Below, piece after piece: positions 1 through 64,000 of a stretch of 64,000 nucleotides of DNA. A model generated the notes under the pieces. The model was given only the letters and a program-made list of their open reading frames with translations, was not told where the DNA came from and made no database searches. Each line of letters begins with the position of its first letter. Position 1 is the first letter of the stretch. The stretch is from Schmidtea nova. Its lineage: Eukaryota. The stretch lies in assembly GCA_044892505.1 (NCBI GenBank), contig CM097882.1, positions 289,912,001-289,976,000 on the forward strand, read 5' to 3'. The translations under genes and the position numbers were made by a program.

Positions 1-1110
1 CAAAACAAATGGAAATCATAATTTCTATGGTGTTGAAATAGACCGGTAAACTTTTATATTACTTGTTGATTTATGCATAAGTAATGGAAGTTAATGTAAA
101 TATTTGATTTAGACGTTAATTGGTATTCTTAGTTCTAGAGGATGGGTCTGAAACTGTGAATATTGTTCTGATAATTATAATTATAATAATATTTTTCGAT
201 TTTCAAACATTTGCACATTGACTTATGACAGTTTAAATAAGTAACATTGACAATTTTTTAAATCTTCAAATCTTATTTTGAAATTATCCATCAATTTCTG
301 TAACTTGACTTGATATTCTTGAAGCTTTGTATCTTCGATTTGTCATTTTTTTAATTTTGACCCGAACAAAGTGTTTGACATTGTTTTGTCATCAAATCGT
401 GTTTAAATAGTCGCATTTTTTTTGAAAACTGTAAATTGTTTTAGTAAGATCACTAATAACTTTCTGCTTACCCTGTGATTCTAAGTTGAGTGATTGTAAA
501 TGTTCCCTTATGTCAGTCAAAAACATTAAATTTGTATCGAATAATCATCTTTCAACTGTGGATAGTGCTTTTCCTTTTATTAAAAAAAATTGCGATAGGG
601 CCGATTAAGTTAAGGAGGTGGCTTAAGACATCATAGTGGATAGCCATCTCATTAGGAAATAAAAGTAATTCATTGGGAGGATCTTTGAGATCCATCTTAT
701 TAAGAAAATATTGATTGTCTATTGTTTTTTGAACTTGTTCTAATATAACTCACTATTTCTAAAATAACGACTTTCATTACATTGTCATAGTAAAATAACT
801 TTGCTCCCAGATTTTTGCAATGGATAATGCAATTAATAGGTAAAAAAATCGGAATTTTGGAATCTCGTTTTAAAAGACCGACTAGCCCTGTATTTTTACC
901 CAACAGTGCAGGTGTTCCATCAGTTGTCACATTTATAAGATTTTCTAGAAGTATATCAGTTCTCGATGTAATTAAATCAAGTGCATTCTTGATACCGATC
1001 ATGCGAGAGGTATCTTTAGGCGGTACTTAATATAACAATCCTTCATTAACTGTCACATCTGCAGACACATCGAGTAAATACCGCAAATGCGGGGTATCTT
1101 GAATGTTACA
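1..1110 (-). pseudogene. Decayed hAT (SPIN/Charlie/GTF2IRD2-like) transposase, central and C-terminal part
   Basis: ORF 700-1002 has NVTTDGTPALLGKNTGLVG...CIIH (the DG and CxxH motifs of hAT transposases). Flanking frames contain stops and frameshifts. Confidence 0.8.
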
Positions 1111-1111
1111 C

Positions 1112-1132
1112 TATATATATATATATATATAT

Positions 1133-1201
<69 letters not shown>
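1112..1201. repeat. (TA)n microsatellite at the left end of the Tc1 element
   Basis: About 45 TA units with one CACA interruption. Confidence 0.98.
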
Positions 1202-1205
<4 letters not shown>

Positions 1206-2571
1206 CCTACCAAAAGTCCCAGTCATGCAGTTATTTACATATTGCAGTTTATCGCAAACGTCTGCAGTGCAAATATGAACAGCAATGGGAACAAAGGTAA
1301 TCAACATCTTCAACATGCTGCATGCGCACATATACACACAGACACACACAGAATATGACTACTCATACCAGACACACAACAGTGATAACAATGAGTCATG
1401 TTAATGAAGGATTGTCACTTTCTTAGAATGTGGCTACTCGGAGAGAGCTTACAGACTTTCAGAAAGGCATTATTTACGGATGTTACCTTTATGGAAAATG
1501 TCAGAGTGAAACTACTGCATTGACTGGCCATCCCAAAGGAACTATTAATTACTTCCTGAGGAAGTACCGCCAGGAGCAGACACGTGTCAATAAGCAACGT
1601 TTAGGCCGCCCTAAACTTCTGAACATTCGTACACAACGGTAGTTGAAACAACTTTTGGTGGCTCATCGTCGGTTCCCTCTGTCCAAATTAGTGTCCACAT
1701 TTAACACTGGCCCTGTGCATGCCAGCATGTCCACCATTCGTCGCGCATTACATTTTCATGGTTTCTATGGCAGATACTGCGCAAGGAAGCCTTTGATTAC
1801 AGAAACAATTCGTCGTTGTCGCTTGAAGTGGTGCCGGGAGAGAAGGAGCTGGACAGCAGAACAATCGCGCTCAGTCATTGGGAGTGATGAATCACGTTTC
1901 ACTCTTTTCAAATATGATGGACAGCAATTCTGCTGGCGTCGTGTAGGAGAACTATTTCACCCTGACTGCATTCGGCCAACTGTGAAATATGGAGGAGGCT
2001 CCATCATGTTTTGGAGTCTTTTCTCAGCTCGTGGAACTGGCCCTCTAGTGAAGTGCAGCAATCACATGACGTCAGTGGAATACCGCGCCATTCTGGAAAA
2101 TGAGCTTGTTCCCTTTCTCCCAGAAATTGAGGGGCTCATTTTCCAACAAGATAATGCACCAATCCATACTTTGCACATTATGAAGGGATTCTTTCTGCAG
2201 CACAGCATTAACGTTTTGGATTGGGTTCCACAAAGCCCTGATCTGAATCCTATTGAGTTTCTGTGGGACATCCTTGGTAGACTAGTTCGCAAAAGGGTTC
2301 CCATTGCCCGTAACGCCTCCGAACTGGAAACGCGTCTGCATGAGGAATGGTCACACATCTCCCCTGATTTCCTGGCAAAAGTGGTTGATACAATGCCTAA
2401 ACAAGTGCGCCTTGTTATCCAGATGAAAGGTAATATAACGGAGTACTAAATCTCTCAGCACTACAAACATTCAGTATTCATGAGTGTTTGTGACATTTGT
2501 TCCCTTTGCTGTTCATTATAAACTGCAATATGTAAATAACTGCCTGACTGGAGACTTTTGGTAGGCCGGGG
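1200..2571 (+). mobile_element. Tc1 (DD34E) DNA transposon inserted into the hAT remnant
   Basis: Terminal inverted repeats of about 85-105 bp: GGCCTACCAAAAGTC...CAGTTATTTACATATTGCAGTTTAT at 1204 and its reverse complement ending at 2567. TA follows the right end; transposase lies inside. Confidence 0.93.
1430..2449 (+). pseudogene. Tc1 transposase with one premature stop (1640-1642)
   Basis: HTH region with GRPK, then SDESRF, FQQDNAPIH and SPDLNPIE motifs. ORFs 1430-1642 and 1643-2449 are in the same frame. Confidence 0.92.
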
Positions 2572-2573
2572 TA

Positions 2574-2685
2574 ATTATATAAATGGTTTTCCAGTTCGAT
2601 CAATAAAGTCATGATCTTCTTCCAATTAAGGTTTGAAGCATTGACTTTGACTTGTATATTTTCTTTTCTTTTTTCCTGGCGTCAT
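2574..2685 (-). pseudogene. N-terminus of the interrupted hAT transposase
   Basis: The minus strand from ATG 2685 reads MTPGKKKRKYTSQSQCFKP*LEEDHDFIDRTGKPF, resembling SPIN-type N-termini. Confidence 0.55.
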
Positions 2686-5600
2686 ATTTATAAAAGTAAT
2701 AGGTATCTAAAATCGAGAGGTTTCTCTTAAAATATGCTTCCTAATATATTGTAGAAAAAAATATCTTAACGCTTAACTATTTGAATGTGACAGCTGAATG
2801 ATTTTCACACAACTAAGCTTACTTGTTTTAGTTTGAAAACCGAAATCAATAAACTGAAAACGATATATTTAACCCTTACTTTACCGCAGGGGTCATTATA
2901 TGCCCCCAGCTATATTTATTTGTTTTCCGGCTTTTCGTAATTGGCTCTTATGAGGCTACAACTTAATGAATTTTTTCTACAGCCCTTGTGTTTTTATTTC
3001 TGTCAAAGTAAAGGTTTAACAAAAAAATATTTAATATTTACGCAAGTATTTTGTACGTAGCAGGCTGTGACTTTGTAACTGTACAGTAAAAAAATTCAGT
3101 GATTGAATAAAATAAAGTTAGACTTGATAACTTCTGTACACGCTTAAAATAAATCGTAAAATATTGCAATTGTAAGCAAAACATTGATATGATTACCATA
3201 AAAGTATATGAAAACAAATACAATAATATTAAAATCTTGTATCTTTTTAAAATAAATTTTAACGATATTTTTTCGGTCTTGGCTAGAGCCAAATTAATGA
3301 CGTAGGAGAGCCACAGTTTGACCAATTATGTTTTATAGTATCATAAAGGGAATATTGGACGATACTTTTTGTCAACTTACATGAACCACACTTTATCTTC
3401 ATCTTAAAGAAAATGCAGATTGACTAAACATGACAAACATGCTTAAAAACATTTTCAATAGTACAGAGAAACTGCTTTGGGTTTTGGTTCAAGTTTTTAC
3501 ATTTTCCAAATTAGATATGGTGAATTCCAATAGCATACAAGTATATAAGTAATTTACTATGTTATTTTTTATTGTCAGTAAAACGTCCTAAGTGTTTTTA
3601 TACATCTATGTAAGTTCTCAATTCACGAAATTTAGTGCAATAGAAATACCAATTACACAAAATCAAAGCCATTGTGTAGATATCTGAATGGATGTTTGTT
3701 GTATTATATAATTATTAGCTTTATATTATCCAACTTTGCTTGGGAAGGATTCAAATTCATTCTTTATTCATTATAATTGATTTTACATACTACCTCCACT
3801 TTCTGCAAAATCACAAATATGTATCTCTTTACTGAAATGTGGCAACTTATATAGCACACTTCTAGACTTTTGAAGTAATAAAGTGGGCCATATAACAAAT
3901 ATATATATATAGATATATATAGATATATTTTTTTAAATACACGACCACGTAAAGAATTTATTAGAGAATTATTTATGATAATTGAAAGCTTATGTTGAAA
4001 GTTAGAAGCTTAATGAAAATATCACCATATACAGTACCTCGTGTAAATATACAAATTTAGTTACTAGTTGAAAACAGCATAGTTGATCTGGAAATAGTAA
4101 CCAGAATGACATGTGCAAATTCCCGTTTGGAAGGAGTTCTTTTGAAAAATAGATAGACACATGTATTTTCAGTTTTAATTATAGATTATTATGGAATGAA
4201 ATATTTATTTTAATGTTATCTGAAAAGCGATTTCTCTATCAAATGATGAGTAGTTTGTCCAATTTAACCAAATACTTCTTTTAAAACTGATAGACAATGT
4301 TAAATATTAGAAACTTAATTTAAAAAAATTTAACTTATTGACTTGAATAATTTCCCATAATAACCATAGTAATAAGTCATCCATATATAGAGGAAGAGGT
4401 GTGTTTAATATGGGATATTTTGCGTATGGGTGTGTAGAGTTTTTTAGAAGGGACTTTCTTAATGGGTTTTTCAAATTTCAGTTATGAAAATGTATTGACA
4501 TGGAAGATCTGGGAAACGTATATGTAAGGGTAAAGATTGGACAAATCCCGAGAATTAGGAATATCCATAAAAATAGAGAAAAATCCCGAGATTTTTTTCA
4601 TAAATAGTTCTATTTTTTTCTTAATTCATTTCACACGTTATTATAACATTAATCAAATCAATTTATTTATTGTTGAAAAAGTGACTCTTTAAAACATACA
4701 CTAATAATCTGGTTCGCCTTTTCGATACTAAATATCTTGAAATGGAAAATTTTCTTTTGTTTTCTGTGTTAGTTATTTGCATCTTACATAATGCTGATTA
4801 CAGTTTTTGTAAATTATCCGTTTTATTTTTCGGATGTTTTAGTGGGGGCACCTGGAGCCTTGGATTTTACCATTTGTTTATTCTCATTGGAGTAAATTAG
4901 ATCTATTAATAATCCTGGATAAAGCTCACTCATCTTAGATATTTAAATATAAAACAATTGTAAAAAATAAATCGCATATCTAAAATTATTTTAATAATTC
5001 AGTGATAGTTTAGAAAAACTTTTAAAATTAAAATTATTTATTTATTTAAATTCCAAATTATATCTTCATCTCATTTTTTTACCAACTGAAAATCATTTTT
5101 TAAAGCATATGCTTCAACACTGATCTTATTCGAATGAATCCACCGAACTGATCAGGTAAACTACTATTATTTTCTTGTTAAACAATTTCAACGTTATCCT
5201 CGACCTCACAGATCATACTATTAATCGCATAAAATTATTAAAAAAATATTTTCAAATATTATCCAATTACGGTATTTTATTTTATTTTTTTAAGTATTTA
5301 CGTAAAAGGGAGTGTATAATACACGTTTTTTATTCATTATACGCGTTATATTGATAGAAACATCTTTTTTCACGTATCATAGTAAATTCAAAAAAATTTG
5401 ACTGTCAGTTGACGGGCTTGTTTTATAACTAATATATAACTAATATATATATATATATATATTATCATAATTATCTTTTTTCACCTTTGATCTTTTTTTA
5501 TTATTATTATCAATAATTCTCATAATGACTATAGATCAAAATTTTTTTTTATAAACAATAACACAATATTTGTAATGAATTTTTGAATCCCTCTTGTAAT

Positions 5601-6149
5601 ATCTGGCATTTTGTTTCTTCTATAGAGGAAGTTGTTTTATGTACTTTTTCCCAGTGTTCATAATAATTACTAGTTTTGTTTTTAGTGTGTTCATTAAGTC
5701 GGGCGCGAAAGGTTCTATGTGTTTCTCCTATGTAGGTAGCGTCACATTTGACAAGAAAGTTTATATACTAATTCAAATATTGCCATAATTAAAGAAAAAC
5801 CATTCAAACAAATTCATGGATTAGCCATGGGTAATATCCTTTCTCCCATCTTAGTCATCTTCTAAATGAAATTTATAGAATCTAAGATCAGATCTTTTTT
5901 GGGGACAAAATACTTTTCGTTGAAATAATGCATCGACGACATCTTCATAGTCTCCACAATCCCTCTCAATCAAATCCTATCACACGCAAATTCTACTAAC
6001 ACCAACATACAATTCACTTTTGAAACACCAAACGCAGAAGGTAAAATACCGTTTTTAGATACCATGGTAAATTTCGCAAAAGGCCCAAATACACTAAATG
6101 CAAATGCCGAGCTATATTCTAAAAGTTTAGATAGTGGTCATATCCTCCC

Positions 6150-6740
6150 ATGGAAAAGCCACGTTCCACTTCAACGCAAAATCGGATTACTAATAAGAGA
6201 AAGTTAAAGAGCCATAGAAACTGTTCAAACGCAAACAAAATACAAGAAACATTAGAAAACTTCAAAATACGATTCCTCCAAAATGGATACGCTGAAGAAT
6301 TTGTAAAAAAATACTTCCTTAACGAACCATACCACAATAAACGCAACAATAAGAAACGCCAGAAGCACAATAACAATAACAAACACATAGCATATCTAAG
6401 ATTAATTTTCCTAAATGACACTACAGCCAATAAAATCACCAACATTTTTAACCAAACATATTTGCCAATCAACATCCGTCCTACTTTCATAAACTTTGTA
6501 CCGTTAAAATCACAAATCCGAAAGCCGCCAATTTCCAACATCTCCAAACATAAATGTCTTTGTCGTTCCACAACCCGATGCTTTTGCTTTTCCAAAAATA
6601 TAGTATATAAACTTTCTTGCCAAAAATGTGACGCTACTTACATAGGAGAAACACATAGAACTTTTCGCACCCGACTTAATGAACACACTAAAAACAAAAC
6701 CAGTAATTATTACGAACACTGGGAGAAAGTACATCTATAG
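6150..6740 (+). pseudogene. Penelope-type RT thumb and GIY-YIG endonuclease fragment
   Basis: NGY and NIVYKLSCQKCDATYIGETHRTFRTRLNEH motifs. Confidence 0.9.
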
Positions 6741-6872
6741 AAGAAACAAAATGCCAGATTCTACAAGAGGTATTCAAAAATTCATTACAAAGATTAGCTT
6801 CCGAGACTTTTCACATCAAAAAATACAAACCGTCCATCAACATTCAATTCGCACAAAAAATCATGTTTAAAA

Positions 6873-7635
6873 CAGTGGTTTCCAACCCGGGAGGCTCGGC
6901 CTATGGTTAAGGGAGGCGCCAAAACTTGATGTGTTAGATGTAGTTTAAACGTAGTCGGTCACGTGGGGTCTTTAAAGGCCCAATACATTATTTGGCGAAA
7001 TTTTATATATTTATTATATATGTATATGGTTTTTTATGTTTTTCTGTCATGTGGGTATATATTTAACGATAATAAAGTATATTTTGTATTTCGTTATTTA
7101 TTTTGGCATGGAAATTATAACTTATTAGAAAACAGACCATTTCGTCTTTTTTGGCACTTCGAGTTTAAAATTACCAAAAAAAATAACAAAATTTAAACTC
7201 TTTTACATAATAACAAGAAATGTCAAATTCCAGGCATTCTTTACCTTTAAACATCAAGATACTTATAACTATACATCTAAAAATAGGCAGCTACTGAGAC
7301 ACACAAACCTCTAACTTAAATAATTAAAAAGTTATGTCGGTTTTTCTAAGCTCCGGGCCTTTAAAGACCCCACGCGACCGATGATGTAATGAAAATGGGC
7401 GCTACCGACGTAGGGTTAATTAGTAATTTAATATACAAATAAATATTCATGTTCGTATGTTCTAGCAAAACCTTGTTTTTATTCTGTTAATTGTAGTTTT
7501 AATTTTTTATGTAATAAAGTTATTTTTGTTTAAAAAGTGTTTATATTATTATATATATTAAAAAAAAGATAGGGAGGCACCAAGAAAAAAAATTTATGGG
7601 GGGAGGCTCGGTAGCATTAAGGTTGGAAACCGCTG
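6873..7635. mobile_element. Non-autonomous hAT MITE inserted in the Penelope 3' end
   Basis: TIRs CAGTGGTTTCCAACC / GGTTGGAAACCGCTG; 8-bp target duplication GTTTAAAA at 6865-6872 and 7636-7643. Confidence 0.9.
6949..7415. mobile_element. piggyBac-type MITE nested in the hAT MITE
   Basis: TTAA on both sides; right end ...CGTAGGG|TTAA; internal inverted repeat TCGGTCACGTGGGGTCTTTAAAGGCCC / GGGCCTTTAAAGACCCCACGCGACCGA. Confidence 0.75.
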
Positions 7636-7745
7636 GTTTAAAAAGAAAATTAAAATAAATTTATTTTCATTAAATAAAATCATTATAAAATGTAAAATAA
7701 ATAATTACGGTTACTATTTAGGATTAAGTTAATATAACGATTGTA

Positions 7746-7784
7746 ATACACACTTGATAAAGGCTGTGCCATAATATTGCGTAC
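7746..7784 (+). ncRNA. Degenerate minimal hammerhead-ribozyme-like motif of the Penelope pLTR
   Basis: ACAC-ACTTGATAA-AGGC-TGT-GCC-ATAA-TATT-GCGT; the GAAA core is mutated relative to the copy at 54768-54805. Confidence 0.4.
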
Positions 7785-9744
7785 TCGATTAAAGAAATTT
7801 TGGTCTATAGTCTTACCATTATGGGAATTATTAATATATTAATATATATATGTGTGTGTGTGTGTGTAAAAGTCAATGGAGAGTTATGTTATTAATAGAA
7901 TCGTAATAGTTGTGCGAATTCTATGTAATTTGTTGTTTGTGGTTTTGGCCGAAGAATAATATAAGTATGTGAGGTATTGTAGTTATGTAGTTGTCAGTTT
8001 TGTAATATATTTTAAAATGCTTATTATGTTCTTTATTTGGTGTTAAGAAGATTGAAGAGCCCAACAGAGTCTCCGGTAAGATATGCGTCGGGACTGTTGG
8101 GGTGAATGCGTGCGTGTGTATGTGATTGTGTAGTAGCAACAAATGAACCAACAACAGAAAATTGTTTAACAACTTTTATTTTTTAATAAAAATAATGAAA
8201 AGAACCTGTACTCACGTAATCTTCTCTATAGAAATTTATTTTGTCCAATAGCTTCTTTAATTAATTCTCTTCGCTTGGTTTATCGCAGTTTCTTTATTAA
8301 TTTTTTCACTTTGGTTATCGCAGTTTCTTTATTAAATTTTTCTTTGCTCATATAGTTAGTTTTTTTCTTTCCAACTTCCTTAGTTTTTCTGTGGCAATCA
8401 ACTTCTATAGTTATTTCAATTCTATTTTCTATTGATTTTTTTTTGAATTAGAAATTTTAATTTTTAATTTATTATCATTTAAAATCATTTTATCGACAAA
8501 ATTGCCAACCACATCAAAACAACAAAAAAGGGGGTTATCCGGTGTCCGATGGGACGTCCACAATAATAATCACACAATACATCATTAACAACAATAATCA
8601 TAAAAATACGGTATTAACACAATCTTTACTAATTTCAATATATACTTCGTTCAGTTGTTCACGTGAAATAATTTTTATTTATTGTGTTTGTATTTTACTT
8701 TTATGGTTTTAATAGTAACCCCAATAAAGAGAAAATGAACACAGAACAAAAATGAAGTTGATACTAATCCTGTATATGAAGAGCCATTGCCTTTACCAAT
8801 TGCATTTACCTATTGTGTTTACAAATTGCAGATTATTCATTCTAGTGATAAAAATAATTTCGCATCAGTTCACAATCTGTACCGTTTATTGCCAGATAGA
8901 GATAAAATTCTGATAAAAAAATGTAAAAAAATTGTTACTTTACAATAAAATCAGATAAATAAAGAAAGCGAATTTTAAGTTTCCTTTTCCCAATTTCCTT
9001 CAGATTTTCGATAGCACTTTTAAGTATTCTTATTTCCATTTAATATTTTAAAATATATTTACGTGATTTTATGCGGTTTTAGAGAATTACAGAACAAATT
9101 CAAAATTTTGTCAACGAGTTTTTATATACGGTTTAATGTTGAGCGTATCTACCGCATAGGAATTCGTAATATTTAATTCTTTAACTAACGTAAAAACTAA
9201 TGTTAGCACGGGCGTGCCTTCTAACAACTAAATAAAATAATAACTATCCATAAATTACTATATTTCTATACTTTACTTTCGCTTGTCTATTTAAAATGAC
9301 TTGAATTATTTTAAATAATTTTGAAATAGCTCTATTAATGCTTAAGGATAGAAGGGGTTGCAAATTCATTACGGAAATTAATATAAACATTGTGTTTTCA
9401 TATTCACTATAACTATTTCTGCAGCAAACGAAACAGATATACGCATTGATTTATGTAATGTTCTTAAAAATTCTCATTTTTTCATGATGCATTTATTTTA
9501 TTTCATAATAGCGCAGTTTTACAATATAGTTGTTATAAGAGAAAAATATTGTGACATAATGTAAAAGACATGTAAACTATCAAAATTCCATATATGCTAG
9601 TGATTTCATACTTGTCTAAAGAATGTTCTATTCGTGGCTTTGAAATTTATGAGGACTAAGTTTTTATTTCATCCTCAATTTTATTGAAGAATTTAACCGA
9701 TTACATCTGAAATTGCATTGTACTGTTAAAAAGTCACATTAAAC

Positions 9745-9895
9745 AAGTGGTTCTTAACCTGGGGTGCGTGCATCCCTGGTGGTACAGTAAATGTATTTTC
9801 CTAAATAAAAAATAGGAGCACATTTTTCAAGGGGGTGCGAGAGCTTATTTTCAGATTCAAGGGGTGCTGACCAATATAAAGGTTAAGAACCATTC
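9745..9895. mobile_element. Short hAT MITE
   Basis: TIRs AGTGGTTCTTAACCT / AGGTTAAGAACCATT; 8-bp target duplication CATTAAAC on both sides. Confidence 0.85.
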
Positions 9896-9949
9896 CATTA
9901 AACAAATCCTAAAAACTATCACTTTTTTGACAGTATATATGTGGATTTC

Positions 9950-10063
9950 TGTCATAACAAATGACTTACAATTCTTTGCTTTATTTTCAAATTTTTCATA
10001 GTGCGATGTCATAACAAATGACTTACAATTCTTTGCTATATTTTCAAATTTTTCATAGTGCGA
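9950..10063. repeat. Direct tandem duplication, about 57 bp x2
   Basis: TGTCATAACAAATGACTTACAATTCTTTGC...CATAGTGCGA repeated with one mismatch. Confidence 0.9.
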
Positions 10064-10976
10064 TGGAATCTAATGAAACAACAAATTTATTTATGTACTT
10101 CTGAGGTTTAACAGTATTTATTTCAATTTTATTGTGTTAACTTTATATTAAAGGTTATTGTCAATAACATCCTTATAACACTATTATTATAATAAATATT
10201 ATTCAGTTAAAATAAATTTACATTCAAAAATCCAAGCTATGTCTGTAATATGAATTAGAGCATGTTAATCAACCTTTTCATGTCTATCGCCCACTTTTTC
10301 ACCTCGATTGGTAGTAAAATATTCTTACCGCCCATCTGTTCTACAGTATTGATAATTGATAAAGTAGGAAGGTTTAAACCATTTATAAAGTAGAGTTACA
10401 GAAAATTCAATCATACAAATAAAATATTTTAGTACAGGAGAAAAATATGTATAAAAACTTACTGCATCATAACAAAAATAATCGAATATGCCTGATAAAT
10501 AAAAATGTTTTTAAATAATGTTTTCAACAATATATTGTTTTTAAAAAATCAATTAAAATTTAACTAACAGAAAATATATTTCTATATCGGAAAAAAATCC
10601 TACTACCCACCAGGTTGACTATCACTAAATTAGAACAATAAAATAAGAAAAATTGATTTTAAATGCATCACATAATTATGCATTTTAATTGATATATAAT
10701 AATTATTTGTTTGGCTTTCAGAATTAAATTATAGGGTTTCTAATTTGATAGTATGACTTTTGCATTAGGTAGTGTTAATATTTCATTTATTAGTGATTTT
10801 GATGATTTATTTAATATTATACTGAATCGATGTTATATACTTGAAGTTATCCCTGCCGAAATATTGACAAGATTCAACATGTATTTTTACTGAAAGTCTA
10901 AAAATCATTTGCTGTGGGGTTGGGTAAAAGGTTTTCCTACGTCAATTATTAATATGATTGACCTTCACCAATATAG

Positions 10977-11137
10977 GGTTTTTCGATCTATTTCGATTTT
11001 TTCCGATCATTTTGGAATTAAATTAATTAATTTATTAATTGATTTAATATTTTTCAATCAATTTCGATATTTTATCAATCATTTTAATTAATTTAATTCC
11101 AAAATGATCGGAAAAAATCCAAATAGATCGAAAAACC
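10977..11137. mobile_element. Foldback/palindromic MITE upstream of the GOLD-domain exons (probably intronic)
   Basis: Near-perfect inverted repeats of more than 50 bp: GGTTTTTCGATCTATTT...GGAATTAAATTAATTAA and its reverse complement ending AAAAACC. Confidence 0.8.
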
Positions 11138-11220
11138 ATTTTATTAATAGTAAATGTTTAATAGTTTTCCGTTATCAGCTTATTTTTCTTTATAAAATCA
11201 CATTTGATGAATATGTATAG

Positions 11221-11717
11221 TTAACGGTTATGCAGAAGAACACGAAACCACAACCTATAGTTCTGATATGGTTGAGATGTGGTGTGAGTCCGCAATCAAT
11301 GAATTTAAGACCAGTTTCAAAACTGAGCCTGACAGTGTAATGAAAATTGGATCTGGAGAAGTTGTTACGGTTTGTCTATAAGTGTATTTATATTGAAAAA
11401 TTGTAACAACTCGTCATGTCCAGATACGGGTTCCGACCAGTGCAACAAATGATTATCTAGTCTGGCAATTTGTCACTGATGAATGTGATATCGGGTTTGG
11501 AGTGTCGGTTTCAAATGAGGTTTCAGGTCAGGCAAATACCACTGAAATTGTGCCAGTCTTGAGGCGTGATAGTCACAAACAAATATTCTGTGGCAAGATA
11601 AAACTTCATAAAAACTCCACTGGAAATGATCAGTTGTTCTTCCTTTTACGCTTCGATAATTCTTATTCTTTATGGCGTCACAAATGGCTCTATTATCGCG
11701 TTTGTTATTCTGATTAA
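11221..11717 (+). CDS. Last two exons (11221-11369 and 11424-11717; 54-bp GT-AG intron) of an ACBD3/GCP60/TMED8-type GOLD-domain protein; upstream exons not identified
   Basis: Spliced translation: ...MWCESAINEFKTSFKTEPDSVMKIGSGEVVT|IRVPT...LVWQFVTDECDIGFGV...EIVPVLRRDSH...LLRFDNSYSLWRHKWLYYRV. This matches the ACBD3/TMED8 C-terminal signature. AATAAA follows the stop. Confidence 0.85.
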
Positions 11718-13272
11718 CAATGTGCTTTCAATAAATGGGTTGTCTTTTTATTTTTATTCTAATAAATTTTTTATTTATTCATTAATAATTAATGTTTTCA
11801 ATTGAGGGTTTAGTCAGTGTTAATCCATTAAAATAACGGGGAAATAAAGAATCAGATAATTTATTATTTATTTTTAATTGGAGATTAGTCACTTATATTT
11901 ATAAGAAATTAATATCGAAATTCATAATTTAATCAAAAAATATACTATTTATAATAGTAAGTAGTTTAATTTAAGAAATAAATATATTGCGTTATAAAAA
12001 ACTTTGATTTTGACAATTTATGTAAAACAAAAATTAACGATCAACAATACTAATGAGTGCAATGCATCCATTCCTTGATTACATTATTTTCTGTAAATTC
12101 TGGATAACTGGATTTAATTATGTGCTACAATGCCCCGTATTTTTGGATATTTATTTGTCATTATCATTTTAAAAAGCCAAATTCTGAGATATATGTAGTT
12201 GTGAAAGTAATCTTAACCAAAATATCGCATTTATTAAATTTGATTACTCGTTAACTCTTTCACATTTTAAGTACCAATTTACTGAGACCGTTTTTTATTT
12301 ACTATTTTGTGCCCAAGCGGCGAACGATTTACACGCAACTGTTGTAACATGATTGTTTTGTTTGTAATATAATCTTCAAAAAAATGTGCCTTTCTTCATT
12401 TAAACAAATATTCAAAAACAAAGTTTGGGTACATCACGGAAATTTGATTGAAGATAAATTCTTTGGGGTAGCTACCTCAAGCAACATACGAAAAACAACC
12501 ATAATATTAGGTATTACAGTGAGAACTACCTCTTATGCTAAAAAGGTAAATATACCGTTCAAAAAAATTGTTTCTGAAACCTTTATGAATTAAGTCCTAG
12601 CTTAAAGATATGCAATAATATTAATTTAGTAAATATTGAAATAATGAAAGATGTTAATTAATAATTTATGTCAAATACACTATACCAGGGATTGCAAAAT
12701 TTTCAAGTCTCGTAAGAGACTTGTGTTGGGCCCGGTGAATCGCAAAACAATCTTAAAAAGATACAAATTAAACATAAAAATAAGAATAGAATTAAAGAAA
12801 ATAAATTACCAACCATCAATGAAAGACAAACAATCATCAAGCACGGAAAACCTGAAAGAAACAGCATAACAATACAAATAATAATAACAACACAGAACTT
12901 ACCGCTAGACCGAGATGAGAGAACTGTGTGATGAGTATTAAACCAACCAAGCGAAAATAAGACCTATCAAAATGTCCTCAAATAAAATAAGCACAGAAAA
13001 CAATAATTACCAATGAGCAATTGAAAACCACCGAGGCCTGAAATAGAAAGAATAATGAATAGCAAAATTACAATAAAATTACCGAAGCGAGAATGAAATT
13101 ATGAACGGAACAAATGCGGAGGTGGACCGCTCAGACAAGATGTAGAAACTAAATATAAAATAAAAATCACTGGAGCATAAATAAAAGAATAAACATCAAA
13201 CTCACCGGTCTAATAGAGAAAAGCACAACAATCAAAAATAAATGGCTAGAAAATAAACAACCGTGCTAAATT

Positions 13273-13443
13273 CTGATTGGCCAGAAGGCAAGGCCAAAAT
13301 AGTATAAATACAGCAGCGAAATCAGTATTGTCGTCATTATTTTTACCAAGTGTTACTTCACTAGTAAACTATCCTTCTTACTAGTTGTGAATCAGAATAC
13401 GATTGTAATTGAAGAATCTGAGTGAAATAAAAGGTACGTGAGT
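13273..13443 (+). promoter_or_regulatory. Pol II promoter and putative non-coding leader exon of unit A
   Basis: Inverted CCAAT (CTGATTGG, 13273), TATAAATA (13303), Inr-like TCATT (13334), and splice donors GTACGT (13434) / GTGAGT (13438). Confidence 0.6.
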
Positions 13444-14394
13444 TAGTTGTTATTGTTATTATTATTAACCCCTCATATTAAAATACATAAGTTTTGTCCC
13501 GAAGGTCAAACGATCTGACGGGATTCTCGGCCTCTCGGCACAATAAATTTTCATGCGAGGTGCTGATGCGGCGAGACTATAGGTGTTCTAACTAATTAGG
13601 AAGGGGAAGGGTGCACATAGCGTGTTCAAGTAATGGGTGAACAGAAGAGTTAAATCAGTACCCGCGAGGATGGATAGGTGGCCAGAGTTAAGGTCAAACC
13701 CAATCATTGTCAATGATAATAGATAACATAATAAATGCGAGAGTACGAGAGAAACCAGAATACTAAAGACTGAAGTCGATTCGTACAGCATTTAGGGATA
13801 GGAGTTCCCACTAAGTAGTCAACCCAGGGTCATGCTTTCCACAATAATAATTATCGTGTATGAATCCAAGCAACTACAAGACCTTCCCGATAAAAAAATC
13901 GACGAGCAAGTTGACCAAGGTTTGTTGAATGTTTACTGTATGATTGTTATGAAAATATGAGTGACTGATGATCAATGCGATATAGAGTTACGATCAGGCC
14001 TACAAAATAAGTAACATCTACGTTCTAGATCTGCGTGGTAGTAGTGTACAAATCACTAGTCAAGCCGATAGTAGTAGGAATGCGTAGAGTGGTTATAATC
14101 AAATACGACTGAATACTGTCATATGATCAGAATTTTGACAAAAATCTACAACAACTATGAGTAAACTCCACCAGGTAATAATCTTAAGAAAGAGTTTGTA
14201 TGATTAAAGCGAAAGCGTATGATGGGGTATGAATGAGGTATGGTGAAAAAATGCGTGCCACTGTTGACATGTGATGGAATGATGCGAGAAAGGTCTGACC
14301 CTTCAATTAATGCCTCTATAATTTAGAAAATGAAACACCAAAGAGTACAACGGCGGAATCTGACCCTTCAATTAATGCCTCTATAATTTAGAAA

Positions 14395-14958
14395 ATGAAA
14401 CACCAAAGAGTACAACGGCGGAATCACGCTATCCAAACATTGAATTTCGAAGATTCAAAACTCATTCCCACCGCCATAAAGCAGTCGGCCGAACGACACC
14501 TGAGAGCCTGGATGCGAGGCCACGTCGACCCAGCCACCCGAGGAACTATAGGGTCCTTCCAGTTAAGAGTGCGATGGGAAGGCGATCCGGAATGGGCACT
14601 ATTGTTACAGATGCCGAGTCGAGCCCGTAGCCGATGGTTTATACAGCTCGAGAACCTCCAAAGCCAACCCAAGTGGATATTAAGCGGCAATTCTATGACA
14701 GGTTCCGACTTCTACAAACTCGGATACATCCTAATGGATCAACCCCGATGTACCTACACGGGAGAAAGGCAACCCTACCTTCATGTACCAGGGAATGTAA
14801 ACGTAAAAACTCAGTTGGGGCCAGACGACGAAAGACTATGGGAAGTCTTTGCATATCAGGATCGGCTATGTTGGGACCCGTGCCCTGAGATCTACCAGTC
14901 AGACGGGAAAGGACGAGCGGACCGACAATTTAACCAAGACCTATTGGAGTTCTTCTGA
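14395..14958 (+). CDS. Unit A ORF1, 187-aa protein of unknown function
   Basis: Intact GC-richer ORF; acceptor TTTAG ends 4 nt before the ATG; AATAAA at 14998; homologous to decayed unit B ORF1. Confidence 0.7.
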   Translation: MKHQRVQRRNHAIQTLNFEDSKLIPTAIKQSAERHLRAWMRGHVDPATRGTIGSFQLRVRWEGDPEWALLLQMPSRARSRWFIQLENLQSQPKWILSGNSMTGSDFYKLGYILMDQPRCTYTGERQPYLHVPGNVNVKTQLGPDDERLWEVFAYQDRLCWDPCPEIYQSDGKGRADRQFNQDLLEFF

Positions 14959-15205
14959 AAAACTAGATGTGAAGGTGCCAGGAATTGTGATAAAATTAAT
15001 AAATAGCTGTACTAAGAACTCTTGTGTTTAATCTAGAGAGAATGATGCCAGGAGTGATGTTGATTATGAATGGGTGACTGTGTGATAAAGAGTAAAATGG
15101 AGTAAAGTGTCGTGAATACTAATGACATAACATTTGAGGGTAGAGGGGGGACATAAGACCGTAGATGAACCATAATACGATTGATCTTCGTTTCCTCCTT
15201 TTTAG

Positions 15206-15763
15206 ATGAATGCGAATAAAGATCGTGACTATAGAAAAGAGGCCAAGGAGTACAAGTTGCGAGTTAGGATTCTCGAGAGCAGACTACGGCAGCTAGGGGA
15301 GGAACATCAGCTGATGAAAACCACATGGTTTCATCTGGAACGAGTAAAGCTTATTCAACAAGCCAGGTTTAGAGCCAATCGAATTGCTGAGGAGCAAACT
15401 CGAGAAACTGCCGCCGTAAAGCTTGAATTTAACAACTATGTGAGGGCCTCCACCAAAGAATTCATAACGCAGCAGTTGCGGCCTCTCATCCGAGCCAGCA
15501 CTTTCAATCGCTGGATAGGGACCACCAACGTTTCTACGGGTATACAAACCGATATGGATTCGAGTTCCATGACGAATACTCCAATGAACATGTCTCAACT
15601 TGAGGGCTCCAAACGAACGAAGCGTCGGAATCGGTTAGGAGTGAAACGAAGACGAGAACGAAGAGAATATGCCGAGAGAGTCGGAATTGAGGCAGACTTT
15701 CTAAGTGGTCTTACCGAGAAACAATTGATCGCCGTAATAAATCCATCAGTGTTATTGAATTAA
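15206..15763 (+). CDS. Unit A ORF2, 185-aa coiled-coil protein with an Arg-rich (NLS or nucleic-acid-binding-like) C-terminus
   Basis: Intact ORF; polypyrimidine tract and AG directly before the ATG; AATAAA right after the stop; homologous to unit B ORF2. Confidence 0.72.
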   Translation: MNANKDRDYRKEAKEYKLRVRILESRLRQLGEEHQLMKTTWFHLERVKLIQQARFRANRIAEEQTRETAAVKLEFNNYVRASTKEFITQQLRPLIRASTFNRWIGTTNVSTGIQTDMDSSSMTNTPMNMSQLEGSKRTKRRNRLGVKRRRERREYAERVGIEADFLSGLTEKQLIAVINPSVLLN

Positions 15764-16299
15764 AAATAAATGTATACTAGTTAAATGGCTTGACTTGAAT
15801 GTTTGAGGTACGTATGTGAAATTTAATCCAAAGTTGATTAAGTGAAGCTGATTCATTTTGTGCTACAGGACACATCGAAATTGAACTCACCTTAGAGGAG
15901 ACAAAGAGAGCGAGTAAGAAGGGACCGAAATAAAACCACATAAACTTTCTAACGGTAGTGGTGGACCCGTGAATAAACAAGGGAATAGTAGCCGCAAGGT
16001 TGCTCACCTGCCTTGTCATTTCACAACGTTGATACAGTACTAACATGATGAGTAGTTAGGGATACATCATGGATGTCAGCGGGGAGATGTTTTTATGTTG
16101 GCGAGATCACCCTAAAGTATAAAATCAAATAGGATCTCAGTTGAACATCTAACTAACCCACCAGCACTTGGCTAGATTATTCCTCACGGTCTACTAGAAA
16201 AATTATTTAAATATCAAGAGTGCCTTTAACTTTAATCTGTTTATTTTATTTAAAAACAAACAAAATTGTAAGATATAAGTTTATATACCTACAAATAAC

Positions 16300-17200
16300 A
16301 CCAAACCTTGAAATTAACATAATATATAATTGAAATTAAAAATTCGTATTTATTGCTATGTGGACTAATATTTGGCACTGCGTGTTTGTAGCAAATTCTT
16401 CATATTTTGGCTCATAAGAGTTTATGGCGATTCACAACCATGATGCTAAAAGATAATCTGTTAAACGAGATGGATGTTTTCTCTTAATTGCATTCATTGA
16501 TGAGAAGGCTGATTCGCAAAGGTAGGGGGATGCAAAAATGCAGATAGATATCCTGCAACTCTTCGCAAATTAGGATATTTTTCTTGCGAAAGCAGACTCC
16601 AAAATTTACTTTCAGCTGTATCTATTGATTTATTGAACATTGTTTTTCAATGATATTGTTTCATCTTCGACGGATGATCCATTTGAATAAAAAAATCATT
16701 AATTTTGATAGCGATCTCTTCTGTATTGATAGAATCATTAAATGGGAATGACATGAAGGTAGCAATTTTTTCAATTTTAGAAAAATCTTTAAAATGTGTG
16801 CTGAATTCATTTAAGAAAGCAATTACCTGAGTAGCATATTGATCATAAACAATTTTTGGCACATGTTTGGATTCTTCTTCCATATTTTTGAAATGTTTCA
16901 AATCACTAATGTCGATTGACCTGCAAACATGAGGAGCTTTTCTTTAAACATGTTCCCTGCCGTTATCATATGAAATATAGATTTATGTTTCCCCTGAAGT
17001 TGTAAATGTAGCTTATCCAACTGTTCTGTAATGTTACAGAGACAATCAAGATCTAGTAATCAGTTTTTTTTCTTTCAATTATGGATATGACTCTTCTTTT
17101 GTAGCCAAGAAATCTTTTATTTCAGGTAAAAGATCTCTGAATCGCTTTAAAATTTTGGAAGACTTGGCCATCTTTCATCCGTGTGTAATTGTTCACTATA
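16300..17200 (-). pseudogene. Decayed hAT transposase C-terminus (dimerization domain)
   Basis: Minus strand reads FSTHFKDF, FWSLLSQEKYP and FASPYLCESAFSSMNAIK...RLTD. Confidence 0.8.
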
Positions 17201-17751
17201 TTCAATTTCATATTGCTTAAGTAAAGTTCGAAACTGGCGCCGTTGTAGGCTTCTTCCACAGATGAAATTACAAACTTATTGAAAAAAGGATAAAAATATG
17301 GCAAACTCTGAGATGAAATGACATTGATAAGTTCATGGGTGGGTTCTTGAAATTTAACTTTTGTGTATTATAGATCCTTCATCCATAACCTTACATTAAC
17401 GAACTGTCACACTCGTATGCCCCTAACTATTCCCTAACTAGCTAGGTTGGAACTGCATACGGTGGCGGAAAAATGATGGACAGGCGAGCTTTGTCACCAA
17501 AACTTCTCTCCATTTATTTTCCTCAACAAGTCCGTGCTGCCGATGGAAGGTCTTACGCTATCATTCTCTAATTTCAGTCCTCTCGATACCTAATTAGCCA
17601 ATTTTATTCTTGTCTAATGCTATTAACAAATTCTTAATCTTGGTTGTCAATAACTACCTCAACCACTCCCATCCTTACTTTACAACCAAAATTCATTACG
17701 ACACGAAAAATAACTCAACACGAAGGGTTTTGGCTAATGATTTTATTTACA

Positions 17752-18307
17752 TTAAATTAACATGATTTCATTTAAAAGGTCCAGCTCTGATAGTTCATTG
17801 GGATGGTCCACTTGGGTAGCTAGTTGTCAGACGAAATCTCGTTTATGCCGCCTTTGCTTTGGACCTAATCGTCTTTTTCTGGAGCAGCCAAATAGGTTTA
17901 TTAATGGACTTGGCAGTGGCTGGATGGAAGCCTGTGGTGTAGGTACTAGGACTTTGCAATCAGTTCCAACAGAGATATATTTTGTCTCTTTGGCCGTCCA
18001 CCTTTGGGCCGTGATTGGTCTAATAAGGGCCCTGAGCTCCGTGTCAATGAATTATTTTGTTACTGCATTTAGGCAGTTTCGGAGTTCCAGCTGCACTGCG
18101 TCTAGTTCGGTATTGGTTTCTGTTAGCGACCCTTGCACTCTAGTCGTTTTCATTATTTGATCTTTCATTTTCTCTGGGGGGAAACCATTTTAGTTTTAAC
18201 TCATCATTAGCAGTTGTGAGACGCTTGATTTGGCGCTGCAATTCTCTAATTTGCCGATCTTGCCTTTGTTTTGTAAATTTATCCGAGAATTTCGTTCCAA
18301 TCATCAT
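17752..18307 (-). pseudogene. Unit B ORF2 (one frameshift, two stops), homologue of ORF 15206-15763
   Basis: Reconstruction: ...ELKLKWFP/EKMK...ELDAVQLELRNCLNAVTK*FIDTELRALIRPITAQRW...RKRRLGPKQRRHKRDF...ELSELDLLNEI. Confidence 0.75.
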
Positions 18308-18447
18308 TAAATTTCTACACCAAATACAGAAACACATTTAATTATTACTTAGACTTATTTGAAATAAAGTAAATTCGCATACAATTATAAATTTTAATGA
18401 AGCCAAAAAGAAAAAACATAAGTGGGCAATACATTTATTAAAGGATT

Positions 18448-18969
18448 AGTCAATCGACACCGAGTTTATCTCGATTTGAAAAAAATCGAGTGGATCTGCA
18501 TGGCCATTCTAATGGGACTGAGTGGGTTCACTAAAGTCGCCGAAGATTTCCTCTGGGCATCTCGTAGCGGTCGGATGACCGTGGTGAAAATTAAACCTAT
18601 CTCCTTTAGAGTTGAAGCTGGGATGAAGCCACAATAGATCATTGATTTTTGGAATCCGTCGTTGTCTAGGAGCAGAACAAACTAGTCTGCATACCCCGGT
18701 TTATACTCCTCGCCGATAATGATCGGCCAACTGGGGTAGCCACGGTACCACACATGATGTCGTGGGTGATCCCACACCATGAATGGGCAGGCGGTATCCA
18801 ACTCTTGTCTCCACTGACACATTTTTTGACGTACTTGCTGTAACACCTCGAAGGGTAGGAGTTTCAGCGGGCTTAGACATAGTTTTCTCCGGACACATTT
18901 TCCATCTTTTCGACCCCTGCGACTTGCAGCTGGTTTTTGGTAAATATCATTCTTTCGGGTCACTTTCAT
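18448..18969 (-). pseudogene. Unit B ORF1 (stops and a frameshift), homologue of ORF 14395-14958
   Basis: Motif pairs B/A: KLLP/KLIP, VWYRGYPSW/VRWEGDPEW, *FVLLDN/WFIQLEN, CPEEI/CPEI, DPLDFF/DLLEFF. Confidence 0.7.
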
Positions 18970-19454
18970 TATTGTCTGAAATAGTTTATAATATTTAAAT
19001 CCTTATTTGAATTATTTCTCTCATCGACTCTGATAGCCCATTCCTACATAACACTACTCTGCGCGCAAACTCTGACTAACAATACTTTCTAGGTTGCAAC
19101 AAAAACGGGTTTAATCTCTGGGGTAATAAAATGTCTTGTCTTACTACTCGGTTTGTTGATCATCAATCCTCCTTAATTAAATATGTTACGCGTGAAAATT
19201 AAAATAGTCAATAAAACATGGAGAATGACATAATTTTTAAAAATTAGTAAAACAGGTAAAAATTAAGACAAACGGAGTTAAAATGACATAATATGAAAAT
19301 TTAAAAACTAAGTACTAAATTTTTGGGAAATCTCGGAATAGTTAAAATTTAAATTATTTTAAAGTAAAATTAATTTATTATGAAATAAAATTTTTAACTA
19401 AATATTTCAAAATACAACATTTATATTTATTTAATAAATTTTTTAACAAAATCA

Positions 19455-19489
<35 letters not shown>

Positions 19490-20339
19490 CTATCCATCAA
19501 ACTACCACTATCAATCTAAGTACCAACAATAAACCGATCAACTAACTAATAATTTCATTACACACACAAATAATCAATCGACTAGTTACTTATCCGTTAC
19601 CAACTGACTCTATGTATTAACCAAATAAGAAAATTGTTTCATGCGTCAATCAATTATCTCTTTCTATTAACTAGATATCAACTAATCAAATCCCTTCAGT
19701 TAACAAATAAACCAAGTACTTACTTACCAAATAGTCCTACATACCAACCAGCTAGTTATATACACCAACCAATTGGTTCTATTCATTATTCCTATACCAA
19801 CCAACCAAGTACACTAACCAACTACCTAACTATTCATACTAACCAGCAACCAATTCTTTACTTACCAACTACTTCTTCACATCAACCAACTAACTCTATT
19901 CACAAATCAACAACAAACTAGTTACTGATCAAATACCAACTGATTCTATCCACACTCAACTAGTTAAATCAACTAATTGGATACCAACTGATTCTATATA
20001 TCAAACAAATAAATCTTCACTCTAAGAAAATTGTTCCACGTATCAATTATCTCTTCCCATTAACTAGATATAAAATAGGTCAATCTACAAACATATTCTG
20101 TCTTAATAAGTTTCAACCAACTAATTGCAATGAATCAACTAGATATTCTCTGAATTTACTGTCATGTATTACAAAGCTTTAGAAATCTATCATAAAAGAG
20201 ATAATATTACTCACAAATCTGACAAAGTCAAAATTTTATAATCAGTAAATTTTGTAGGAAATTGATTTCAAATATCATGACAGAAGTTAATTTATTACTT
20301 CGAATAAAATAATTGAATTAATCTTAAGTTTATTTTTTT

Positions 20340-23300
20340 GAAGTTTCTTTTTAAAGTGAATGAGCTTATTTCATAGTGAAAATGTTTTGGCTTTTCCATT
20401 TACAATTCTCAATTTACCCTAGTAAAATCTTTTCATTAATGAGAATTCCACTGAAAAAGGCTCAATCATTGGATAAAATTCAATTGGTAATTACAGTGAA
20501 TGAGGATAAATTCAGTTGAGAAACTTCACAAAAAGATGGGAATTCTTAAAATTCATTGTATTCAAAGTCAATAAATTGAAAAGCTTTTAAAGACGAAAAT
20601 AAGACTTTGATGGGACATTCATTCGAATGATTAAGGAAAAAAGTTATTATTAAGGAAAATATAATTCAAATTGTTAGTTTCTGTAGTTGAAGATACACAG
20701 GGTAAATTCATTAATTCCACTGAAAAGAGGGAATTTCATTGAAAGTCGGATAGTCAATTGAAAATGAATTAATCTTTTGAGACAAACCATTGAAAAGTAG
20801 AAAACCATTCTGTTTTGACTTCAATAAATATTTTCACCCATTTACACAATATTTCAAAGATTATTTCCGATATTGTTATCCACTAGCAGAACCTCTAGTA
20901 GAACTTTTAGTAGTAGAACCTTTTTTATGATAGTTTTGTATACAAAGGTTTCATATTATATTTCCACATATACCAATATTGTTGCATTTTATTCAATTTT
21001 TATGCAGTAGTAGAACCTTTGTTATCAGAACCCTAGTATCAGAACCTTGTTATGAACAGAGTGAATTAATGAAAAAACTAGTTATTAATGAGTGATTTCA
21101 TCAAGAAAAGTGTATTGATCTGTGTGAATATATTGGAGATATTTGATTGGTTAATTCTTATAAGACTGAGTGAATTGAACTTTCTTTACATTGTGACAAT
21201 AAATTTTATCATTTCATTCAAAGTGAAAAAATTCTAAATAGAAAATGACAAAGTGAAATTTTATTGTAAATCGGTAAAATTGATTTGAAAATTTTATAGG
21301 GGGCATCAAAATGGTTAAATCTTTAAAGGGAAAATCTTTTAGAAAATATATTCATAAATTTACTAGAAAGTAATTTATTTAATAGTTGATTAATTCTAAA
21401 GGTTCGATTGAATCTAATACAAATAAGTATCCTGTTTGTGAATCGCCAATGTATATATCATTCAAATAAGGGGTAAAAATGAGAAAAATCGATTCAAAAG
21501 GAGTAATATTAGAAAAGAGTTAATTTCCATCTGGAAAAATCATTAAAAAGTGCGTTAATTCAAATGGGTTAAAGAAGTAAAAATGGTAAGTGTATTGAAA
21601 TAGGTTAATTCTATGAAAAAAGTGTGTTGATTAAATCAGGGGTTATCCATTAAAATGGGTAAAATCATTTAAACAGGGTTATTTCTTAGACAGGGTGAAT
21701 TCATTCGTGGTTATATTATCAAAGGTTGATTCATTTAGATCTACTAAAATAGTAATCTTCAAACTTTCCAATCATCAAAAATCAATGGATATATCATTCA
21801 AATAGGGATATATAATACAAATAGGGTAATTTATTAGTAATTGCTCGATTTTTTCATTGAGAAATATCATTCAAATGAAGCTACAAAGAGAGTAAATAAC
21901 TCTTAAATTATAAATTATTCCAAAAATGATGGAAATTCATTAAAAAGGGCACAATGAAAACTGAGTTAAATATTTAAATGTAGGTAATCAACCTGAAAGG
22001 TAATTTATTGGTAAATTTGTCCATTTCGGAAATATTTTGAATATGGGTGAATTTATCAATGAATAGGAAATAATGAGGATGAAATGAATAAAATGTAGGG
22101 AAATTCAATTTAAAAGTGTGAAATCAAAGAGTAAATAATAAGAATAGATTAGTATTTGTAAAAGGAAAATGCATTCAGTGGGAAAATATAAGTAACAAAA
22201 TATTATTCAAGCGGTATATATTGATTTAGAGAAATTTACAATGAATAATTAAAAGAAAATTTAATGGAAAATAGTGTGTTAAAATATTCAAGTTTTGGTT
22301 GCTAGATAACTAATGAATACTTTGGCAATAATACAAATCATAAGTTGAATTTAGATGAAAGAGATTAGCAAATTTCAAGCTTTTATCTATTAATTTCAAA
22401 TACTAATAAATTAAGGAGTTTTTTGAAGATTTAATTGCAGTGAGTATTTAAGGAAGGATTTAATGATGGTAAAGTATTTTCAAAATTTAGATACTTATGG
22501 CTTTTTATTTTCATTTAAAGTAATATTTTGTAATGAATGATTTAACTAATTATTATTGATTTTTGGTGAATTGTTTGTGATAACTTTGAATTGATATCCT
22601 TTTAATTAACGGTGTGAAGAATCAATTTGAACATTTAATAAGTATCTAGAAGTATTTTAATTAGAAATCAATAAAAGTTTATAAGTTTTGATCATTTTAA
22701 TATGTTTAACTAGTTATTAAGATTTTTATAATGATTTGGACAATGATTTCAATAGAGCTTTGTTTAAAAGTCATTTGTATTTTAAATATATTTTAAATGT
22801 TTACAACTTTATTTAAAAAAGATATAAATTTAGAAACATGGTTATGTGTACTCTTTTAAAAAATAATTATCAACTAAAATTAATTCAATTATTTATTCTA
22901 AGTAATAAATCAACTTTTATGTCATGATATTTAAAATCAATTAGTTTCCTGTCAAATATATTTTAAATTAACTTTGATTATAAAACTTTGACATTGAAAG
23001 ATTTTTAAGTAATATTATCTCTTTTATGATAATTTTCTAAAGACTTAATACATGACAGTAATTCCAGAGAATATCTGGTTAATTCATTGACAATTAGATA
23101 GTTGAAATTTGTTAATAGATATAATCTGTTAGATGTTGTTAAAACATCTTCGGTTAACTAAAATTCTAAAGTCATCCAAAATATTTATTTAAATAAAGAA
23201 AATGTTTGTCTCTTTGAAGATATTTAAACAATTTTTTACCCTTTTCATTACTTTTAAAATGTTATGTCATTTCAACTCAGAGTTTGCCATATTTTTACCC

Positions 23301-25840
23301 TTTTTTCATTAGGTTTTAAAAATTGTGTCATTCTTTTGTCTTTGTAAAATTTTCCATTCTTTATTGCCTATTTTTAATGAACCACGTGTTTATTACCCTT
23401 TTTTCTTAAATATTTATTTAAAATTTCAGTTCAAATATTCTAGAGTCCCTTTCTTGTCTGAAGAAATTGTGGGAGTTGAAAATTTTATTTAAAAATATTT
23501 CAATGTATTTTACTTGTTTAAAAGATTTACAAGTGTTTTTTATTTACCATTAAATCTATTTTTCAGTTTAAAATTACCAGAATCGCTTTTTGCCCTAGAT
23601 AAATCTGAGATAAGAAAATACAGTATAAAATACCATACTAAAATTCGTTATAGAAAAATATCTGACCATACTTACCATTAGAAAATACTGAGACCAAAGA
23701 TTACCATTCAAAAATATCAGGACGAAAAATTCCTATTCAAAAACTCAGAGCTCCTTTTTCGCCCTAGAAAAATCTGAGAGTTGAAAATCTTATTCAAAAT
23801 ATCAGGTCTGAAATATCCTATAGAAAGAACTGAGACCAAAATTCCCTATTCAAAAATCCAAGACCGAAATTCTCAATAAAAAATACTGAGAGTCCCTTTT
23901 TGCCCGAGAAAATTCTGGGTGTAGAAAATCCAATACAAAATATTAGGACCAAAGTTCCATATAAAAAATACTGAGACCGAAAAATCGTATTCAAAAGTAC
24001 TAGACCAAAATTCTCTGTTCAAAATACTGAGACCAGAAGATCCTAATTAAAAATACCAGACCAAAAATCCCTATTCAAAAACCCAGAGTCCCTTTTGCCC
24101 GAAAAAAGTCTCAGAGAAGAAAATCCTATACAAAATATCAGGACTAAAATTCCCTTTACAAAAGATCCGAGGTCAAAACATAGTGGCCTTCTAGATCACT
24201 TTTTTAAGGGGGTTCGGGGGTTGTGAGCTAGAGGGCCACTAACTACCTACTAGTGTGGCTAGTGCATGTGTTGGTATCATAGCAAGATCTATTTATAATT
24301 TAAAATAAAAAAATTATCTTCATTTAAAATAAATAATTTAATCAATACATAAGGTAAATATACACACTGACAGGCAGAAAGTACAAACAACTTGATTAGT
24401 TGATTTAGTTCTTTGAGAATGACACATCGATAATTTAAAAATATTGTTACGAAAAATGGTAACATGAAAATATTTTGGAAAATACGCGCATGCAGCCTTC
24501 GATAACTGAACGCATGGGCTACACATAGTGTCTGAACGACTGATGGTAGAGTTCAAGAAAAAAAGAGAAAACCCGACACATACGTCGAGATAAGGATGAA
24601 ACGATAGAAAAGAGGCATCTCAGAACAGAACACACAATTTGAGTGCAGATTGGATTTACATACGAAGGACCGCACTAGAATTTAATGGGAAAGACCATTG
24701 CTTGTATATTGAATACGAAAAGCATGATCAAAGAATAAAATCGGTATTAAAATAAAAAGAACAATTTATTAAAAGTGTAGGAAAATTTTCCATTGAAATA
24801 TCGTAAACATAACACAGATATGAATGAAAATAGAATTTAAATTAAATTTTATTGTTTTTATCAATCAGTTAACGCGCGCAGAAAGTGGATACACACATTA
24901 TTTAATAGAATTAAAAATAAATATTTAGAAAATAAATAAAATGAATTATAAAATTTAATTTACAAAAAATAAATAAATAATTCATTTATTAAATAAATAA
25001 TTTAAATTTAAATTTAAATAAATATATATAAATTAAATTACTAATGTTTCAATTTAATGAATGGAATGCGTGAGCAAGGGCATCATTTAGAAATAGTATA
25101 AATAGACGCCGAAAAATTATAACTATCACTTCTTTTTAATTTCTACTTTTGGAGTCGTCTGTTTTCATTCTACCAGCAATCACCAGTTTCGATTGATTTT
25201 ATTCAGTGGAGCGAAGCAAGCATGTAGGTTTTATTTTGTAAGGATTATGATGGTAACTATTACGCGGTAATTTGCAATTTGTTAATAAACTTTTGAGTTA
25301 TAATTTTGTTTTTGTTAAATATTATCATGCTCTATCAAATGATTCCCGATTAAAATGATTTAGAAGGGGCTTTGTTGGTTCACAAGCCGCGAGTCCCCAG
25401 TTGGTTGTAAGTGCTTGGACCCAATAGTCGGTTAGAATCTTCGTACCATCGTCTTATTTAATTTTATAGGATGGCGAGGGAAAAAGGAAATTAAAGGATG
25501 ATTATTCAGATGTTTTTCGGAATAAATAGATATGAATCTGAGATAGGATAAAGAGATAGAAAGTTAGGAATTAATAATGCGAAAGGGCCGTAAATATGAT
25601 ATGTGCATAAGTCCTTCTATCGGCAGCAGGAACTCGAAAGAGATAATATAGTGAGGAGTAGTTTTGGCAGCAAAGCTCACCTGCTCACCAGATTCTCGAA
25701 ACCGTGTACATTACTGTAATGCACAAAAATGGTGGATAACAATTGTCATTTTTATAATTTTTATATTATGTTGTTAGCACCGTCATTATTATGGTCGGTG
25801 CCCTCGCTGTCACCGAGGACCCCCTTGTGGTTTACTTGCA
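20340..25840 (+). mobile_element. Unit C: 3' portion of a large LTR-retrotransposon-like element (AT-rich internal region, repeat array, PPT, LTR-like segment 24222 to about 25840)
   Basis: G-rich tract AAGGGGGTTCGGGGG (24206-24220) then TGTGAG; TATAAATA at 25097 and Inr-like TCACT at 25126; ends near TTACTTGCA after two hairpins; homology to units A and B. Confidence 0.55.
23560..24180. repeat. Degenerate array of about 30-bp repeats immediately upstream of the PPT
   Basis: Recurring CCTATTCAAAAATACTGAGACCAAAAT-like units with periodic GAGTCCCTTTTTGCCC variants. Confidence 0.8.
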
Positions 25841-26068
25841 GTAAATTTATTATTTTTATAATAATTTCAATTCAAAATTTGAATTTGGCTTGCTATAGCA
25901 AACGCTATAGTAAGCCAAATGACAAATTAAATAAATCGTTAAATTAAAAACTAAAATCAAACAGAAGAAATTTTATTCATATAATTGCTACTATTGCATA
26001 CCTCCTTGGAGATTTCAATACGTCAAATAATTTCGAAACTTGAGCATCGATTCCATTCTCTATCAAAT

Positions 26069-26715
26069 AAAATCGAACGAAAAAAAGAAATTATATCCCT
26101 ACAATAATTAATATCCTTACTAAAATTAAAGCTGAAGATTTCGGTTTCTCAAACCCTTACAGTCAATTAATTCCTTGTAATAGCTTTTTGCCTATTATAT
26201 ATCGAAAATAAAAAAGTTTATAAAGAAGATAAAACCCATTACAAAATCGAACGAAAGAAATTATATCACTACAATAATTAATATCCTAACAAAAGTTAAA
26301 GCTGAAGATTTCGATTTCTCAAACCTTTATATTCAATTAATTCCTTGTAAAAGCTTTTTGCCTATTATATATCGAAAATAAAAAAGTTTATAAAGAAGAT
26401 AAAACCCATTACAAAATCGAACGAAAGAAATTATATCACTACAATAATTAATATCCTTACAAAAGTTAAAGCTGAAGATTTCGATTTCTCAAACCTTTAT
26501 ATTCAATTAATTCCTTGTAAAAGCTTTTTGCCTATTATATATCGAAAATAAAAAAGTTTATAAAGAAGATAAAACCCATTACAAAATCGAACGAAAGAAA
26601 TTATATCCCTACAATAATTAATATCCTTACAAAAGTTAAAGCTGAAGATTTCGGTTTCTCAAACCCTTGCAGTCAATTAATTCCTTGTAATAGCTTTTTG
26701 CCAATTTAATATCGA
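26069..26715. repeat. Tandem repeat, 170-bp unit, about 3.8 copies
   Basis: ACAAAATCGAACGAAAG recurs at 26241, 26411 and 26581, with a variant at about 26069. Confidence 0.95.
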
Positions 26716-28619
26716 GACATTAAAGAAATTTCAAAGAAAGTTCTAAAAAAACGCAAGAGAAGGTTCGAAAGAATTTAATAACGAAATTTTAAAAGTAAAT
26801 ATTATCTATATTATCTAAATAAAATTTTATTAAATATTTTTATTTGATTGAATATTATTTTATTTGTACCTCCATTCAAACAAAAGCATTACACAGCATA
26901 CACCCCGAGTATCTGCACACTTATATAGCAAGACTCTCTCGGGCTCTACAACGTCTTCTAACACACACACACATATACACAATTTAACTTAACCTAGATT
27001 GTTTGAATTAAGACTATATAAAACGTTTCAAAACAATTACCAACATGGTACAAAGGAGTAACTATGGGTACAAGAGTGAATCAATTAACATTTATGATGG
27101 GATGTGGGGTTTGTAATCCCTAGAGACCAATAATAATTTAGTAACAGTCCATACCACCAACAATATAGATTTCGACGAATATATTTTCAATTTACCGAAT
27201 TACAAAAAGGTTCGAATGGTTAAAAGTAAATGAATGCTGAATGAATAAGTTTATTTGAACAAATGTTACTGCTTGGAATTTTGTGATGATTTAATAACTA
27301 ATAAAGATGTTTTTGAAGTTGTAAAATAATTCCCACTATCTTTTTATAAGAGATTAGATTAAGTGCGGAACCGAATGGGCATTATACCATCTATCGACCG
27401 CCTTTGAACTGACTCGAGACATGCAATCAATTATAGGTCCGATTCAGTCGGCGTTTACATTTTGGAAATGTCCACCCATTTGTTGCAATACCAACGTTAC
27501 GCCGGAGTGGGCAACAATATGGTTAAATAATGTTTATATGTAGGGTTGTTGAGGAATAGAGCAATAATAACAGTCAATGTGATCTGGTTTATCAGAAACC
27601 CACAAATAGTATTTTATGGCGGATGTAGACCAAAAGGTACAATAGATATCTACACAAATCATCCTAAGGACAAAATTGACATGGATTATTTTGAAACAAA
27701 ACCTGAAAATTAGGCAGATCCCTGCAAAGGATTTTCTTATAGATAAAAATCTGATGTATTTAATGTACTTTTTTCTTTGTTTGAACTCTACGATTTGTGT
27801 TTATGCTATTCTTTGGCCCTACACGACAGAAATCAAATTTTCGGTTTGCACAGAAAAGAAAAATGCTTAATAAATTTACAAATAAATTTATATTTACTAC
27901 TTTATGTATTTGTGAGTAATATTTGTTTTCTAACATTCAATTTACATAACAATTATTAGATGTAATTGATCCAAGATGGCGCATTGCATGTAATGTCAAT
28001 GTTAACAATTATTGGAACTCACACGCAGGTCACAGTTCGAAATATTGTTGATTACTAATTAAAATGTATAATTTTATTTTATTAAGTTATAATAAAATCG
28101 ATGATGCAACAAAAAATATCTTAAAAAATTATAAATGTACTAAAATTAAATTTTTCTACCGTATCCGAAAAGTTTCCATAAACACAAATGCAAGTGAAAA
28201 CATATAAGCTTATTTCAATTAAATTTTACTAGTGTTATTTTCTGTGGTCTTCCTTTTATAATCTTATATAACGTGTAGTGCCTCTACTTTATGTATATTT
28301 AGAAATTGACTAAATTTGTTAAATTTATATTATTATATACTAAATTATTATATAAAAAATAAAGAAAAAGATTTAAAAAATGTTTGTTTAAATAACAAGA
28401 AAAATGCACGTTCAAAAAAGAGTACAGAAAAGTAAAGATGGAGTTCACCAGAGATTCATATGCAATTCATCACCTAGCACCAGAACGACAGCACAACCAA
28501 TATGATGAACTGATCAAATCCAAAGCACAACTGTATCAGAATTTCGTATTTAATAAAATTTTATTGGTGTTATTTATGGCGTATTTTGTAGTTACGATAT
28601 AATGCTATTCGGATGATAT

Positions 28620-28990
28620 AGCGAATAGCAGTATTGGATCTATCAAACAGGAAAAAATAAATTCACGATGGTATTTCCGTATTCAGAGGAGTTTAAAGAT
28701 TATAAAAGGAATTGACGGTTTAAACTTTAGAATTGTCTCCAATTCGTGCAAAGTGAGTGTTATGTTTGCTAATAAGTCCAAAATTCCTGTTGGATTGTGT
28801 TCAGATCTCGTTTATCAATTTACATGTAATGGGTGTAATGCCTAATACATTGGAGAGACTGACCGTCATCTCTATACTCGATTTCTTGAATATGGTCGAC
28901 CAAAGCCCCATTCCAGAATGTTACAGGGCCCCCGGAAAGCACGCGATGGCTCTGATCATATGATTAGATTTTGAACGTTGAAAATTATTG
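28620..28990 (+). pseudogene. Old Penelope-like GIY-YIG endonuclease fragment (different family from 5505-7830)
   Basis: DLVYQFTCNGCNA*YIGETDRHLYTRFLE at about 28804-28890. Confidence 0.7.
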
Positions 28991-29246
28991 GTAAATAACA
29001 AGAACACGCTTGCTTATTTACAAATAAAGTATACAGAAAATAATTGCCTATCCCTCTGCACCCTTCGGCGGGAAATGTTATTGAATATTGCGTTGTCATC
29101 AGAAATGCTTAACTATGCAAAGTTTACAGTCAATTGAAAAATAAAATTAGGCTTAAATCCATTCATAATATTTGAAAGTAAAAAGCATACCAAGGAAAAT
29201 GGTAGCTTGAAATAAAAGGTATTTAAATAATTTGTAAATGCAAATA

Positions 29247-30955
29247 CAGTGAAACCTCGCTTAACGAGCACCTCTTATAACGAGAAATTCGCATAACGAG
29301 TAAAATAAATTGTAAAAAAACGACTCGCTTAACGAACGATTTTTCGCATAACGAGTGAAAGTCCTGGATTGTAAAAAAAATTAACGTAAACAAAAATTTA
29401 AAAACAAAAATATTTGCAGCATTCTTGTTATCATTATTTATGGATACATCAGTATGTGTTTACAATTGTTCCGCTAGCATCTTTTGCTTGTGATATAAAT
29501 TTTTACAAACCTGTGTTAATACAATGTTTTTTGTGATTTTTTTAGTATAAAGTTTATTAATTATTTGTGATTTTTATTGTAAAATTAATAAACCTTGCAA
29601 AATGTTGCCGAAAAAAAGTCGCAAGAAGACAGTCATAAGAGAATAAAAATAATCATAGAAACGAAGCATAAAATCATTGAAAATCGAGAACGGGGTGTGA
29701 GTGTAGCGGATCTTTCGCGCACATACGACCGGTCCACATCTACGATCTGTACTATCCTTAAAAACAAGGACAATATTATGGAGATAGATGCGTCAAAAGG
29801 AGTTACAAGAATATCTACGCAACGGTTGCGTGTTCTCGACGATGTTGAAAGGCTGCTTCTTATATGGATAAACGAGAAGCAATTACAAGGCGACACTATT
29901 AACGAGAACATCATTTGTGAGAAAGCAAAAATGATTTTCGACGACCTAGTAAAGAAGAAGCCAAGAATATCAACGGCCGAAGAAGAAGTATTTAAGGGAA
30001 GTCATGAGTGGTTCGAAAAATTTAAGAAAAGAACCGGCATCCACAGCGTTGTGAGGCATTGTGAAGCAGCAAGCTGCGACAAGAGGGCAGCAGAGAACTT
30101 CATCGGCGACTTCAAGAAGCTCATAGATTCTAATGGCTATCTGCCGCAAACAAATTTTTAATTGTGACGAGACGGGTCTTTTCTGGAAAAAGATATATTA
30201 CTTATATTACTGCAGAGGAGGATGCAATGCCCGGGCACAAGCCAATGAAAGACCGCCTCACGCTGCTTTTTTGTGCCAATGCAAGCGGCGATTTGAAAGT
30301 TAAATCGCTGCTTGTTTATCATTCTGAAACCCCACGAGCATTCAAAAAGTGTAAATTCCAAAAAAACAGGCTAAATGTGATGTGGAGGTCAAACAAAAAG
30401 GCGTGGGTGACAAGTAACCTTTTTACTGATTGGCTCAATAATGTGTTTGGTCCTTCTGTGAAAAAATATTTACTTCATATGAATCTGCCGTTACATTTCT
30501 TGCTTGTTATGGATAACGCAGTAGCTATGCGCGCTACAAATTTATTTAATGATAATGCTGTATTGCCTTTTCATCAAATTTTGAAGCGTCGCCAAAAACA
30601 AACGTCACTAGACAGCTTTTTAGTAAAAAAAAATTAGTTATGTATCATTACAACAAACTTATTATTTCGAATACTTTTTAATTTTTGTAAAATGAATTTG
30701 TATTACAGGTTGGTTTATTTCGCGACAGAAGGAAAGATCAAGATGATTTACCATCTTTAACAACATGATCATGTATATAATTTTCATTCAATAAATGTAT
30801 ATGTACATAAAATTTTTTGAGTATTTTTTTCGGTACGGAACGAATTATCGTATTTTTCATTAATTTATATGGGAAGCGTTGTTTCGCTTAACGAGTGTTT
30901 CGCTTTACGAGGAACATTCTGGAACGAATTATGCTCGTTATGCGAGGTTCCACTG
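29247..30955 (+). mobile_element. pogo/Tigger DNA transposon, internally deleted
   Basis: TIRs CAGTGAAACCTCGCTTAACGAGCA / TGCTCGTTATGCGAGGTTCCACTG with TA on both sides. Confidence 0.93.
29595..30637 (+). pseudogene. Tigger/CENP-B-like transposase (frameshifted; DDE domain truncated)
   Basis: HTH_psq/CENP-B HTH, FKGSHEWFEKFKKR, NCDETG across a frameshift, KDRLTLLFCANASGD, LLVMDNA. Confidence 0.92.
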
Positions 30956-31737
30956 TAGTACTATTTCTTAGTCAAGGCTGCAAGACAAATCTGCAAGACA
31001 GTGGTGGCCTAGCCCCCTACAAGAATATTATCATTCAAAGTTTAATTCAAATTTTTTATGATGGTGTCACTAGCCACTCTCCACAATCGATGATAGTAAG
31101 TTCCCTCGCTATCCAGTAATCAACAACTCTTCTGTTTTGATGAGTTAACTAAGAAAGTTATTAGCAGTATAGTGCACAATAACTTGTTGCGAATTTTCTC
31201 GCAATTGGCCATTTGCTTCTCGAATAGTTTGCATGGAATTCAGTGGTTGCACAAGTAATGCATCCGTACTTTTAGTACATAATTTTGAACTGTCTCCTAA
31301 CAAATTCCAAGCTCAATGTTTATTTTGTGAGTTGACTTTTTAACTCCAGAAGGACTAGAATTTGATCGTTAATATATCATGATTATGTCTTCCGCATAAC
31401 TCTATTCATTAACATTGAAATTGCCCGCCTTAAATTTCTTTATCAAGCGCAAGAAAGTGTGCTTATTGGTTGTAGGATCTATTTAATTGGCAATTTTTTA
31501 AGTCACGAATCAACGTATCCAGTTGTAGTAGATTAACTTGCATTTATCTCTCTGATCAAAATTCATATTGTTACAAGTGATTAGTCCAAAAGATTATGAT
31601 TAGTTAGCAAAACATCAATAGATAATAACTTTTGAATTTCTTATTTCCAACATATATCGCATAGACAGAAAAAATTTTAAGTTTATGTATTTTTTACAAG
31701 CCTATAATCACCCGACAAATTATTGGTTTATCCTGCA

Positions 31738-32331
31738 CAGTGGCGTAACAACGGCTTGGCATTGGGGCAGTTGCCAAGGGCGCCATTAAATCTTTAATAA
31801 AATTTTAATTTAAATAGATATTTCACTTTTATTCTCGATAATAAAAAGGAACCCATAAAAACAAGTTTTTAATGTAACTCTTTCTTTTTCTCATGTTCTC
31901 GGTTAATTTTATTGTTGTTACATTGTTTGGTAGTTTCTTGGGAACAGTAAATTGAAAAATCACATTGTTTCAAAATTTTTCAATTTTTCAATGGAATAAT
32001 TTGTAAGCCACCGCGAGTGTGCTCGCAAATTTTCAGATCGATTGGATATCGGGAAGTGGGTTAAAAATTGATCCAAAGTTTGACAAGAAAACAAACAGAA
32101 ATTGGAAGTTAATAGAAAGAGTTAAAAAAAAGTTAATTATTAATTATATTTACAAAATATTTCATTTAAACCAAAATCAAAAACCCAGTTACTCTGGTCA
32201 TAAAAAAAATAAAAAAAATTCAATTATTTTTTTCTAACAATTGAAAAAGTCGTAAAGCTCAAATTTGTCAATTTAACAAGGGCGCCAAAAATAAATTAGC
32301 CTAGGTCGTCAAAAACACAGTTACACCTTTG
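31738..32331. mobile_element. hAT-type MITE
   Basis: Ends CAGTGGCGTAAC / GTTACACCTTTG; near-identical 8-bp flanks ATCCTGCA and ATCCTCCA. Confidence 0.7.
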
Positions 32332-32469
32332 ATCCTCCATCTCATTGACGACTTATGTAATATACTTTCCTTTTCAGGAGAGGCATTACCCCCAAATGCC
32401 CCCATGGCGCCGGGCCCGATTCAACGCAATTGAATGTTTATTTTCTACTACACGATTCTTTTTAAAATT

Positions 32470-35400
32470 CTGCTTTTCTTTCATAATCCATCGATACAAA
32501 CAAATATTTTTTCTTTAATTAAATTGAATATCTAAATTAAATTAATTATCACATTCCCCCGTGATCAGTACGACGAATCAAACTCGTAATGATCAAGATA
32601 GGAAGGCTTCCTTCGGTTGCCAGCCCAACGCGTGCCTTCCTTACTCATTTCTGGACTTCTGATGTCAACCTGATTGTCTTCAAATTCGCATTCGACATTG
32701 CTGGATTTGATAGGTTGATTTGGCACCACTCGGATGTCTGCTACATGACGCGGTACTTCGTCAAGCTCTATGTTGGTAGGTGAATTTATGCCAGTGATGA
32801 TTCTACTGGGCCACTGAGCAGTGCATTTGGCCGGAACTGGCTTTATAACAACCTTCTGACCAGTTTTACATTTACCTGGTCTAGATATTACGCGCTTCTC
32901 CTCGACACCTCTGTGAAATTTCCATTGTTACTTAAATAGACACTATGATGGAGCTATACTCTGATTCTTCGCGTCTTTGGGTGCCATGTTATACCAATAA
33001 ACAATGTCCCGTGGGTCTGGACGACTCCTGGCTGCATAGGATTTTATTGTCCGGTGGTTTCTCTCCACGATCCCATTCCCAGATGGACGGTAGGCACACC
33101 TGTATGTCGGCTTTACCTCCCATCTACAACATAAATCTTATAAAGATTTAGAATGAAAACTAGGCCCATTGTCCATGAGTAGCTCACGAGGTGGACCTCT
33201 CTCTCGAAACACTTCTTCGAGAATTTTTACAATATTTTGTGCAACTTCATATGGTATCCTTCTCCAAATGGCAAATCTGCTAGGCCCACAATCAACGATA
33301 GTCAAGAAAATGGATCCCACGTAGTGCGTTACATATACACCTAGTCTTTCCCAATTTTTATCGACCCCTAATGATCCATTTTCCCACTTAACTGGCGATG
33401 GATCGATAGATTTTCATTCAATACAATTTCTTACCACATTCTTTATGACGTCTCGTGGGGTGTCTGGGTTTTCTAACTGAATGAAATAAATAGATTTTTC
33501 CAGACCAAAATGGTGTTTGCTGTGACGGTTCTTTATTTGTTCTGACGATAAGCCCACGCAGGCAAAAGACTCTCTAGACTTCAACCACCTCTTTGGAACG
33601 CGTGTCAGTATATCTGCTCGGTTTTCAGCTGATTTCACCAATTGTACCCAAATAAGAATTCTGTCATTTTCGATAATCTCTTTTATTATTCCCAACCGAC
33701 GTCTAATCAGAGTCTCTGAAATTCCATGAACACTAATCCTACATACATTGTTAAGAACTGTTCTCAGCCAGCCTACTACCGTCGCCGAATCCACCATCAG
33801 CTTGATTTTTTAACGCCCCATTTGATTGCTAAGTTTACGCCTTTAAGAACTGCATCGAGCTCAGCGATGTTTATATGTGAATGATCATCACTTTCCCTGA
33901 GCCAAGTTGAATCCTCCACGACGTGGCCATTTATCACTAATACGACACCCAGCGCTAAACTGCTAGCATCACACCATAAAGTACATTGATCCCTAGTGTT
34001 TACAGTCCAGGTTCCTTTGACTGGATCGTCCAGTTCAATGAGACTCATCACTTTAATCAATCTCGATTCGCACTCTGCTCAGACGAGATCATCCCAATTT
34101 GTACCATCCGCAATTCTCTTGATAACTGCAAGCCACTCTGAGCCACCCCGCGACCGGATAACGCCCAATAAGCTTTCCACAAATAGAAAATAATTTACGC
34201 CGAGTAACTTTACCTTCAATTGGGTCAACTGGATTTCCTCTTGACCATAACAGGTTACCGTGACGATTGCGTTCAATTTTTAAACCAAGAACCTTTGTAT
34301 CCACTAACAGTTCCGCTGGCTTCGTTACTAATCCATATTGAGCCAAATGTTTCACAACTTCATCGATACTGACCATACTCGTGTTACCAGCTATGTCATC
34401 AATGTAGTGATCTGTCGCGTTCAGGATTCGCGAATCGAGGCTCAGCACCTTTCTCAACACCAAGGACATTATCTTTGGAGCACAACTAAGACTAAATCAT
34501 AGTCTTGTAAGAGAATACGTCTTCTTTTTGTAGCGAATCCTTTGGAATTCCCAAAGATCTTTACTTACATGCAACTGTAGATAAGCATTTTTTAAATCAA
34601 GCATCGATAGCTGTTTTCACACCTATCTCCATCGTTTTAGACTCTCCCCACAAACATCACTATCGCCAGTGTGACTCTTCACAGATTCATTGAGTTCCCT
34701 AAAGTCAATAACGGGTCGAACTTTTCCTTTGTTTTCTTGTACTGCAGCTAGAAGAGGAAGAATTCCGCAACCGGTTTTTTCAGCGGGGATTAGCCAGCCT
34801 TCCATTATCCATCGCTCCACTTCAGCTTCATATTCTTGTCGCACTCCAGGCTTAATTGCGTATTCGGCAACGTTGTTCCGCAATATAGGGGGTTTGTCTT
34901 TCCATTTCCAGGATATTGTCCACTTGTCTCCTTCAAAACTTGCAGCGAAATCCTCGTCATCAATTTTCACTTGTTCTTGAACTAAAGCCGGCATGGATAT
35001 TCTAGTGCATTCACCAAACTGTACGCCATAATTGTCAATTGAGACTCCCCCAAGGCGTTCAATCGTATCGAAACCTAAAATAACATCCACTCCGGCTACA
35101 AGATTCGTCTTTATTAAGCAATTTAACCAAAAACTTGTTCCTCGAACACCGACTTTCGCCTTCACAGTGGACTCTTCTACCATCTACTGCAACAACAACT
35201 CTGGCTTCACCACTTCCTTCTGCACAGATACGGGAAACAATGGTTTGCGAGCATCCATAATCAACTAGTCCAGTGCACGATTTTCCATTCACTCTGAGTC
35301 TGACAAGTACTCGCGCCATCCCTGACATCACTGAGAAACCGCTGGCGCTCCAGTTTCTCTTCTGGCGTTTCCCTGTGTGTTTGAAGAGCATTGTCTCGAC

Positions 35401-35570
35401 AAATGCCCTTTGATTCCACATGTCCAACACTCTTGAGAGGGGCATTTATTTTTGAAATGTCCGGATTTTTCACATCCGTAGCAAGGTTTGACTTCTTTAC
35501 CTGGCGCAGAATCACTTCCTTTCACTGCAATTAGACCAGTGCAGCCGTTTTGTTCTGATATTAGAAGGTT
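32470..35570 (-). mobile_element. Decayed, 5'-truncated Ty3/Gypsy retrotransposon (gag knuckles, PR, RT, RH, IN, PPT, start of 3' LTR)
   Basis: Two CCHC knuckles (35328-35525), protease LVD(Y)GCSQT, RT RPVIDFRELN and YIDDI, RNase H WCDAS...NIAELDA, integrase LLMDNGPSF. GGGGAA|TGT at about 32553. Many frameshifts. Confidence 0.92.
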
Positions 35571-36869
35571 GTATTCAGGTTGTATTCAAATAGAAGGTTG
35601 TATTTAGTGTTATAAAGTGTAATTAATTTGATTTTTTGCATTTAAAGCTTTAATGGGTCCCCGGTTACGTGAAAAAAAATTACAATTAACTAAGTAAGAA
35701 GCCAATCTAATTTCTATCGTTATTCTTAAAAACTCATTATTTATATACTTTTTATACCAGACGATCCAGCAGCTTTGTTCATCGCCTTGAATTTTGAAAA
35801 CAGTTCAGTTTTTAAGGTTCTACTTTTTATGTGAGTTTTATAGATGGACTTGATGTAGACCTTGGTACATTATGTTAAAATTCACTCTTGCAGGAATTAC
35901 AGCTTGAGTACTTAATAGAATGGATTTGGCGTTTTTAAGTCGAATTGTTTTTCTATTAAAATTGAATAATAAAACCAGGAGCAAGAAAGCCCTTTAGTCA
36001 AATGGTGTCTGAAAATTAAATTAAAAAATCGTAGCAATTATACAAAGATGCAAAATGCATCCATTCCCTGTTAAAATTTCTGAAGGTGCTATTATGCATT
36101 AAGGGTGGTTAACCAAAAATGTTATGAATTCTGAAGAATCGAAAAGTGATTTCTCTTAGTAAATAATATTGTTTAAAACTTTGTCCGAGTGCGACTTCAT
36201 AATAGTTTATACTTTTGAAAATATTAAGATAAAATTACCCTCAAAACGCATAGACAAATTTATGAAAATGTTTTTTTTCTCTCAAATTAACTCAGTGGAT
36301 GAAGGTTCTAGATATAAAATAATAAATATTTTTTATTGTTAATGTAATTTTATGGTCTATTTATTTATTTATCAATTTAATTTATTTAGCTTATAAATAA
36401 CAAAAATTCCAATTATGTAATAAATTAATAATTATGTCATTTTTTCGAAAGTTGATAAAAATTTTAATTTTATTAATTGCAGTTACGAAAATGAATCGCT
36501 ACCGAATAGCCATTTCAATGGTTATATGCAAATAAGCGTAACAGAGTGGCTAAAAAATCTTAATTTAATATAATTAAAAACAGAGAACAGAATTGAAAAC
36601 TTAAATTACAACAGCATATCAATGCTTAATTAGTAGTATTCAAGCACTTTATTTATCCTTATAGACCGCTGGTACATTAAGAGTGACATAAATAAAAGTT
36701 CACACTGAGATAAATCAATTAATTTAAGATAGATTAAAAAATATCTACAATACTGCCGTGTTCAAATGCTAACTATTCATTCAGTCTAACCTTAAAAATA
36801 GTCCAAAGGACCAATAAAATTCGTCTGTCATTAAGAATCAATAAAAGACTAGATCAATATTTTGTTTAA

Positions 36870-36941
36870 CCCTTTCGCGGACGCATGTCCCAACAGAACG
36901 CAGTAGTATGACGTGTATACATGTCATTGTCCGCGAAAGGG
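36870..36941. mobile_element. 72-bp piggyBac-type MITE
   Basis: TTAA-CCCTTTCGCGGAC ... GTCCGCGAAAGGG-TTAA: perfect 13-bp TIR and TTAA target duplication. Confidence 0.85.
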
Positions 36942-37275
36942 TTAACCTCTTTACCGTTTTATTTTTTTTGGAATTGCATGCCAATTCTGTCACTTAAATT
37001 TGAGAATTTTTTAAAAACTTTTCTTATATTATAAGCAGCATTTATATTATACATGTCTACACATCAGCAATGCATATCATATTTAGATGTTGCTACATGA
37101 AGTAGAACGGAGCCATTTATTTGTGACGAATATATTCGTGGCGACCGGGCTACGACAGTCTTTTTTTATATTGGACGAGTTAACTCGGATGAATGGGAAA
37201 TGGATTCAGTCTGAAAAAAAAATTGAAAAATGATCAATTCTGAAAAAGATATGATTCTATATAGGACCATACATA

Positions 37276-37485
37276 CCGTATTTTCCTGGGTATTAGTCGC
37301 ACCAACCTAATTTTTCGATTTTTTCTAAAAAATCATTATTTGTTTTTTCTTCTGGAAATTTGGCTGGACATTTGTTGGTTTGGTTAGAAAAAAAATAAAA
37401 ATTATCATTTAAGTCGCTTCTTTATATTAGTCGCACTTGTATTTTTAACGAAAATAAGTAGCGACTTATACGACAAAAAATACGG
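37276..37485. mobile_element. Tc1/pogo-type MITE
   Basis: TA-CCGTATTTT...TATTAGTCGC and GCGACTTATA...AAAATACGG-TA. Confidence 0.75.
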
Positions 37486-38498
37486 TATATAACATGATCA
37501 AAAGTCATATTTCAGTTGTTACATTCCGTACAGTTTGGGCTTTTATATCCTTGCGAATTAATAAATAAGTTTTTCAACTCCCATAATGTCTACTACTAAC
37601 TAAAAATTGAAACATGCAATTAAAATGGTCAGATTTAAACTATTTTTTTATATTATACGTGTTGGGTTTATTTTTAAGTCGGTATAAATTTCTAATTTCT
37701 CGTGCTATTTTTAAAATCAATTTTAGTCACTCAACACAAAAACTTTTATTTGAGTTCTGGCGTTAGGGGTAAGTCTTCCAACGGGAGATCCCCCTTTTGG
37801 TACGCCATAATTAATTTGATAGGGCTAATATTTTCTGTTTTAATATGTTCTACTCTTACTAACCTTTTTGAATTTACTGAATTCATCTTCGACTAACTGA
37901 CAATTAGAAAATTTTTGGATCCCTTACATAGGGCTTTCTAAAACAACAAAATAATTAACTTATGTATTTTCAGGAATTTTCCTGGAACTAATTCAATAAT
38001 TGAGATCTTTCAATTATTGATTGTGCCCCACCATCTTCTAATTTTCTAAGTTTCCTTGATCACACAAGATTTAAACTTTAATTTATTAATTAGTTTATTA
38101 ACCGCTCGGGTTTTCCATTGGTTCGGGCTTCCCTTTAACCAATTAAGTTTATTTATTATTTTTAATTAATTTGTCCTTTCTTAATATCTTTTACGAGGCT
38201 CCTAATTGATTTTATATTATTATATCTGTTCTCGTCTCGTCGTTTGGCATCCGCTCATACCCGATTCACCCGAAAAATGTTAATTTTTTGTTTTTCCAAA
38301 ATTTTAATAACGTTTTGTACTTTATTTGTTGATTTCTAAATTTTTACGAATTTACCCGTTCTATCGACCTACTCTTAATTTTTTGTGTATTCCATTTAAT
38401 TTTTATGCCAATCTAGACAACTTCAACATACGACTCAAAATTTAAAACTTTTTGTTAGACTTGCTATTGCCGTTTTAAATTACAAAAATAAAAAATCC

Positions 38499-38708
38499 NN
38501 NNNNNNNNNNNNNNNNNNNNNNNNNNNNNNNNNNNNNNNNNNNNNNNNNNNNNNNNNNNNNNNNNNNNNNNNNNNNNNNNNNNNNNNNNNNNNNNNNNNN
38601 NNNNNNNNNNNNNNNNNNNNNNNNNNNNNNNNNNNNNNNNNNNNNNNNNNNNNNNNNNNNNNNNNNNNNNNNNNNNNNNNNNNNNNNNNNNNNNNNNNNN
38701 NNNNNNNN
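38499..38708. other. Assembly gap (210 N)
   Basis: Run of N. Confidence 1.
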
Positions 38709-39071
38709 TGACCTTCGCATTCAACAGTATTACATTTTAAATAAATACTTTTAAATGCAAAGGTCACACTATAAGATGAGAAACCATATATTTGGATTCA
38801 GAATTTAACAAATAGAATTTTAACAAATCTATTTTGGTGTATTGCAATATTAATATTATAAAAATAAAATCCAAAATAATTATTTATATTTTAAATCGAG
38901 TGTTCCCAGTACGGATATTTTTATTAATTAAAAATCTTTGAATTTAATGAATACAAAAACTTATATGAATACAAAAACTCATCCCCCATACTTAACACGT
39001 TGGCAGCCTCGCCTACGACTCACTCGGGGCACCGGGAGACCGACAACTGCCTGTGTGCATTTTCTGTTTGA

Positions 39072-39838
39072 CGGGTATATCCCAAACTTCTTTGGCTCTG
39101 GACCCACTTGGAAATATTTTTGACATCTCGGGACCCACTGAATAAAATTAAGCATCGAGTACTCAGTAATATCTCATAAATTGGGTCTTGGTTCATCGCC
39201 TGAGTCAGTTGAAATAAATCCGTAAGTCAGATTTGATTCATAATATTTAATCTTCGGCGGACATGTCTTCTTTGTACTCAGAGGTCGATTATCAAGAGTT
39301 GAACCAGCGTCATTGTCCGTCTCTGACTCTGAGCTATGACCACTCACACATGAGAAAGATTCGCGTTTTCGTTTCAAAAATTTATCCATATTTATTTTTT
39401 TCGAATATTTTTAATAATTAAAAAATTGAATTTGTTACGTTTAAATAAACATTGTTTATTATTTAAATAGCAGCTATTTTTCAGGTAAACAATACAAAGT
39501 AAAATAATTTGTATATTTAAACAAGATGGCAAATAAATTAAATTTAGATGTTATTAATATTAAATTTGCAAACATTTCTCAAAGCTTTTATAAAAAAACT
39601 TCCAATGCATAATATAGCTTTTATTTTCGATCATTAGTATAACAAGTAGAAGCTAGCTATAGCCCAATCATAGTCAAATGTTGTTGTTCCGCTAGTTATA
39701 CCGGAATAAAGTATGAAATTTGCGGGTTACTGAAATAAAAGACGAAAAAAGTTATGTTTTCCTAAAAACTTTCGCGACCCACTTGCCAGAGCTTGGCGAC
39801 CCACTTTTGGGTCGCGACCCACAGTTTGGGAACCTCTG
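39072..39838 (-). mobile_element. Internally deleted hAT (Buster/Charlie-like) element retaining the transposase N-terminus (39174-39389)
   Basis: Terminus CAGAGGTTCCCAAACTGTGGGTCGCGACCC with subterminal GCGACCCAC repeats; MDKFLKRK...YGF...PRP N-terminus; degenerate opposite TIR TCCCAAAC at about 39080. Confidence 0.8.
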
Positions 39839-39857
39839 GTCTAGAAGATACGTTACG

Positions 39858-40560
39858 GCCACATGTTTGCCTCTGGATGAAACCTAGAACATATATATGG
39901 ACCGTAGAAACCAACGTTACAGCTATAATTATTTTTGGATGTTAGTTAAATTCGTTTATAAGTGGTGTTATAGATTTCTTCCACTATTCATTTTACGTGA
40001 AATATTAGTTGATTGGTTTATGTTTTACTTAAAGGATTGCAAATATTCAAAGAATTTGTGGGTTTGATGAAAGTGGTAAGTATTATTGTGGAATTTGATG
40101 AACATGTGATTGTAAAAAGTAAATATCATCATGGAAATCGTATACGAACTCAATGTATATATTGTGCTTTCGAGAGAATGACAATTGTAAAAATGAACGT
40201 GTTTCAAACCGGCGAGCGTCCACATGGTACTCGTATCATAACAGATGGCAAGCGTTGTTAAAGCGGATTATGTAATAGACGGAAATACAAACACTAATGA
40301 CGTTGTCATATATTGAGGATAATTTCATGGATGCAGCTGATAATAGAATTCATATTCAAAATATATAATCTGTGAACTAGAATTAAGGAATTAAATCTTA
40401 TGACTGAAGAGCTTATTTATTCAAGTTTGTGGTGAGAGGCATTCAAAAATGATCCATTCACTTCTATCATGAGATACAATCAATGTCCTATGTGAATTTT
40501 TTGCTAATATACCTTTGGGATATAAAACAAAGCTATTTTATAATTGGTGGTTTTGAGATC
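39858..40560 (+). pseudogene. Highly decayed Merlin/IS1016-like transposase
   Basis: IIVEFDEHVIVKSKYHHGNR...CAFER and GTRIITDG motifs. Confidence 0.65.
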
Positions 40561-41010
40561 AAAAACTACGCTTAAAGTAAAGAACACCGAAATTGAATAT
40601 CGGCATTAATGGGAGTGTTGCTATTTATTAAATTTAAAGAGCACTGAATCAACCAAGAATTTATTAGTCGATAAATAACCGACATCATGCCCGATGTCAT
40701 CATATTTGGCTACATCAACCCCATAAGCAGGACATTCCCAATATCATGCGACAGCAAATAAATTCCAAGCTGGATTGACCAATCAAAATGCAATAAAATT
40801 CACGCAAAAAAACAAGTTAAATAATTGTTTAATAAACACAATAATCGTTTGTTAAAATATATCCACACGCATCCCTAATTATCCATTAACAATCAATAAT
40901 AAATAAACAAATGAAACACTCAGGGCAGCCAAAAAAGAAAACTAGAAAGCTTGATTTATTCAATCAAGAGTTGTAGAAAATTATTTTTATCTCGATAAAT
41001 AATTGTCTTG

Positions 41011-41937
41011 TTATGATGCCCAAGCTTCAAGATCCGCCAACTCGTCTTCTTCTTTCCGATCTAACAAGTGAAAAATATTAATGATGAAAATGCAATTATT
41101 TTTTCTCTTCAATACTTTTCTTTTCACGCGTAAGTTCATGTTGAGGTGCACTGGGTAACCCAATTATGGGATCTGTATTAGCTGTACGTCCAGAAACATC
41201 CAATAAAGCACTTTCCAAGTCTTCCTCTTGTAACGATTCCAGTTCTCTCAACAGTTCATCCTCGTCATAATCATGTCCGAATCCAACTGGATTCGACACA
41301 GCATCGGCGATTTCTTTCGCTAATTCTTGTTGTTCTTGAATCTCATCCATTACATCGTGAACTTTGTCAACATCCCTATTTTTCAGTAGAATTATTATTA
41401 TTTATTTATTTATATTTATATGCACAATTCAATATAATTAATATTTAATTAAATTAAATAATTTCAATTAATTTCTAATATTATTTGTAATAAGTTTAAC
41501 AAATGTAAACAATGCGATACTTACATGTTCTGATGAGCGGATTTCAGTGATTGAGATGCGACTTGCATAGCTTTCAATACTTCTGTATTCGTACTAGCAT
41601 TTTCTAAAGCCTCGACTTGAAATTCTACTGTTGTAAGTGTGCCATCTATTTGAGTTAATTGTTTTTCATAGCGTTTTTTACGAGCCAATGCTTGTAGAGC
41701 AGCTACAAAATGAATTTTAAAATATTAATAATAAAATAACTATTTATATAAATCAATACCTCGTTTATTTTTAGTTCCATGTTTTTTAGCTGTAGTTAAT
41801 TCTTGTTCGATTTTTTTTTCTAAAAAGTCTTGCTTTTTCAAAAGCATATCTTGAATTCCTTTCAATTTTTGAATAGCATCTTGAGGTGATTCACCAGTTT
41901 CCTTTTTCTTACGTCCAAAAAAAGCTCCTAAACTCAT
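41011..41937 (-). CDS. CHMP4: Charged multivesicular body protein 4 / Snf7 / Shrub (ESCRT-III), 221 aa; exons 41760-41937, 41525-41702, 41116-41375, 41011-41060
   Basis: GT-AG introns of 57, 149 and 55 bp join in frame (666 nt). Motifs: AIQKLK...MLLKKQDFLEKKIEQEL...KNKRAALQALARKKRYEKQLTQIDGTL, DVDKVHDVMDEI, DEDELLRELESL, C-terminal ELADLEAWAS. Confidence 0.96.
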
Positions 41938-42299
41938 TTAAAAAATTTTTCAGGTAAACAATACAAAGTAAAATAATTTGTATATTTAAACAAGATGGCA
42001 AATAAATTAAATTTAGATGTTATTAATATTAAATTTGCAAACATTTCTCAAAGCTTTTATAAAAAAACTTCCAATGCATAATATAGCTTTTATTTTCGTA
42101 AAATAATATTAATTAATGTACTCTAAAAACTTTTTCAAAAGATTAACACTAAATATTCTTAGAAAATAGTCAGTCTTATTGGTAGAAGTTATTTGTTTGA
42201 GTAAAATACATTCTTTGATATGTCTGATGATCATTGAGGTATTAGAACAGACGTCCTTAACCGTTTGCTGGGTTACAGATGTGTTGGTGTACTACTTAT

Positions 42300-42560
42300 G
42301 TTATAACCATTATTGTGGTGGGTTGTTGACCGTCAATATGACCTTGACGTTTCTATGGCTCTCATCAACAACTCAACACATAAAACATTGAAACTACCAC
42401 CTTGTTACCCGTCACTATGTAACGTTGGTACTGTAACAAGTGGGTGGGTATTCGCAATCAGTGAGCGTCGTCAATACGAAACTATGATTGACCGAATATC
42501 TCCTGGGTCCAAGGGCTACCGATAGAAGGTTTAATGCCCGTTTTTGTCCCCTTAAATTAA
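42300..42560. repeat. Dispersed repeat, copy 1 (copy 2 at about 46605-46860); probably a retroelement non-coding segment
   Basis: GGTGGGTTGTTGA.CGTCAATATGACCTTGACGTT...GCTACCGATAGAAGGTTTAATGCCC is shared by both copies. Confidence 0.8.
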
Positions 42561-45500
42561 CCGCTCTATCACTGTAGATTCTTCATTCGAGATTTTCATT
42601 TGAATATTTTCGCTAAATCGTGATTCATTTATTCATCAATTAATTTATTTGAGCGCTTTTATTCTATTCGCAAGCATGCATTCGAAAATATTATCGCAAC
42701 TCAATTAGGTGATCAATTATTCCTTCAGAAAATGCATATATTTGGGAATATACAAATTGCTCTTATTTAGACCCAAATTTTTATCATTATCGCAATTTCC
42801 TTAAATTGTTATGTTTTTTATATTTAAAATTTATGTAAACTTTATTTATATTCAAATCCTATTGTCTATCTTGCTTTGAATTTATAATAGAAAATTTATT
42901 AAAATTTCAACATTTTGATTTTAAAATTTTGCTGAGGCCTTAGTAACGAAATTGATTTAGTAAAACTTTTGCTTATAATTTATAATCATCAGATTTCGGT
43001 CTTTTGAAATTATTTAATTCTTGAATTTAATTTAAAAAATTTTTTGCATTTTTAAATTAATTTGGTACAAAATTAGCTGCAATTTTCTGATTCAAAATAT
43101 TCCCCTTGTTTAAACTAATAGAAAAATTTATTTCTCCTAATGTATAAACGGCGACAATTTAAATCAGAATTCATTGATTTCCAATATCATAACATTTGTT
43201 CACCAAATATTCAATCCAGGAATTCTCGGACATTCATCGACCTCAAATTTATAGGCAATAGTAGGTATGATATACTTTGAAGGTTTTATTAATGCTATCT
43301 TTTAGCTTTTCAGGACAATTGAGCTCAAATTCTCAAACCAATTACAATTTAGAAATCTTCCAAAAAAAAATCGTTGATCACTACTGATCCGAATTTCAGT
43401 GGAGTAATTAAATTTTTCGATTTTCCCCTGTTATATGGAGAATGATCATAATATATCTATTCAAATATAACTTAATGTGTTCTATGACTTTTTAATTTTT
43501 GATTGGTAAAGTGTGATGATTAAGATGGTATGATGTTGTGATGATAAATTTCCTAATTATTGTTTTCAGATATTCATCGAAAAATAATCAATAAAAATAA
43601 ATTCTAATAAAAACAAATTTTTTAAAAAATAGTTTGTTGAGGAATTGTTTACGGGTATGAATGTCACTCGACGACTTTTATAGTCTTCCTGAAGGGTATT
43701 ACTCCGTTCGCTGGGTAGGTCAACTCAAACGATAGGAGGTCTAGGTACATGTGGAATTTCACCACATGGTATTAGAATTAACCCATCCCTTTTCTTGAAA
43801 TAAGTTTCATGGGTACCGTATATTATTGATGAATGTAGTGATTGTAGGCTCGTGTGTATCTAATATAGAAATAATAGTACAATATAACGAGGTAGATATC
43901 CTATTGTTTGTGAATGTATGAGTTTGTATGTCATTTTAGTTGGATGAGATGAAGTATAATGACTGTAGGTTCTATTGTTACTGTTGGGTTTGTGTGTGAT
44001 TTGTGGATGGGTGATTGAAAACAATTGAGTGCTCGTGAGTGCGGTCAGATGTACGATTCCAACTAGCATGTCTGTGTGGAATTTTTGGTATGGCTTGCCT
44101 GTGTGTTTATTATTGTTGAATGTTATTGAATGACACTGTGTATGTGTGTATATTGTATTTTATATGTATGTTGTTTGTGTATTAGTATGGATGATGCTAT
44201 TGAGTGAAAAGGGTGTAAATTTTTGCAACGAGTGATGTATCATTATTTTTAAGATATCGTGGGGGTGGTTATATTATAAATTATATAAAATAATCCTAAA
44301 ATTAAATTAATAATAATAATTTTTAAATCAAAATAATAATAATAGTCTTTACAATACTTTTATGGATTTTGAATTTCTAATTTTTTTTTAAATGATGATA
44401 AAATTTATAAGTTTAAATTTAAATTTTTATATTTTAAGAATAACTATATTAATCGTAAATTTTTTTCTATAAAGTTTCGAATTCAGATTTTTATAAAAAG
44501 ATAAAAATTATTAATATAATAATAAAATTTCAATCTATAATTTTATGGGGTTTAATACATCTTTTGATTTGCAAATTCTCTGGAATTTTATGAAATGATA
44601 AGATCTTTTATATATTAATAATATTAGGAAAATATTTGGTTTACAATTTTTTCATGATAAAATCTCTGCAGCATAATAAAAAGCAAATTTTTATTCTTGA
44701 TCAAAATGAAATAATAATAAATTTTTATCCATAAATTTCGAAATCCAAACAAGCATTCAACCTAAAAAGTTTTATATACTGAATAAAAAATAAAAATCAT
44801 AAATTATAAATTCTTCAAAGAATATTTTTCGATATCGAGCAAAATGAATTTCGGTTTTGTTGAGCATGAATTTCCCAATTAAAGTGCGCGCAATTTTTTC
44901 GGGGCGCTTCACTTAAGAATTTCATTCTCTCGAAAACGAGGTCCACTGGAGAAACTTATTTAGACAATAATGAGTTTAATTCAGATCAAATAAATACTTG
45001 TTTCACAATTCGTTTCATTTCGTGAGCATTATTCTAGACTTGAGCATTATTTCGAACCATTTTCTTTTCATCATTAGCTTCCATTTTTCTTGCGTTTTCT
45101 CATAAGATGATCGTCGTTGAGAGTGTGAAGGTGAAGGTGAGTACGAGTCGATTTTTTAATCAAAAATATTTCCTATTTTAGATTTCAAGACATGAGTTAG
45201 AAAATGTTGTATTATATTACGAGATTGCTTATGTAAAATAATAATAATATACTACTCTATTATAATAACGATCATTAGTATAACAAATCCTTGCTCTTGG
45301 CCATACCACGATTCCCCAGTTGGGATGACGAGATTATGGATGTATGAGCCTCACCTTAAAGTGGAAATATGGGCTGGCCGATTACCAATCAGACAACGAT
45401 CCACCCAGGCTACTAACAGATCCGCACAACCAAGGCTGGACGGATCGTCAGAAGATATGGGAGAAAAAAAATTTTTTATTTATTTTCATAATTTTATTTA

Positions 45501-45750
45501 ATTTGCTACTTGAAATGAGATTTTCTGAATGTGTTGGAAATTTGTAACAAAAAAAATTTTTACAAGAAAAATTGATAAAAACTAATCATTAAATATTTTA
45601 ATAATATCATAATAAAAATACATAATCCATAAAATAATAAATAACATATTAATAAACAAAGGGCGAGGAATGGAAGGATCGTTAGGCATGATAACGACCA
45701 TTCCAATCCCAATAAAAATAATAATAACAATCAATCAAATTAACCCTTAC

Positions 45751-45900
45751 GGTTCTAGTCTTCGGAAAGGTTCTTATCTTGATCCAAATAGGTAAATTAA
45801 AATTCGGCTTTTGGTTTTCTTTTGGTTCTAGTCTTCGGAAAGGTTCTTATCTTGATCCAAATAGGTAAATTAAAATTCGGCTTTTGGTTTTCTTTTGGTT
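45751..45900. repeat. Exact tandem duplication, 73 bp x2
   Basis: GGTTCTAGTCTTCGGAAAGG...GGTTTTCTTTT repeated. Confidence 0.92.
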
Positions 45901-47969
45901 AAATTGAAGTTCGAATGAAATGGTACAACTCGATTCAACGCAAATTAATAATAAAAAAAAATTTTCCACAAATTCTGAATTCTGCCATTTTGATGGCGGT
46001 ATATATACCCTCAATTTTTCGCTATCTTCAGTAGTGCAATAAAACAAATTGTTCTAGAATTTTCTCTTAATTTTTTCTAAATTAATTCTAATGATTTTCC
46101 GAAAATTAATTCCATATTTTTGTATAATAATTTTTTATAAACTATAAATAATTTATTTTAATTCAAAATTTTTATGTTTGAATCGAAATTTGTTCGATTT
46201 GATTTAATTTATGATATTTCGATCCATATCAATTCTCTCTACTGTTAAATGTGAAATTTTGTGATAAATTCACAATTTTCTTCTAAAATTTTGTTAATTT
46301 TTCTGTACTGAAGATTTTATGACAAAATTCTGTTCTTTATAGGCATTTTCAATGGGTTTTCCGCCTATTCTAACTTACAAACGTTCTGCTTTTAATTTTT
46401 TCTCAAGATTTCGGTGAAAACCTTACAAATTCGCAGTTAGCGCGTACTCTACCGGTTGATGTGTTTTGATTCCACTTCACCTTTTGATGCTTTCCACTTA
46501 ATTGTTGGATTTTTTATGGATGCTAGGGTTAAAAATGGAATCTTGCGCGTTCTCTACCTATGGGATTATCGCTTTATTAAAACAAATTGCGTTTTGGCCC
46601 AACACTTGTGTTGTTGGTGGGTTGTTGATCGTCAATATGACCTTGACGTTGTTATGGCTCCCATCAACAACTCAACAAACAAAACATTAGTTTAACCATC
46701 TTGTTGCCCGTCACAATGTAACGTTGTTAATGCAAAAAAATGGGTGGGTATTCGCAATCAGCGAGGGTCGAAAAATTCGAAACTATGATTGACTGAACAT
46801 CTCCTGGGTTCAAGTGCTACCGATAGAAGGTTTAATGCCCATTTTGTCCCTTCTTTAACCATTTATCTAGAACATTTAATAAAATGTTATCGGCAATTCA
46901 ACATAAATATTTTACATCAATATAAATTTATTATTACATTCAAACAAATCATTCCTAGCATCAAAAACACTAGAATAACATTAAAGTTTTCGAATATTGC
47001 AAGTTATGATAATTAGAAAAAGGAAAAAAAAACTCAATCCGTATTTAAAATCTTTAACGAAAAACTTTAATTAGAAACGTTACTTTAAAATTAAATTTTA
47101 TTTTATAATTTACCATTTTATTATTAAATTAGAAAGGCTAAATTCACCAACACAAATCTCAGATAACAATCGCAATTCAAATAATATACCAGAGGTAAGC
47201 TAAGAATATCGAATTATTTTATTTAATAATCATACTTTAAGGCCAGATGAATCACGATAGATGATGCAGTCATCAAACGCGGAACCAGCTATGGATCATC
47301 AAGAGAAACGTTAAACTGCTCAGAAATCCAATCACACACCAAATACGACTGTCAATTCGGACCAACGGTTAATATTATTATTTAATAATCATCATTTATC
47401 CGATAACGTTCAATTTCAGAAAACTTTGAAGAGGAAAGACATCGGAATCCGGCTTTGCAAAACTCACAAGCAAGACATTGTTGGAGATGTCTATATTAAT
47501 GTTATTGGTCATTTGTGGCTTCAAATTATTCAGTCATTTGTGGTTTTAAATTTTTTAATAAAGGTTTCTAATGCATTTTTTATTTTATTGTATGAATGAG
47601 AGTCTGTTGCAGTTTGAGAAATTTTGGAATTTTAACAATTGATTCTCTTTTCAATGATATTAATAAATAAAAATTTCTTGTGGTATTTTTATTTTCTTTT
47701 TATAATAGTGAAATTATAAGGTTTATTATTGAGTTGTGAGTAGAATGATTGAAAATGACTGGAGATATGCGTACTTTTATTATTAATTCAAAGCATCCCG
47801 GTATGGTTAAAGGTCGGATGTTGATAGATGAATTTCTTTACGTATGAGAGTTGTTGAATGATATTTTGAGTAAAAATGTCTGGATGCATTGTGCTGTAAG
47901 GGGGTATGGATATATGAGTTTTTATGTGTGACATGAGATGTGGATGTAGATTGTTGATTGCAAGTTTGT

Positions 47970-49088
47970 GTGTATGTACACTATTGCTGTTGGTGTGTTT
48001 ACTAATTTTAGTCTTTCTGTTGTCTCTCTATGCTGGAATGTTCTTGTTCTCTTGAGCTGTTCCATTTCTTGTTTGGTGGTTGAATCATATTTGGGCTCGT
48101 CATAAACTTTTCCTAGTATTTCCTCGAATTCAGCTTCTTGTTATAGCATAATTCGACATTTATTCACATCTGCCTTATAGATCAATGATGATGCACCGGT
48201 ATTATATGATCTATGTTGTACAGAACAGCTTGGAAAATTTCTCATTGATAACGTATCTGGATCAAAATATCCCGCATATGTCTCTAATTTCACTTGATAC
48301 ATTTCTATTACTACTACATTGCTGACCACTTTTCCCAATATATTGTATGCTCCTCCTTTACAACTTCCGTTTGGTTTATTGACGTATCCTGCTGCAAATA
48401 CTCTTGTTATTTTAATTGCTCCTGGTTGGACAGCTATTATTATGTTTCCTGCTAAAGTTATCCGTTTTGAGGTAAACGCTTCATTGCACTATTCGCTATC
48501 CAGTGATATTACCGTTGATTCCATTCCTGGTTCAATAATTGATGAGTACGAATATTGTCCACAGTAATACGCAAATAATTTTCTCGTAACCGCGCATTCC
48601 CTTATTTCAGCTTTGATGAGGTCTGATTCATGATACACGTTGTAACCTATTTTATTCACAACTTGTTCCAATTTTTTCGGTGTGGCTTGTTTGTAATCTT
48701 CCGTGTGTTTTAATGAATATTTCTCGCTAAGTTCGATTTTGTCGTAATCGTATACTACAAACGCTGTTGCTCCTTTTATGCACATCATCCAAATCAGTAC
48801 TGTGGTCAATATTGCATGCATACTCTTCCCATATGCTCTTTGATCACGAAAGTTCATTGATTCTTCGAATTCTGTTAATAATTCTCTCAAATTTACTTGC
48901 ATGGTTTCGGTTTGATCTATTTTATCTACTGAGTTGATGAATGTTTTCCAACCTCCTTGTTTCATTACATACGGCTCTATCAGTTTTTCAATGATTTCCG
49001 TTATCGTAAATATATGACCATTTGGACTGAGTAGTATATACAGAGTTAGATATCCCGCAGATTTTGAAACCCTATGCCAGCAAAACAT
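47970..49088 (-). pseudogene. Fragment of a polyprotein: Bcl-2-like BH1/BH2 segment, signal peptide and chuvirus-like envelope glycoprotein N-terminus (in-frame stops at 48489 and 48141)
   Basis: CWHRV ... YVMKQGGWKTFI; hydrophobic AILTTVLIWMMCIKGATA; then FVVYD(C>Y)...YSL...D(C>Y)...ECAV...YYCGQYSYSS...C...GSCKG. Confidence 0.65.
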
Positions 49089-49249
49089 TTAACTAATTCA
49101 CTAATGCGGGACGGATTCGCCCACAACCGTTCATTTCGCTCATGTTTTATAAGCGGGCATGGGTTTTCAAAATCTCCAGGATATCCAACTCCATATATAC
49201 TACTATGATTTTTACTTGCCCGCAAAACATAATTAAAATTTTATTCTTA

Positions 49250-52200
49250 AAAATGGCTGCAAAACCGATTCCTAAAAAAGGAGTTCCTTGCAATGGAAAA
49301 AATTTCAAGATGAAAATAACGATTACAAGATGAACTTAGACGTGTAAAAGATGAAAACAAACAACTATTGCAAATAAAATCAATGACAAAAGAATTAATA
49401 ATCAAAACACAAGATAAAAGAGAAGAAATAGTAAATAAAAAATCAAATCCACGGGCAGAGAAAACAAACAATCCAAATCCTATTAATGTAATAAGATATC
49501 ATGATATAGATTTTTCACAAGTCCTTGATGATGTTGAGAAAAAAATTCAACAAGGATATGCGGTAGGTATTTTTGGTGTGTGTTGAAACACAGTAAATAA
49601 ATATCACACCGAATCAATAGATTTAAATTTATCAACCATGACGCAATTACAAGGTAATAGAGAATCTTTTAATGATAAATCAGACATGGAGGAATTCATC
49701 TTTACTGGAGTAAAAAGTTTTGTCAAAGATATATTTGAAAGACTAAAAAGAAGTGATTTTGGGAAAGGGGTTGATTTTAAGGGAGAATATTGGGCACGAT
49801 TGACTTATATAAAAGTGGTGGAAAAATATGTAAGTCAAATGAAAAATATGTAAGTGGTGGAAAAATATGTAAGTTTAAAAAATTAAATTTAAAAAATACT
49901 AAAACATTTTTTAAACTCTTGCAAAATGTATTAATGTTAAAAATTATAAAATTAAATGTGTTCGAAAAAAATGTAACTTGTAATCAATGCAATAATCAGA
50001 TGTCATTCATATCTGTCAATTCATTGGTTGATAAATTTTCATTTCAATGTCCTGAGTGTAAGTCGAGACATTCTATCCGCAAAGGATCGACATTCTATAA
50101 TGCGAAACTTTCAATTCAAGAAGTGTTGGCGGCTCTCATAGGATTTGTAAGTAATGAGCCTATTAAAAAACTTGCAGAAACACTCCACATATCGAAAAGG
50201 TGCCTCGTAAAGTGGTATTCAATATTCCGTAATTGTATCACCATGCACCTTGAAAGTAGTTTCCAACAACTTCGTGGAATGGATGAAGTAGTTGAAATTG
50301 ATCAATCTGTCATTGGAAGACGAAAGTATAATGTTGGAAGATCAAGGGACCAACAATGGTTATTTGGATGTATTGAAAGATCAACCTCTAAAATATTAAT
50401 TAAATGTGTTGATAGCAGAACTAAGAGAATTAGATGCTTTAATCAAAGATGTTATCTCTGATAATACATTAGTGATGTCTGATGAATGGCCTGCTTATAT
50501 GAGCTTCTTTTCAGAAAATAACTGTAATTATTCCCATTTAGCTGTTAAACACAAAGAAAACTTTGTGGATCCCAATTCAAGTGCTCATACGCAGAACATT
50601 GAGTGCGTTTGGAGAAGACTAAAATACATGCTCCGTGCAAAAAATTATGTTCGACGATCAAAACTTTCATAATATGTTGATGAATTCTGTTTCCGAGAAA
50701 AGTTTAAGTTCTTTGAATATCATGATTATTTATGTTTATTGAAATAGTTAAATTGTTGAAATGCTCTAAAAAAATGTTTTTGTATTTTTTAAATTTAATG
50801 TTTTTTAATTTAATGTTTATTGAAATAGTTAAATTGTTGTTAAATTTAATGTTTTTCAATGGACTTACATGTTTTTCATTGGACTTACTTATTTTTCAAC
50901 CACTTACATATTTTTCATTTGACTTACATATTTTTCCACCACTTACATATAAGTCAATCGTGCCGAATAATTTTCCACCACTTACATATAAATCAATCGT
51001 GCCGAATATTGTTGTATTCCATCTGATGGGAATTGTTTTATAAAATGTGTTATTGAAATAATTTCTAGAGAGATGGAAAATAAAACACCAAAACAAATAG
51101 CTAAATTTTTGACACAAGATTTACATGTAGAATATTATAATTTGGATAATGATTTTATCAACAAAGATAATTGGATCATTTTGTACAAAAAAAAGAAATG
51201 ATGTTTAATTTCAAAATCAAACCAAGATTGTGGAACCCAAGAATTAAAAGTTAATTTTGAAAAACAAGATTATAGTGGCAAAGATTGTCATGTTGGAAAC
51301 ATAACATCATGTATTTCGATAATAATGTTGGAAAGATATACAAAAATATTTGTATAAAAACCAAGGGGATTATCGTTCTGGAATCATGACTTTGGCTAGA
51401 ATTCCCAACTTTTGTAAAAACCAAAATATAAATGTTTTGTATTATAGTGGAAAAGATAGACATTTGTATCCCAAAGCTAATGTTCAATCATGTAGATTCA
51501 ACATGGTTTTATACTTGTATGAAAATCATTTCTGTTTAATTGATAAATATTATAAAAAGAAGGAATAAATGAGATTAATAAAAATTATATTAAACTACAT
51601 GTTGATTATAATTCTAAAAATGTCGTACAAGTTTCAGAATTCACAACTAGTACCAAAAAAATATCTGAAGATGATACATTTGCATGGGAAGCTTCACCAG
51701 AGGAATTCAATAATTGTTTTTTTAAAAAATGGGCAGCTGGGCTGATATCTTTAAAAGATGTTAAACAAGTATTGGGTATAGATTAGAAATAAAAGACAAA
51801 ACACAACAAGAATTACAAGAAAAAACTTAAACATTACAAGAAAAAGCCAAAATATTTACAGGGTTTGATTGTATTATTCAAATGTTTAAATATATAGGAA
51901 ATATTCCAAACCAAACAAGTGCTCTATTAATTGCACACAATAGAAGTAAATTTGACAATTATTTGGTATTACAAGAACATGGAATTGTTCCATACAAAAT
52001 TTTAAAAACATCACAAGGTATAATTAATCTTCAATTTAAAAATATTTATACATCAAAAGATAATCAAGAAATAATAAAAAAGAAATTTAAAGAAAAACAT
52101 CCAAATATTAAAAATCCAAAAGGGGATAGATTTTTTCAAAAAATTACATTTAGATGTTCTCTTAATCACATTAAAAATAGTTTGGATAATATATGTAAAG

Positions 52201-53050
52201 CATTTAAACTTCCAGTAGAATTAAGCAAATCAAAATTAAAACATGATGATATAAATTTGGAAAATGATTTAGATTGTAAATTAAAATGGGAACCATATTT
52301 AAAATTAGATGTTATATCACTAGCAATAATTATTATACAATATTCGTCAACAATGGAAGATTTGGTTAAACAAAAAATGTCTTCATGCATGTTATCACCA
52401 TCATTATCATTAAAAGGTTGTGTAAAACATCATGATAAACAAGAATTAAAAAAAACAATTGATGAAGGAGAAAAAATATCAACACATGTTGATCTATATG
52501 TTCGATGGTTTATAAGAAAAACTATAAAAAATGGTCGAGTTTCTGCAAACATTAACAAATTTGAATCACCCAAATGGAAAAAAATCGAAATGATATTAAA
52601 CGAATATTTAGGTGAAACTTTTAATCAAACTATTTCACAACTATTAAAATCTTATTCCGAATCAATAGTTTATCCAGCACTAAAAATACTACAACAAGAT
52701 TCTGGTTTAGAATTATTAGAAACACACAAGACAAAAGAATATTTAAAAGATGAAGAGAAATGTATTGAAAAGATGGTTATCGTTTATCAACTAATTTTAC
52801 TAGTATTTTTGAATGGTGTGAAAAGAATCCAGAAAAAATAACCCAAAACAAGATAACAAATATATTTTTAGAATCAAGAAAAAAAATAATGATTTTAGAT
52901 TGGGAAGATCAAGATTTTTTAATGGCGTTTTTTGCAACAAGTTTATATCAGTCAGCAATGGCAGATGAAAATTCTGAATATTCAAAAGTAAAAACAGCTC
53001 GAGGTTTTAAAAAATCTAAACAAGTTGAAATATTAAATCTACTCAACACA
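49250..53050 (+). pseudogene. Polinton/Maverick (adintovirus-like) protein-primed DNA polymerase B remnant, interrupted by Merlin
   Basis: Exo II-like LIAHNRSKFDNYLVL, FRCSL, YLKLDVISL, RKTIKNGRV. CIPSDGNCFIKC is rejoined across the Merlin target duplication. Confidence 0.75.
49793..51003 (+). mobile_element. Merlin (IS1016/ISXO2-like) DNA transposon with frameshifted transposase (about 49930-50730)
   Basis: TIRs GGCACGATTGACTTATAT... with internal AAAAATATGTAAGT repeats; 8-bp target duplication GAATATTG; VVEIDQS...RRKYNVGR, SDEWPAY, HTQNIE. Confidence 0.93.
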
Positions 53051-53830
53051 CTTTATTAACATGAATTGTGATATTAACACCATTCATTGCTAGTTTTTCA
53101 TCTTGTGCACTAGTATCAAAACAAAATATTGAATACAAAATTTTAAAATCTATTAAATTTAATTGTGGATCTACTCCAAATTCATGACATACTTCAACAT
53201 AATTCTGATATATGGTTTTGCTTGATGATTGTTTTTGAAAGAAAATGTTACTGGATTAATTGGATAATAACTTGTATTTAATTGAACTCGTATACTTGTA
53301 ATTTCATTATTACCATCCTTTTGAATAAATTTTGAATAATTTTCTGTAAATGAAGGAGTCAAATCTTTAAAACCAACAATAATAAATCTAGGTCTTGAAT
53401 TCAAAACTGTTGGTTTCCATGAATATTGTGTTCCTTCAGGAATATCAATGCTTGTAGAAATTCTTTCCAAATAATTTACAATAATTGGTTTTGAAGAATT
53501 CATTCTATCTATAATATCAACTTCCAATATTGGATTACATGTTATTGAAGGAACCATTAATTTCAAATCTTCAAAAACTAATTTTGGTTTAGCTCCAGCA
53601 TTTACTCCATAAAATATTTTTTGATTATTTTGTTCTATACTCGCTCTTAATTCAAATGGAATTAGATATATTAATCTTTTGTAATTTTGAAAGAATCCAA
53701 ACAAAGTTTTTAATGGATATATTCCTTCAAAACTTGTTGAATACAATTCTTTTCTAACTAAAAATCCTGTATTTTTGGGATCACCAGCTCCAGTATCAGG
53801 AATCCAAGTATTCAAATATTGTTTGTCAAA
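53050..53830 (-). pseudogene. Polinton/adintovirus major capsid (double jelly-roll, hexon-like) protein fragment
   Basis: YPLKTLFGFFQNY, PRFIIVGF, ITSIRVQLNTSYYP and, after a frameshift, YSIFCFDTSAQDEKL; convergent with pPolB. Confidence 0.7.
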
Positions 53831-54767
53831 ATAATTTACAAAGATCCAAGGGTTTTTTGGGAATTTTTCACAACGCGTACATAAAACAACATTAGTAAAT
53901 AAAGATGCGTATCTAGGAATTTCAGAGCTAATTTACTAGAAATTAATGAATAATTCAATCACTGAATCAGTGTCCAAACTGATTCGTAATAAAGGATGTT
54001 TAAAATGATTGTTCGGATAGAATGGAATTTTAAAATCATTTATTGTTTGCTGATGCTTTGCTGAATAGTTTAGCGCATAATGATCGAGTAAAATGAATCT
54101 ACTTGTTTTCCTGAAAATTTAGGATCTTAGTGATTGAAATTTATATAAATTTCTTTTTAAAACGTTGCAAAGCGATTGTACTTGTTTCAAATTCAATTGC
54201 GAACTCGCTAAACGAAAAGTGGAGGCCGATTTTTCAAAACTTTACATCAATCTGACGCTTTGTTAGCAAGGATTATTTTGTTTTGTCTATTTGTATACTA
54301 AATGTAAATGAAGATAATGATAGAGTAATATAAATGTTTTTGCTTTTTTGCACGTTTCATAATGAACATGTTCAATACGCCAGAAATTATTATAAGCATG
54401 TCTATGTGTATGAAATATTAAATATATTATTAAGTATTTATTTGTTTATTTGATAATTTATTAATTAATAAGGGAATTACAAAGTTTTGTTTTGTTCTGA
54501 ATTCCAGTGAACTGGTATAGATTTTAACTTCAGTTTGGGACTAAAAACGGGCATTATACCTTCCGTCAGTTGCACTTGAACCCACCTGCGGCATTCGGTC
54601 AAATATAGTTTAAATTCATTCGACACTCTGTTTTGTGAATATCCACCCATTTGTTGCAGTACAAATATTACACTGTAGCGGGCAACAATGGATCGAAAGA
54701 CAATTAATCTTTCATAATTATCAATAATAATTCCCATAATGACTATAGATCAAAATTTTTTAAATAA

Positions 54768-54805
54768 GTACACAATATTTCGGCACAGCCTTTATCAAGC
54801 GTGTA
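54768..54805 (-). ncRNA. Minimal hammerhead-ribozyme-like motif in the Penelope pLTR
   Basis: Minus strand TACAC-GC-TTGATAA-AGGC-TGT-GCC-GAAA-TATT-GTGTAC: stem I TACAC/GTGTA, stem II GGC/GCC, palindromic AATATT at stem III. Confidence 0.55.
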
Positions 54806-55508
54806 TTACAATCGTTATATTAACTTAATCCTAAATACTAACCTTAATTATTTATTTTATATTTTATAAAGATTTAATTGGATGAAAAAAATTTATTTTA
54901 ATTTTCTTTTTAAACATGATTTTTATGTGCGAATTGAATTTTGATGGACGGTTTGTATTTTTTGATGTAAAAAGTCTCGGAAGCTTATCTTTGTAATGAA
55001 TTTTTGAATCCCTCTTGTAAAATCTGGCATTTTGTTTCTTCTATAGATGGAGTTGTTTTATGTACTTTTTCCCAGTGCTCGTAATAATTACTTGTTTTGC
55101 TTTTAGTGTGTTCATTAAGTCGGGTGTAAAAAGTTCTATGTGTTTCTCCTATGTAAGTATCGTCACATTTTTGACAAGAAAGTTTATATACTATATTTTT
55201 GGAAAAGCAAAAGCATCGGGTTGTGGAACGGCAAAGACATTTATGTTTGGAGATGTTGGAAATTGATGGCTTTCAGAGTTGTGATTTTAACGGTGCAGGG
55301 GTTATGAAAGTAGGACGGATGTGGATAGGCAAATCGGTTTGGTTAAAAATGTTTGTGATTTTATTCGCTATAGTATCATTTAAGAAAGGTAATCTTAGAT
55401 ATATTGTGTGTTAGGTATTGTTATTATGTTTCTGGTGTTTCTTATTGTTGCGTTTATTGTGGTTTGGTTTGTTAAGGAACTATTTTTTTACAAATTCTTC
55501 AGGGTATC

Positions 55509-58500
55509 TATGAGAAAGTTGGAAGATTTAAGAAATTTTTAATGAAAAATTTTAAAAATTAATTTTAAGATTGATTTTTAAAATATAAAAATATTTTTAA
55601 TTAGAAAAATATTTTTTGGAAATTTGTTTAAATAACAAATTATTAAGAAAACATTATTTTGATAATTATATTTTTCTGAAATAAAAGTTATGGATTCAAG
55701 TTGTTGTAAAACTGTTTTTAATGTTTTAAAGGATGAAAATCCTAATATGGTGGCAGCGGTAAACACTGACGCAATCACCAAAAGATTGCTACCAAAGGTG
55801 TTCTGCCAAGGTGACGACTTGAAAAAGTTTATTAAAAGATTCGAAATTTATTTCGATGCCAAGGGAATCACGCAGAAGAGAGACCACGAAAGATTAACAT
55901 CTTGCATGATTGACGAGGATCTCTTGGAAGTGTATGCCAAAACTCTGAAAAAAGCAGAAGGATTCCAGGCTAGGTTGCGATTGGCATTCGATCGCGAAAG
56001 AGATGTATTAAAGGATATGCAAAGCTTGTTGAATTACAAGCGGAAGGGTGAAGAAATAGAAGCATATTTTAAAAAGGTAGAGGACCTTGTTGATAGGTTG
56101 TTGGAAAATAAAAAATTTACCAAAGAGAAATTAACAGCAAAGATGTTGATAGTATGTGCTGACAATAAAGAAGTTGAGAAAGAAGTAATACTACGGAAGA
56201 TAAAAAGCACAGAAGAAATAAAGGAAACACTAATTCTTATGGATAAAGTGGACAAGCAAAGAGATCAGATAAACGTTATGTTAAGTTACGCTAGAGTGGT
56301 CTATCAGGATCCACATAGAAGAGTACAGTACAAGCAGAAAGAACAGAGAGAAGAAGGTATTCGAAGAGAAAGACCAGAATGCTGGTTATGCTACAAAATA
56401 GGAAAATAAAAGGTAAAATAAAGTGCTGGAGATGTCATAGAAGCGGACATATAAGTAGAAACTGTCCAGATAAAAAAGCTCCAAGATGTTTTGGTTGTGG
56501 GAAAGAAGGTCATATAAAAAGATTGTGTCAGGAAATATGTCGTGAAAGATGTGTAGAAATGGTCATAGATCTGAGGAGTGTTATACAAAAATGAGTTACG
56601 GGAGAGCGATGGAGAGACAAAGACTCACGAGAAACAGATACAGTAGGATAAATGGTATCGAGGAAAAAGAAGAAAGGGAATCGTGTGTAGAGACAAATGA
56701 AGATAATTTTAGGAAGACGTACCCAAACAACAGGGCTCCACCAGTAGAGGAGTTGGTTGGAGCCATATACTAAAAGAAAATTTGATGGGATATTCTCAAG
56801 GGGCAGAAAAGTGGGAGAATGTAGGAAGGGTAAGCGAGAAAGTACACAGGTTCCTAAAGAGAGAAATGTTTGAAGAGGAAGTGGAAAGAATTGGAACCAT
56901 TGAAACGGAGCAGGCTCTTGAAATTTTGTATAACAAAATGCAAGGAAGGCCTAGTATAACAGTAAGGATGAATGGGGAAAATTTCGACTGTTTATTAGAC
57001 ACTGGCGCAAGAATCAATGTAATGAGTGTGAACTGTTTTAACAAGTTACGAGGACAACAATTGACGATAAGTGACGATGCGCAAACGACAGTACGATCGA
57101 GACAATAGGAAAAACAAAGGTGCAAGTAACCATTGGAAATATTTCGAAGAAACTGACACCAGATGTGATTGGAGGAGTCGAATTACAAGAAACATTTGGA
57201 TTTAGACTGTTAAAAATTAAAGATATAGAGGCTAGTGAAAAAGACAAGAACTATATTTGTAACATTAAAGCAAAATTTCGCAGACAAATAAAGGATGAAG
57301 AACGATTGATACGAGCGTTGGAACAGTTAAAGATCAATGAAGATATCAAATTAAAGGAAATTATAACAAACAGTGGAAACGTGTTTATGGCAGATAAATG
57401 GGATGTGGGTCGCACACATTTGGTAAAACATAAGATAGTTACATGAGGTGAGCCGATAAAAATAAAACCATATCGCCAACCATTAAATTTGGAATCAAAG
57501 ATTGAAAAAGCAATTCAAAATTTGTACGAAAATGAGATTATACGGAAATGTAACTCTCCAGGGAACACACCGTTATTATGTGTATGGAAAAAAGAGAAAA
57601 AGGATATTAGACTATGCTTGAATTTCAGACAGCTGAACGCGGTTACAGAGAGGCAGGCATTTCCAATGCCAAACATAGAGGAGATGTTGGATTGGTTAGG
57701 AGGATCCGTCTTTTTCAGCTCAATCGATCTAGGTAATGCATATTACCAAGTGGAATTAGAAGAAGAATCACAAGAGAAAACAGCATTCTCAACAAAGAAC
57801 GGACAATACTGTTTCAACAGAATGCTGTTTGGAATTGCAGCAGCACCAGGTACGTTCCAAGAAAAGATGACAAAAGTATTAGGCAAAATAAAGGGAGTAA
57901 TGGTATATTTTGACGACATCTTGATTTATTCAAGCAGTAAAAAGAAACACTATACAATACTCGGAGAAGTGTTAAAGCTGATTGAGGAAGCAGGACTAAG
58001 GATGTGACACGTGTGTTCAGAGTCAAATGGCCCACGAAGAAGCTAAGAAAGGAAAGATAAAAACCAGATTATTAGACTCGATCAGAGAAGAAGGAAGAAG
58101 CAACGACCAACATGGAATTGTAGAAGAAGTACGAAAGAAAAGGATGATGCCTGAAAATGAGTTACAAGAAACAATAAAGGAAATACATAGACTATTGTGT
58201 CATGCTGTAGTCGAGAAGATAGCCGATTATATGAAAGATAGATATGTTAGAAAACACCTGTGGAGTCAGATTCAGGAAATTGTTCGAAGTTGTGAGATTT
58301 GTCAAAAAACCAAGGCTATAACAATAACAAAGAAAGAAAAAAGAATCAAATGAAATGTTCGAAATTATATTCGTGGATATATGTGGACCGTTGAAAGAAA
58401 CAAAAGGACGTAAGAAGTATATATTGGTATAATATACCAGTATAGTAAGTATCAAGTCTTGACAGCGATAACAAAACAAGACGAAGAAACAATAAAGAAA

Positions 58501-59319
58501 ACGATTTTAGAAAAGTGAATTTTAAGATTTGGATGCCCAAAGGAGATAAGATTTGATTGCGGAAAGGCGTTTGAATCAGGAAAGATGAGAGAATTCACAA
58601 AGATTCTAGATATTAAACTATGTTTTTCGAGTTCATACCATCCCCAAACAAACGGTCAGATAGAAAGACAATTAAGGACAATACGGGAGCTGATAAATGC
58701 TACTTTACAGGATAGAAGGAAGACGGATTGGGCAGAGATATTACCAGAAGTCGAATTCACATTAAATGCAACCAAACAAAAAACGACAGGGAAAAGCCCG
58801 GCAGAGATAGTTTTTGGAAAATAGATTATCAGGGAAAAATGGTACGGGCCCAAAGAAATACCCGTAAAGGAAGAACTAGAAGAACAAACAAGGAAAAAAT
58901 TAAATGTAGGAGAAGAAGTGTTAGTAAAATTAGAAACACGCAACAAAAGCCAGGACAGATATGAAGGTCCATACAAAGTGATCGAGAAAGTGCATGACAG
59001 ACGATACATCTTAAGAAATGAAAATGGTAAAATGATCGAAAGAAATGTGGAAAAACTTAAAAATTTCTTAAGAAAGGGGATATGAGGAAGTTGGAAGATT
59101 TAAGAAATTTTTAATGAAAAATTTTAAAAATTAATTTTAAGATTGATTTTTAAAATATAAAAATATTTTTAATTAAAAAAATATTTTTTGGAAATTTTTT
59201 TAAATAACAAATTATTAAGAAAACATTATTTTGATAATTATATTTTTCTGAAATAAAAGTTCTGGATTCAAGTTGTTGTAAAACTGATTTTAATGTTTTA
59301 AAGGATGAAAATCCTAATA
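55509..59319 (+). mobile_element. Ty3/Gypsy LTR retrotransposon with both LTRs (55509-55747, 59081-59319); internally deleted (RNase H lost) and frameshifted
   Basis: 239-bp near-identical LTRs; 5-bp target duplication GTATC; PBS TGGTGGCAGCGGT; PPT AAGAAAGGGGA; CCHC knuckles, LLDTGA, YFDDI, integrase H-H-CC, YHPQTNGQIER, GPY. Confidence 0.95.
55748..55760 (+). promoter_or_regulatory. Primer-binding site complementary to the tRNA-Leu 3' end
   Basis: TGGTGGCAGCGGT is the reverse complement of ...ACCGCTGCCA-CCA, the conserved metazoan tRNA-Leu(AAG) 3' end. Confidence 0.8.
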
Positions 59320-62148
59320 GTATCCATTTTGGAGGAATCGTATTTTGAACTTTTCTAATGTTTCTTGTATTTTGTTTGCGTCTCAACAGTTTCTTATGGC
59401 TCTTTTTCTTTCTCATATTTGTAATGCAATTTTGCGTTGAAGGTGAACGTGGCTTTTCTATCGGAGGATATGACCACTATGTAAACTTTTAGAATATAGC
59501 TCGGTGTTTTCATTTAGTGTATCTGGGCCTTTTGTGAAGCTTACCATGATATCTAAAAACGGTATTTTATCTTCTGTGTTCGGTGTTTCAAAAGTGAATT
59601 GTATGTTGGTGTTAGTAGAATTTGCGTGTGATAGGATTTGATTGAGAGGGATTGTGGAGACTATGAAGATGTCTTCGATGTATCGTTTCCAGAAAAGTAT
59701 TTTGTCACCCCAAAAAGATCTGATCGTTGATTCTATAAAGTTTATGTAGAAGATGGAAGAAAGGTTATTACTCATGGCTAATCCATGAAATTTTTTGAAT
59801 GGTTTTTCTTTAGTTATGACAATATCTGAATTTATTGCTAATTTTAGAAGTTTTTTAAAGTCATGTTTAGTTAAGTCTGCGAGGTCAGTATTGGCTTTAT
59901 GAGTTTTAAAGAAAGAAGCTGCGATGTCGAAAATATTATTCTCTCCGTGAAGAGGAATAGATCAGTAAAGATTGGAAAAATCAAGAGATCCCCAGAAGTA
60001 CTGATGTCCTTTGTTTAACGGAAGAGACGTATTTGTAATTTTAGAGACGAATTCAGTTGTGTTTTTAAGATGACAAGGAACCAAAGGCAAAACTGCTTTT
60101 AGGATTTCAGAATGAACTTTAGAAAGTGTTGTGGAAGGAGTGTCAACTGCGGATACAAGAGGTCTACTTTTTAAAGGATTTTTGTGGTCTTTAGGTAAAA
60201 TAGTCATATTACTAAGTAAGGGCTCACTACAGTTGCATTTTAAAAGTAAATCTTTGATTTTAAGGTTGATTTGTTTATTTGCAAGTGTTGACAGTTTCTT
60301 ATTGTATAAAATCTGAGTTGATGCAGGTAAGATTATTTTGTTTATCGGTTCATAGTTCGAGAGATGTTCTTCAAATAGAGTGTTGTATTGTTATGTGTCA
60401 ATATAATTATGACAATTTATCAATTTGTGATCTTGCAAACATTTATTTACATTTTTATTTTATGGTTATGGACATTTTTATTTTATGGTTGATGTTTTAG
60501 CTAAGATAGATAGATAGCTTGCTATCTATCTGAGCTTGTGTGTACTTTTTGGTAAAATTTGTTGCGCCTGTGTGCGCAGTTGTTGTTTTAAAAAAATCTT
60601 ATGTATCGCATCTGTATGCGTTTTTGTTCTTTACTGTGGGATTCTTGCGCCTGTGTGCGCGCTGTTATCGTTGGAATTAATTCTTAAATTGATTTTTTAG
60701 ATTTTGGGTGGAATTATATTCTCGTTGTTTTAACGATAGTGTTTGAAATTTTAATTTGATTTTAAGTAGTGTTTTCGGATAGGATTTCATTTCTTTTGAA
60801 CAGAAATAAAATATTTTCAAAAATTCGTTTGTCTTCTCAGCATTCTTAAATAAAAATGAATTTTAGTCCTACCAATTCATTTTTATTCGCTTCTGAATCA
60901 GGGGATGGTGATTTGAAACAGGATCTGAACGCAAAAGTTGTTTATGAAACATCTGTCAAAATTGTAACTGATTATCAGAAAGTTGTGAGAGAAACTATTA
61001 AAGAAATTGAAATATGATCATTGCAAAAAGAGGTTTGACCATAAAACATGCAATGTTCTTTTACCGACTGAAGAACAAAGTCCAGATATTGCTCAAGAAG
61101 TTCATTTAGATCGAGATTTCGAAATTATTAGAGCAGGAGAATGAGGACTTATGTTTAGTGATGTTACCAATGAAACCGCATAATGCATGCTTTTAACTGA
61201 AGTTCTAGCTCATGCTTTGAATAAGCGTTTATCCGAATGCAGAAGAAATGGAATCTTAAATCACAGGGAAATAAACTGTTGTATTATCCCATGTGATTCT
61301 AAAAGACGTCCTATGGCTGATTTGCAACTATAGCATCATGTAACTGTAGCGATTTCTCATTCTCGGACGAAATATATCGCGAACAGACACAATTAATGAT
61401 TAAACTTCATGTGATTTTGAAAGAATATTTTGATTTGAAAATATTTTATGTAAATTAATGTTTTGAAAATAATTTGCAATTTAATTTGAATTTTGGAAAA
61501 TGTTTTGATTTTTTATTCCGTGGAAGAGATAATGATAAAAAATAAACCAATTTCTATAGCAAACTACTAGTAATTATAAGACGTGAATTTATACAAGAAA
61601 TATCAAAAATTTGAAACAACTGATTATTTCATTTTGAAGCCTCTAACCACAAAAAATAATATATTTTTGATATTTTAAATAATTAAAGAAAATTAATAAA
61701 TGTAAACCTGATATTTATAGAAAATTATTTATTATGGAAAATTGATTAAAAGTTTTACTGTAACTAAAAATAAACCTCAAAATTTTTTGAAATATAGTTT
61801 CAGATTATTGATAAGTGTAGGAATACTAAAAGCAAATTAGATTTTATTAATAGAAATTGATCGCTAATTGATAAGTCGGTTTTTCGCAACCGGAAATCTT
61901 GACCGATGATAACAAGAGTTGAAATGAGCAAACTCCATGACAGTCCGTATTGATTTTTTTTTTTTACAAATTTTATTTCAAAAAACTTCTGCTCCGAGGA
62001 GACAGGCTAACGAGTCCCACCCCGGCGGGCAGAGACTTTTAATCCAGCGCAATTTATCATTTTCTAAAACTTCTAGCCAGTGTCTGGTTTAGGGACATTT
62101 GATCGTATGATCGGGAGGAGGAGTAGATGGTAGCATTTGGAGTTGTAT

Positions 62149-62545
62149 TCATTCGGTGTGGCAATCATTTGGTGTGGCAGTCATTCGGTGTGGCAGTCTT
62201 TCGGTGTGGCAGTCTTTCGGTGTGGCAGGAGTAGATGGTAACATTTGGTGTTGTATTCATTCGGTGTGGCAATCATTCGGTGTGGAAGTCGTTGTGGCAG
62301 TCATTTGGTGAAACAGTCATTCGGTGTGGCATTCATTCGGTGTGGCAGTCATTCAGTATGGCAGTTATTAGGTGTGGCAGTCATTCGGTGTTGAAGTCAT
62401 TCTGTTTGGCAGTCATTCTGTTTGGCAGTCATTCTGTTTGGCAGTCATTCTGTGTGGCAGTCATTCTGTTTGGCAATCATTAGGAGTGGCAATCATTAGG
62501 AGTGGCAATCATTAGGAGTGGCAATCATTCGGTGTGGAAGTCACT
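62149..62545. repeat. 15-bp minisatellite array 1 (CAGTCATTCGGTGTG-type unit)
   Basis: More than 20 degenerate tandem units. Confidence 0.95.
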
Positions 62546-62789
62546 GTGGTAGTGATTAGGTCTGGTAGTCATTAGGTCTAAAGAAGTTGATTTAGTATTA
62601 AATTTTGTAATCGATCTGGTATTATATTTGTGATTATAATTGATATTTGAAGGGTCAATAGAAATTGAGGTGGTGTTAGGAACTAAGTAGTTGTCTTTTT
62701 TGTATTCATTATTGTCATAAGTGTTGGGATCGTTATCTGAGTAGTTGATACTGTTATCATCCGAGGAGGGGTGGTAGATATTTTGTGTA

Positions 62790-63205
62790 TCAGATATTCG
62801 GTGTGGCAAGCATTTGGTGTGGCAAGTATTCGGTGTGGCAAGTATTCGGTGTGACAAGCATTCGGTGTGGCAAGCATTCGGTGTGGCAGATATTTGGTGT
62901 AGCAGATATTTGGTGTAGCAGATATTCGGTGTGGCAAGCATTCAGTGTGGCAAGCATTCGGTGTGGCAAGCATTTGGTGTGGCAAGCATTCGGAGTGGCA
63001 AGCATTTGGTGTGGCAAGCATTCGGAGTGGCAAGTATTCGGTGTGGCAAGTATTCGGTGTGACAAGTATTCGGTGGGTGGCAAGCATTCGGCGTGGCAGA
63101 TATTTGGTGTAGCAGATATTCGGTGTGGCAAGCATTAAGTGTGGCAAGCATTCGGTGTGGCAAGCATTCGGTATGGCAAGCATTCGGGGTGGCATGCATT
63201 CAGTG
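62790..63205. repeat. 15-bp minisatellite array 2 (AAGCATTCGGTGTGG-type unit)
   Basis: About 27 tandem units, which generate the repetitive ORFs in the ORF track. Confidence 0.95.
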
Positions 63206-63206
63206 A

Positions 63207-64000
63207 TCACATTCGTAGGATTCCATTCATGACTTTGTCTAAGGAATCATCAGACGGGTTTTCAGAAACATAATGACTTTCTTTGTGAAAGGTTTGGGCT
63301 TTTATCATGATTTTTATCATTTCAGAATTTGAGATTTCTAAGTTATTTTGGATTTGTTCTTTTTGGCTGCATAAGAAAGGGAACCAGGATGAAGGTTTGC
63401 AGCAAAATAAAGCCTTTCTATATATGTTTTTATTTATAAATTTATTTCTAGTTTTAGTGATGTCGTCCATTAGGTCAAGAATGCTAATAGATGCATAAGT
63501 TTTTTCGTGATTTTGGGTAGTTTTGTATGGGGTGTTTTCTGCATAGTTATTGGAGTCTTCTTGTGATTTTGTTCTTTCTTTGTTGTATTCAAGGTTAAGT
63601 TTCTTAATATCTTCTGATGATAAATTGCTTATCATAAGGTAATCTGTGATTCCGCATCTTTCTAGGACAGGGTGCCAGTGACATATATCATTATGAATTG
63701 ATTGAAATGTTTCGGATTTATCCAGATGAAGTGGAGGGGAAGAGAAGAAAATGATATACTGGTTTATCAAATCTTCAATTGTTGGTTCATTCATAGAGTA
63801 AATATCCGTGTAGGTGAGATTTTTGTTTTTGTTGAAGATAGACCAGTAAATAGGAGTTTTTTGAATGATTTTAAGTATTTCTAGTGGATTTCTCTTTTCA
63901 GAGATTGTTGGATTATAAGTTTTGGTATAGAATGTAATCTGTTCTTTATCAGGGAGAGTAGTTGATTTAGTATTCAATTTGGTATTTGATCTGGTATTAT
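63207..64000 (-). CDS. Open frame of at least 256 aa, unknown product, probably a mobile-element polyprotein tail; extends beyond the window
   Basis: Long stop-free frame in AT-rich DNA. Its NTRSNTKLNTKST motif recurs at about 62580-62630 (YNTRSITKFNTKST). Confidence 0.4.
   Translation of the reverse strand, partial: NTRSNTKLNTKSTTLPDKEQITFYTKTYNPTISEKRNPLEILKIIQKTPIYWSIFNKNKNLTYTDIYSMNEPTIEDLINQYIIFFSSPPLHLDKSETFQSIHNDICHWHPVLERCGITDYLMISNLSSEDIKKLNLEYNKERTKSQEDSNNYAENTPYKTTQNHEKTYASISILDLMDDITKTRNKFINKNIYRKALFCCKPSSWFPFLCSQKEQIQNNLEISNSEMIKIMIKAQTFHKESHYVSENPSDDSLDKVMNGILRM

Follow-up and report, generated by a model that had tools for sequence, protein, structure and literature searches.

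The locus described here raises the questions of what kind of element it is and how its genes could be expressed. In the window, i.e., the whole 64,000-nt stretch of Schmidtea nova contig CM097882.1 that was analysed, a single promoter and a short leader are followed by two single-exon open reading frames (ORF1 and ORF2), each with an acceptor-like site before its ATG and an AATAAA after its stop. An earlier note had proposed that alternative splicing and polyadenylation of this common leader yield separate mRNAs, and had cited three elements of the window (A, B, and C) as examples.

Identity of the element

Element A, which carries ORF1 and ORF2, is the solo LTR of a Burro-type giant Gypsy retroelement, with TG...CA ends and a target duplication and without an internal region (Table 1). 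Among 39 delimited LTR copies, 26 had perfect 4-bp duplications, eight were followed by a PBS, and one was preceded by a PPT. Moreover, four of the five regions fetched around env matches proved to be elements of 29.1-29.5 kb, with paired direct repeats around gag-pol, a PBS, and a PPT, and with LTR pairs 99.85-99.97% identical. These four belong to one subfamily, a sister of that of A (~72% DNA identity to A over the 3' part), whereas three PBS-linked LTRs (L061, L065, and L066) are nearer to A than the paired ones. In the young full-length elements, ORF1 and ORF2 are present in both LTRs. A Ginger-like DNA transposon was dismissed, given that LTR pairs enclosing gag-pol, a PBS, and a PPT exist. 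Two candidate LTR pairs from the match lists turned out to be a segmental duplication and unrelated neighbours.

The polyprotein of the full elements (4,959-4,968 aa, counted from the first ATG) contains, in order, CCHC, a mononegavirus-type fusion domain, protease, RT, RNase H, integrase, and ankyrins, with the PR-RT-RH-IN order of Ty3/Gypsy elements and with env in frame between CCHC and RVP (PF24664, E 1.2e-71). RING and TRAF-MATH are encoded by separate ORFs, and the PBS is complementary to a genomic tRNA-Pro. As far as the accessible text of PMC6431247 describes them, Burro (GYPSM1) elements are giant Gypsy-like LTR retroelements of dugesiid planarians, ~30 kb long and present in thousands of copies, whose ~5,000-aa polyprotein comprises gag, an in-frame mononegavirus-like env before protease, RT, RNase H, integrase, and ankyrins, together with MATH-TRAF and RING accessory domains. 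The same features were found here, but TRAF-MATH has an ORF of its own, located 3' of the polyprotein, and the BIR and BCL2-like domains of Burro had no Pfam match in the eight pieces scanned, which comprised all but the first ~230 polyprotein residues and the 116-aa ORF. Burro elements are thus already known, and their accessory ORFs have been described; neither LTR-internal genes nor a splicing scheme were found in the accessible text of PMC6431247, and the LTR ORFs may be described in the fuller literature (Grohme 2018, Lee 2026).

Table 1. Features of the solo LTR (element A) and of elements B and C, in window positions
Feature	Position	Strand	Remarks
Left target-site duplication CTTG	12720..12723	.	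Identical four bases after 16166
Solo LTR, 3,443 bp	12724..16166	+	Starts TGTTGG, finishes CCAGCA; sharp homology ends in other copies
Putative U3 (enhancer/promoter region)	12724..13335	+	Upstream of TATA/Inr; relationships unlike those of the downstream LTR
Promoter	13276..13338	+	TATA in 34/34, CCAAT in 32/34, Inr-like in 30/34 LTRs
Predicted leader exon, probably R	13336..13433	+	Hypervariable between subfamilies; mean pairwise identity 0.34
AATAAA, donor(s), and G/T-rich tract	13426..13445	+	Exact arrangement in 29/34 LTRs
Two-hairpin RNA element	13498..13578	+	Just 3' of the donor; conserved, 30 sequences
Acceptor 1	14370..14391	+	Branch-like TTAAT, pyrimidine-rich tract, TAG; AG 14390-14391, ATG 14395
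LTR ORF1, 187 aa	14395..14958	+	Orphan alpha/beta protein; intact in 22/34 LTRs
AATAAA after ORF1	14998..15003	+	Past the ORF1 stop in most copies
Acceptor 2	15180..15205	+	Branch-like TTGAT, strong pyrimidine tract, TAG; AG 15204-15205 abuts ATG 15206
LTR ORF2, 185 aa	15206..15763	+	Intact in 16/34 LTRs
AATAAA after ORF2	15765..15770	+	At or overlapping the stop in most copies; downstream G+T 0.68
LTR end, strongly conserved	15921..16166	+	Mean identity 0.89; holds another invariant AATAAA at 15972
Right target-site duplication CTTG	16167..16170	.	Matches 12720..12723
Element B, 5'-truncated LTR of a related family	17331..19026	-	Broken ORF1-like and ORF2-like frames
Element C, older repeat of another family	24584..27165	+	Insertion at ~25715-27035; no intact ORF

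Promoter, predicted leader, and splice-site motifs

All of the motifs that had been placed in A (CCAAT, TATA, Inr, donors, acceptors, and AATAAA) were confirmed. The promoter contains a reverse CCAAT (ATTGG, 13276-13280), TATAAATA (13303-13310), and an Inr-like TCATT (13334-13338), and we infer a transcription start near 13336. Directly after the leader AATAAA (13426-13431) follow GT donors at 13434 and 13438, and the G+T content downstream of this AATAAA is 0.62, compared with 0.33 for AATAAA in U3. A search for the CCAAT-TATA-AATAAA-donor order found one instance in the window, where chance would give 0.033 per 64 kb (30 first-order Markov simulations), but since the search pattern was drawn from A itself, its persistence in other copies carries more weight. 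The comparison covered 34 LTRs, whose counts are not independent because the LTRs are mutually related and were taken from top-scoring matches. Across these diverged copies, the identity of the neighbouring intron is only 0.36, yet the promoter, donor, acceptor, and AATAAA motifs are kept; the AATAAA-donor pattern is absent from copies L068 and L070.

For the predicted acceptor 1, a pyrimidine-rich YAG at most 9 nt from the ATG was found in 30 of 32 anchored copies against a background of 25-32%, and the predicted acceptor 2 was kept in 29 of 33 against 11-15%. A itself carries a private 65-bp tandem duplication (14294-14423, plus strand) that doubles acceptor 1 and the ORF1 start, so that a further acceptor lies upstream, with an out-of-frame ORF of 18 codons behind it; the duplication is missing from close relatives, and A, with its decoy acceptor, may be silent.

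The two-hairpin element is a candidate packaging or export signal, with 96.9% of cells paired and two-sided changes in 5 of 24 pairs (30 sequences). Rfam yielded no significant match in copies L103, L071, and L001 (three chance-level matches), and the structure predicted for the terminal 240 nt received no covariation support, with two-sided changes in only 2 of 63 pairs. Four unclassified sequencing runs, from one study with no more than three samples, reached every one of the 30 bins, U3 among them; they behave like DNA and have no bearing on expression, and no GT..AG was seen among the 15 of 37 joints listed.

In the full elements, acceptor-like sites extend to the internal ORFs. All seven ORFs of at least 140 aa in one full element have a YAG within 10 nt of the first ATG (against 26% of all sense ATGs), and an eighth, of 116 aa, likewise has an acceptor-like YAG near its ATG; the nearest acceptor of the polyprotein is weak. 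Across the family, the donor, the acceptors, and a poly(A) signal for each ORF are conserved, as expected of a common-leader unit, except that three internal ORFs have no AATAAA of their own, namely the polyprotein, the 386-aa ORF, and, in three of the four elements, the 174-aa ORF.

A, B, and C are not three working examples, as the earlier note had taken them to be, because B is promoterless with broken frames and C is without an intact ORF; A alone is complete, and the other two, decayed or truncated, lend little independent support. In B, which had been read as a minus-strand repeat of the design, both acceptor-ATG contexts are present, but no promoter-leader-donor arrangement was found on the minus strand of the window, and family similarity ends at 19026. 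In C, TATAAATA occurs in six of nine relatives and an acceptor-like AG-x-ATG in four, whereas an ORF of at least 45 aa occurs in none of the nine; its family similarity spans 24584-25714 plus 27036-27165. The proposed shared-leader design is well supported by the family-wide conservation of its motifs, and it extends to the internal accessory ORFs. The earlier note had missed the LTR identity.

Proteins encoded in the LTR

Both LTR ORFs are under purifying selection (dN/dS 0.08-0.34), with dN/dS medians of 0.15-0.31 for ORF1 and 0.08-0.34 for ORF2 in the 34-LTR set. For ORF1, no match was detected in a search of 5.8 billion sequences, and its profile gave two short matches among 1.84 billion representatives, one of which, once scanned, proved to be a repeat protein; comparison of its model (pLDDT 57) with PDB and BFVD brought up no similar fold. 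Nor was an outside homologue of ORF2 found by a search with a young copy, and the Atlas leads for the two proteins were all below 0.9. According to the alignment and a helical model (pLDDT 67, pTM 0.27), ORF2 consists of long helices with a variable linker, a near-invariant Arg/Lys-rich motif, and a Leu-rich C-terminus. This composition fits an Arg-rich RNA-binding motif plus a Leu-rich export signal, with no homologue among the searched proteins, and makes ORF2 a possible, if doubtful, candidate for a Rev/CERV-like regulator that would bind the post-donor hairpins and favour unspliced RNA.

Probable common-leader expression and its alternatives

Judging from these signals, it is likely that both genes of the solo LTR, lying downstream of its promoter, are expressed by cis-splicing of the leader to either acceptor, each with its own poly(A) signal. 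One short leader exon would be joined to acceptor 1 or acceptor 2, and the ORF1 and ORF2 mRNAs would each end at their own AATAAA by alternative polyadenylation. In full elements, the same leader would be joined to the RING, 116-aa, TRAF, 386-aa, and 174-aa ORFs downstream, and unspliced read-through RNA would be the genome. Transcripts ending at the AATAAA at 13426 had been counted against the common leader; this AATAAA is more likely the R/U5 poly(A) signal, which would terminate genomic RNA in the 3' LTR and would be silenced in the 5' LTR by U1 bound at the adjoining donor. As the genomic 3' end, it would place both ORFs within a U5 of ~2.7 kb, so that strong-stop DNA would measure ~2.8 kb.

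The map of LTR recombination bears on this layout. By max-chi, which can be skewed by rate differences, 22 of 34 best breakpoints fell in 13265-13480, i.e., 6.3% of the LTR, around the leader, and 2 of 34 near 15780. Twelve LTR pairs unlike in U3 and leader had an average identity of 0.89 straight after the AATAAA-donor. Leader sequence tracks neither U3 nor downstream LTR sequence; an alignment-free repeat of the correlation test showed a smaller contrast, with noisy ORF2 segments. Given this clustering of breakpoints, the leader probably corresponds to R, with ORF1 and ORF2 probably inside the 2.7-kb U5.

The invariant AATAAA at 15972 could be the true genomic 3' end. With the same splicing, R would then be long (~2.4-2.65 kb) and hold both ORFs, and genomic RNA would end at the AATAAA at 15765 or 15972, the latter within the most conserved 240 nt. 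The U5 left over, 170-380 nt, would then have a usual length, and the two breakpoints near 15780 agree with such a border. However, crossovers gather at the leader and its AATAAA, which, with its kept G/T-rich tract, would serve nothing, and a long R is therefore considered unlikely.

The main rival to a cis-spliced leader is SL trans-splicing, whereby a polycistronic, operon-like RNA would be cut at its poly(A) sites and ORF2 onward would receive the host SL, only ORF1 perhaps being cis-spliced. The short gaps, ~60-250 nt, from the AATAAA of one ORF to the next acceptor resemble operon spacing. A nematode SL1 model gave no signal in the genome, and none in the controls either, so that it is uninformative. 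According to the accessible parts of two reports, planarians possess SL trans-splicing (PMC10899757), and the LTR donor of a tapeworm uses a site that is the SL acceptor in a sister species, but a cis donor out-competes the SL (PMC4558846). Moreover, every ORF has its own ATG, and the donor that 29 of 34 LTRs keep at the end of the leader fits cis-splicing rather than an outron, which renders this rival quite improbable.

Even less probable is the absence of any common leader, with internal promoters for each ORF or ORF group, or unspliced translation, the AG before each ATG being a coincidence of start context. Consistent with internal promoters, TATAAATA precedes the 3' accessory ORFs in all four full elements, where it could act as one, and ORF1 in two of them. 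Nonetheless, the pyrimidine tract, branch-like motif, and YAG survive sequence turnover in diverged subfamilies, and the A intron contains many upstream ATGs. Finally, AATAAA and TAG are common because the genome has only ~29% GC, and AATAAA occurs in 13-16% of random 89-nt windows of the elements, but the idea that the motifs arose by chance in AT-rich repeats, or are non-coding remnants, is already largely refuted and hardly credible given conservation at fixed spacing, purifying selection, and intact ORFs in young elements.

Building on the cis-spliced leader, a more extensive reading is put forward tentatively: a 2.7-kb U5 would carry two selected genes downstream of the promoter, making each solo LTR a self-contained cassette of both, a hypervariable R leader would serve up to seven accessory ORFs of the full element in an adenovirus-like programme, an LTR-encoded Rev-like protein would steer the balance of spliced and genomic RNA, and thousands of solo LTRs would supply this regulator in trans.

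Relation to known systems and implications

In foamy virus and HIV-1, a poly(A) signal and the major donor lie near the RNA 5' end, as here, and in foamy virus both lie in each LTR, as here. The foamy virus donor is upstream of the signal and that of HIV-1 is 195 nt downstream, outside the LTR, whereas here it is ~2 nt downstream, inside the LTR; in the account of these viruses no accessory genes are described in U5, in contrast to the two found here. The adenovirus major late unit, from a DNA virus, serves many ORFs from one promoter, using a common tripartite leader and a choice of acceptors and poly(A) sites; the likeness is one of design only, with no homology expected and with the splicing here being predicted. 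MMTV sag and HIV nef also place protein-coding sequence inside the LTR, but in U3; because these genes lie upstream of the promoter, transcripts from the main start of a solo LTR cannot include them, whereas both genes here are downstream.

Among Gypsy elements, Cer1 CERV of C. elegans offers a likeness, since its spliced accessory mRNA encodes a protein that furthers the export of unspliced RNA, according to the accessible text of PMC10309623; the Arg-rich motif and Leu-rich end of ORF2 recall this Rev-type class, with its role a candidate one. The plant LTR retrotransposons Ogre and Retand, in the accessible account, have conserved extra ORFs in the internal region, up- or downstream of gag-pol (PMC7264820); Ogre has long LTRs, as here, but the extra ORFs are not in the LTR.

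One Burro element has been reported to aid stem-cell survival and regeneration (cited in PMC13465017), and the common leader offers a testable answer to how Burro accessory genes are expressed. If true, the 2.7-kb U5 and the poly(A)-fused donor would be unusual answers to reverse transcription and to discrimination between 5' and 3' LTRs. Loss of an element by LTR recombination usually leaves a non-coding promoter. Here, by contrast, two intact genes remain, together with their promoter, splice sites, and poly(A) signals, and the number of such places is at least 150 and probably in the thousands. Such leftover repeats could act as small gene cassettes, providing a direct route for retroelement proteins to expression or domestication after the element is lost.

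Identity of the element

Judged by its sequence, feature A belongs to a Burro-type element as a solo LTR. When it was compared with the 10-kb surroundings of the best matches, sharp limits emerged at 12724 and 16166, with TG...CA termini and CTTG on either side. ORF1 and ORF2, the two reading frames within A, are highly repeated in the surrounding genome (1.25 Gb, ~29% GC), with at least 150 scored matches each; the first-look candidates (3,209 and 8,489, respectively) are not to be taken as copy numbers. Both ends could be delimited in 39 of 56 stretches (17 undelimited), and these 39 copies showed a perfect 4-bp duplication (26), a PBS behind the LTR (8), a polypurine tract ahead of it (1), or none of these (4). 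Near one PBS-linked copy, gag-, env-, and protease-like frames were detected, and the env piece used as a query gave 113 scored matches, many within frames of ~5,080 codons. Complete elements of 29.1-29.5 kb, with 4-bp duplications and LTR pairs 99.85-99.97% identical, occupied four of five env-match regions, the 3' LTR being truncated in the fifth. The LTRs of these full elements encode homologues of ORF1 (37-42% identity) and ORF2 (58-63%), with ORF2 of the 5' LTR frameshifted in one element. Their polyprotein carries CCHC knuckles and, ahead of protease, RT, RNase H, integrase, and ankyrins, a mononegavirus-type fusion domain; RING and RING-TRAF-MATH proteins have ORFs of their own. The same organisation is described for Burro elements in PMC6431247 and suggests a planarian host.

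The element PBS corresponds to tRNA-Pro(TGG) genes found in this genome, where the tRNA pattern matched 1,106 places; genes for this tRNA also form a tandem array with a 308-bp period (G000:C1:459.61-459.66 Mb, L133-L136). In L083, a stretch around one copy, the PBS (5398-5421) begins 6 nt past the LTR end, and in L085 a purine run (8214-8234) stops ~10 nt ahead of the 3' LTR; both gaps exceed the usual spacing.

Burro elements, accessory ORFs included, are already known. Searches of the literature on Burro or LTR-located genes listed no report of genes inside Burro LTRs or their splicing, and an earlier description is possible; excerpts of PMC8532177, PMC11410931, PMC13465017, PMC4558846, and PMC7264820 do not mention them.

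Features in the window
Feature	Position	Strand	Remarks
A	12724-16166	+	Solo LTR
ORF1	14395-14958	+	187 aa, unbroken
ORF2	15206-15763	+	185 aa, unbroken
B	17331-19026	-	Related LTR fragment
C	24584-27165	+	Other repeat
Insertion in C	25715-27035		Holds a 170-bp tandem repeat; begins TG; may be a nested solo LTR
Mononegavirus-type fusion-domain fragment (PF24664)	48489-49088	-	Domain match; probably from another env-bearing retroelement
Polinton-like remnants	51882-53557		Protein-primed DNA polymerase B; weak double-jelly-roll capsid match
Small LTR element	55509-59319		239-bp repeats 98% identical; gag-pol-like frames broken
Transposon remnants	1727-2449, 6150-6740, 29778-30637, 33414-35445, 49934-50461		From translations, presumably Tc1-like, Penelope-like, pogo-like, DUF7047 retroelement, Merlin-like transposase

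Elsewhere in the genome (L054-L058, G000:C2:454.52-454.57 Mb), at least 12 kb is duplicated at 99.96% identity, and this segmental duplication includes a solo LTR adjoining a gene that we take to be TRAF-like.

Conservation of expression signals

An earlier note had proposed that one promoter and leader serve both ORFs of A, each with its own acceptor and poly(A) signal. Every motif it named in A was found at the position claimed, and A is a real feature; the CCAAT-TATA-leader-donor arrangement was observed once in the window versus 0.033 expected (30 Markov simulations). The extension to B held for both acceptor-ATG contexts but not for the promoter, which is absent from this 5'-truncated fragment with broken frames, and C could not be retained as a further example, being a separate repeat family with an ORF of at least 45 aa in none of nine relatives. 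The copy in A, which may be silent, carries a private 65-bp duplication that places a decoy acceptor, followed by an 18-codon ORF, upstream of ORF1.

Signals were compared among 34 LTRs of 2.5-3.6 kb that carry a TSD, PBS, or PPT, after one 4.6-kb copy and four unmarked copies had been set aside; the copies are related and taken from top matches, so their counts are not independent trials. All 34 had TATA, 32 of them with CCAAT upstream (mostly 26-27 nt distant), and 30 had an Inr-like motif. In 29, AATAAA and GT[AG] lay 1-3 nt apart; three of the remainder had one- or two-letter variants and two had none. Among anchored copies, a pyrimidine-rich YAG no more than 9 nt from the ATG marked the start of ORF1 in 30 of 32 and of ORF2 in 29 of 33, versus backgrounds of 25-32% and 11-15% in same-size windows; across subfamilies the letters of the acceptors change and the pattern is kept, and mean intron identity is 0.36. 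Downstream of AATAAA, the G+T content was 0.62 (leader), 0.57 (ORF1), and 0.68 (ORF2) versus 0.33 for AATAAA sites in U3. Intact frames numbered 22 for ORF1 and 16 for ORF2, and median dN/dS over unsaturated pairs was 0.15-0.31 and 0.08-0.34, respectively (123/231 and 77/120 pairs saturated at synonymous sites).

After ORF2, the window copy holds one donor-like and one acceptor-like site (15809-15868), and young copies show an acceptor and, 11 nt on, a donor in a similar place (L083:5101-5118); such sites may route RNA toward downstream ORFs.

Extent of R

Pairwise-identity correlations were 0.93 within U3, 0.81-0.94 within the region from the donor to ORF1, and weak (0.33-0.48) across the leader; the contrast was smaller in an alignment-free repeat (0.87; 0.48-0.66; 0.59-0.88), where ORF2 segments were noisy. 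By alignment scores the window copy is a mosaic, its U3 resembling L117 (0.89-0.90) and its post-donor region and ORFs L035 (0.81-0.95). The best single breakpoint fell within 13265-13480, 6.3% of the LTR, in 22 of 34 cases, a count in which related copies share events and which rate differences can bias. Leader relationships track neither flank; in 12 pairs that differ in U3 and leader, identity averages 0.89 directly past the AATAAA-donor. Since strand transfer swaps templates in R, R probably corresponds to the leader and ends near 13450, which would place ORF1 and ORF2 inside a U5 of ~2.7 kb. The rival map, a long R ending at the AATAAA at 15972, draws on the invariance of that signal.

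The leader (13336-13425) is hypervariable even among otherwise close copies, which may reflect its swapping as R; more speculatively, it may diversify as a segment common to all mRNAs and hence an efficient piRNA target.

Design across the full element

In one full element, all seven ORFs of at least 140 aa have a YAG no more than 10 nt from their first ATG, versus 26% for sense ATGs overall (naive P ~1e-4, the four full elements counting as one test), and an eighth ORF (116 aa) has the same acceptor layout. Branch-like motifs lie near most ORF acceptors, and the polyprotein acceptor site is weak. AATAAA follows ORF1, ORF2, RING, the 116-aa ORF, and TRAF; none was found after the polyprotein, after the 386-aa ORF, or (in three of four elements) after the 174-aa ORF. 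The RNAs of these ORFs would run on into the 3' LTR and end there. The 3' ORFs are preceded by TATAAATA, which could be an internal promoter.

The polyprotein frame is open for ~120 codons before its first ATG, with no ATG there (L083:8947-9310; equivalents in L087, L091, and L099), and L062 holds a similar peptide; in 4/4 elements a strong donor precedes the ATG by ~850 nt. Translation may begin at a non-AUG codon, or there may be a small exon upstream.

At 13498-13578 lies a two-hairpin element with 96.9% paired cells, in which both partners have changed in 5 of the 24 pairs; its covariation score was reached by 0/500 shuffles and its pair count by 13/500, in a test taking no account of kinship among copies. 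It would be confined to unspliced RNA and may serve in packaging or export. ORF1 is an orphan protein. The long helices, near-invariant Arg/Lys-rich motif, and Leu-rich end of ORF2 suggest, as a tentative guess, a Rev/CERV-like role, for which the portion of PMC10309623 consulted offers a precedent (CERV).

Proposed expression of the LTR genes

Suppression of early poly(A) cleavage by U1 at a donor, shown in foamy virus and described for HIV-1 (PMC3694450, in part), offers a model for A, where splicing is predicted. Transcription would start near 13336, and in the 5' LTR and solo LTRs U1 on the donor 2 nt behind AATAAA would block early cleavage. The main rival for the downstream ORFs is SL trans-splicing, which planarians possess (PMC10899757, in part). 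Under the preferred cis-splicing model, the leader would be joined to one among several acceptors, each RNA would end at the next poly(A) site, and the genome RNA would be unspliced read-through. With a short or a long R, ORF1 and ORF2 lie downstream of the promoter, unlike sag and nef, which lie in U3.

What the first reader, a model, noticed from the sequence alone, without database searches (positions are those of the whole stretch)
14395..18969. Conserved pair of orphan proteins shared by two highly diverged repeat units (A and B)
Seen by manual translation: ORF1(A) aligns with decayed ORF1(B) at KLIP/KLLP, W, VRWEGDPEW/VWYRGYPSW, WFIQLEN/*FVLLDN, CPE and DLLEFF/DPLDFF. ORF2(A) aligns with ORF2(B) over the coiled coil and at WF..E..K, AVKLE/AVQLE, TKEFI..QLRPLIR/TK*FI..ELRALIR, RW and RRNRLG.KRRR/RKRRLG.KQRR. 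Gene order is the same, and DNA similarity is weak while protein motifs are retained, which implies past purifying selection. I recognise neither protein. Inference: an undescribed two-gene module carried by a mobile-element family.
Basis: partly seen in the sequence, partly recalled or inferred. Interest (0 to 1): 0.85.

Follow-up and report, generated by a model that had tools for sequence, protein, structure and literature searches.

The report
Diverged copies of orphan two-gene unit
Two neighbouring, very diverged copies (one intact, one broken) of a small two-gene unit with no detectable relatives in any database sit in transposon-rich animal DNA; the second gene is clearly conserved, the first only weakly, and it is not shown that the unit is mobile.

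Summary
Unit A (+ strand) carries two intact ORFs: ORF1A at 14395-14958 (187 aa) and ORF2A at 15206-15763 (185 aa). Unit B (- strand, about 19185-17325) has the same order of genes, but both are broken. ORF2 homology is robust (tblastn E 5e-12, 32-33% identity, z 17-20 against shuffles). Codon positions 1, 2 and 3 are 52%, 55% and 32% identical, so the protein was under long purifying selection. ORF1 homology is weak. Only the N-terminal half beats shuffles (p about 0.003 in the syntenic zone). Neither protein has a relative in Pfam, PDB, 5.8 billion or 1.84 billion proteins, IMG/VR or JGI metagenomes. ORF2A is predicted as a 100-residue helix followed by an arginine-rich helix. ORF1A does not fold confidently. 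Both units are GC-rich, purine-skewed islands with acceptor-like sites before the ATGs and AATAAA just after ORF2. An ORF-less remnant (C, 25531-25760) shares the 3' region. No LTRs, TIRs, target duplications, poly(A) tail or enzyme domain were found. B and C look like an inverted segmental duplication. My best reading, at modest confidence, is cargo of a non-autonomous repeat or mobile unit. A lineage-specific host gene pair is nearly as likely.

The parts
13500..16200 (+). Unit A as a whole (approximate bounds): GC-rich, purine-skewed island holding both intact ORFs
   Evidence: GC jumps from 0.30 to 0.49 at 13500 and falls back to 0.30 after about 16100. AT skew is positive in all 13 windows of 200 nt. 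Bounds are set by composition only, because no terminal repeats or target duplication were found.
13297..13435 (+). Candidate TATA-like box and leader ending in a strong donor-like site. It is uncertain whether this belongs to unit A.
   Evidence: Read directly from the sequence. The 14-mer at 13297 recurs only at 25091, next to remnant C (2 hits, 0.3 expected). The leaders themselves are not significantly similar.
14294..14423 (+). Perfect 65-bp tandem duplication spanning the acceptor-like site, the ATG and the first 10 codons of ORF1A. The upstream copy makes a short upstream ORF.
   Evidence: 2.0 copies, 100% identical. tblastn picks up the duplicated start.
14395..14958 (+). ORF1A, 187 aa, intact; orphan protein of unknown fold
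   Evidence: There are no Pfam or PDB hits. AlphaFold2 gives pLDDT 37.7. GC3 is 0.53 against 0.34 in the host exon. A stop-free run of this length is rare in shuffles.
14959..15205 (+). Spacer between the cistrons, with AATAAA at 14998 and a pyrimidine tract plus AG directly abutting the ORF2A ATG
   Evidence: Stop density is 0.10-0.16 in all three frames.
15206..15763 (+). ORF2A, 185 aa, intact: a long helix (aa 2-103), a disordered linker, an arginine/lysine-rich helix (aa 143-167) and a short helical tail
   Evidence: pLDDT 72.5; 77-96 over the long helix. Homologous to unit B. No database relative.
15764..16200 (+). 3' region of unit A: AATAAA 2 nt after the stop and again at 15972, 24 nt before a motif (GCTCRCCTGYY, 16002-16012) shared with B and C
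   Evidence: Similarity to the B and C 3' regions is detectable only with permissive scoring (z 4-5). It is not found by blastn or nhmmer.
17325..19185 (-). Unit B as a whole (approximate bounds): a decayed copy with the same gene order, bounded on both sides by R-type repeat sequence
18400..18969 (-). ORF1B-like gene, broken. The N-terminal part is still open and weakly similar to ORF1A. The rest is unrecognisable, so there is at least one premature stop and further breaks cannot be counted.
17752..18337 (-). ORF2B-like gene, broken: at least one frameshift and two premature stops
   Evidence: AATAAA lies 5 nt after its last stop.
17325..17751 (-). 3' region of unit B, with AATAAA 23 nt before the shared motif (17489-17479)
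25531..25760 (+). Remnant C: an ORF-less relative of the 3' region (65% identical to B over 185 bp; shared motif at 25675)
   Evidence: (E 5e-13). No ORF is present.

Best explanation
Unit A is an intact, compact two-cistron unit of about 2.7 kb. It belongs to a small family of repeated, compositionally foreign units in this genome. B is an anciently diverged copy that broke more recently, and C is a 3' remnant.

I read the family as a non-autonomous repeat or mobile unit whose cargo is the two orphan genes, with the copying enzymes supplied in trans.

Proposed working (inferred):
- The unit is transcribed on the purine-rich strand.
- Each ORF is served by an acceptor-like site directly upstream of its ATG and by a poly(A) signal downstream. 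The two proteins would then come from separately processed (alternatively spliced or trans-spliced) mRNAs.
- The ORF2 protein self-associates through its helix of about 100 residues. It binds nucleic acid, or enters the nucleus, through its conserved arginine-rich helix. In that it would work like the coat or chaperone proteins of retroelements.
- ORF1 encodes a faster-evolving partner of unknown fold.

Shown: the ORFs are intact, ORF2 is homologous between A and B and was under purifying selection, the proteins are orphans, the units are compositional islands, and the signals exist.

Inferred: mobility, the mode of expression and the protein functions.
For: - Both ORFs are intact in A. The longest open run in shuffles averages 80 codons, with a 99th percentile of 141.
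- ORF2 A-B homology gives z 17-20 and E 5e-12. Codon-position identity is 0.52/0.55/0.32 with saturated pS. Both lineages were therefore protein-coding for most of their divergence, and B carries only a few breaks.
- The antisense frames share nothing.
- Whole units, including about 900 nt of ORF-free upstream and about 400 nt of downstream sequence, are GC-rich (0.37-0.55 against 0.12-0.30 in the flanks). They are purine-skewed on the sense strand in both A and B.
- GC3 is 0.47-0.53, against 0.34 for the neighbouring host exon and 0.46 for the Tc1 element.
- A third, ORF-less copy of the 3' region exists.
- The setting is TE-dense: Tc1, a Penelope-like GIY-YIG ORF, pogo, Pao, Ty3/gypsy-type and Polinton elements.
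- Acceptor-like sites lie 0-6 nt before three of the four ORF starts (base rate 7%). AATAAA lies 2 and 5 nt after the ORF2 stops in A and B.
- The ORF2A model is a long helix plus a basic helix. The basic segment is conserved in B.
Against: - No LTRs, TIRs, target-site duplication, poly(A) tail or any transposase, RT or integrase domain were found in or around the units.
- Only three related loci are seen, all within 12 kb. None lies in the other 50 kb of an equally TE-rich window.
- B and C share flanking R-type sequence on both sides, in the same order and at similar identity (65-79%). This fits an inverted segmental duplication better than two separate insertions.
- Similarity among the 3' regions continues past the poly(A) signals, which argues against simple retroposition of an mRNA.
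- A-to-B/C similarity in the 3' region is weak. It is seen only with permissive scoring.
- The splice and poly(A) signals are sequence matches only.
Confidence: 0.4

Rival explanations
1. A is a lineage-specific host gene pair, arranged like a two-gene operon or a compact bicistronic locus. It was duplicated locally at the DNA level. A is the working copy, B a recently pseudogenised ancient paralogue and C a leftover of the duplicated segment. Nothing is mobile.
For: - The copies are clustered within 12 kb and absent from the rest of the window.
- B and C share flanks on both sides, like a segmental inverted duplication.
- Homology runs past the poly(A) signals.
- No transposon hallmarks were found.
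- The layout is operon-like: a 247-nt spacer holding AATAAA, and an acceptor abutting the downstream ATG.
- The host has short introns (a candidate of about 53 nt before the last ACBD3-like exon).
- The Tc1 copy's nearest relative is from a trematode, a phylum with trans-splicing.
- ORF2 was under long purifying selection.
Against: - The whole units, non-coding parts included, are sharp GC-rich, strand-skewed islands unlike the host exon and its surroundings.
- There is no other host gene for about 50 kb of TE debris.
- No homologue turned up in any annotated proteome among billions of proteins.
- A perfect 65-bp duplication has just added an upstream ORF to ORF1A, which suggests lax constraint.
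Confidence: 0.3
2. The units are endogenous copies of part of a virus-like genome, carrying two small accessory or structural genes. Diverged lineages integrated independently or were duplicated after integration.
For: - The composition is foreign.
- Gene order is conserved despite saturated divergence.
- ORF2 has an oligomerisation helix plus an arginine-rich segment, an architecture common in viral nucleic-acid-binding proteins (own knowledge).
- The window also holds an ORF matching a viral fusion glycoprotein family and a Polinton-like element.
Against: - There is no sequence or fold match to any viral protein: Pfam, IMG/VR, BFVD Foldseek with all E > 3, and the large protein libraries, which include metatranscriptomes.
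- No polymerase or capsid gene is adjacent.
- The glycoprotein-like ORF is 30 kb away and unrelated by tblastn.
Confidence: 0.08
3. Only ORF2 is a conserved gene. The ORF1 A-B likeness is chance, so there is no conserved pair. ORF1A would then be a young or unrelated ORF upstream of ORF2A.
For: - ORF1A against B gives E 0.03-0.08 even in a 2-kb search space, and about 2-3 equally good hits would be expected in the whole window.
- The second half of ORF1A shows nothing (p 0.84-0.91).
- The AlphaFold2 model of ORF1A is unconfident.
Against: - The best ORF1A hit in B is exactly where synteny predicts: same strand, upstream of ORF2B, starting near an ATG preceded by an acceptor-like site. It gives z about 4 for the N-terminal half.
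- That zone of B keeps coding-like GC (0.46) and a long open frame.
- ORF1A itself is a 187-codon open frame with GC3 of 0.53.
Confidence: 0.15

Closest known systems
LINE-1-type ORF1p (coiled-coil, RNA-binding chaperone of non-LTR retrotransposons; PMC10202459 for the homotrimeric RNA-binding description)
   Same: ORF2A has a long N-terminal helix with heptad-like spacing, followed by a basic nucleic-acid-binding-type segment. The unit is bicistronic with a short spacer and an ORF-free upstream region of about 0.9 kb, and its sense strand is purine-rich.
   Different: There is no Transposase_22, RRM or CTD match. The basic/coiled-coil protein is the second cistron, not the first. No RT or endonuclease ORF, poly(A) tail or target duplication was found. 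Similarity between copies runs past the poly(A) signals.
Structural-protein-only, non-autonomous retroelements (for example Drosophila HeT-A and mammalian HAL1; own knowledge)
   Same: The elements encode only a structural or chaperone-type protein and depend on enzymes supplied in trans. Copies are often incomplete.
   Different: Those proteins are recognisable Gag or ORF1p relatives, and the elements end in A-tails. Here neither holds, and mobility itself is unproven.
SL-trans-spliced operons of nematodes and flatworms (own knowledge)
   Same: Two same-strand genes lie 247 nt apart. AATAAA for the upstream gene sits in the spacer. A pyrimidine tract plus AG abuts the downstream ATG, and each ATG lies 0-6 nt from an acceptor-like site.
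   Different: No transcript evidence is available and the host phylum is not established. The units are compositional islands in TE debris rather than part of a gene-dense region.
Taxonomically restricted (orphan) gene families with local duplicates and pseudogenes
   Same: There is no homologue outside the genome. The copies are clustered and diverged, one is decayed, and one member shows purifying selection.
   Different: Here two unrelated ORFs are kept together as a unit, and the whole unit differs in composition from its surroundings.

Membership tests
Non-LTR retrotransposon (LINE-like) / L1 ORF1p | ORF1p-type domain (Transposase_22: RRM plus CTD) after a coiled coil | tested here: not met
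   Pfam gave no hit for ORF1A or ORF2A at E <= 1, apart from a chance-level DUF7849 match. A long helix is predicted, but there is no RRM or CTD.
Non-LTR retrotransposon (LINE-like) / L1 ORF1p | Reverse transcriptase/endonuclease ORF in the same unit | tested here: not met
   There is no further ORF of 75 aa or more on the sense strand of 12700-16300 and no RT match in the units.
Non-LTR retrotransposon (LINE-like) / L1 ORF1p | 3' poly(A) or simple-repeat tail, target-site duplication, and 5'-truncated copies sharing the 3' end | tested here: inconclusive
   No tail and no direct repeat of 10 nt or more flank A. B and C are shorter and share a 3' region, but their shared flanks suggest segmental duplication.
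LTR retrotransposon / Gag | Flanking long terminal repeats | tested here: not met
   There are no direct repeats around A or B other than the 65-bp duplication.
LTR retrotransposon / Gag | Gag capsid or zinc-knuckle domain | tested here: not met
   Pfam, PDB sequence search and Foldseek all gave nothing.
Cut-and-paste DNA transposon | Terminal inverted repeats, target-site duplication and a transposase | tested here: not met
   The only inverted pairs are 20-41 nt long, 71-90% complementary, AT-rich or misplaced. No target duplication was found and no transposase domain.
SL-type operon (host gene pair) | Same-strand genes 100-400 nt apart, a poly(A) signal in the spacer, and an acceptor just upstream of the downstream ATG | tested here: met
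   The spacer is 247 nt with AATAAA at 14998, and the acceptor-like tract ends at 15205. These are sequence matches only.
SL-type operon (host gene pair) | Spliced-leader addition on the mRNAs, and a host that belongs to a trans-splicing phylum | not testable with these tools
   No transcript data are available. There is no SL RNA match in the window. The only host hint is that the Tc1 copy's best hit is from a trematode.
Endogenous viral element | Detectable sequence or fold similarity to a viral protein | tested here: not met
Chromodomain (a lead for ORF1, from the conserved W..G.P..W segment) | Match to the Chromo profile or to solved chromodomains | tested here: not met
   There is no Pfam hit at E <= 1 (A) or <= 10 (B pieces). 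A profile of ORF1A plus ORF1B against PDB found no chromodomain. The window's Ty3/gypsy-type element offered no chromodomain to compare with.

The most novel reading that the evidence does not exclude
The units represent an undescribed kind of selfish element, or the relic of an unknown virus-like agent. Its only genes would be a coiled-coil/arginine-rich nucleic-acid-binding protein and a fast-evolving partner, unrelated to any known Gag, ORF1p, capsid or transposase. It would persist as diverged lineages within one genome.
Probability: 0.15. Interest if true: 0.65.

Novelty: new member of a known kind. Interest (0 to 1): 0.38.

Why it matters
If the unit is mobile or virus-derived, its two proteins would define a new family of element-encoded proteins that current TE and virus classifiers cannot see. 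It would also show that a gene pair can stay linked through sequence-saturating divergence.

If it is a host gene pair, it is one more taxonomically restricted family, of local interest only.

Either way, ORF2 is a real, selected protein-coding gene that no database knows. It should be annotated rather than masked as anonymous repeat.

Tried and rejected
Searches that found nothing:
- Word-indexed searches of 5.8 billion proteins with ORF1A and ORF2A.
- Full phmmer of ORF2A against 1.84 billion representatives. It returned only a 943-aa repetitive coiled-coil protein matching aa 13-41 in nine stretches, which I take as spurious.
- Exact look-ups of ORF1A, ORF2A and a Polinton ORF in the assemblies.
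- IMG/VR and JGI metagenome scans with both proteins and with an A+B alignment.
- PDB sequence searches with single proteins and A+B profiles.
- Rfam at gathering and permissive thresholds, looking for hammerhead, SL or tRNA-like RNAs. Only chance-level matches came back.

Structure:
- The AlphaFold2 model of ORF1A is unusable (pLDDT 37.7).
- Foldseek of the ORF2A model against BFVD and PDB gave no match with E below 1. This is expected for a single long helix.

Ideas considered and dropped:
- DUF7849 (E 0.089 with ORF2A) was rejected because no piece of B matches it.
- A chromodomain in ORF1 (see the membership test).
- LTR, TIR or Helitron-like ends (and reading).
- A conserved RNA structure in the 3' block. 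With three sequences, RNAalifold gives only -16 kcal/mol and has no statistical power.
- The antisense strand as the coding strand.
- An nhmmer profile of the B and C 3' regions does not find A.
- The decayed ORF between A and B (16260-17340, - strand) looked hAT-like to me by eye, but Pfam gives nothing.

The host species could not be identified.


Full report
**Setting.** The window is AT-rich (31.5% GC) animal DNA, not human-like.
- It holds the last exon of an ACBD3/GCP60-type gene. The GOLD domain at 11400-11717 matches solved ACBD3 chains at E about 3e-19, with a candidate intron of about 53 nt before it.
- Otherwise it is mostly transposon debris. There is Tc1 (1643-2449), a GIY-YIG ORF of Penelope type (6150-6740) and pogo (29595-30637). 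There is also a Pao-like element (33414-35445, - strand), a Ty3/gypsy-type element (55690-59082) and Polinton-like polB and double-jelly-roll genes (51882-53815).
- The nearest relative of the Tc1 copy is a trematode protein at 71% identity. The host species could not be identified.
- The N run at 38499-38708 was left alone.

**The observation.** ORF1A (14395-14958, 187 aa) and ORF2A (15206-15763, 185 aa) are intact on the + strand. In shuffles of this stretch the longest open run averages 80 codons, with a 99th percentile of 141. Two adjacent open frames of 185 codons or more on one strand are therefore not chance. Unit B lies on the - strand, tail to tail with A and 1.5 kb away.

**ORF2 homology is robust.**
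- tblastn of ORF2A against the whole window finds only B. The match covers aa 63-175 against 18120-17773, with 33% identity over 119 columns and E 5e-12.
- One uninterrupted piece of B alone gives E 4e-9.
- Against shuffled queries, Smith-Waterman gives z 19.9 and a frameshift-tolerant alignment gives z 17.
- The N-terminal coiled-coil part is colinear but only marginal on its own (p 0.05-0.07).
- The B gene is broken by at least one frameshift and two premature stops.

**ORF1 homology is weak.**
- The best hit of ORF1A in B is at the syntenic place (aa 22-71 against 18864-18715, - strand). It reaches only E 0.03-0.08 in very small search spaces.
- Restricted to the syntenic zone, the N-terminal half beats shuffles (p 0.004; none of 400 shuffles; z about 4).
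- The C-terminal half does not (p 0.84-0.91).
- I regard ORF1 homology as probable for the N-terminal half, mainly because of its position, but not established.

**Selection.**
- There is no DNA-level similarity between the coding parts of A and B (blastn with word size 7).
- In the ORF2 alignment, nucleotide identity by codon position is 0.52, 0.55 and 0.32, against about 0.25 expected from composition. pS is 0.77 (saturated) and pN is 0.46. A dN/dS ratio cannot be computed because dS is saturated, but the pattern is that of long divergence under protein-level constraint.
- The antisense ORFs share nothing.
- B's few breaks against this saturated divergence mean that it stayed coding for most of its history.

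**Orphan status.** Neither protein matches Pfam or PDB sequences, searched singly and as A+B profiles. Neither matches the 5.8-billion-protein index, IMG/VR or JGI metagenomes. ORF2A finds nothing real among 1.84 billion representatives. Each ORF, and each uninterrupted piece of B, was searched as it stands.

**Structure.**
- ORF1A folds with pLDDT 37.7, which is unusable.
- ORF2A has pLDDT 72.5. It is predicted as one helix over aa 2-103 (77-96), a disordered linker and a second helix over aa 143-167, which is the arginine/lysine-rich segment conserved in B.
- Foldseek finds nothing against BFVD or PDB.

**Anatomy of the units.**
- Both units are sharp compositional islands. Their GC is 0.37-0.55, against 0.12-0.30 in the flanks. 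The sense strand is purine-rich in coding and non-coding parts alike.
- GC3 of the ORFs is 0.47-0.53, against 0.34 in the host exon.
- A pyrimidine tract plus AG lies 0-6 nt before the ATG of ORF1A, ORF2A and ORF1B. The base rate for window ATGs is 7%.
- AATAAA follows the ORF2 stop by 2 nt in A and 5 nt in B. The chance of one within 50 nt is about 0.13. The A spacer holds one at 14998.
- A second AATAAA lies 24 nt (A) and 23 nt (B) before a motif that occurs only three times in the window, in A, B and C.
- A perfect 65-bp tandem duplication (14294-14423) repeats the ORF1A start and creates a short upstream ORF.
- A TATA-like 14-mer and a donor-like site at 13297-13435 may be a promoter and leader. 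Whether they belong to the unit is uncertain.

**Other copies.**
- Remnant C (25531-25760) is 65% identical to B's 3' region over 185 bp (E 5e-13; z 10-22). It has no ORFs.
- A's 3' region resembles those of B and C only under permissive scoring (z 4-5). blastn and nhmmer do not find it.
- B and C are both preceded by an R-type sequence (20343-19185 against 22853-23415, 67-79% identical). Both are followed by the start of an R unit, in the same order and in inverted orientation. An inverted segmental duplication explains this more simply than two insertions.
- No LTRs, TIRs or target duplications were found.

**Interpretation.**
- Firm conclusions: there is an intact two-cistron unit, an ancient broken copy with the same order, strong conservation of ORF2 and no known relatives.
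- For a foreign or mobile origin: the island composition, the strand skew, the TE-dense setting and the extra 3' remnant.
- Against it: the missing hallmarks, the tight clustering of all copies, the segmental-duplication pattern and homology that runs past the poly(A) signals.
- My probabilities are: cargo of a non-autonomous repeat or mobile unit 0.4, lineage-specific host gene pair (operon-like) 0.3, and virus-derived 0.08.
- Functionally, ORF2 looks like a self-associating, nucleic-acid-binding or nuclear protein. It works like retroelement chaperones but fails every membership test for them. The function of ORF1 is unknown.

1. These were a chromodomain consensus, a hAT C-terminal motif and the arginine-rich tail of a hepadnaviral core protein. 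None was entered into a tool, a note or this report, and nothing rests on them.
2. One search printed the bounds of uninterrupted pieces of unit B so that they could be handed to tools by reference. Those bounds show where its frames are interrupted and are not repeated here.

Noticed in passing
14294-14423: A perfect 65-bp tandem duplication covers the acceptor-like site, the ATG and the first 10 codons of ORF1A. The upstream copy forms a short upstream ORF that ends just before the main ATG. It is either a very recent event or an assembly artefact.
   Followed up: partly
25531-25760 (also 25091-25104): An ORF-less remnant (C) is related to the 3' region of unit B, and weakly to that of A. 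About 440 nt upstream of it lies the same TATA-like 14-mer that sits about 1.1 kb upstream of ORF1A.
   Followed up: partly
19185-20343 versus 22853-23415; also 17272-17324: An R-type repeat (units of about 62 nt) flanks unit B on both sides and recurs inverted next to remnant C (67-92% identity). The B and C loci look like the arms of an inverted segmental duplication about 2.5 kb apart.
   Followed up: partly
16260-17340 (- strand): A decayed ORF of about 360 codons, in several frames, lies between units A and B. By eye its C-terminus resembles a hAT dimerisation motif, but Pfam finds nothing.
   Followed up: partly
11400-11717 (+): The last exon of a host ACBD3/GCP60-type gene (GOLD domain, PDB E about 3e-19). 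It is preceded by a candidate intron of about 53 nt. It is the only clear host gene in the window.
   Followed up: partly
48489-49088 (-): A 199-aa ORF matches the N-terminal part of the Pfam family of Monjiviricetes fusion glycoproteins (E 8e-8, above the family cut-off). It lies beside the Polinton-like polB and double-jelly-roll genes (51882-53815). It could be a captured fusogen or an endogenous viral fragment. It was noted only, and nothing was done with it.
   Followed up: no
1643-2449; 6150-6740; 29595-30637; 33414-35445; 55690-59082: Fragments or copies of Tc1 (71% identical to a Paragonimus protein), a Penelope-type GIY-YIG ORF, pogo, a Pao-like element and a Ty3/gypsy-type element (gag, protease, RT, integrase) fill most of the window.
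   Followed up: partly
23650-24080; 26084-26500; 19500-20090; 62525-63210: There are several tandem arrays. One has units of 28/56/141 nt between the R repeat and remnant C. One has 170-nt units at 95% identity. One is a CCAAC-rich array beside unit B. One is an array open in several frames on both strands at the window's end.
   Followed up: no
3041-3325 (-): A 95-aa open frame shows a sub-threshold match to a serpentine chemoreceptor family (Srsx, E 8e-4). It may be a remnant of a host GPCR gene, and it gives a weak hint about the host lineage.
   Followed up: partly

Follow-up and report, generated by a model that had tools for sequence, protein, structure and literature searches.

A probable solo long terminal repeat with two predicted spliced genes in the planarian Schmidtea nova

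Solo long terminal repeats (LTRs) are generally regarded as remnants without coding capacity, able to contribute a promoter at most. The locus described here raises the question of whether an LTR can itself hold genes; two spliced protein genes inside a lone retrotransposon end-piece would, if true, be unusual. The window analyzed, a 64,000-nucleotide stretch of the Schmidtea nova contig CM097882.1 (assembly GCA_044892505.1, positions 289,912,001 to 289,976,000 of the forward strand), has a GC content of ∼30% and is crowded with decayed mobile elements, which on the basis of Pfam matches include Tc1, Penelope, Tigger, and Polinton types and pieces bearing a reverse transcriptase (RT). Penelope-type (GIY-YIG) pieces lie in several orientations at 5,565-7,833 and 54,700-60,400, and a 239-bp direct repeat (55,509 and 59,081) flanks an RT-bearing element. 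The Polinton remnants at 51,831-53,932 consist of a protein-primed DNA polymerase B on the plus strand and a double jelly-roll capsid on the minus strand. A small, broken Gypsy-like gag-pol (zf-CCHC, RT, DUF7047, and rve) is found on the minus strand at 32,500-35,500, and no link between it and the units A to D described below was seen. A host gene that looks intact, with short introns and CHMP4/Snf7-like by eye, occupies 41,010-41,940 of the minus strand; the adjoining 154 bp recur as an exact copy at 39,476-39,629. A GOLD_2 domain fragment (E = 3e-22), presumably ACBD3/TMED8-like, is located on the plus strand at 11,210-11,717. Arrays of a 16-bp minisatellite (62,149-63,205) and of a 170-bp repeat (26,084-26,715) are also present, as is an N gap (38,500-38,710).

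An earlier note on this DNA had placed a two-gene cassette inside the LTR of a giant retrotransposon and had flagged the interval 24,206-25,840, which contains unit C. The features of this region are as follows.

23,682-24,080, plus strand: 141-bp tandem array upstream of unit C
24,206-24,221, plus strand: G-rich tract, either polypurine-tract-like or a left terminal inverted repeat
24,222-25,840, plus strand: unit C, a 1.6-kb LTR-like unit devoid of open reading frames (ORFs), with a TG start, a TATA box at 25,097, a predicted intron extending to 25,469, and a 3' module at 25,585-25,840

Unit C indeed opens with TG (24,222) directly after the G-rich tract. The promoter context said to be shared with unit A is likewise present, with GCAAGG at 13,288 and 25,074 and AAATAGTATAAATA only at 13,297 and 25,091. 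This match is modest, ranking second among 2,839 window tiles behind a chance match in the second ORF of unit B, and apart from AT-rich noise A and C display no further DNA similarity. The 3' words reported earlier were also located: GCTCACCTG, common to A and C, only at 16,002 and 25,675, and TTTTGG..CAAAGCTC, common to B and C, only at 25,662 (plus strand) and 17,502 (minus strand). At the 3' end, the match between B and C is beyond chance (185 bp, 65%, E = 3e-13, z = 17.6), and that between A and C is, taken alone, weak (z = 3.2). The ORF stub that C was thought to keep turned out to be a frame of seven codons (25,471-25,494) with no detectable relation to either ORF of unit A, and no trace of these ORFs was observed in any of C's six frames (88/100 and 69/100 shuffles scored as well). 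Since C is without a trace of either ORF, the flagged interval holds no cassette, and the question of genes inside an LTR rests on units A and B.

The earlier assignment of B and C as 3' ends is sustained in part. Both close with the family module, and AT-rich repeats are shared upstream: blocks at 22,875-23,334, further upstream of C than the tandem array, are common to the DNA upstream of B in the orientation of the units. B, however, carries that repeat downstream as well. Speaking against the assignment are a 65-bp repeat on both sides of B, the absence of a convincing target duplication, and the G-tract of C, which is also an inverted repeat of its right end. For C, none of 45 pairs of ends gave a target duplication. 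Most likely, C belongs to an ORF-less subfamily and is a 3' LTR lying behind a tandem-repeat 3' region. The joint between the array and the start of C, seen in four of four runs of contigs, agrees with this and argues against C being a solo unit inserted in the AT-rich array and bounded by the inverted repeat AAGGGGGT (24,206) and ACCCCCTT (25,819), an arrangement in which the G-tract would not be a polypurine tract. That arrangement would account for the pyrimidine interruptions in the G-tract, which is not a pure purine run, and for the 8-bp inverted repeat: the complement of the 8-mer occurs once in the window, at the right end of C, with further imperfect pairing. The ends so defined, however, lack TG/CA and an exact duplication, and the C-run is accounted for by family homology. 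We regard it as rather unlikely.

Unit A is delineated as follows.

12,720-12,723, plus strand: left CTTG, a 4-bp target-site-like repeat that closes the end hairpin of a hAT-like element
12,724-16,166, plus strand: unit A, a solo-LTR-like element of 3,443 bp (TGTTGG...CCAGCA), defined by its ends, depth steps, and module homology
16,167-16,170, plus strand: right CTTG copy, beyond which the hAT-like element resumes, with diverged multi-copy contigs from 16,233 on

The extent of ∼3.4 kb from TG given previously thus agrees with the measured length. The insertion site lies inside the hAT-like element, presumed to be of that class from motifs recognized by eye; the flank gave no Pfam match. The ends of A form an inverted match at five of six positions, and self-BLAST revealed no long terminal inverted repeat between them. 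The CTTG duplication is seen in one copy only. With both ends of A fixed, the chance of a 4-bp flanking repeat is 0.003-0.007. With the ends not fixed, 6 of 912 TG/CA pairs carry such a repeat and two of those six have inverted ends matching at five of six positions, and the CTTG repeat taken alone is not discriminating. The left end, directly after the end hairpin of the hAT-like element, begins with a 9-mer that is common only to the start of unit D. The similarity between the starts of A and D was equalled by 82 of 500 shuffles and is not significant alone, and the left end of A is weaker than the right.

The right end lies in a module of ∼240 bp that terminates A, B, and C and has four further copies in the window.

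27,372-27,608, plus strand: module copy M27
42,550-42,313, minus strand: module copy M42, which ends unit D
46,612-46,850, minus strand: module copy M46, with CCAACA as its last letters and the start of D 7 bp further on
54,537-54,695, plus strand: module copy M54, truncated at its 3' end
42,313-46,604, minus strand: unit D, which starts with the 9-mer of A and ends in M42
∼44,260-45,500, plus strand: unit E, a related piece inverted inside D, with a TATA-like box and a donor

The similarity between M42 and M46 (86% over 237 bp) stops at a word homologous to 16,155-16,166 of A, and the right end of A is therefore fixed without use of the flanks. A profile built from A, B, and C alone finds M42 (E = 8e-11) and M46 (E = 1e-5); A versus M42 gives a z-score of 9.8. 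The reverse profile, built from the four M copies alone, does no better than E = 0.05-0.06 for B and C and fails to detect A. AATAAA or ATTAAA is present near the module start in four of the seven copies, and the signal of C lies just upstream of its module. The 5' edge of the module is sharp in all four M copies, and the DNA upstream of them is unrelated. Module patterns matched public viral or metagenome contigs at 0, 1, and 3 loci; these were rejected as chance because only the seed matched. Units E and C share GCGCGC and CCCCAGTTGG words (6 of 500 shuffles as good). Inverted pairs are also formed by B and C and by M46 and a piece designated X. On the minus strand the end of M46 and the start of D lie 7 bp apart, head to tail (46,604-46,612), an arrangement like that of a two-LTR junction or of an insertion beside an LTR end. 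No ORF1 or ORF2 traces were observed in D, E, X, or the DNA upstream of M27, and for D none of six pairs of ends gave a target duplication.

Seven copies with mostly unrelated DNA upstream, together with the CAA-rich ends of M42 and M46, might mark the module as an independent 3' end of the SINE-like or Penelope-like kind, and A, B, and C as unrelated pieces ending in it or carried by it. Penelope-like elements have a hammerhead ribozyme in their terminal repeat. Neither that ribozyme nor any other Rfam match to the module was found at the gathering score, the sense strands showed no folding signal above shuffles (z from -0.5 to -1.8), and no target duplication around the M copies was seen by eye. 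A and B, moreover, share both their second ORF and the module in the same order. We consider an independent module highly improbable.

The edges of A were also approached through depth, which here denotes the summed depth of contigs from four runs of one study and not copy number. In run X1 the depth rises at the left edge from 53 to 821 to 2,440, and at the right edge it falls from 157,033 to 1,048, compared with a depth of ∼35 for contigs that match exactly. The steps at both edges have the same shape in all four runs of that study, and in all four every bin of A lies well above single-copy depth, marking it as dispersed and multicopy. The highest bin of A is the 3' module (15,920-16,166), on which contigs pile up far beyond single-copy depth. 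By our reading of the loose ends seen, contigs of run X2 that differ from the window at 16,224 and 16,227 end 58 and 61 letters away, that is, at 16,166. These statements cover 15 of 917 joints and 24 of 9,041 loose ends, and a joint across the empty site of A may be among the remainder. The highest summed depth of the stretch covered belongs to the AT-rich repeats at 19,468-20,413 and 23,252-24,197. In summary, the CTTG repeat, the inverted ends, the module-defined right end, and the depth steps of A are the anatomy of a solo LTR, in one copy.

The features within unit A are listed below.

13,288-13,322, plus strand: TATA-box context, common to C, of modest significance
13,434-14,326, plus strand: predicted leader intron from a donor at 13,434 to an acceptor before ORF1, from sequence inspection
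14,395-14,958, plus strand: ORF1, 187 amino acids
15,206-15,763, plus strand: ORF2, 185 amino acids, with a coiled-coil-like N-terminus, a conserved middle, and an Arg/Lys-rich C-terminus
15,808-15,868, plus strand: predicted short intron 3' of ORF2
15,920-16,166, plus strand: conserved 3' module with AATAAA at 15,929 and 15,972

Both ORFs sit between the TATA box (13,303), a predicted promoter, and the AATAAA signals, a predicted poly(A) site. Each starts within 3 nt of an AG acceptor that is preceded by a pyrimidine tract, the ATG of ORF2 being directly 3' of its acceptor. Frames of at least 185 residues arose in only 6 of 1,000 shuffles, and judged by sequence the ORFs of A are real. The acceptor and ATG of ORF1 fall within an exact 65-bp tandem duplication (14,294-14,425); this duplication and one of 73 bp in D (45,751-45,900) are either private recent events or assembly artefacts. 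The joints at 13,640-13,744 and 15,830-15,903 were not counted as splicing because they lack GT-AG ends.

Unit B contains both ORFs in the order of A, in broken form.

17,325-19,225, minus strand: unit B, left end undefined
18,969-18,466, minus strand: broken ORF1 with one stop
18,307 to about 17,752, minus strand: broken ORF2 with one frame break and two stops
17,580-17,325, minus strand: 3' module of B

The homology between the ORF2 sequences of A and B is firm (E = 5e-12). By part, none of 1,000 shuffles was as good for the C-terminal portion, 5 were for the middle, and 85 for the N-terminal portion. That between the ORF1 sequences is weak (44 of 2,000 shuffles as good; E = 0.13). Another copy is represented by a contig that is ∼80% identical to ORF2 of B over 368 bp, with 73 substitutions and no gap. 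At a base in the internal stop of B, 94-100% of the depth differs from the window, and this stop looks private to the copy. Given that the same 65-bp repeat is present on both sides of B, the unit may have inserted into such an array and lost its left part. The search for a target duplication of B gave eight matches in 1,152 pairs, all with at most three of six inverted end positions matching, and none was convincing. Neither ORF had a match at the Pfam cut-off. For ORF2, no protein relative was recognized among 256 candidates and another search gave 0.76 at best; one repeat-like match at E = 1e-4 was taken as coiled-coil noise. For ORF1, none of 34 candidates was a relative, one further search gave values of 0.90 or less with low recognition, and another gave no match. 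A fold search with ORF1, its query an unusable single-sequence model (pLDDT 34.7), gave nothing at E = 0.001.

The ends and introns of A can be read in another manner. Ginger-type elements, which are moved by an integrase-like transposase, have TGT...ACA ends, a 4-bp duplication, introns, and terminal inverted repeats of tens to hundreds of base pairs. A non-autonomous DNA element of this type would accommodate the TG ends, the 4-bp repeat, the predicted introns, which survive easily in DNA elements, and the lack of a primer-binding site (PBS). The inverted ends of A, however, comprise only 6 bp, the promoter-leader-poly(A) layout and the one-sided conservation of the 3' module fit an LTR, and a G-tract and a tandem array stand in front of C. 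We judge such an element very unlikely. A rearranged structure would instead consist of a short LTR (12,724 to ∼13,542), internal spliced accessory ORFs, and a piece of a 3' LTR, the CTTG repeat being due to chance. Two features of the predicted leader intron would suit it: depth is high at a spot near 13,556, and at 13,598 a run of 14 purines precedes TG. Moreover, the CCCCAGTTGG word of C and E reads CA-GT-TGG. In addition, when LTR elements carry extra ORFs, these are as a rule internal and spliced, as far as the portions of PMC5408684 and PMC3485330 at hand show. The left part of A, however, is repeated nowhere within A (self-BLAST), the junctions do not resemble tRNA ends, and the flanking repeat agrees with the family-defined right end. 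A rearrangement appears quite unlikely. The junctions in question are those of the form CA-N0-4-TGG, of which 23 were inspected within units A, B, and C or close to their edges. None was like a tRNA 3' end by eye, in accord with the earlier failure to find a PBS; the window contains no tRNA genes with which a candidate could be compared. Solo and 3' LTRs should lack a PBS-like junction; no 5' LTR was seen.

The reading we prefer, and consider probable, is that A is the gene-bearing solo LTR of a large Gypsy-type retrotransposon. The CTTG repeat, the inverted ends, the family-defined right end, and the insertion in another transposon lend support to the view of the earlier note that A is solo-LTR-like with its ORFs inside, downstream of the promoter. 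From the sequence we infer that A is an LTR whose promoter is used and whose transcripts are spliced. In the proposed scheme, the element would have integrated into the hAT-like element, and recombination between its LTRs would then have left A. Units A, B, C, and D would represent LTRs of very diverged subfamilies with a common ∼240-bp 3' module and variable DNA before it, the module providing a poly(A) signal and a U5-like end. The TATA promoter, ∼580 bp from the left end of A, would drive a leader exon of ∼100 nt (donor at 13,434) that splices to either of two acceptors, yielding an ORF1 or an ORF2 mRNA. The last small intron would be removed and the mRNAs would end at the AATAAA of the module. 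Because the promoter, the acceptors, and the poly(A) signal all lie inside A, the predicted cassette would need nothing outside the LTR.

Where the R region would begin is a further matter. Should the genomic RNA start at the TATA box of A, R would be ∼2.7 kb long and would hold both genes, which we regard as possible, somewhat more so than the variant that follows. A variant of the solo LTR reading, covered by the same overall assessment, places the ORFs in U3, which would be long and variable and contain a promoter of its own; the module would then be the true R-U5, and genomic RNA would start there. The mouse mammary tumor virus (MMTV) sag gene and the accessory genes of foamy viruses provide parallels for genes in U3. 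The module has the usual size of an R-U5 region, and the position of its poly(A) signals and its sharp 5' edge in the M copies agree with the variant. By eye, however, the DNA immediately before the module contains no TATA-like box in any of A, B, and C, and C possesses a TATA box, a leader, and an intron before its module with no ORF for them to serve. We think this variant fairly unlikely.

An intron-containing LTR could be copied only from unspliced RNA, and a role like that of Rev or Rex is thus the first guess for ORF2. With its coiled coil and Arg-rich tail, the protein may be a nuclear regulator of the element's own RNA, a suggestion that is speculative and held only tentatively. Alternatively, and equally as speculation, it may be a transactivator or a silencing antagonist.

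Taken further, these observations would describe a planarian lineage of giant retrotransposons whose LTR has taken in two spliced accessory genes entire, between promoter and poly(A) site, in a 2.7-kb intron-containing R. Every solo LTR would be an expressible two-gene unit, one product would be an Arg-rich regulator of unspliced element RNA, and the transposon GLT2 would be a unit of the same kind. We put this forward as a doubtful but possible picture. If true, recombination between LTRs would scatter protein-coding cassettes through the genome rather than silence the element, and how a multi-kilobase, intron-containing terminal repeat survives reverse transcription would become a mechanical question.

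Among known systems, Burro (GYPSM1) comprises giant Gypsy elements of Schmidtea and Dugesia with a total length of more than 30 kb, an internal region of up to 25 kb, and tandem repeats drawn within the element, according to the portion of PMC6431247 at hand. These sizes imply LTRs of several kilobases, like unit A. In that same portion, the named accessory ORFs of Burro lie upstream of the polyprotein and none within the LTRs, unlike those of A (PMC6431247). One Burro-type feature is present in the window.

47,900-49,088, minus strand: broken Burro-type fragment, in which a BH2-like motif and a Monjiviricetes fusion domain (PF24664, E = 2.9e-21) occur in that order in one frame

The order of its parts is that of Burro, in which a BCL2-like motif precedes an in-frame mononegavirus-type fusion domain, as set out in the available part of PMC6431247. 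A Burro element has its giant gag-BCL2-env-pol polyprotein between the LTRs. For the BH2-like part, the top PDB match is Bcl-xL, at only E = 0.99, and the fusion fragment gave no matches among 350 longer proteins. Module copy M46, also on the minus strand, lies 1 kb downstream of the fragment; any link of the fragment to M46 or to units A-D is putative.

The plant Gypsy elements Ogre and Retrosat2/RIRE3 have LTRs of more than 3 kb, many solo LTRs, and extra ORFs of unknown function, as given in parts of PMC6431247 and PMC3485330. Those ORFs occupy the internal region or lie upstream of gag-pol and are, in the portions at hand, not LTR genes as proposed for A. More generally, the accessible text of PMC3485330, PMC5408684, and PMC6431247 places the extra ORFs of long-LTR elements outside the LTR.

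For GLT2, a transposon of S. mediterranea, a probe is provided in Table S1 of PMC8532177. Inspected by eye on the forward-primer strand, 400 of its 485 letters display an AT-rich intron, an acceptor, and a coiled-coil frame. GLT2 reads W-L-x-x-E-K, with the tryptophan 43 residues after the acceptor, and ORF2 of A reads W-F-x-x-E-R at residue 41; in ORF2 of B, W-F is at residue 41 and P-E-K follows in the next frame, past the break. The identity between GLT2 and ORF2 is ∼20% by eye, with a rough hand score not above coiled-coil noise, and the apparent likeness is offered as a lead. GLT2 is, we assume, an LTR-class Repbase entry, and its possible link to A could be tested in the model planarian with existing RNA data. 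It is de-repressed in neurons after smedwi-2 RNAi, as reported in PMC8532177, and its structure is not described in the accessible portions of that paper or of PMC10954484. Similarly, the portions at hand of PMC11410931, PMC13238120, PMC10954484, and PMC8797187 contain nothing on LTR structure.

Judged by title and the opening of the abstract, none of the papers found describes a planarian LTR that holds genes; the original Burro account and Repbase may already note such genes. In retroviruses, ORFs within or overlapping U3 include MMTV sag, HIV nef, and foamy-virus tas/bet, all of which are expressed from spliced RNA. The ORFs of A showed no sequence similarity to them. The retroviral ORFs are positioned upstream of the main LTR promoter, whereas the single TATA box visible in A lies before its two ORFs, each of which has its own acceptor.

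Follow-up and report, generated by a model that had tools for sequence, protein, structure and literature searches.

The locus examined here raises the question of whether a captured Bcl-2-like domain was joined to a viral-type envelope glycoprotein (env) in a planarian mobile element, and in which kind of element this occurred. A sequence-only reading of the window (the whole 64-kb stretch of Schmidtea nova DNA that was analysed) had proposed that a Bcl-2-like BH1/BH2 domain is fused in frame to a chuvirus-type glycoprotein, as the remnant of an enveloped retroelement. Our results indicate that the locus very probably derives from a Burro-like Ty3/gypsy GAG-ENV-POL retrotransposon, of which it is a dead internal piece about 1.04 kb long. 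As dead DNA, its value is that of a pointer to a family-level question: do planarian-type retrotransposons use captured Bcl-2 to control host cell death?

Layout and decay of the fragment

The window has a G+C content of 31% and is crowded with mobile-element debris. On its minus strand, a single frame running from 49088 to 47923 comprises 388 codons with two stops read as X (the read-through, P0001), and a Bcl-2-like remnant, a linker, a signal-like stretch and env occupy 49016–47979, with the Bcl-2-like helix 6 and BH2 in frame with env. The stop-free part of this frame, 199 aa long, starts with an ATG at 49088 and ends before the first stop. The features are as follows.

49030..49204, no strand: imperfect inverted repeat of 175 nt with ends AGTAGT...ACTACT, in the place expected for the remainder of the Bcl-2-like domain
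48933..49016, minus: Bcl-2-like remnant (C-terminal quarter; helix 6 and BH2), P0001 residues 25–52
48822..48932, minus: hydrophilic linker, residues 53–89
48762..48821, minus: internal signal-like hydrophobic stretch ending A-x-A, residues 90–109
47979..48761, minus: class III (gB/chuvirus-type) env ectodomain as assigned by PF24664, env profile and model, N-terminal ~40%, pseudogenised and truncated
48489..48491, minus: in-frame stop at residue 200 of the P0001 frame
48141..48143, minus: in-frame stop at residue 316 of the P0001 frame

The motifs named in the sequence-only reading all lie in this one minus-strand frame, for which no strand had been given: CWHRV at 49068–49082, the BH2-like stretch at 48936–48971, the hydrophobic stretch at 48762–48821, and the cysteine-patterned glycoprotein. 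The stated spacing of 43 aa from tryptophan to tryptophan was also correct. Residues 90–109 form the sole region of P0001 with a 15-residue Kyte-Doolittle mean above 1.6; they align with the start of PF24664, and residues 90–103 were modelled as a helix in the AlphaFold read-through model. This hydrophobic stretch begins 45 residues past the GGW of BH2 (27–59 across the sequences compared), and GGW is separated from mature env by 68 aa, compared with 52–82 aa in seven relative sequences.

Identification of the glycoprotein as chuvirus-type was borne out by Pfam family PF24664 (Monjiviricetes fusion glycoprotein), which matched residues 90–199 above its cut-off (E 7.8e-8); the first position of the profile falls on Met90, and the next stop-free segment was matched as well (E 2.6e-5). 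A profile of env from 10 relatives spans 47979–48812 (E 3e-64) and aligns over positions 6–274 of 694; the match stops there, indicating that about 60% of env, including the C-terminal membrane span, is missing. The AlphaFold model of the read-through, based on 49 sequences in the alignment, had a mean pLDDT of 78.5. When this model was compared with known structures by VIA-align, the best nine rows were all class III fusogens (gB, thogotovirus GP, rhabdovirus G and GP64), with HSV-1 gB as the best match at a moderate Z of 7.5 (179 aligned, rmsd 6.1). Foldseek gave class III proteins throughout among the matches listed, the best being GP64 (E 2.3e-4), and a PDB sequence search with the whole read-through returned no matches. 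A Z of 7.5 alone would be moderate evidence, but VIA-align, Foldseek and Pfam agree, and we therefore consider the env part, as modelled, to have a class III (gB/chuvirus-type) fusogen fold.

Ten alignment columns are majority Cys in 15 relatives. The window copy covers nine of these, with Cys at six and Tyr at three (residues 115, 132 and 295). Two of the replaced cysteines had previously been recognized as TAC codons, and the third conserved position proved to be Tyr as well. The two stops, the loss of three of nine conserved cysteines and the truncated env indicate that the window copy is dead; it also has no flanking LTR pair. The suggested check for upstream gag-pol and flanking LTRs gave nothing near the fragment in the window. 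Pfam, repeat and six-frame profile searches of the 64 kb revealed no gag, pol or LTR of the env element, so that the element class rests on relatives, and a six-frame search of the window found nothing adjoining the fragment that corresponds to the missing Bcl-2 front, the rest of env, gag or pol. Rfam likewise gave no matches in the 64-kb window.

Pol matches elsewhere in the window were rejected as parts of the env element, as they belong to two separate gypsy elements that lack env. One is a compact LTR element at 55509–59319 with 239-nt LTRs that are 98% identical and an internal region of ~3.3 kb with stops; it is inserted in a Penelope-like element (GIY-YIG at 54985–55272, RT-like ORFs at 59458–60390), and related Penelope-like pieces occur at 5566–6872. 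The other, at 32565–35522 on the minus strand, is decayed and retains protease, RT-like, DUF7047 and integrase pieces. The window also contains a Tc1-type transposase (1643–2449), a pogo/Tigger-type transposase (29592–30637), a stretch at 700–1026 that we take from its resemblance to be a probable hAT-type fragment (no Pfam match), and tandem arrays at 62110–63205 (16-nt units), 26078–26885 (170-nt) and 23552–24162 (28/141-nt). Probable host exons encode a GOLD domain (11397–11717, PF13897, E 3e-23) and a Snf7/ESCRT-III protein (41096–41401, PF03357, E 2e-15). Two plus-strand ORFs of 188 and 185 aa at 14392–15763, with a G+C content of 42–44%, had no Pfam match at E<0.08 and are preceded by a perfect 65-nt tandem duplication (14294–14425).

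The Bcl-2-like part and its relatives

A full HMMER scan of 1.84 billion representative proteins yielded 91 relatives at E<=0.001. The best of these relatives are polyproteins of Ty3/gypsy type in which gag and pol flank env. Protease, RT or integrase domains are present in 10 of the 29 relatives scanned, nine of which have env ahead of the protease; a Gag zinc knuckle precedes env in three. Many of the weaker matches are stand-alone glycoproteins of ~650–700 aa, and these, as well as BEL/Pao-like matches (e.g. P0035), score far below the gypsy-type matches. P0003 has the order Gag-X-Bcl2-Env, with Env cut short, and P0011 the order Bcl2-Env-protease; no single relative contains Gag, Bcl-2, Env and Pol together, and the domain order is shown by two overlapping relatives.

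Of the relatives, 24 include the N-terminus of env together with 60 or more residues upstream of it, and a Bcl-2-like module was found in six of these 24 (P0003, P0008, P0011, P0018, P0032 and P0059). Each of the six was recovered in leave-one-out tests (E 4e-11 to 5e-21), and they fall into six clusters at less than 50% identity. The module is missing from the other 18, the best of which is P0010 (E 0.008). In its shared form, the module ends in GGW, 52–82 residues ahead of mature env. Pfam PF00452 matched all six segments at E<=0.1 (best 2.2e-5), with the scores shown, 19–23.6 bits, lying under the 31.4 cut-off. A profile of the six segments, built without the window, matched Bcl-xL/Bcl-2 with E 2e-5 to 1.4e-4 over 66 positions spanning helix 4, BH1, helix 5, helix 6 and BH2. 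The segments were first chosen by the GGW motif, and the Bcl-xL/Bcl-2 match extends 60 positions beyond it. An AlphaFold model of P0003 620–757 (pLDDT 81) has six helices, and in a comparison with 48,161 chains, Bcl-2-fold proteins filled rows 1–35, with the first unrelated row at Z 5.4. The best structural match was canarypox CNP058 (Z 13.5, 130 of 138 residues aligned, rmsd 3.2). Foldseek pointed to the same kind of protein for the Bcl-2 model, with E-values of only 4e-3 (PDB), 7e-3 (BFVD) or weaker, and the ESM Atlas contained no usable match to P0003 620–757. These results indicate that the module in the relatives is, as modelled, a complete Bcl-2 fold and not a motif alone. BH1 is degenerate in the relatives, with the basic residue kept in five of five and the preceding Gly in none of five, which weakens the case for canonical BH3 binding.

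Two further homolog searches with word indexing added nothing new: among 1,440 candidates of 213–679 aa, none matched the read-through, and a search of longer proteins with the Bcl-2 alignment (8,000 scored) found only three, all already aligned. A tree of env from the window and the 45 of 90 relatives that covered at least 150 query positions placed the window without support, and did not group the Bcl-2 bearers (4 changes compared to a shuffled mean of 4.3). P0006, in the sister group of the Bcl-2-bearing P0008 (tree support 93/71), has just before its env signal, at ~845–860, a stretch resembling a worn BH2; at a profile E of 1.7 this is no detection, and it may be a record of domain loss. 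Other domains also occur before env, including a C-type lectin in P0056 and a chromodomain in P0057. Segments that look ubiquitin-like by eye precede env in P0002, P0010 and P0018, with no Pfam match at E<=0.01. In P0018 this segment stands before the Bcl-2 module. All three are reminiscent of Burro's SUMO-like domain.

When the whole window was scanned in six frames, the six-relative profile (window excluded) matched residues 25–52 with E 1.2e-5, the next best match having E 0.7. This upholds the BH2 proposed for the window copy. The match covers only positions 124–151 of 155, and the same segment scored E 2.1e-8 among 25 upstream segments. Residues 21–52 had a mean BLOSUM62 score of +1.42 against five relatives, which score 1.27 among themselves. 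A phmmer search of the PDB returned Bcl-xL in 52 of 53 matches, all covering residues 34–52, but with E only 0.66–1.8. PF00452 did not match window residues 1–54 or 1–199. A structure search with the 388-aa window model gave no Bcl-2 match for its first residues, which is uninformative because the copy keeps no more than part of the fold. Matches of P0038 and P0054 to residues 9–68 in phmmer are ankyrin-repeat proteins and were rejected as chance. The window alone is weak evidence, and the relatives settle the identity of the Bcl-2 part. Judged by these profiles, it is real, with only its C-terminal quarter kept and the front three-quarters missing; the window copy thus does not hold a complete Bcl-2 fold with BH1.

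The motif CWHRV, previously taken for BH1, did not withstand this comparison. Its codons lie in the left arm of the 175-nt inverted repeat, which supplies codons 1–20 of the frame, and residues 1–20 had a mean BLOSUM62 score of −1.4 against the five relatives (0.02 among the relatives themselves). The motif is also mis-spaced: by hand count, its Arg lies 39 positions before GGW, whereas the BH1 basic residue stands at 45–48 in the five relatives and at 47 in Bcl-xL. The sister arm of the repeat reads SGHGF at the matching codons. Across the 127,996 codons of the window, W-x-R-[VI] turns up 13 times. Of the fusion as originally proposed, then, the in-frame join between helix 6/BH2 and env stands, while a two-motif BH1/BH2 domain in the window copy does not, and the correct family was reached through one true motif and one chance motif. 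The wider proposal, that the fragment is a remnant of an env-bearing LTR retrotransposon with a Bcl-2-fold module joined to a class III fusogen, is supported through the relatives.

The adjoining Polinton and other readings of the locus

The inverted repeat at 49030–49204 matches itself at 71% identity over 180 columns and has a DNA fold of −38.5 kcal/mol (z −7.0), with none of 200 shuffles as stable. No second copy of the unit was found in the window, and no clear target duplication flanks it; it may be a hairpin-type Polinton end or a MITE. The AGTAGT at 49030 is presumably a Polinton end, which it resembles, and our search found no support in the literature for AGTAGT in this role. Immediately to the right lie the following features.

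49253..53059, plus: fragmented protein-primed DNA polymerase B (pPolB) of Polinton/Maverick type; PF03175 E 1.1e-6 at 51831–52838
49793..51003, plus: Merlin/IS1595-type DNA transposon inside the Polinton piece; PF12762 E 2.4e-7, terminal inverted repeats
53052..53929, minus: Polinton double-jelly-roll major capsid, frameshifted, first 100 of 410 residues missing; PF21738 E 9.3e-11, tblastn

We interpret 49253–53929 as a decayed Polinton that is not part of the retroelement, with pPolB (plus) and capsid (minus) convergent. The capsid has five relatives at 48–70% identity, with 67–70% to two database proteins of 410 aa. The upstream pPolB pieces, from 49253, have no Pfam support; we assume from their resemblance that they are Polinton pPolB N-termini, and they were assigned to the same gene by position. 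The Merlin-type transposon is flanked by an 8-bp direct repeat (49785–49792 and 51004–51011), representing its target duplication; its inverted ends are rich in tandem repeats and its transposase has one frameshift. No true TIR pair was found around the Polinton block in the window, and the right end of the Polinton is lost. A dispersed repeat of ~235 nt occurs at 27374–27606, 42316–42550, 46615–46850 and 54537–54688, in both orientations and with 69–86% identity. Polintons are piRNA targets in Schmidtea, according to the available portion of PMC8532177, and are described as expanded in Dugesia in the text accessible to us.

Another reading would make Bcl-2/env a cargo gene of the adjoining Polinton that arose independently of, and in parallel with, the nematode Maverick fusogen MFUS-1, the inverted repeat then serving as a divergent promoter. 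The env piece does lie head-to-head with pPolB and near the capsid gene, a lancelet adintovirus Bcl2 is listed in BFVD, and nematode Mavericks carry the gB-like fusogen MFUS-1 (10.1101/2022.07.12.499685, as partly available). A ~150-nt repeat is also inverted at 46701–46850 and 54537–54688, around both pieces; however, this pair was rejected as Polinton TIRs. Four copies of the repeat are scattered over the window, and the one at 46.6 kb resembles that at 42.3 kb (86%) more than that at 54.5 kb (74%). The lack of a true TIR pair around the block also weakens the cargo reading. If AGTAGT at 49030 is a Polinton end, as we presume, it would place env outside the Polinton. The G+C content differs between the env piece (35.5%) and the Polinton piece (25%), and the best relatives are retroelement polyproteins. 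Furthermore, the break falls in the middle of the Bcl-2 fold, and yet what is left of the domain matches the relatives as well as they match each other, in keeping with a copy that stayed in a retroelement until it died. We consider cargo status very unlikely. The glycoprotein was at first thought to be a Maverick fusogen, an idea that was dropped once the relatives proved to be retroelement polyproteins. A variant, which we regard as very doubtful, is that the Bcl-2/env cassette of a GAG-ENV-POL retrotransposon was captured by a flatworm Polinton, in which it came to lie head-to-head with the polymerase; if true, Polintons would have acquired a class III fusogen independently for a second time, in a host other than a nematode.

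Two further readings were considered. The BH2-like sequence could be unrelated to an endogenous chuvirus-like glycoprotein gene or BEL/Pao env that starts at Met90, which is where PF24664 position 1 falls; the stand-alone form of many weaker matches and the non-significant PDB matches of residues 1–56 are in keeping with this. Such a chance juxtaposition is most unlikely, and is largely refuted by the scan of the window, in which the six-relative profile finds the spot at residues 25–52 and no other, and by six independent 50%-identity clusters in which this module recurs with the same spacing from env. The low scores of the stand-alone and BEL/Pao-like matches relative to the gypsy-type matches also argue against it. 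A host-domesticated or spliced gene using the 199-codon frame, with the inverted-repeat ATG, BH2, signal and env N-terminus, would account for the fact that this stop-free frame opens with an ATG. However, the start lies in a repeat arm, the first two conserved cysteines are lost, and the decay is like that of the neighbouring mobile-element debris, making this reading barely credible.

Proposed mechanism and comparison with known systems

For the Burro-like retrotransposon that we favour, the intact order would be, in one frame, Gag, accessory domains, full Bcl-2, linker, internal signal, class III env with its C-terminal span, protease and the rest of Pol. By standard polyprotein topology, when env is preceded by an internal signal and followed by a stop-transfer span, env comes to lie in the ER lumen, and Gag, the Bcl-2 domain and Pol in the cytosol. 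From this order we infer that Gag and the Bcl-2 domain would be made in the cytosol, that the internal signal would direct Env into the ER lumen, and that the C-terminal span of Env would bring the chain back to the cytosol for Pol. The env signal is a topologically plausible candidate for the Bcl-2 anchor: after signal-peptidase cleavage, the signal could stay on the upstream product, oriented as a Bcl-2 tail anchor, a prospect we judge to be evenly balanced. In Bcl-xL, the anchor stretch begins ~25 aa after GGW, and the 27–59 aa seen here is looser than the spacing in cellular Bcl-2, which counts against an anchor. The protease of the element could cut the linker.

The Bcl-2 domain may most likely have a viral-type pro-survival role, keeping the producing cell alive. 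With the BH1 basic residue kept in all five relatives and the Gly in none, this putative role is plausible, with chances no better than even. Several poxviral proteins with a Bcl-2 fold act on innate signalling, and the main alternative would be a non-apoptotic role like that of the N1/A52-type proteins. In the window copy, the inverted-repeat unit would have broken the element within its Bcl-2 domain at ~49030; this unit is most likely the left end of the adjoining Polinton or a small Polinton derivative. A second truncation would have followed at ~47970. If the domain is pro-survival, a retroelement would encode a vBcl-2 in an animal that relies on cell turnover to regenerate. The available text of PMC8532177 describes BURRO1 as abundant, piRNA-repressed and enriched in the intestine, which makes the pro-survival idea testable.

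Comparison with viral Bcl-2 proteins (canarypox CNP058, EBV BHRF1, KSHV Bcl-2, ASFV A179L) and cellular Bcl-xL, Bfl-1 and Mcl-1 indicates that P0003 shares the complete fold as modelled (Z 11.5–13.5), with the BH2 GGW invariant and the BH1 basic residue kept in the relatives. The differences are a sequence identity of 8–16%, loss of the BH1 Trp and Gly, membership of a polyprotein, and an env signal as the sole candidate anchor; the window copy keeps only helix 6 and BH2. MFUS-1 is likewise a class III gB-like fusogen in a mobile element but is encoded by a gene of its own and carries a signal peptide at its N-terminus. Mosquito BEL/Pao elements with a chuvirus-like env (Dezordi 2020, as cited in the available part of PMC13524379) also have a class III fusogen in a mobile element, a likeness drawn from description.

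A further parallel is found in the GAG-ENV-POL errantiviruses with HSV/gB-type ENV that PMC13524379 reports, in the portion available, from Platyhelminthes, Nematoda and Bryozoa. A class III env is common to both, and env lies between gag and pol there. The closest one listed, Smed_errantivirus_6 (cysteine class C1a), is ~52% identical to the window env (92 of 178, hand count), compared to 30–37% for database matches of comparable length; this identity points to a triclad flatworm as the likely host. The term 'Bcl' has no occurrences in the main text and seven supplements of that source, insofar as it was available. In the literature searched (subscription papers lay outside the search), the BCL2-Env link was found only in PMC6431247 (Arkhipova and Yushenova 2019), and no structural or functional test of it was found. 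Our analysis adds the complete Bcl-2 fold as modelled, its patchy spread over at least six clusters that share less than 50% identity, in one of which only a short region separates Gag from Env, and the putative anchor model.

The pointer to planarian giant LTR elements in the sequence-only reading was well placed, as Burro carries BCL2-Env-PR. In the available text of PMC6431247, which cites Jurka 2007 and Grohme 2018, Burro/GYPSM1 are giant gypsy-like LTR retrotransposons of Dugesiidae, 25–30 kb with LTRs, having one ORF of ~4,900–5,100 aa with Gag, MATH/BIR/ankyrin/SUMO-like domains, PR, dUTPase, RT, RH and IN, and a BCL2-like motif followed by an in-frame env that matches mononegavirus glycoproteins, before the protease. 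The same text notes that Dugesia japonica contains pieces of Burro in decay, interrupted by stops and frameshifts. The fragment in the window differs in that only ~1 kb is left, and none of the Gag, MATH/BIR/ankyrin/SUMO-like, PR, dUTPase, RT, RH and IN domains flank it; it is itself cut at both ends. In P0003, Bcl-2 lies ~620 aa and env ~790 aa after the Gag start, compared to a Burro ORF1 of 4,873 aa, which suggests a Gag-to-Env region much shorter than that of Burro. In the window, as in Burro by description, a BCL2-like remnant stands directly upstream of, and in frame with, a mononegavirus-type Env. The Bcl-2-env arrangement has thus already been published for planarian Burro elements, and the fragment in the window is a further member.
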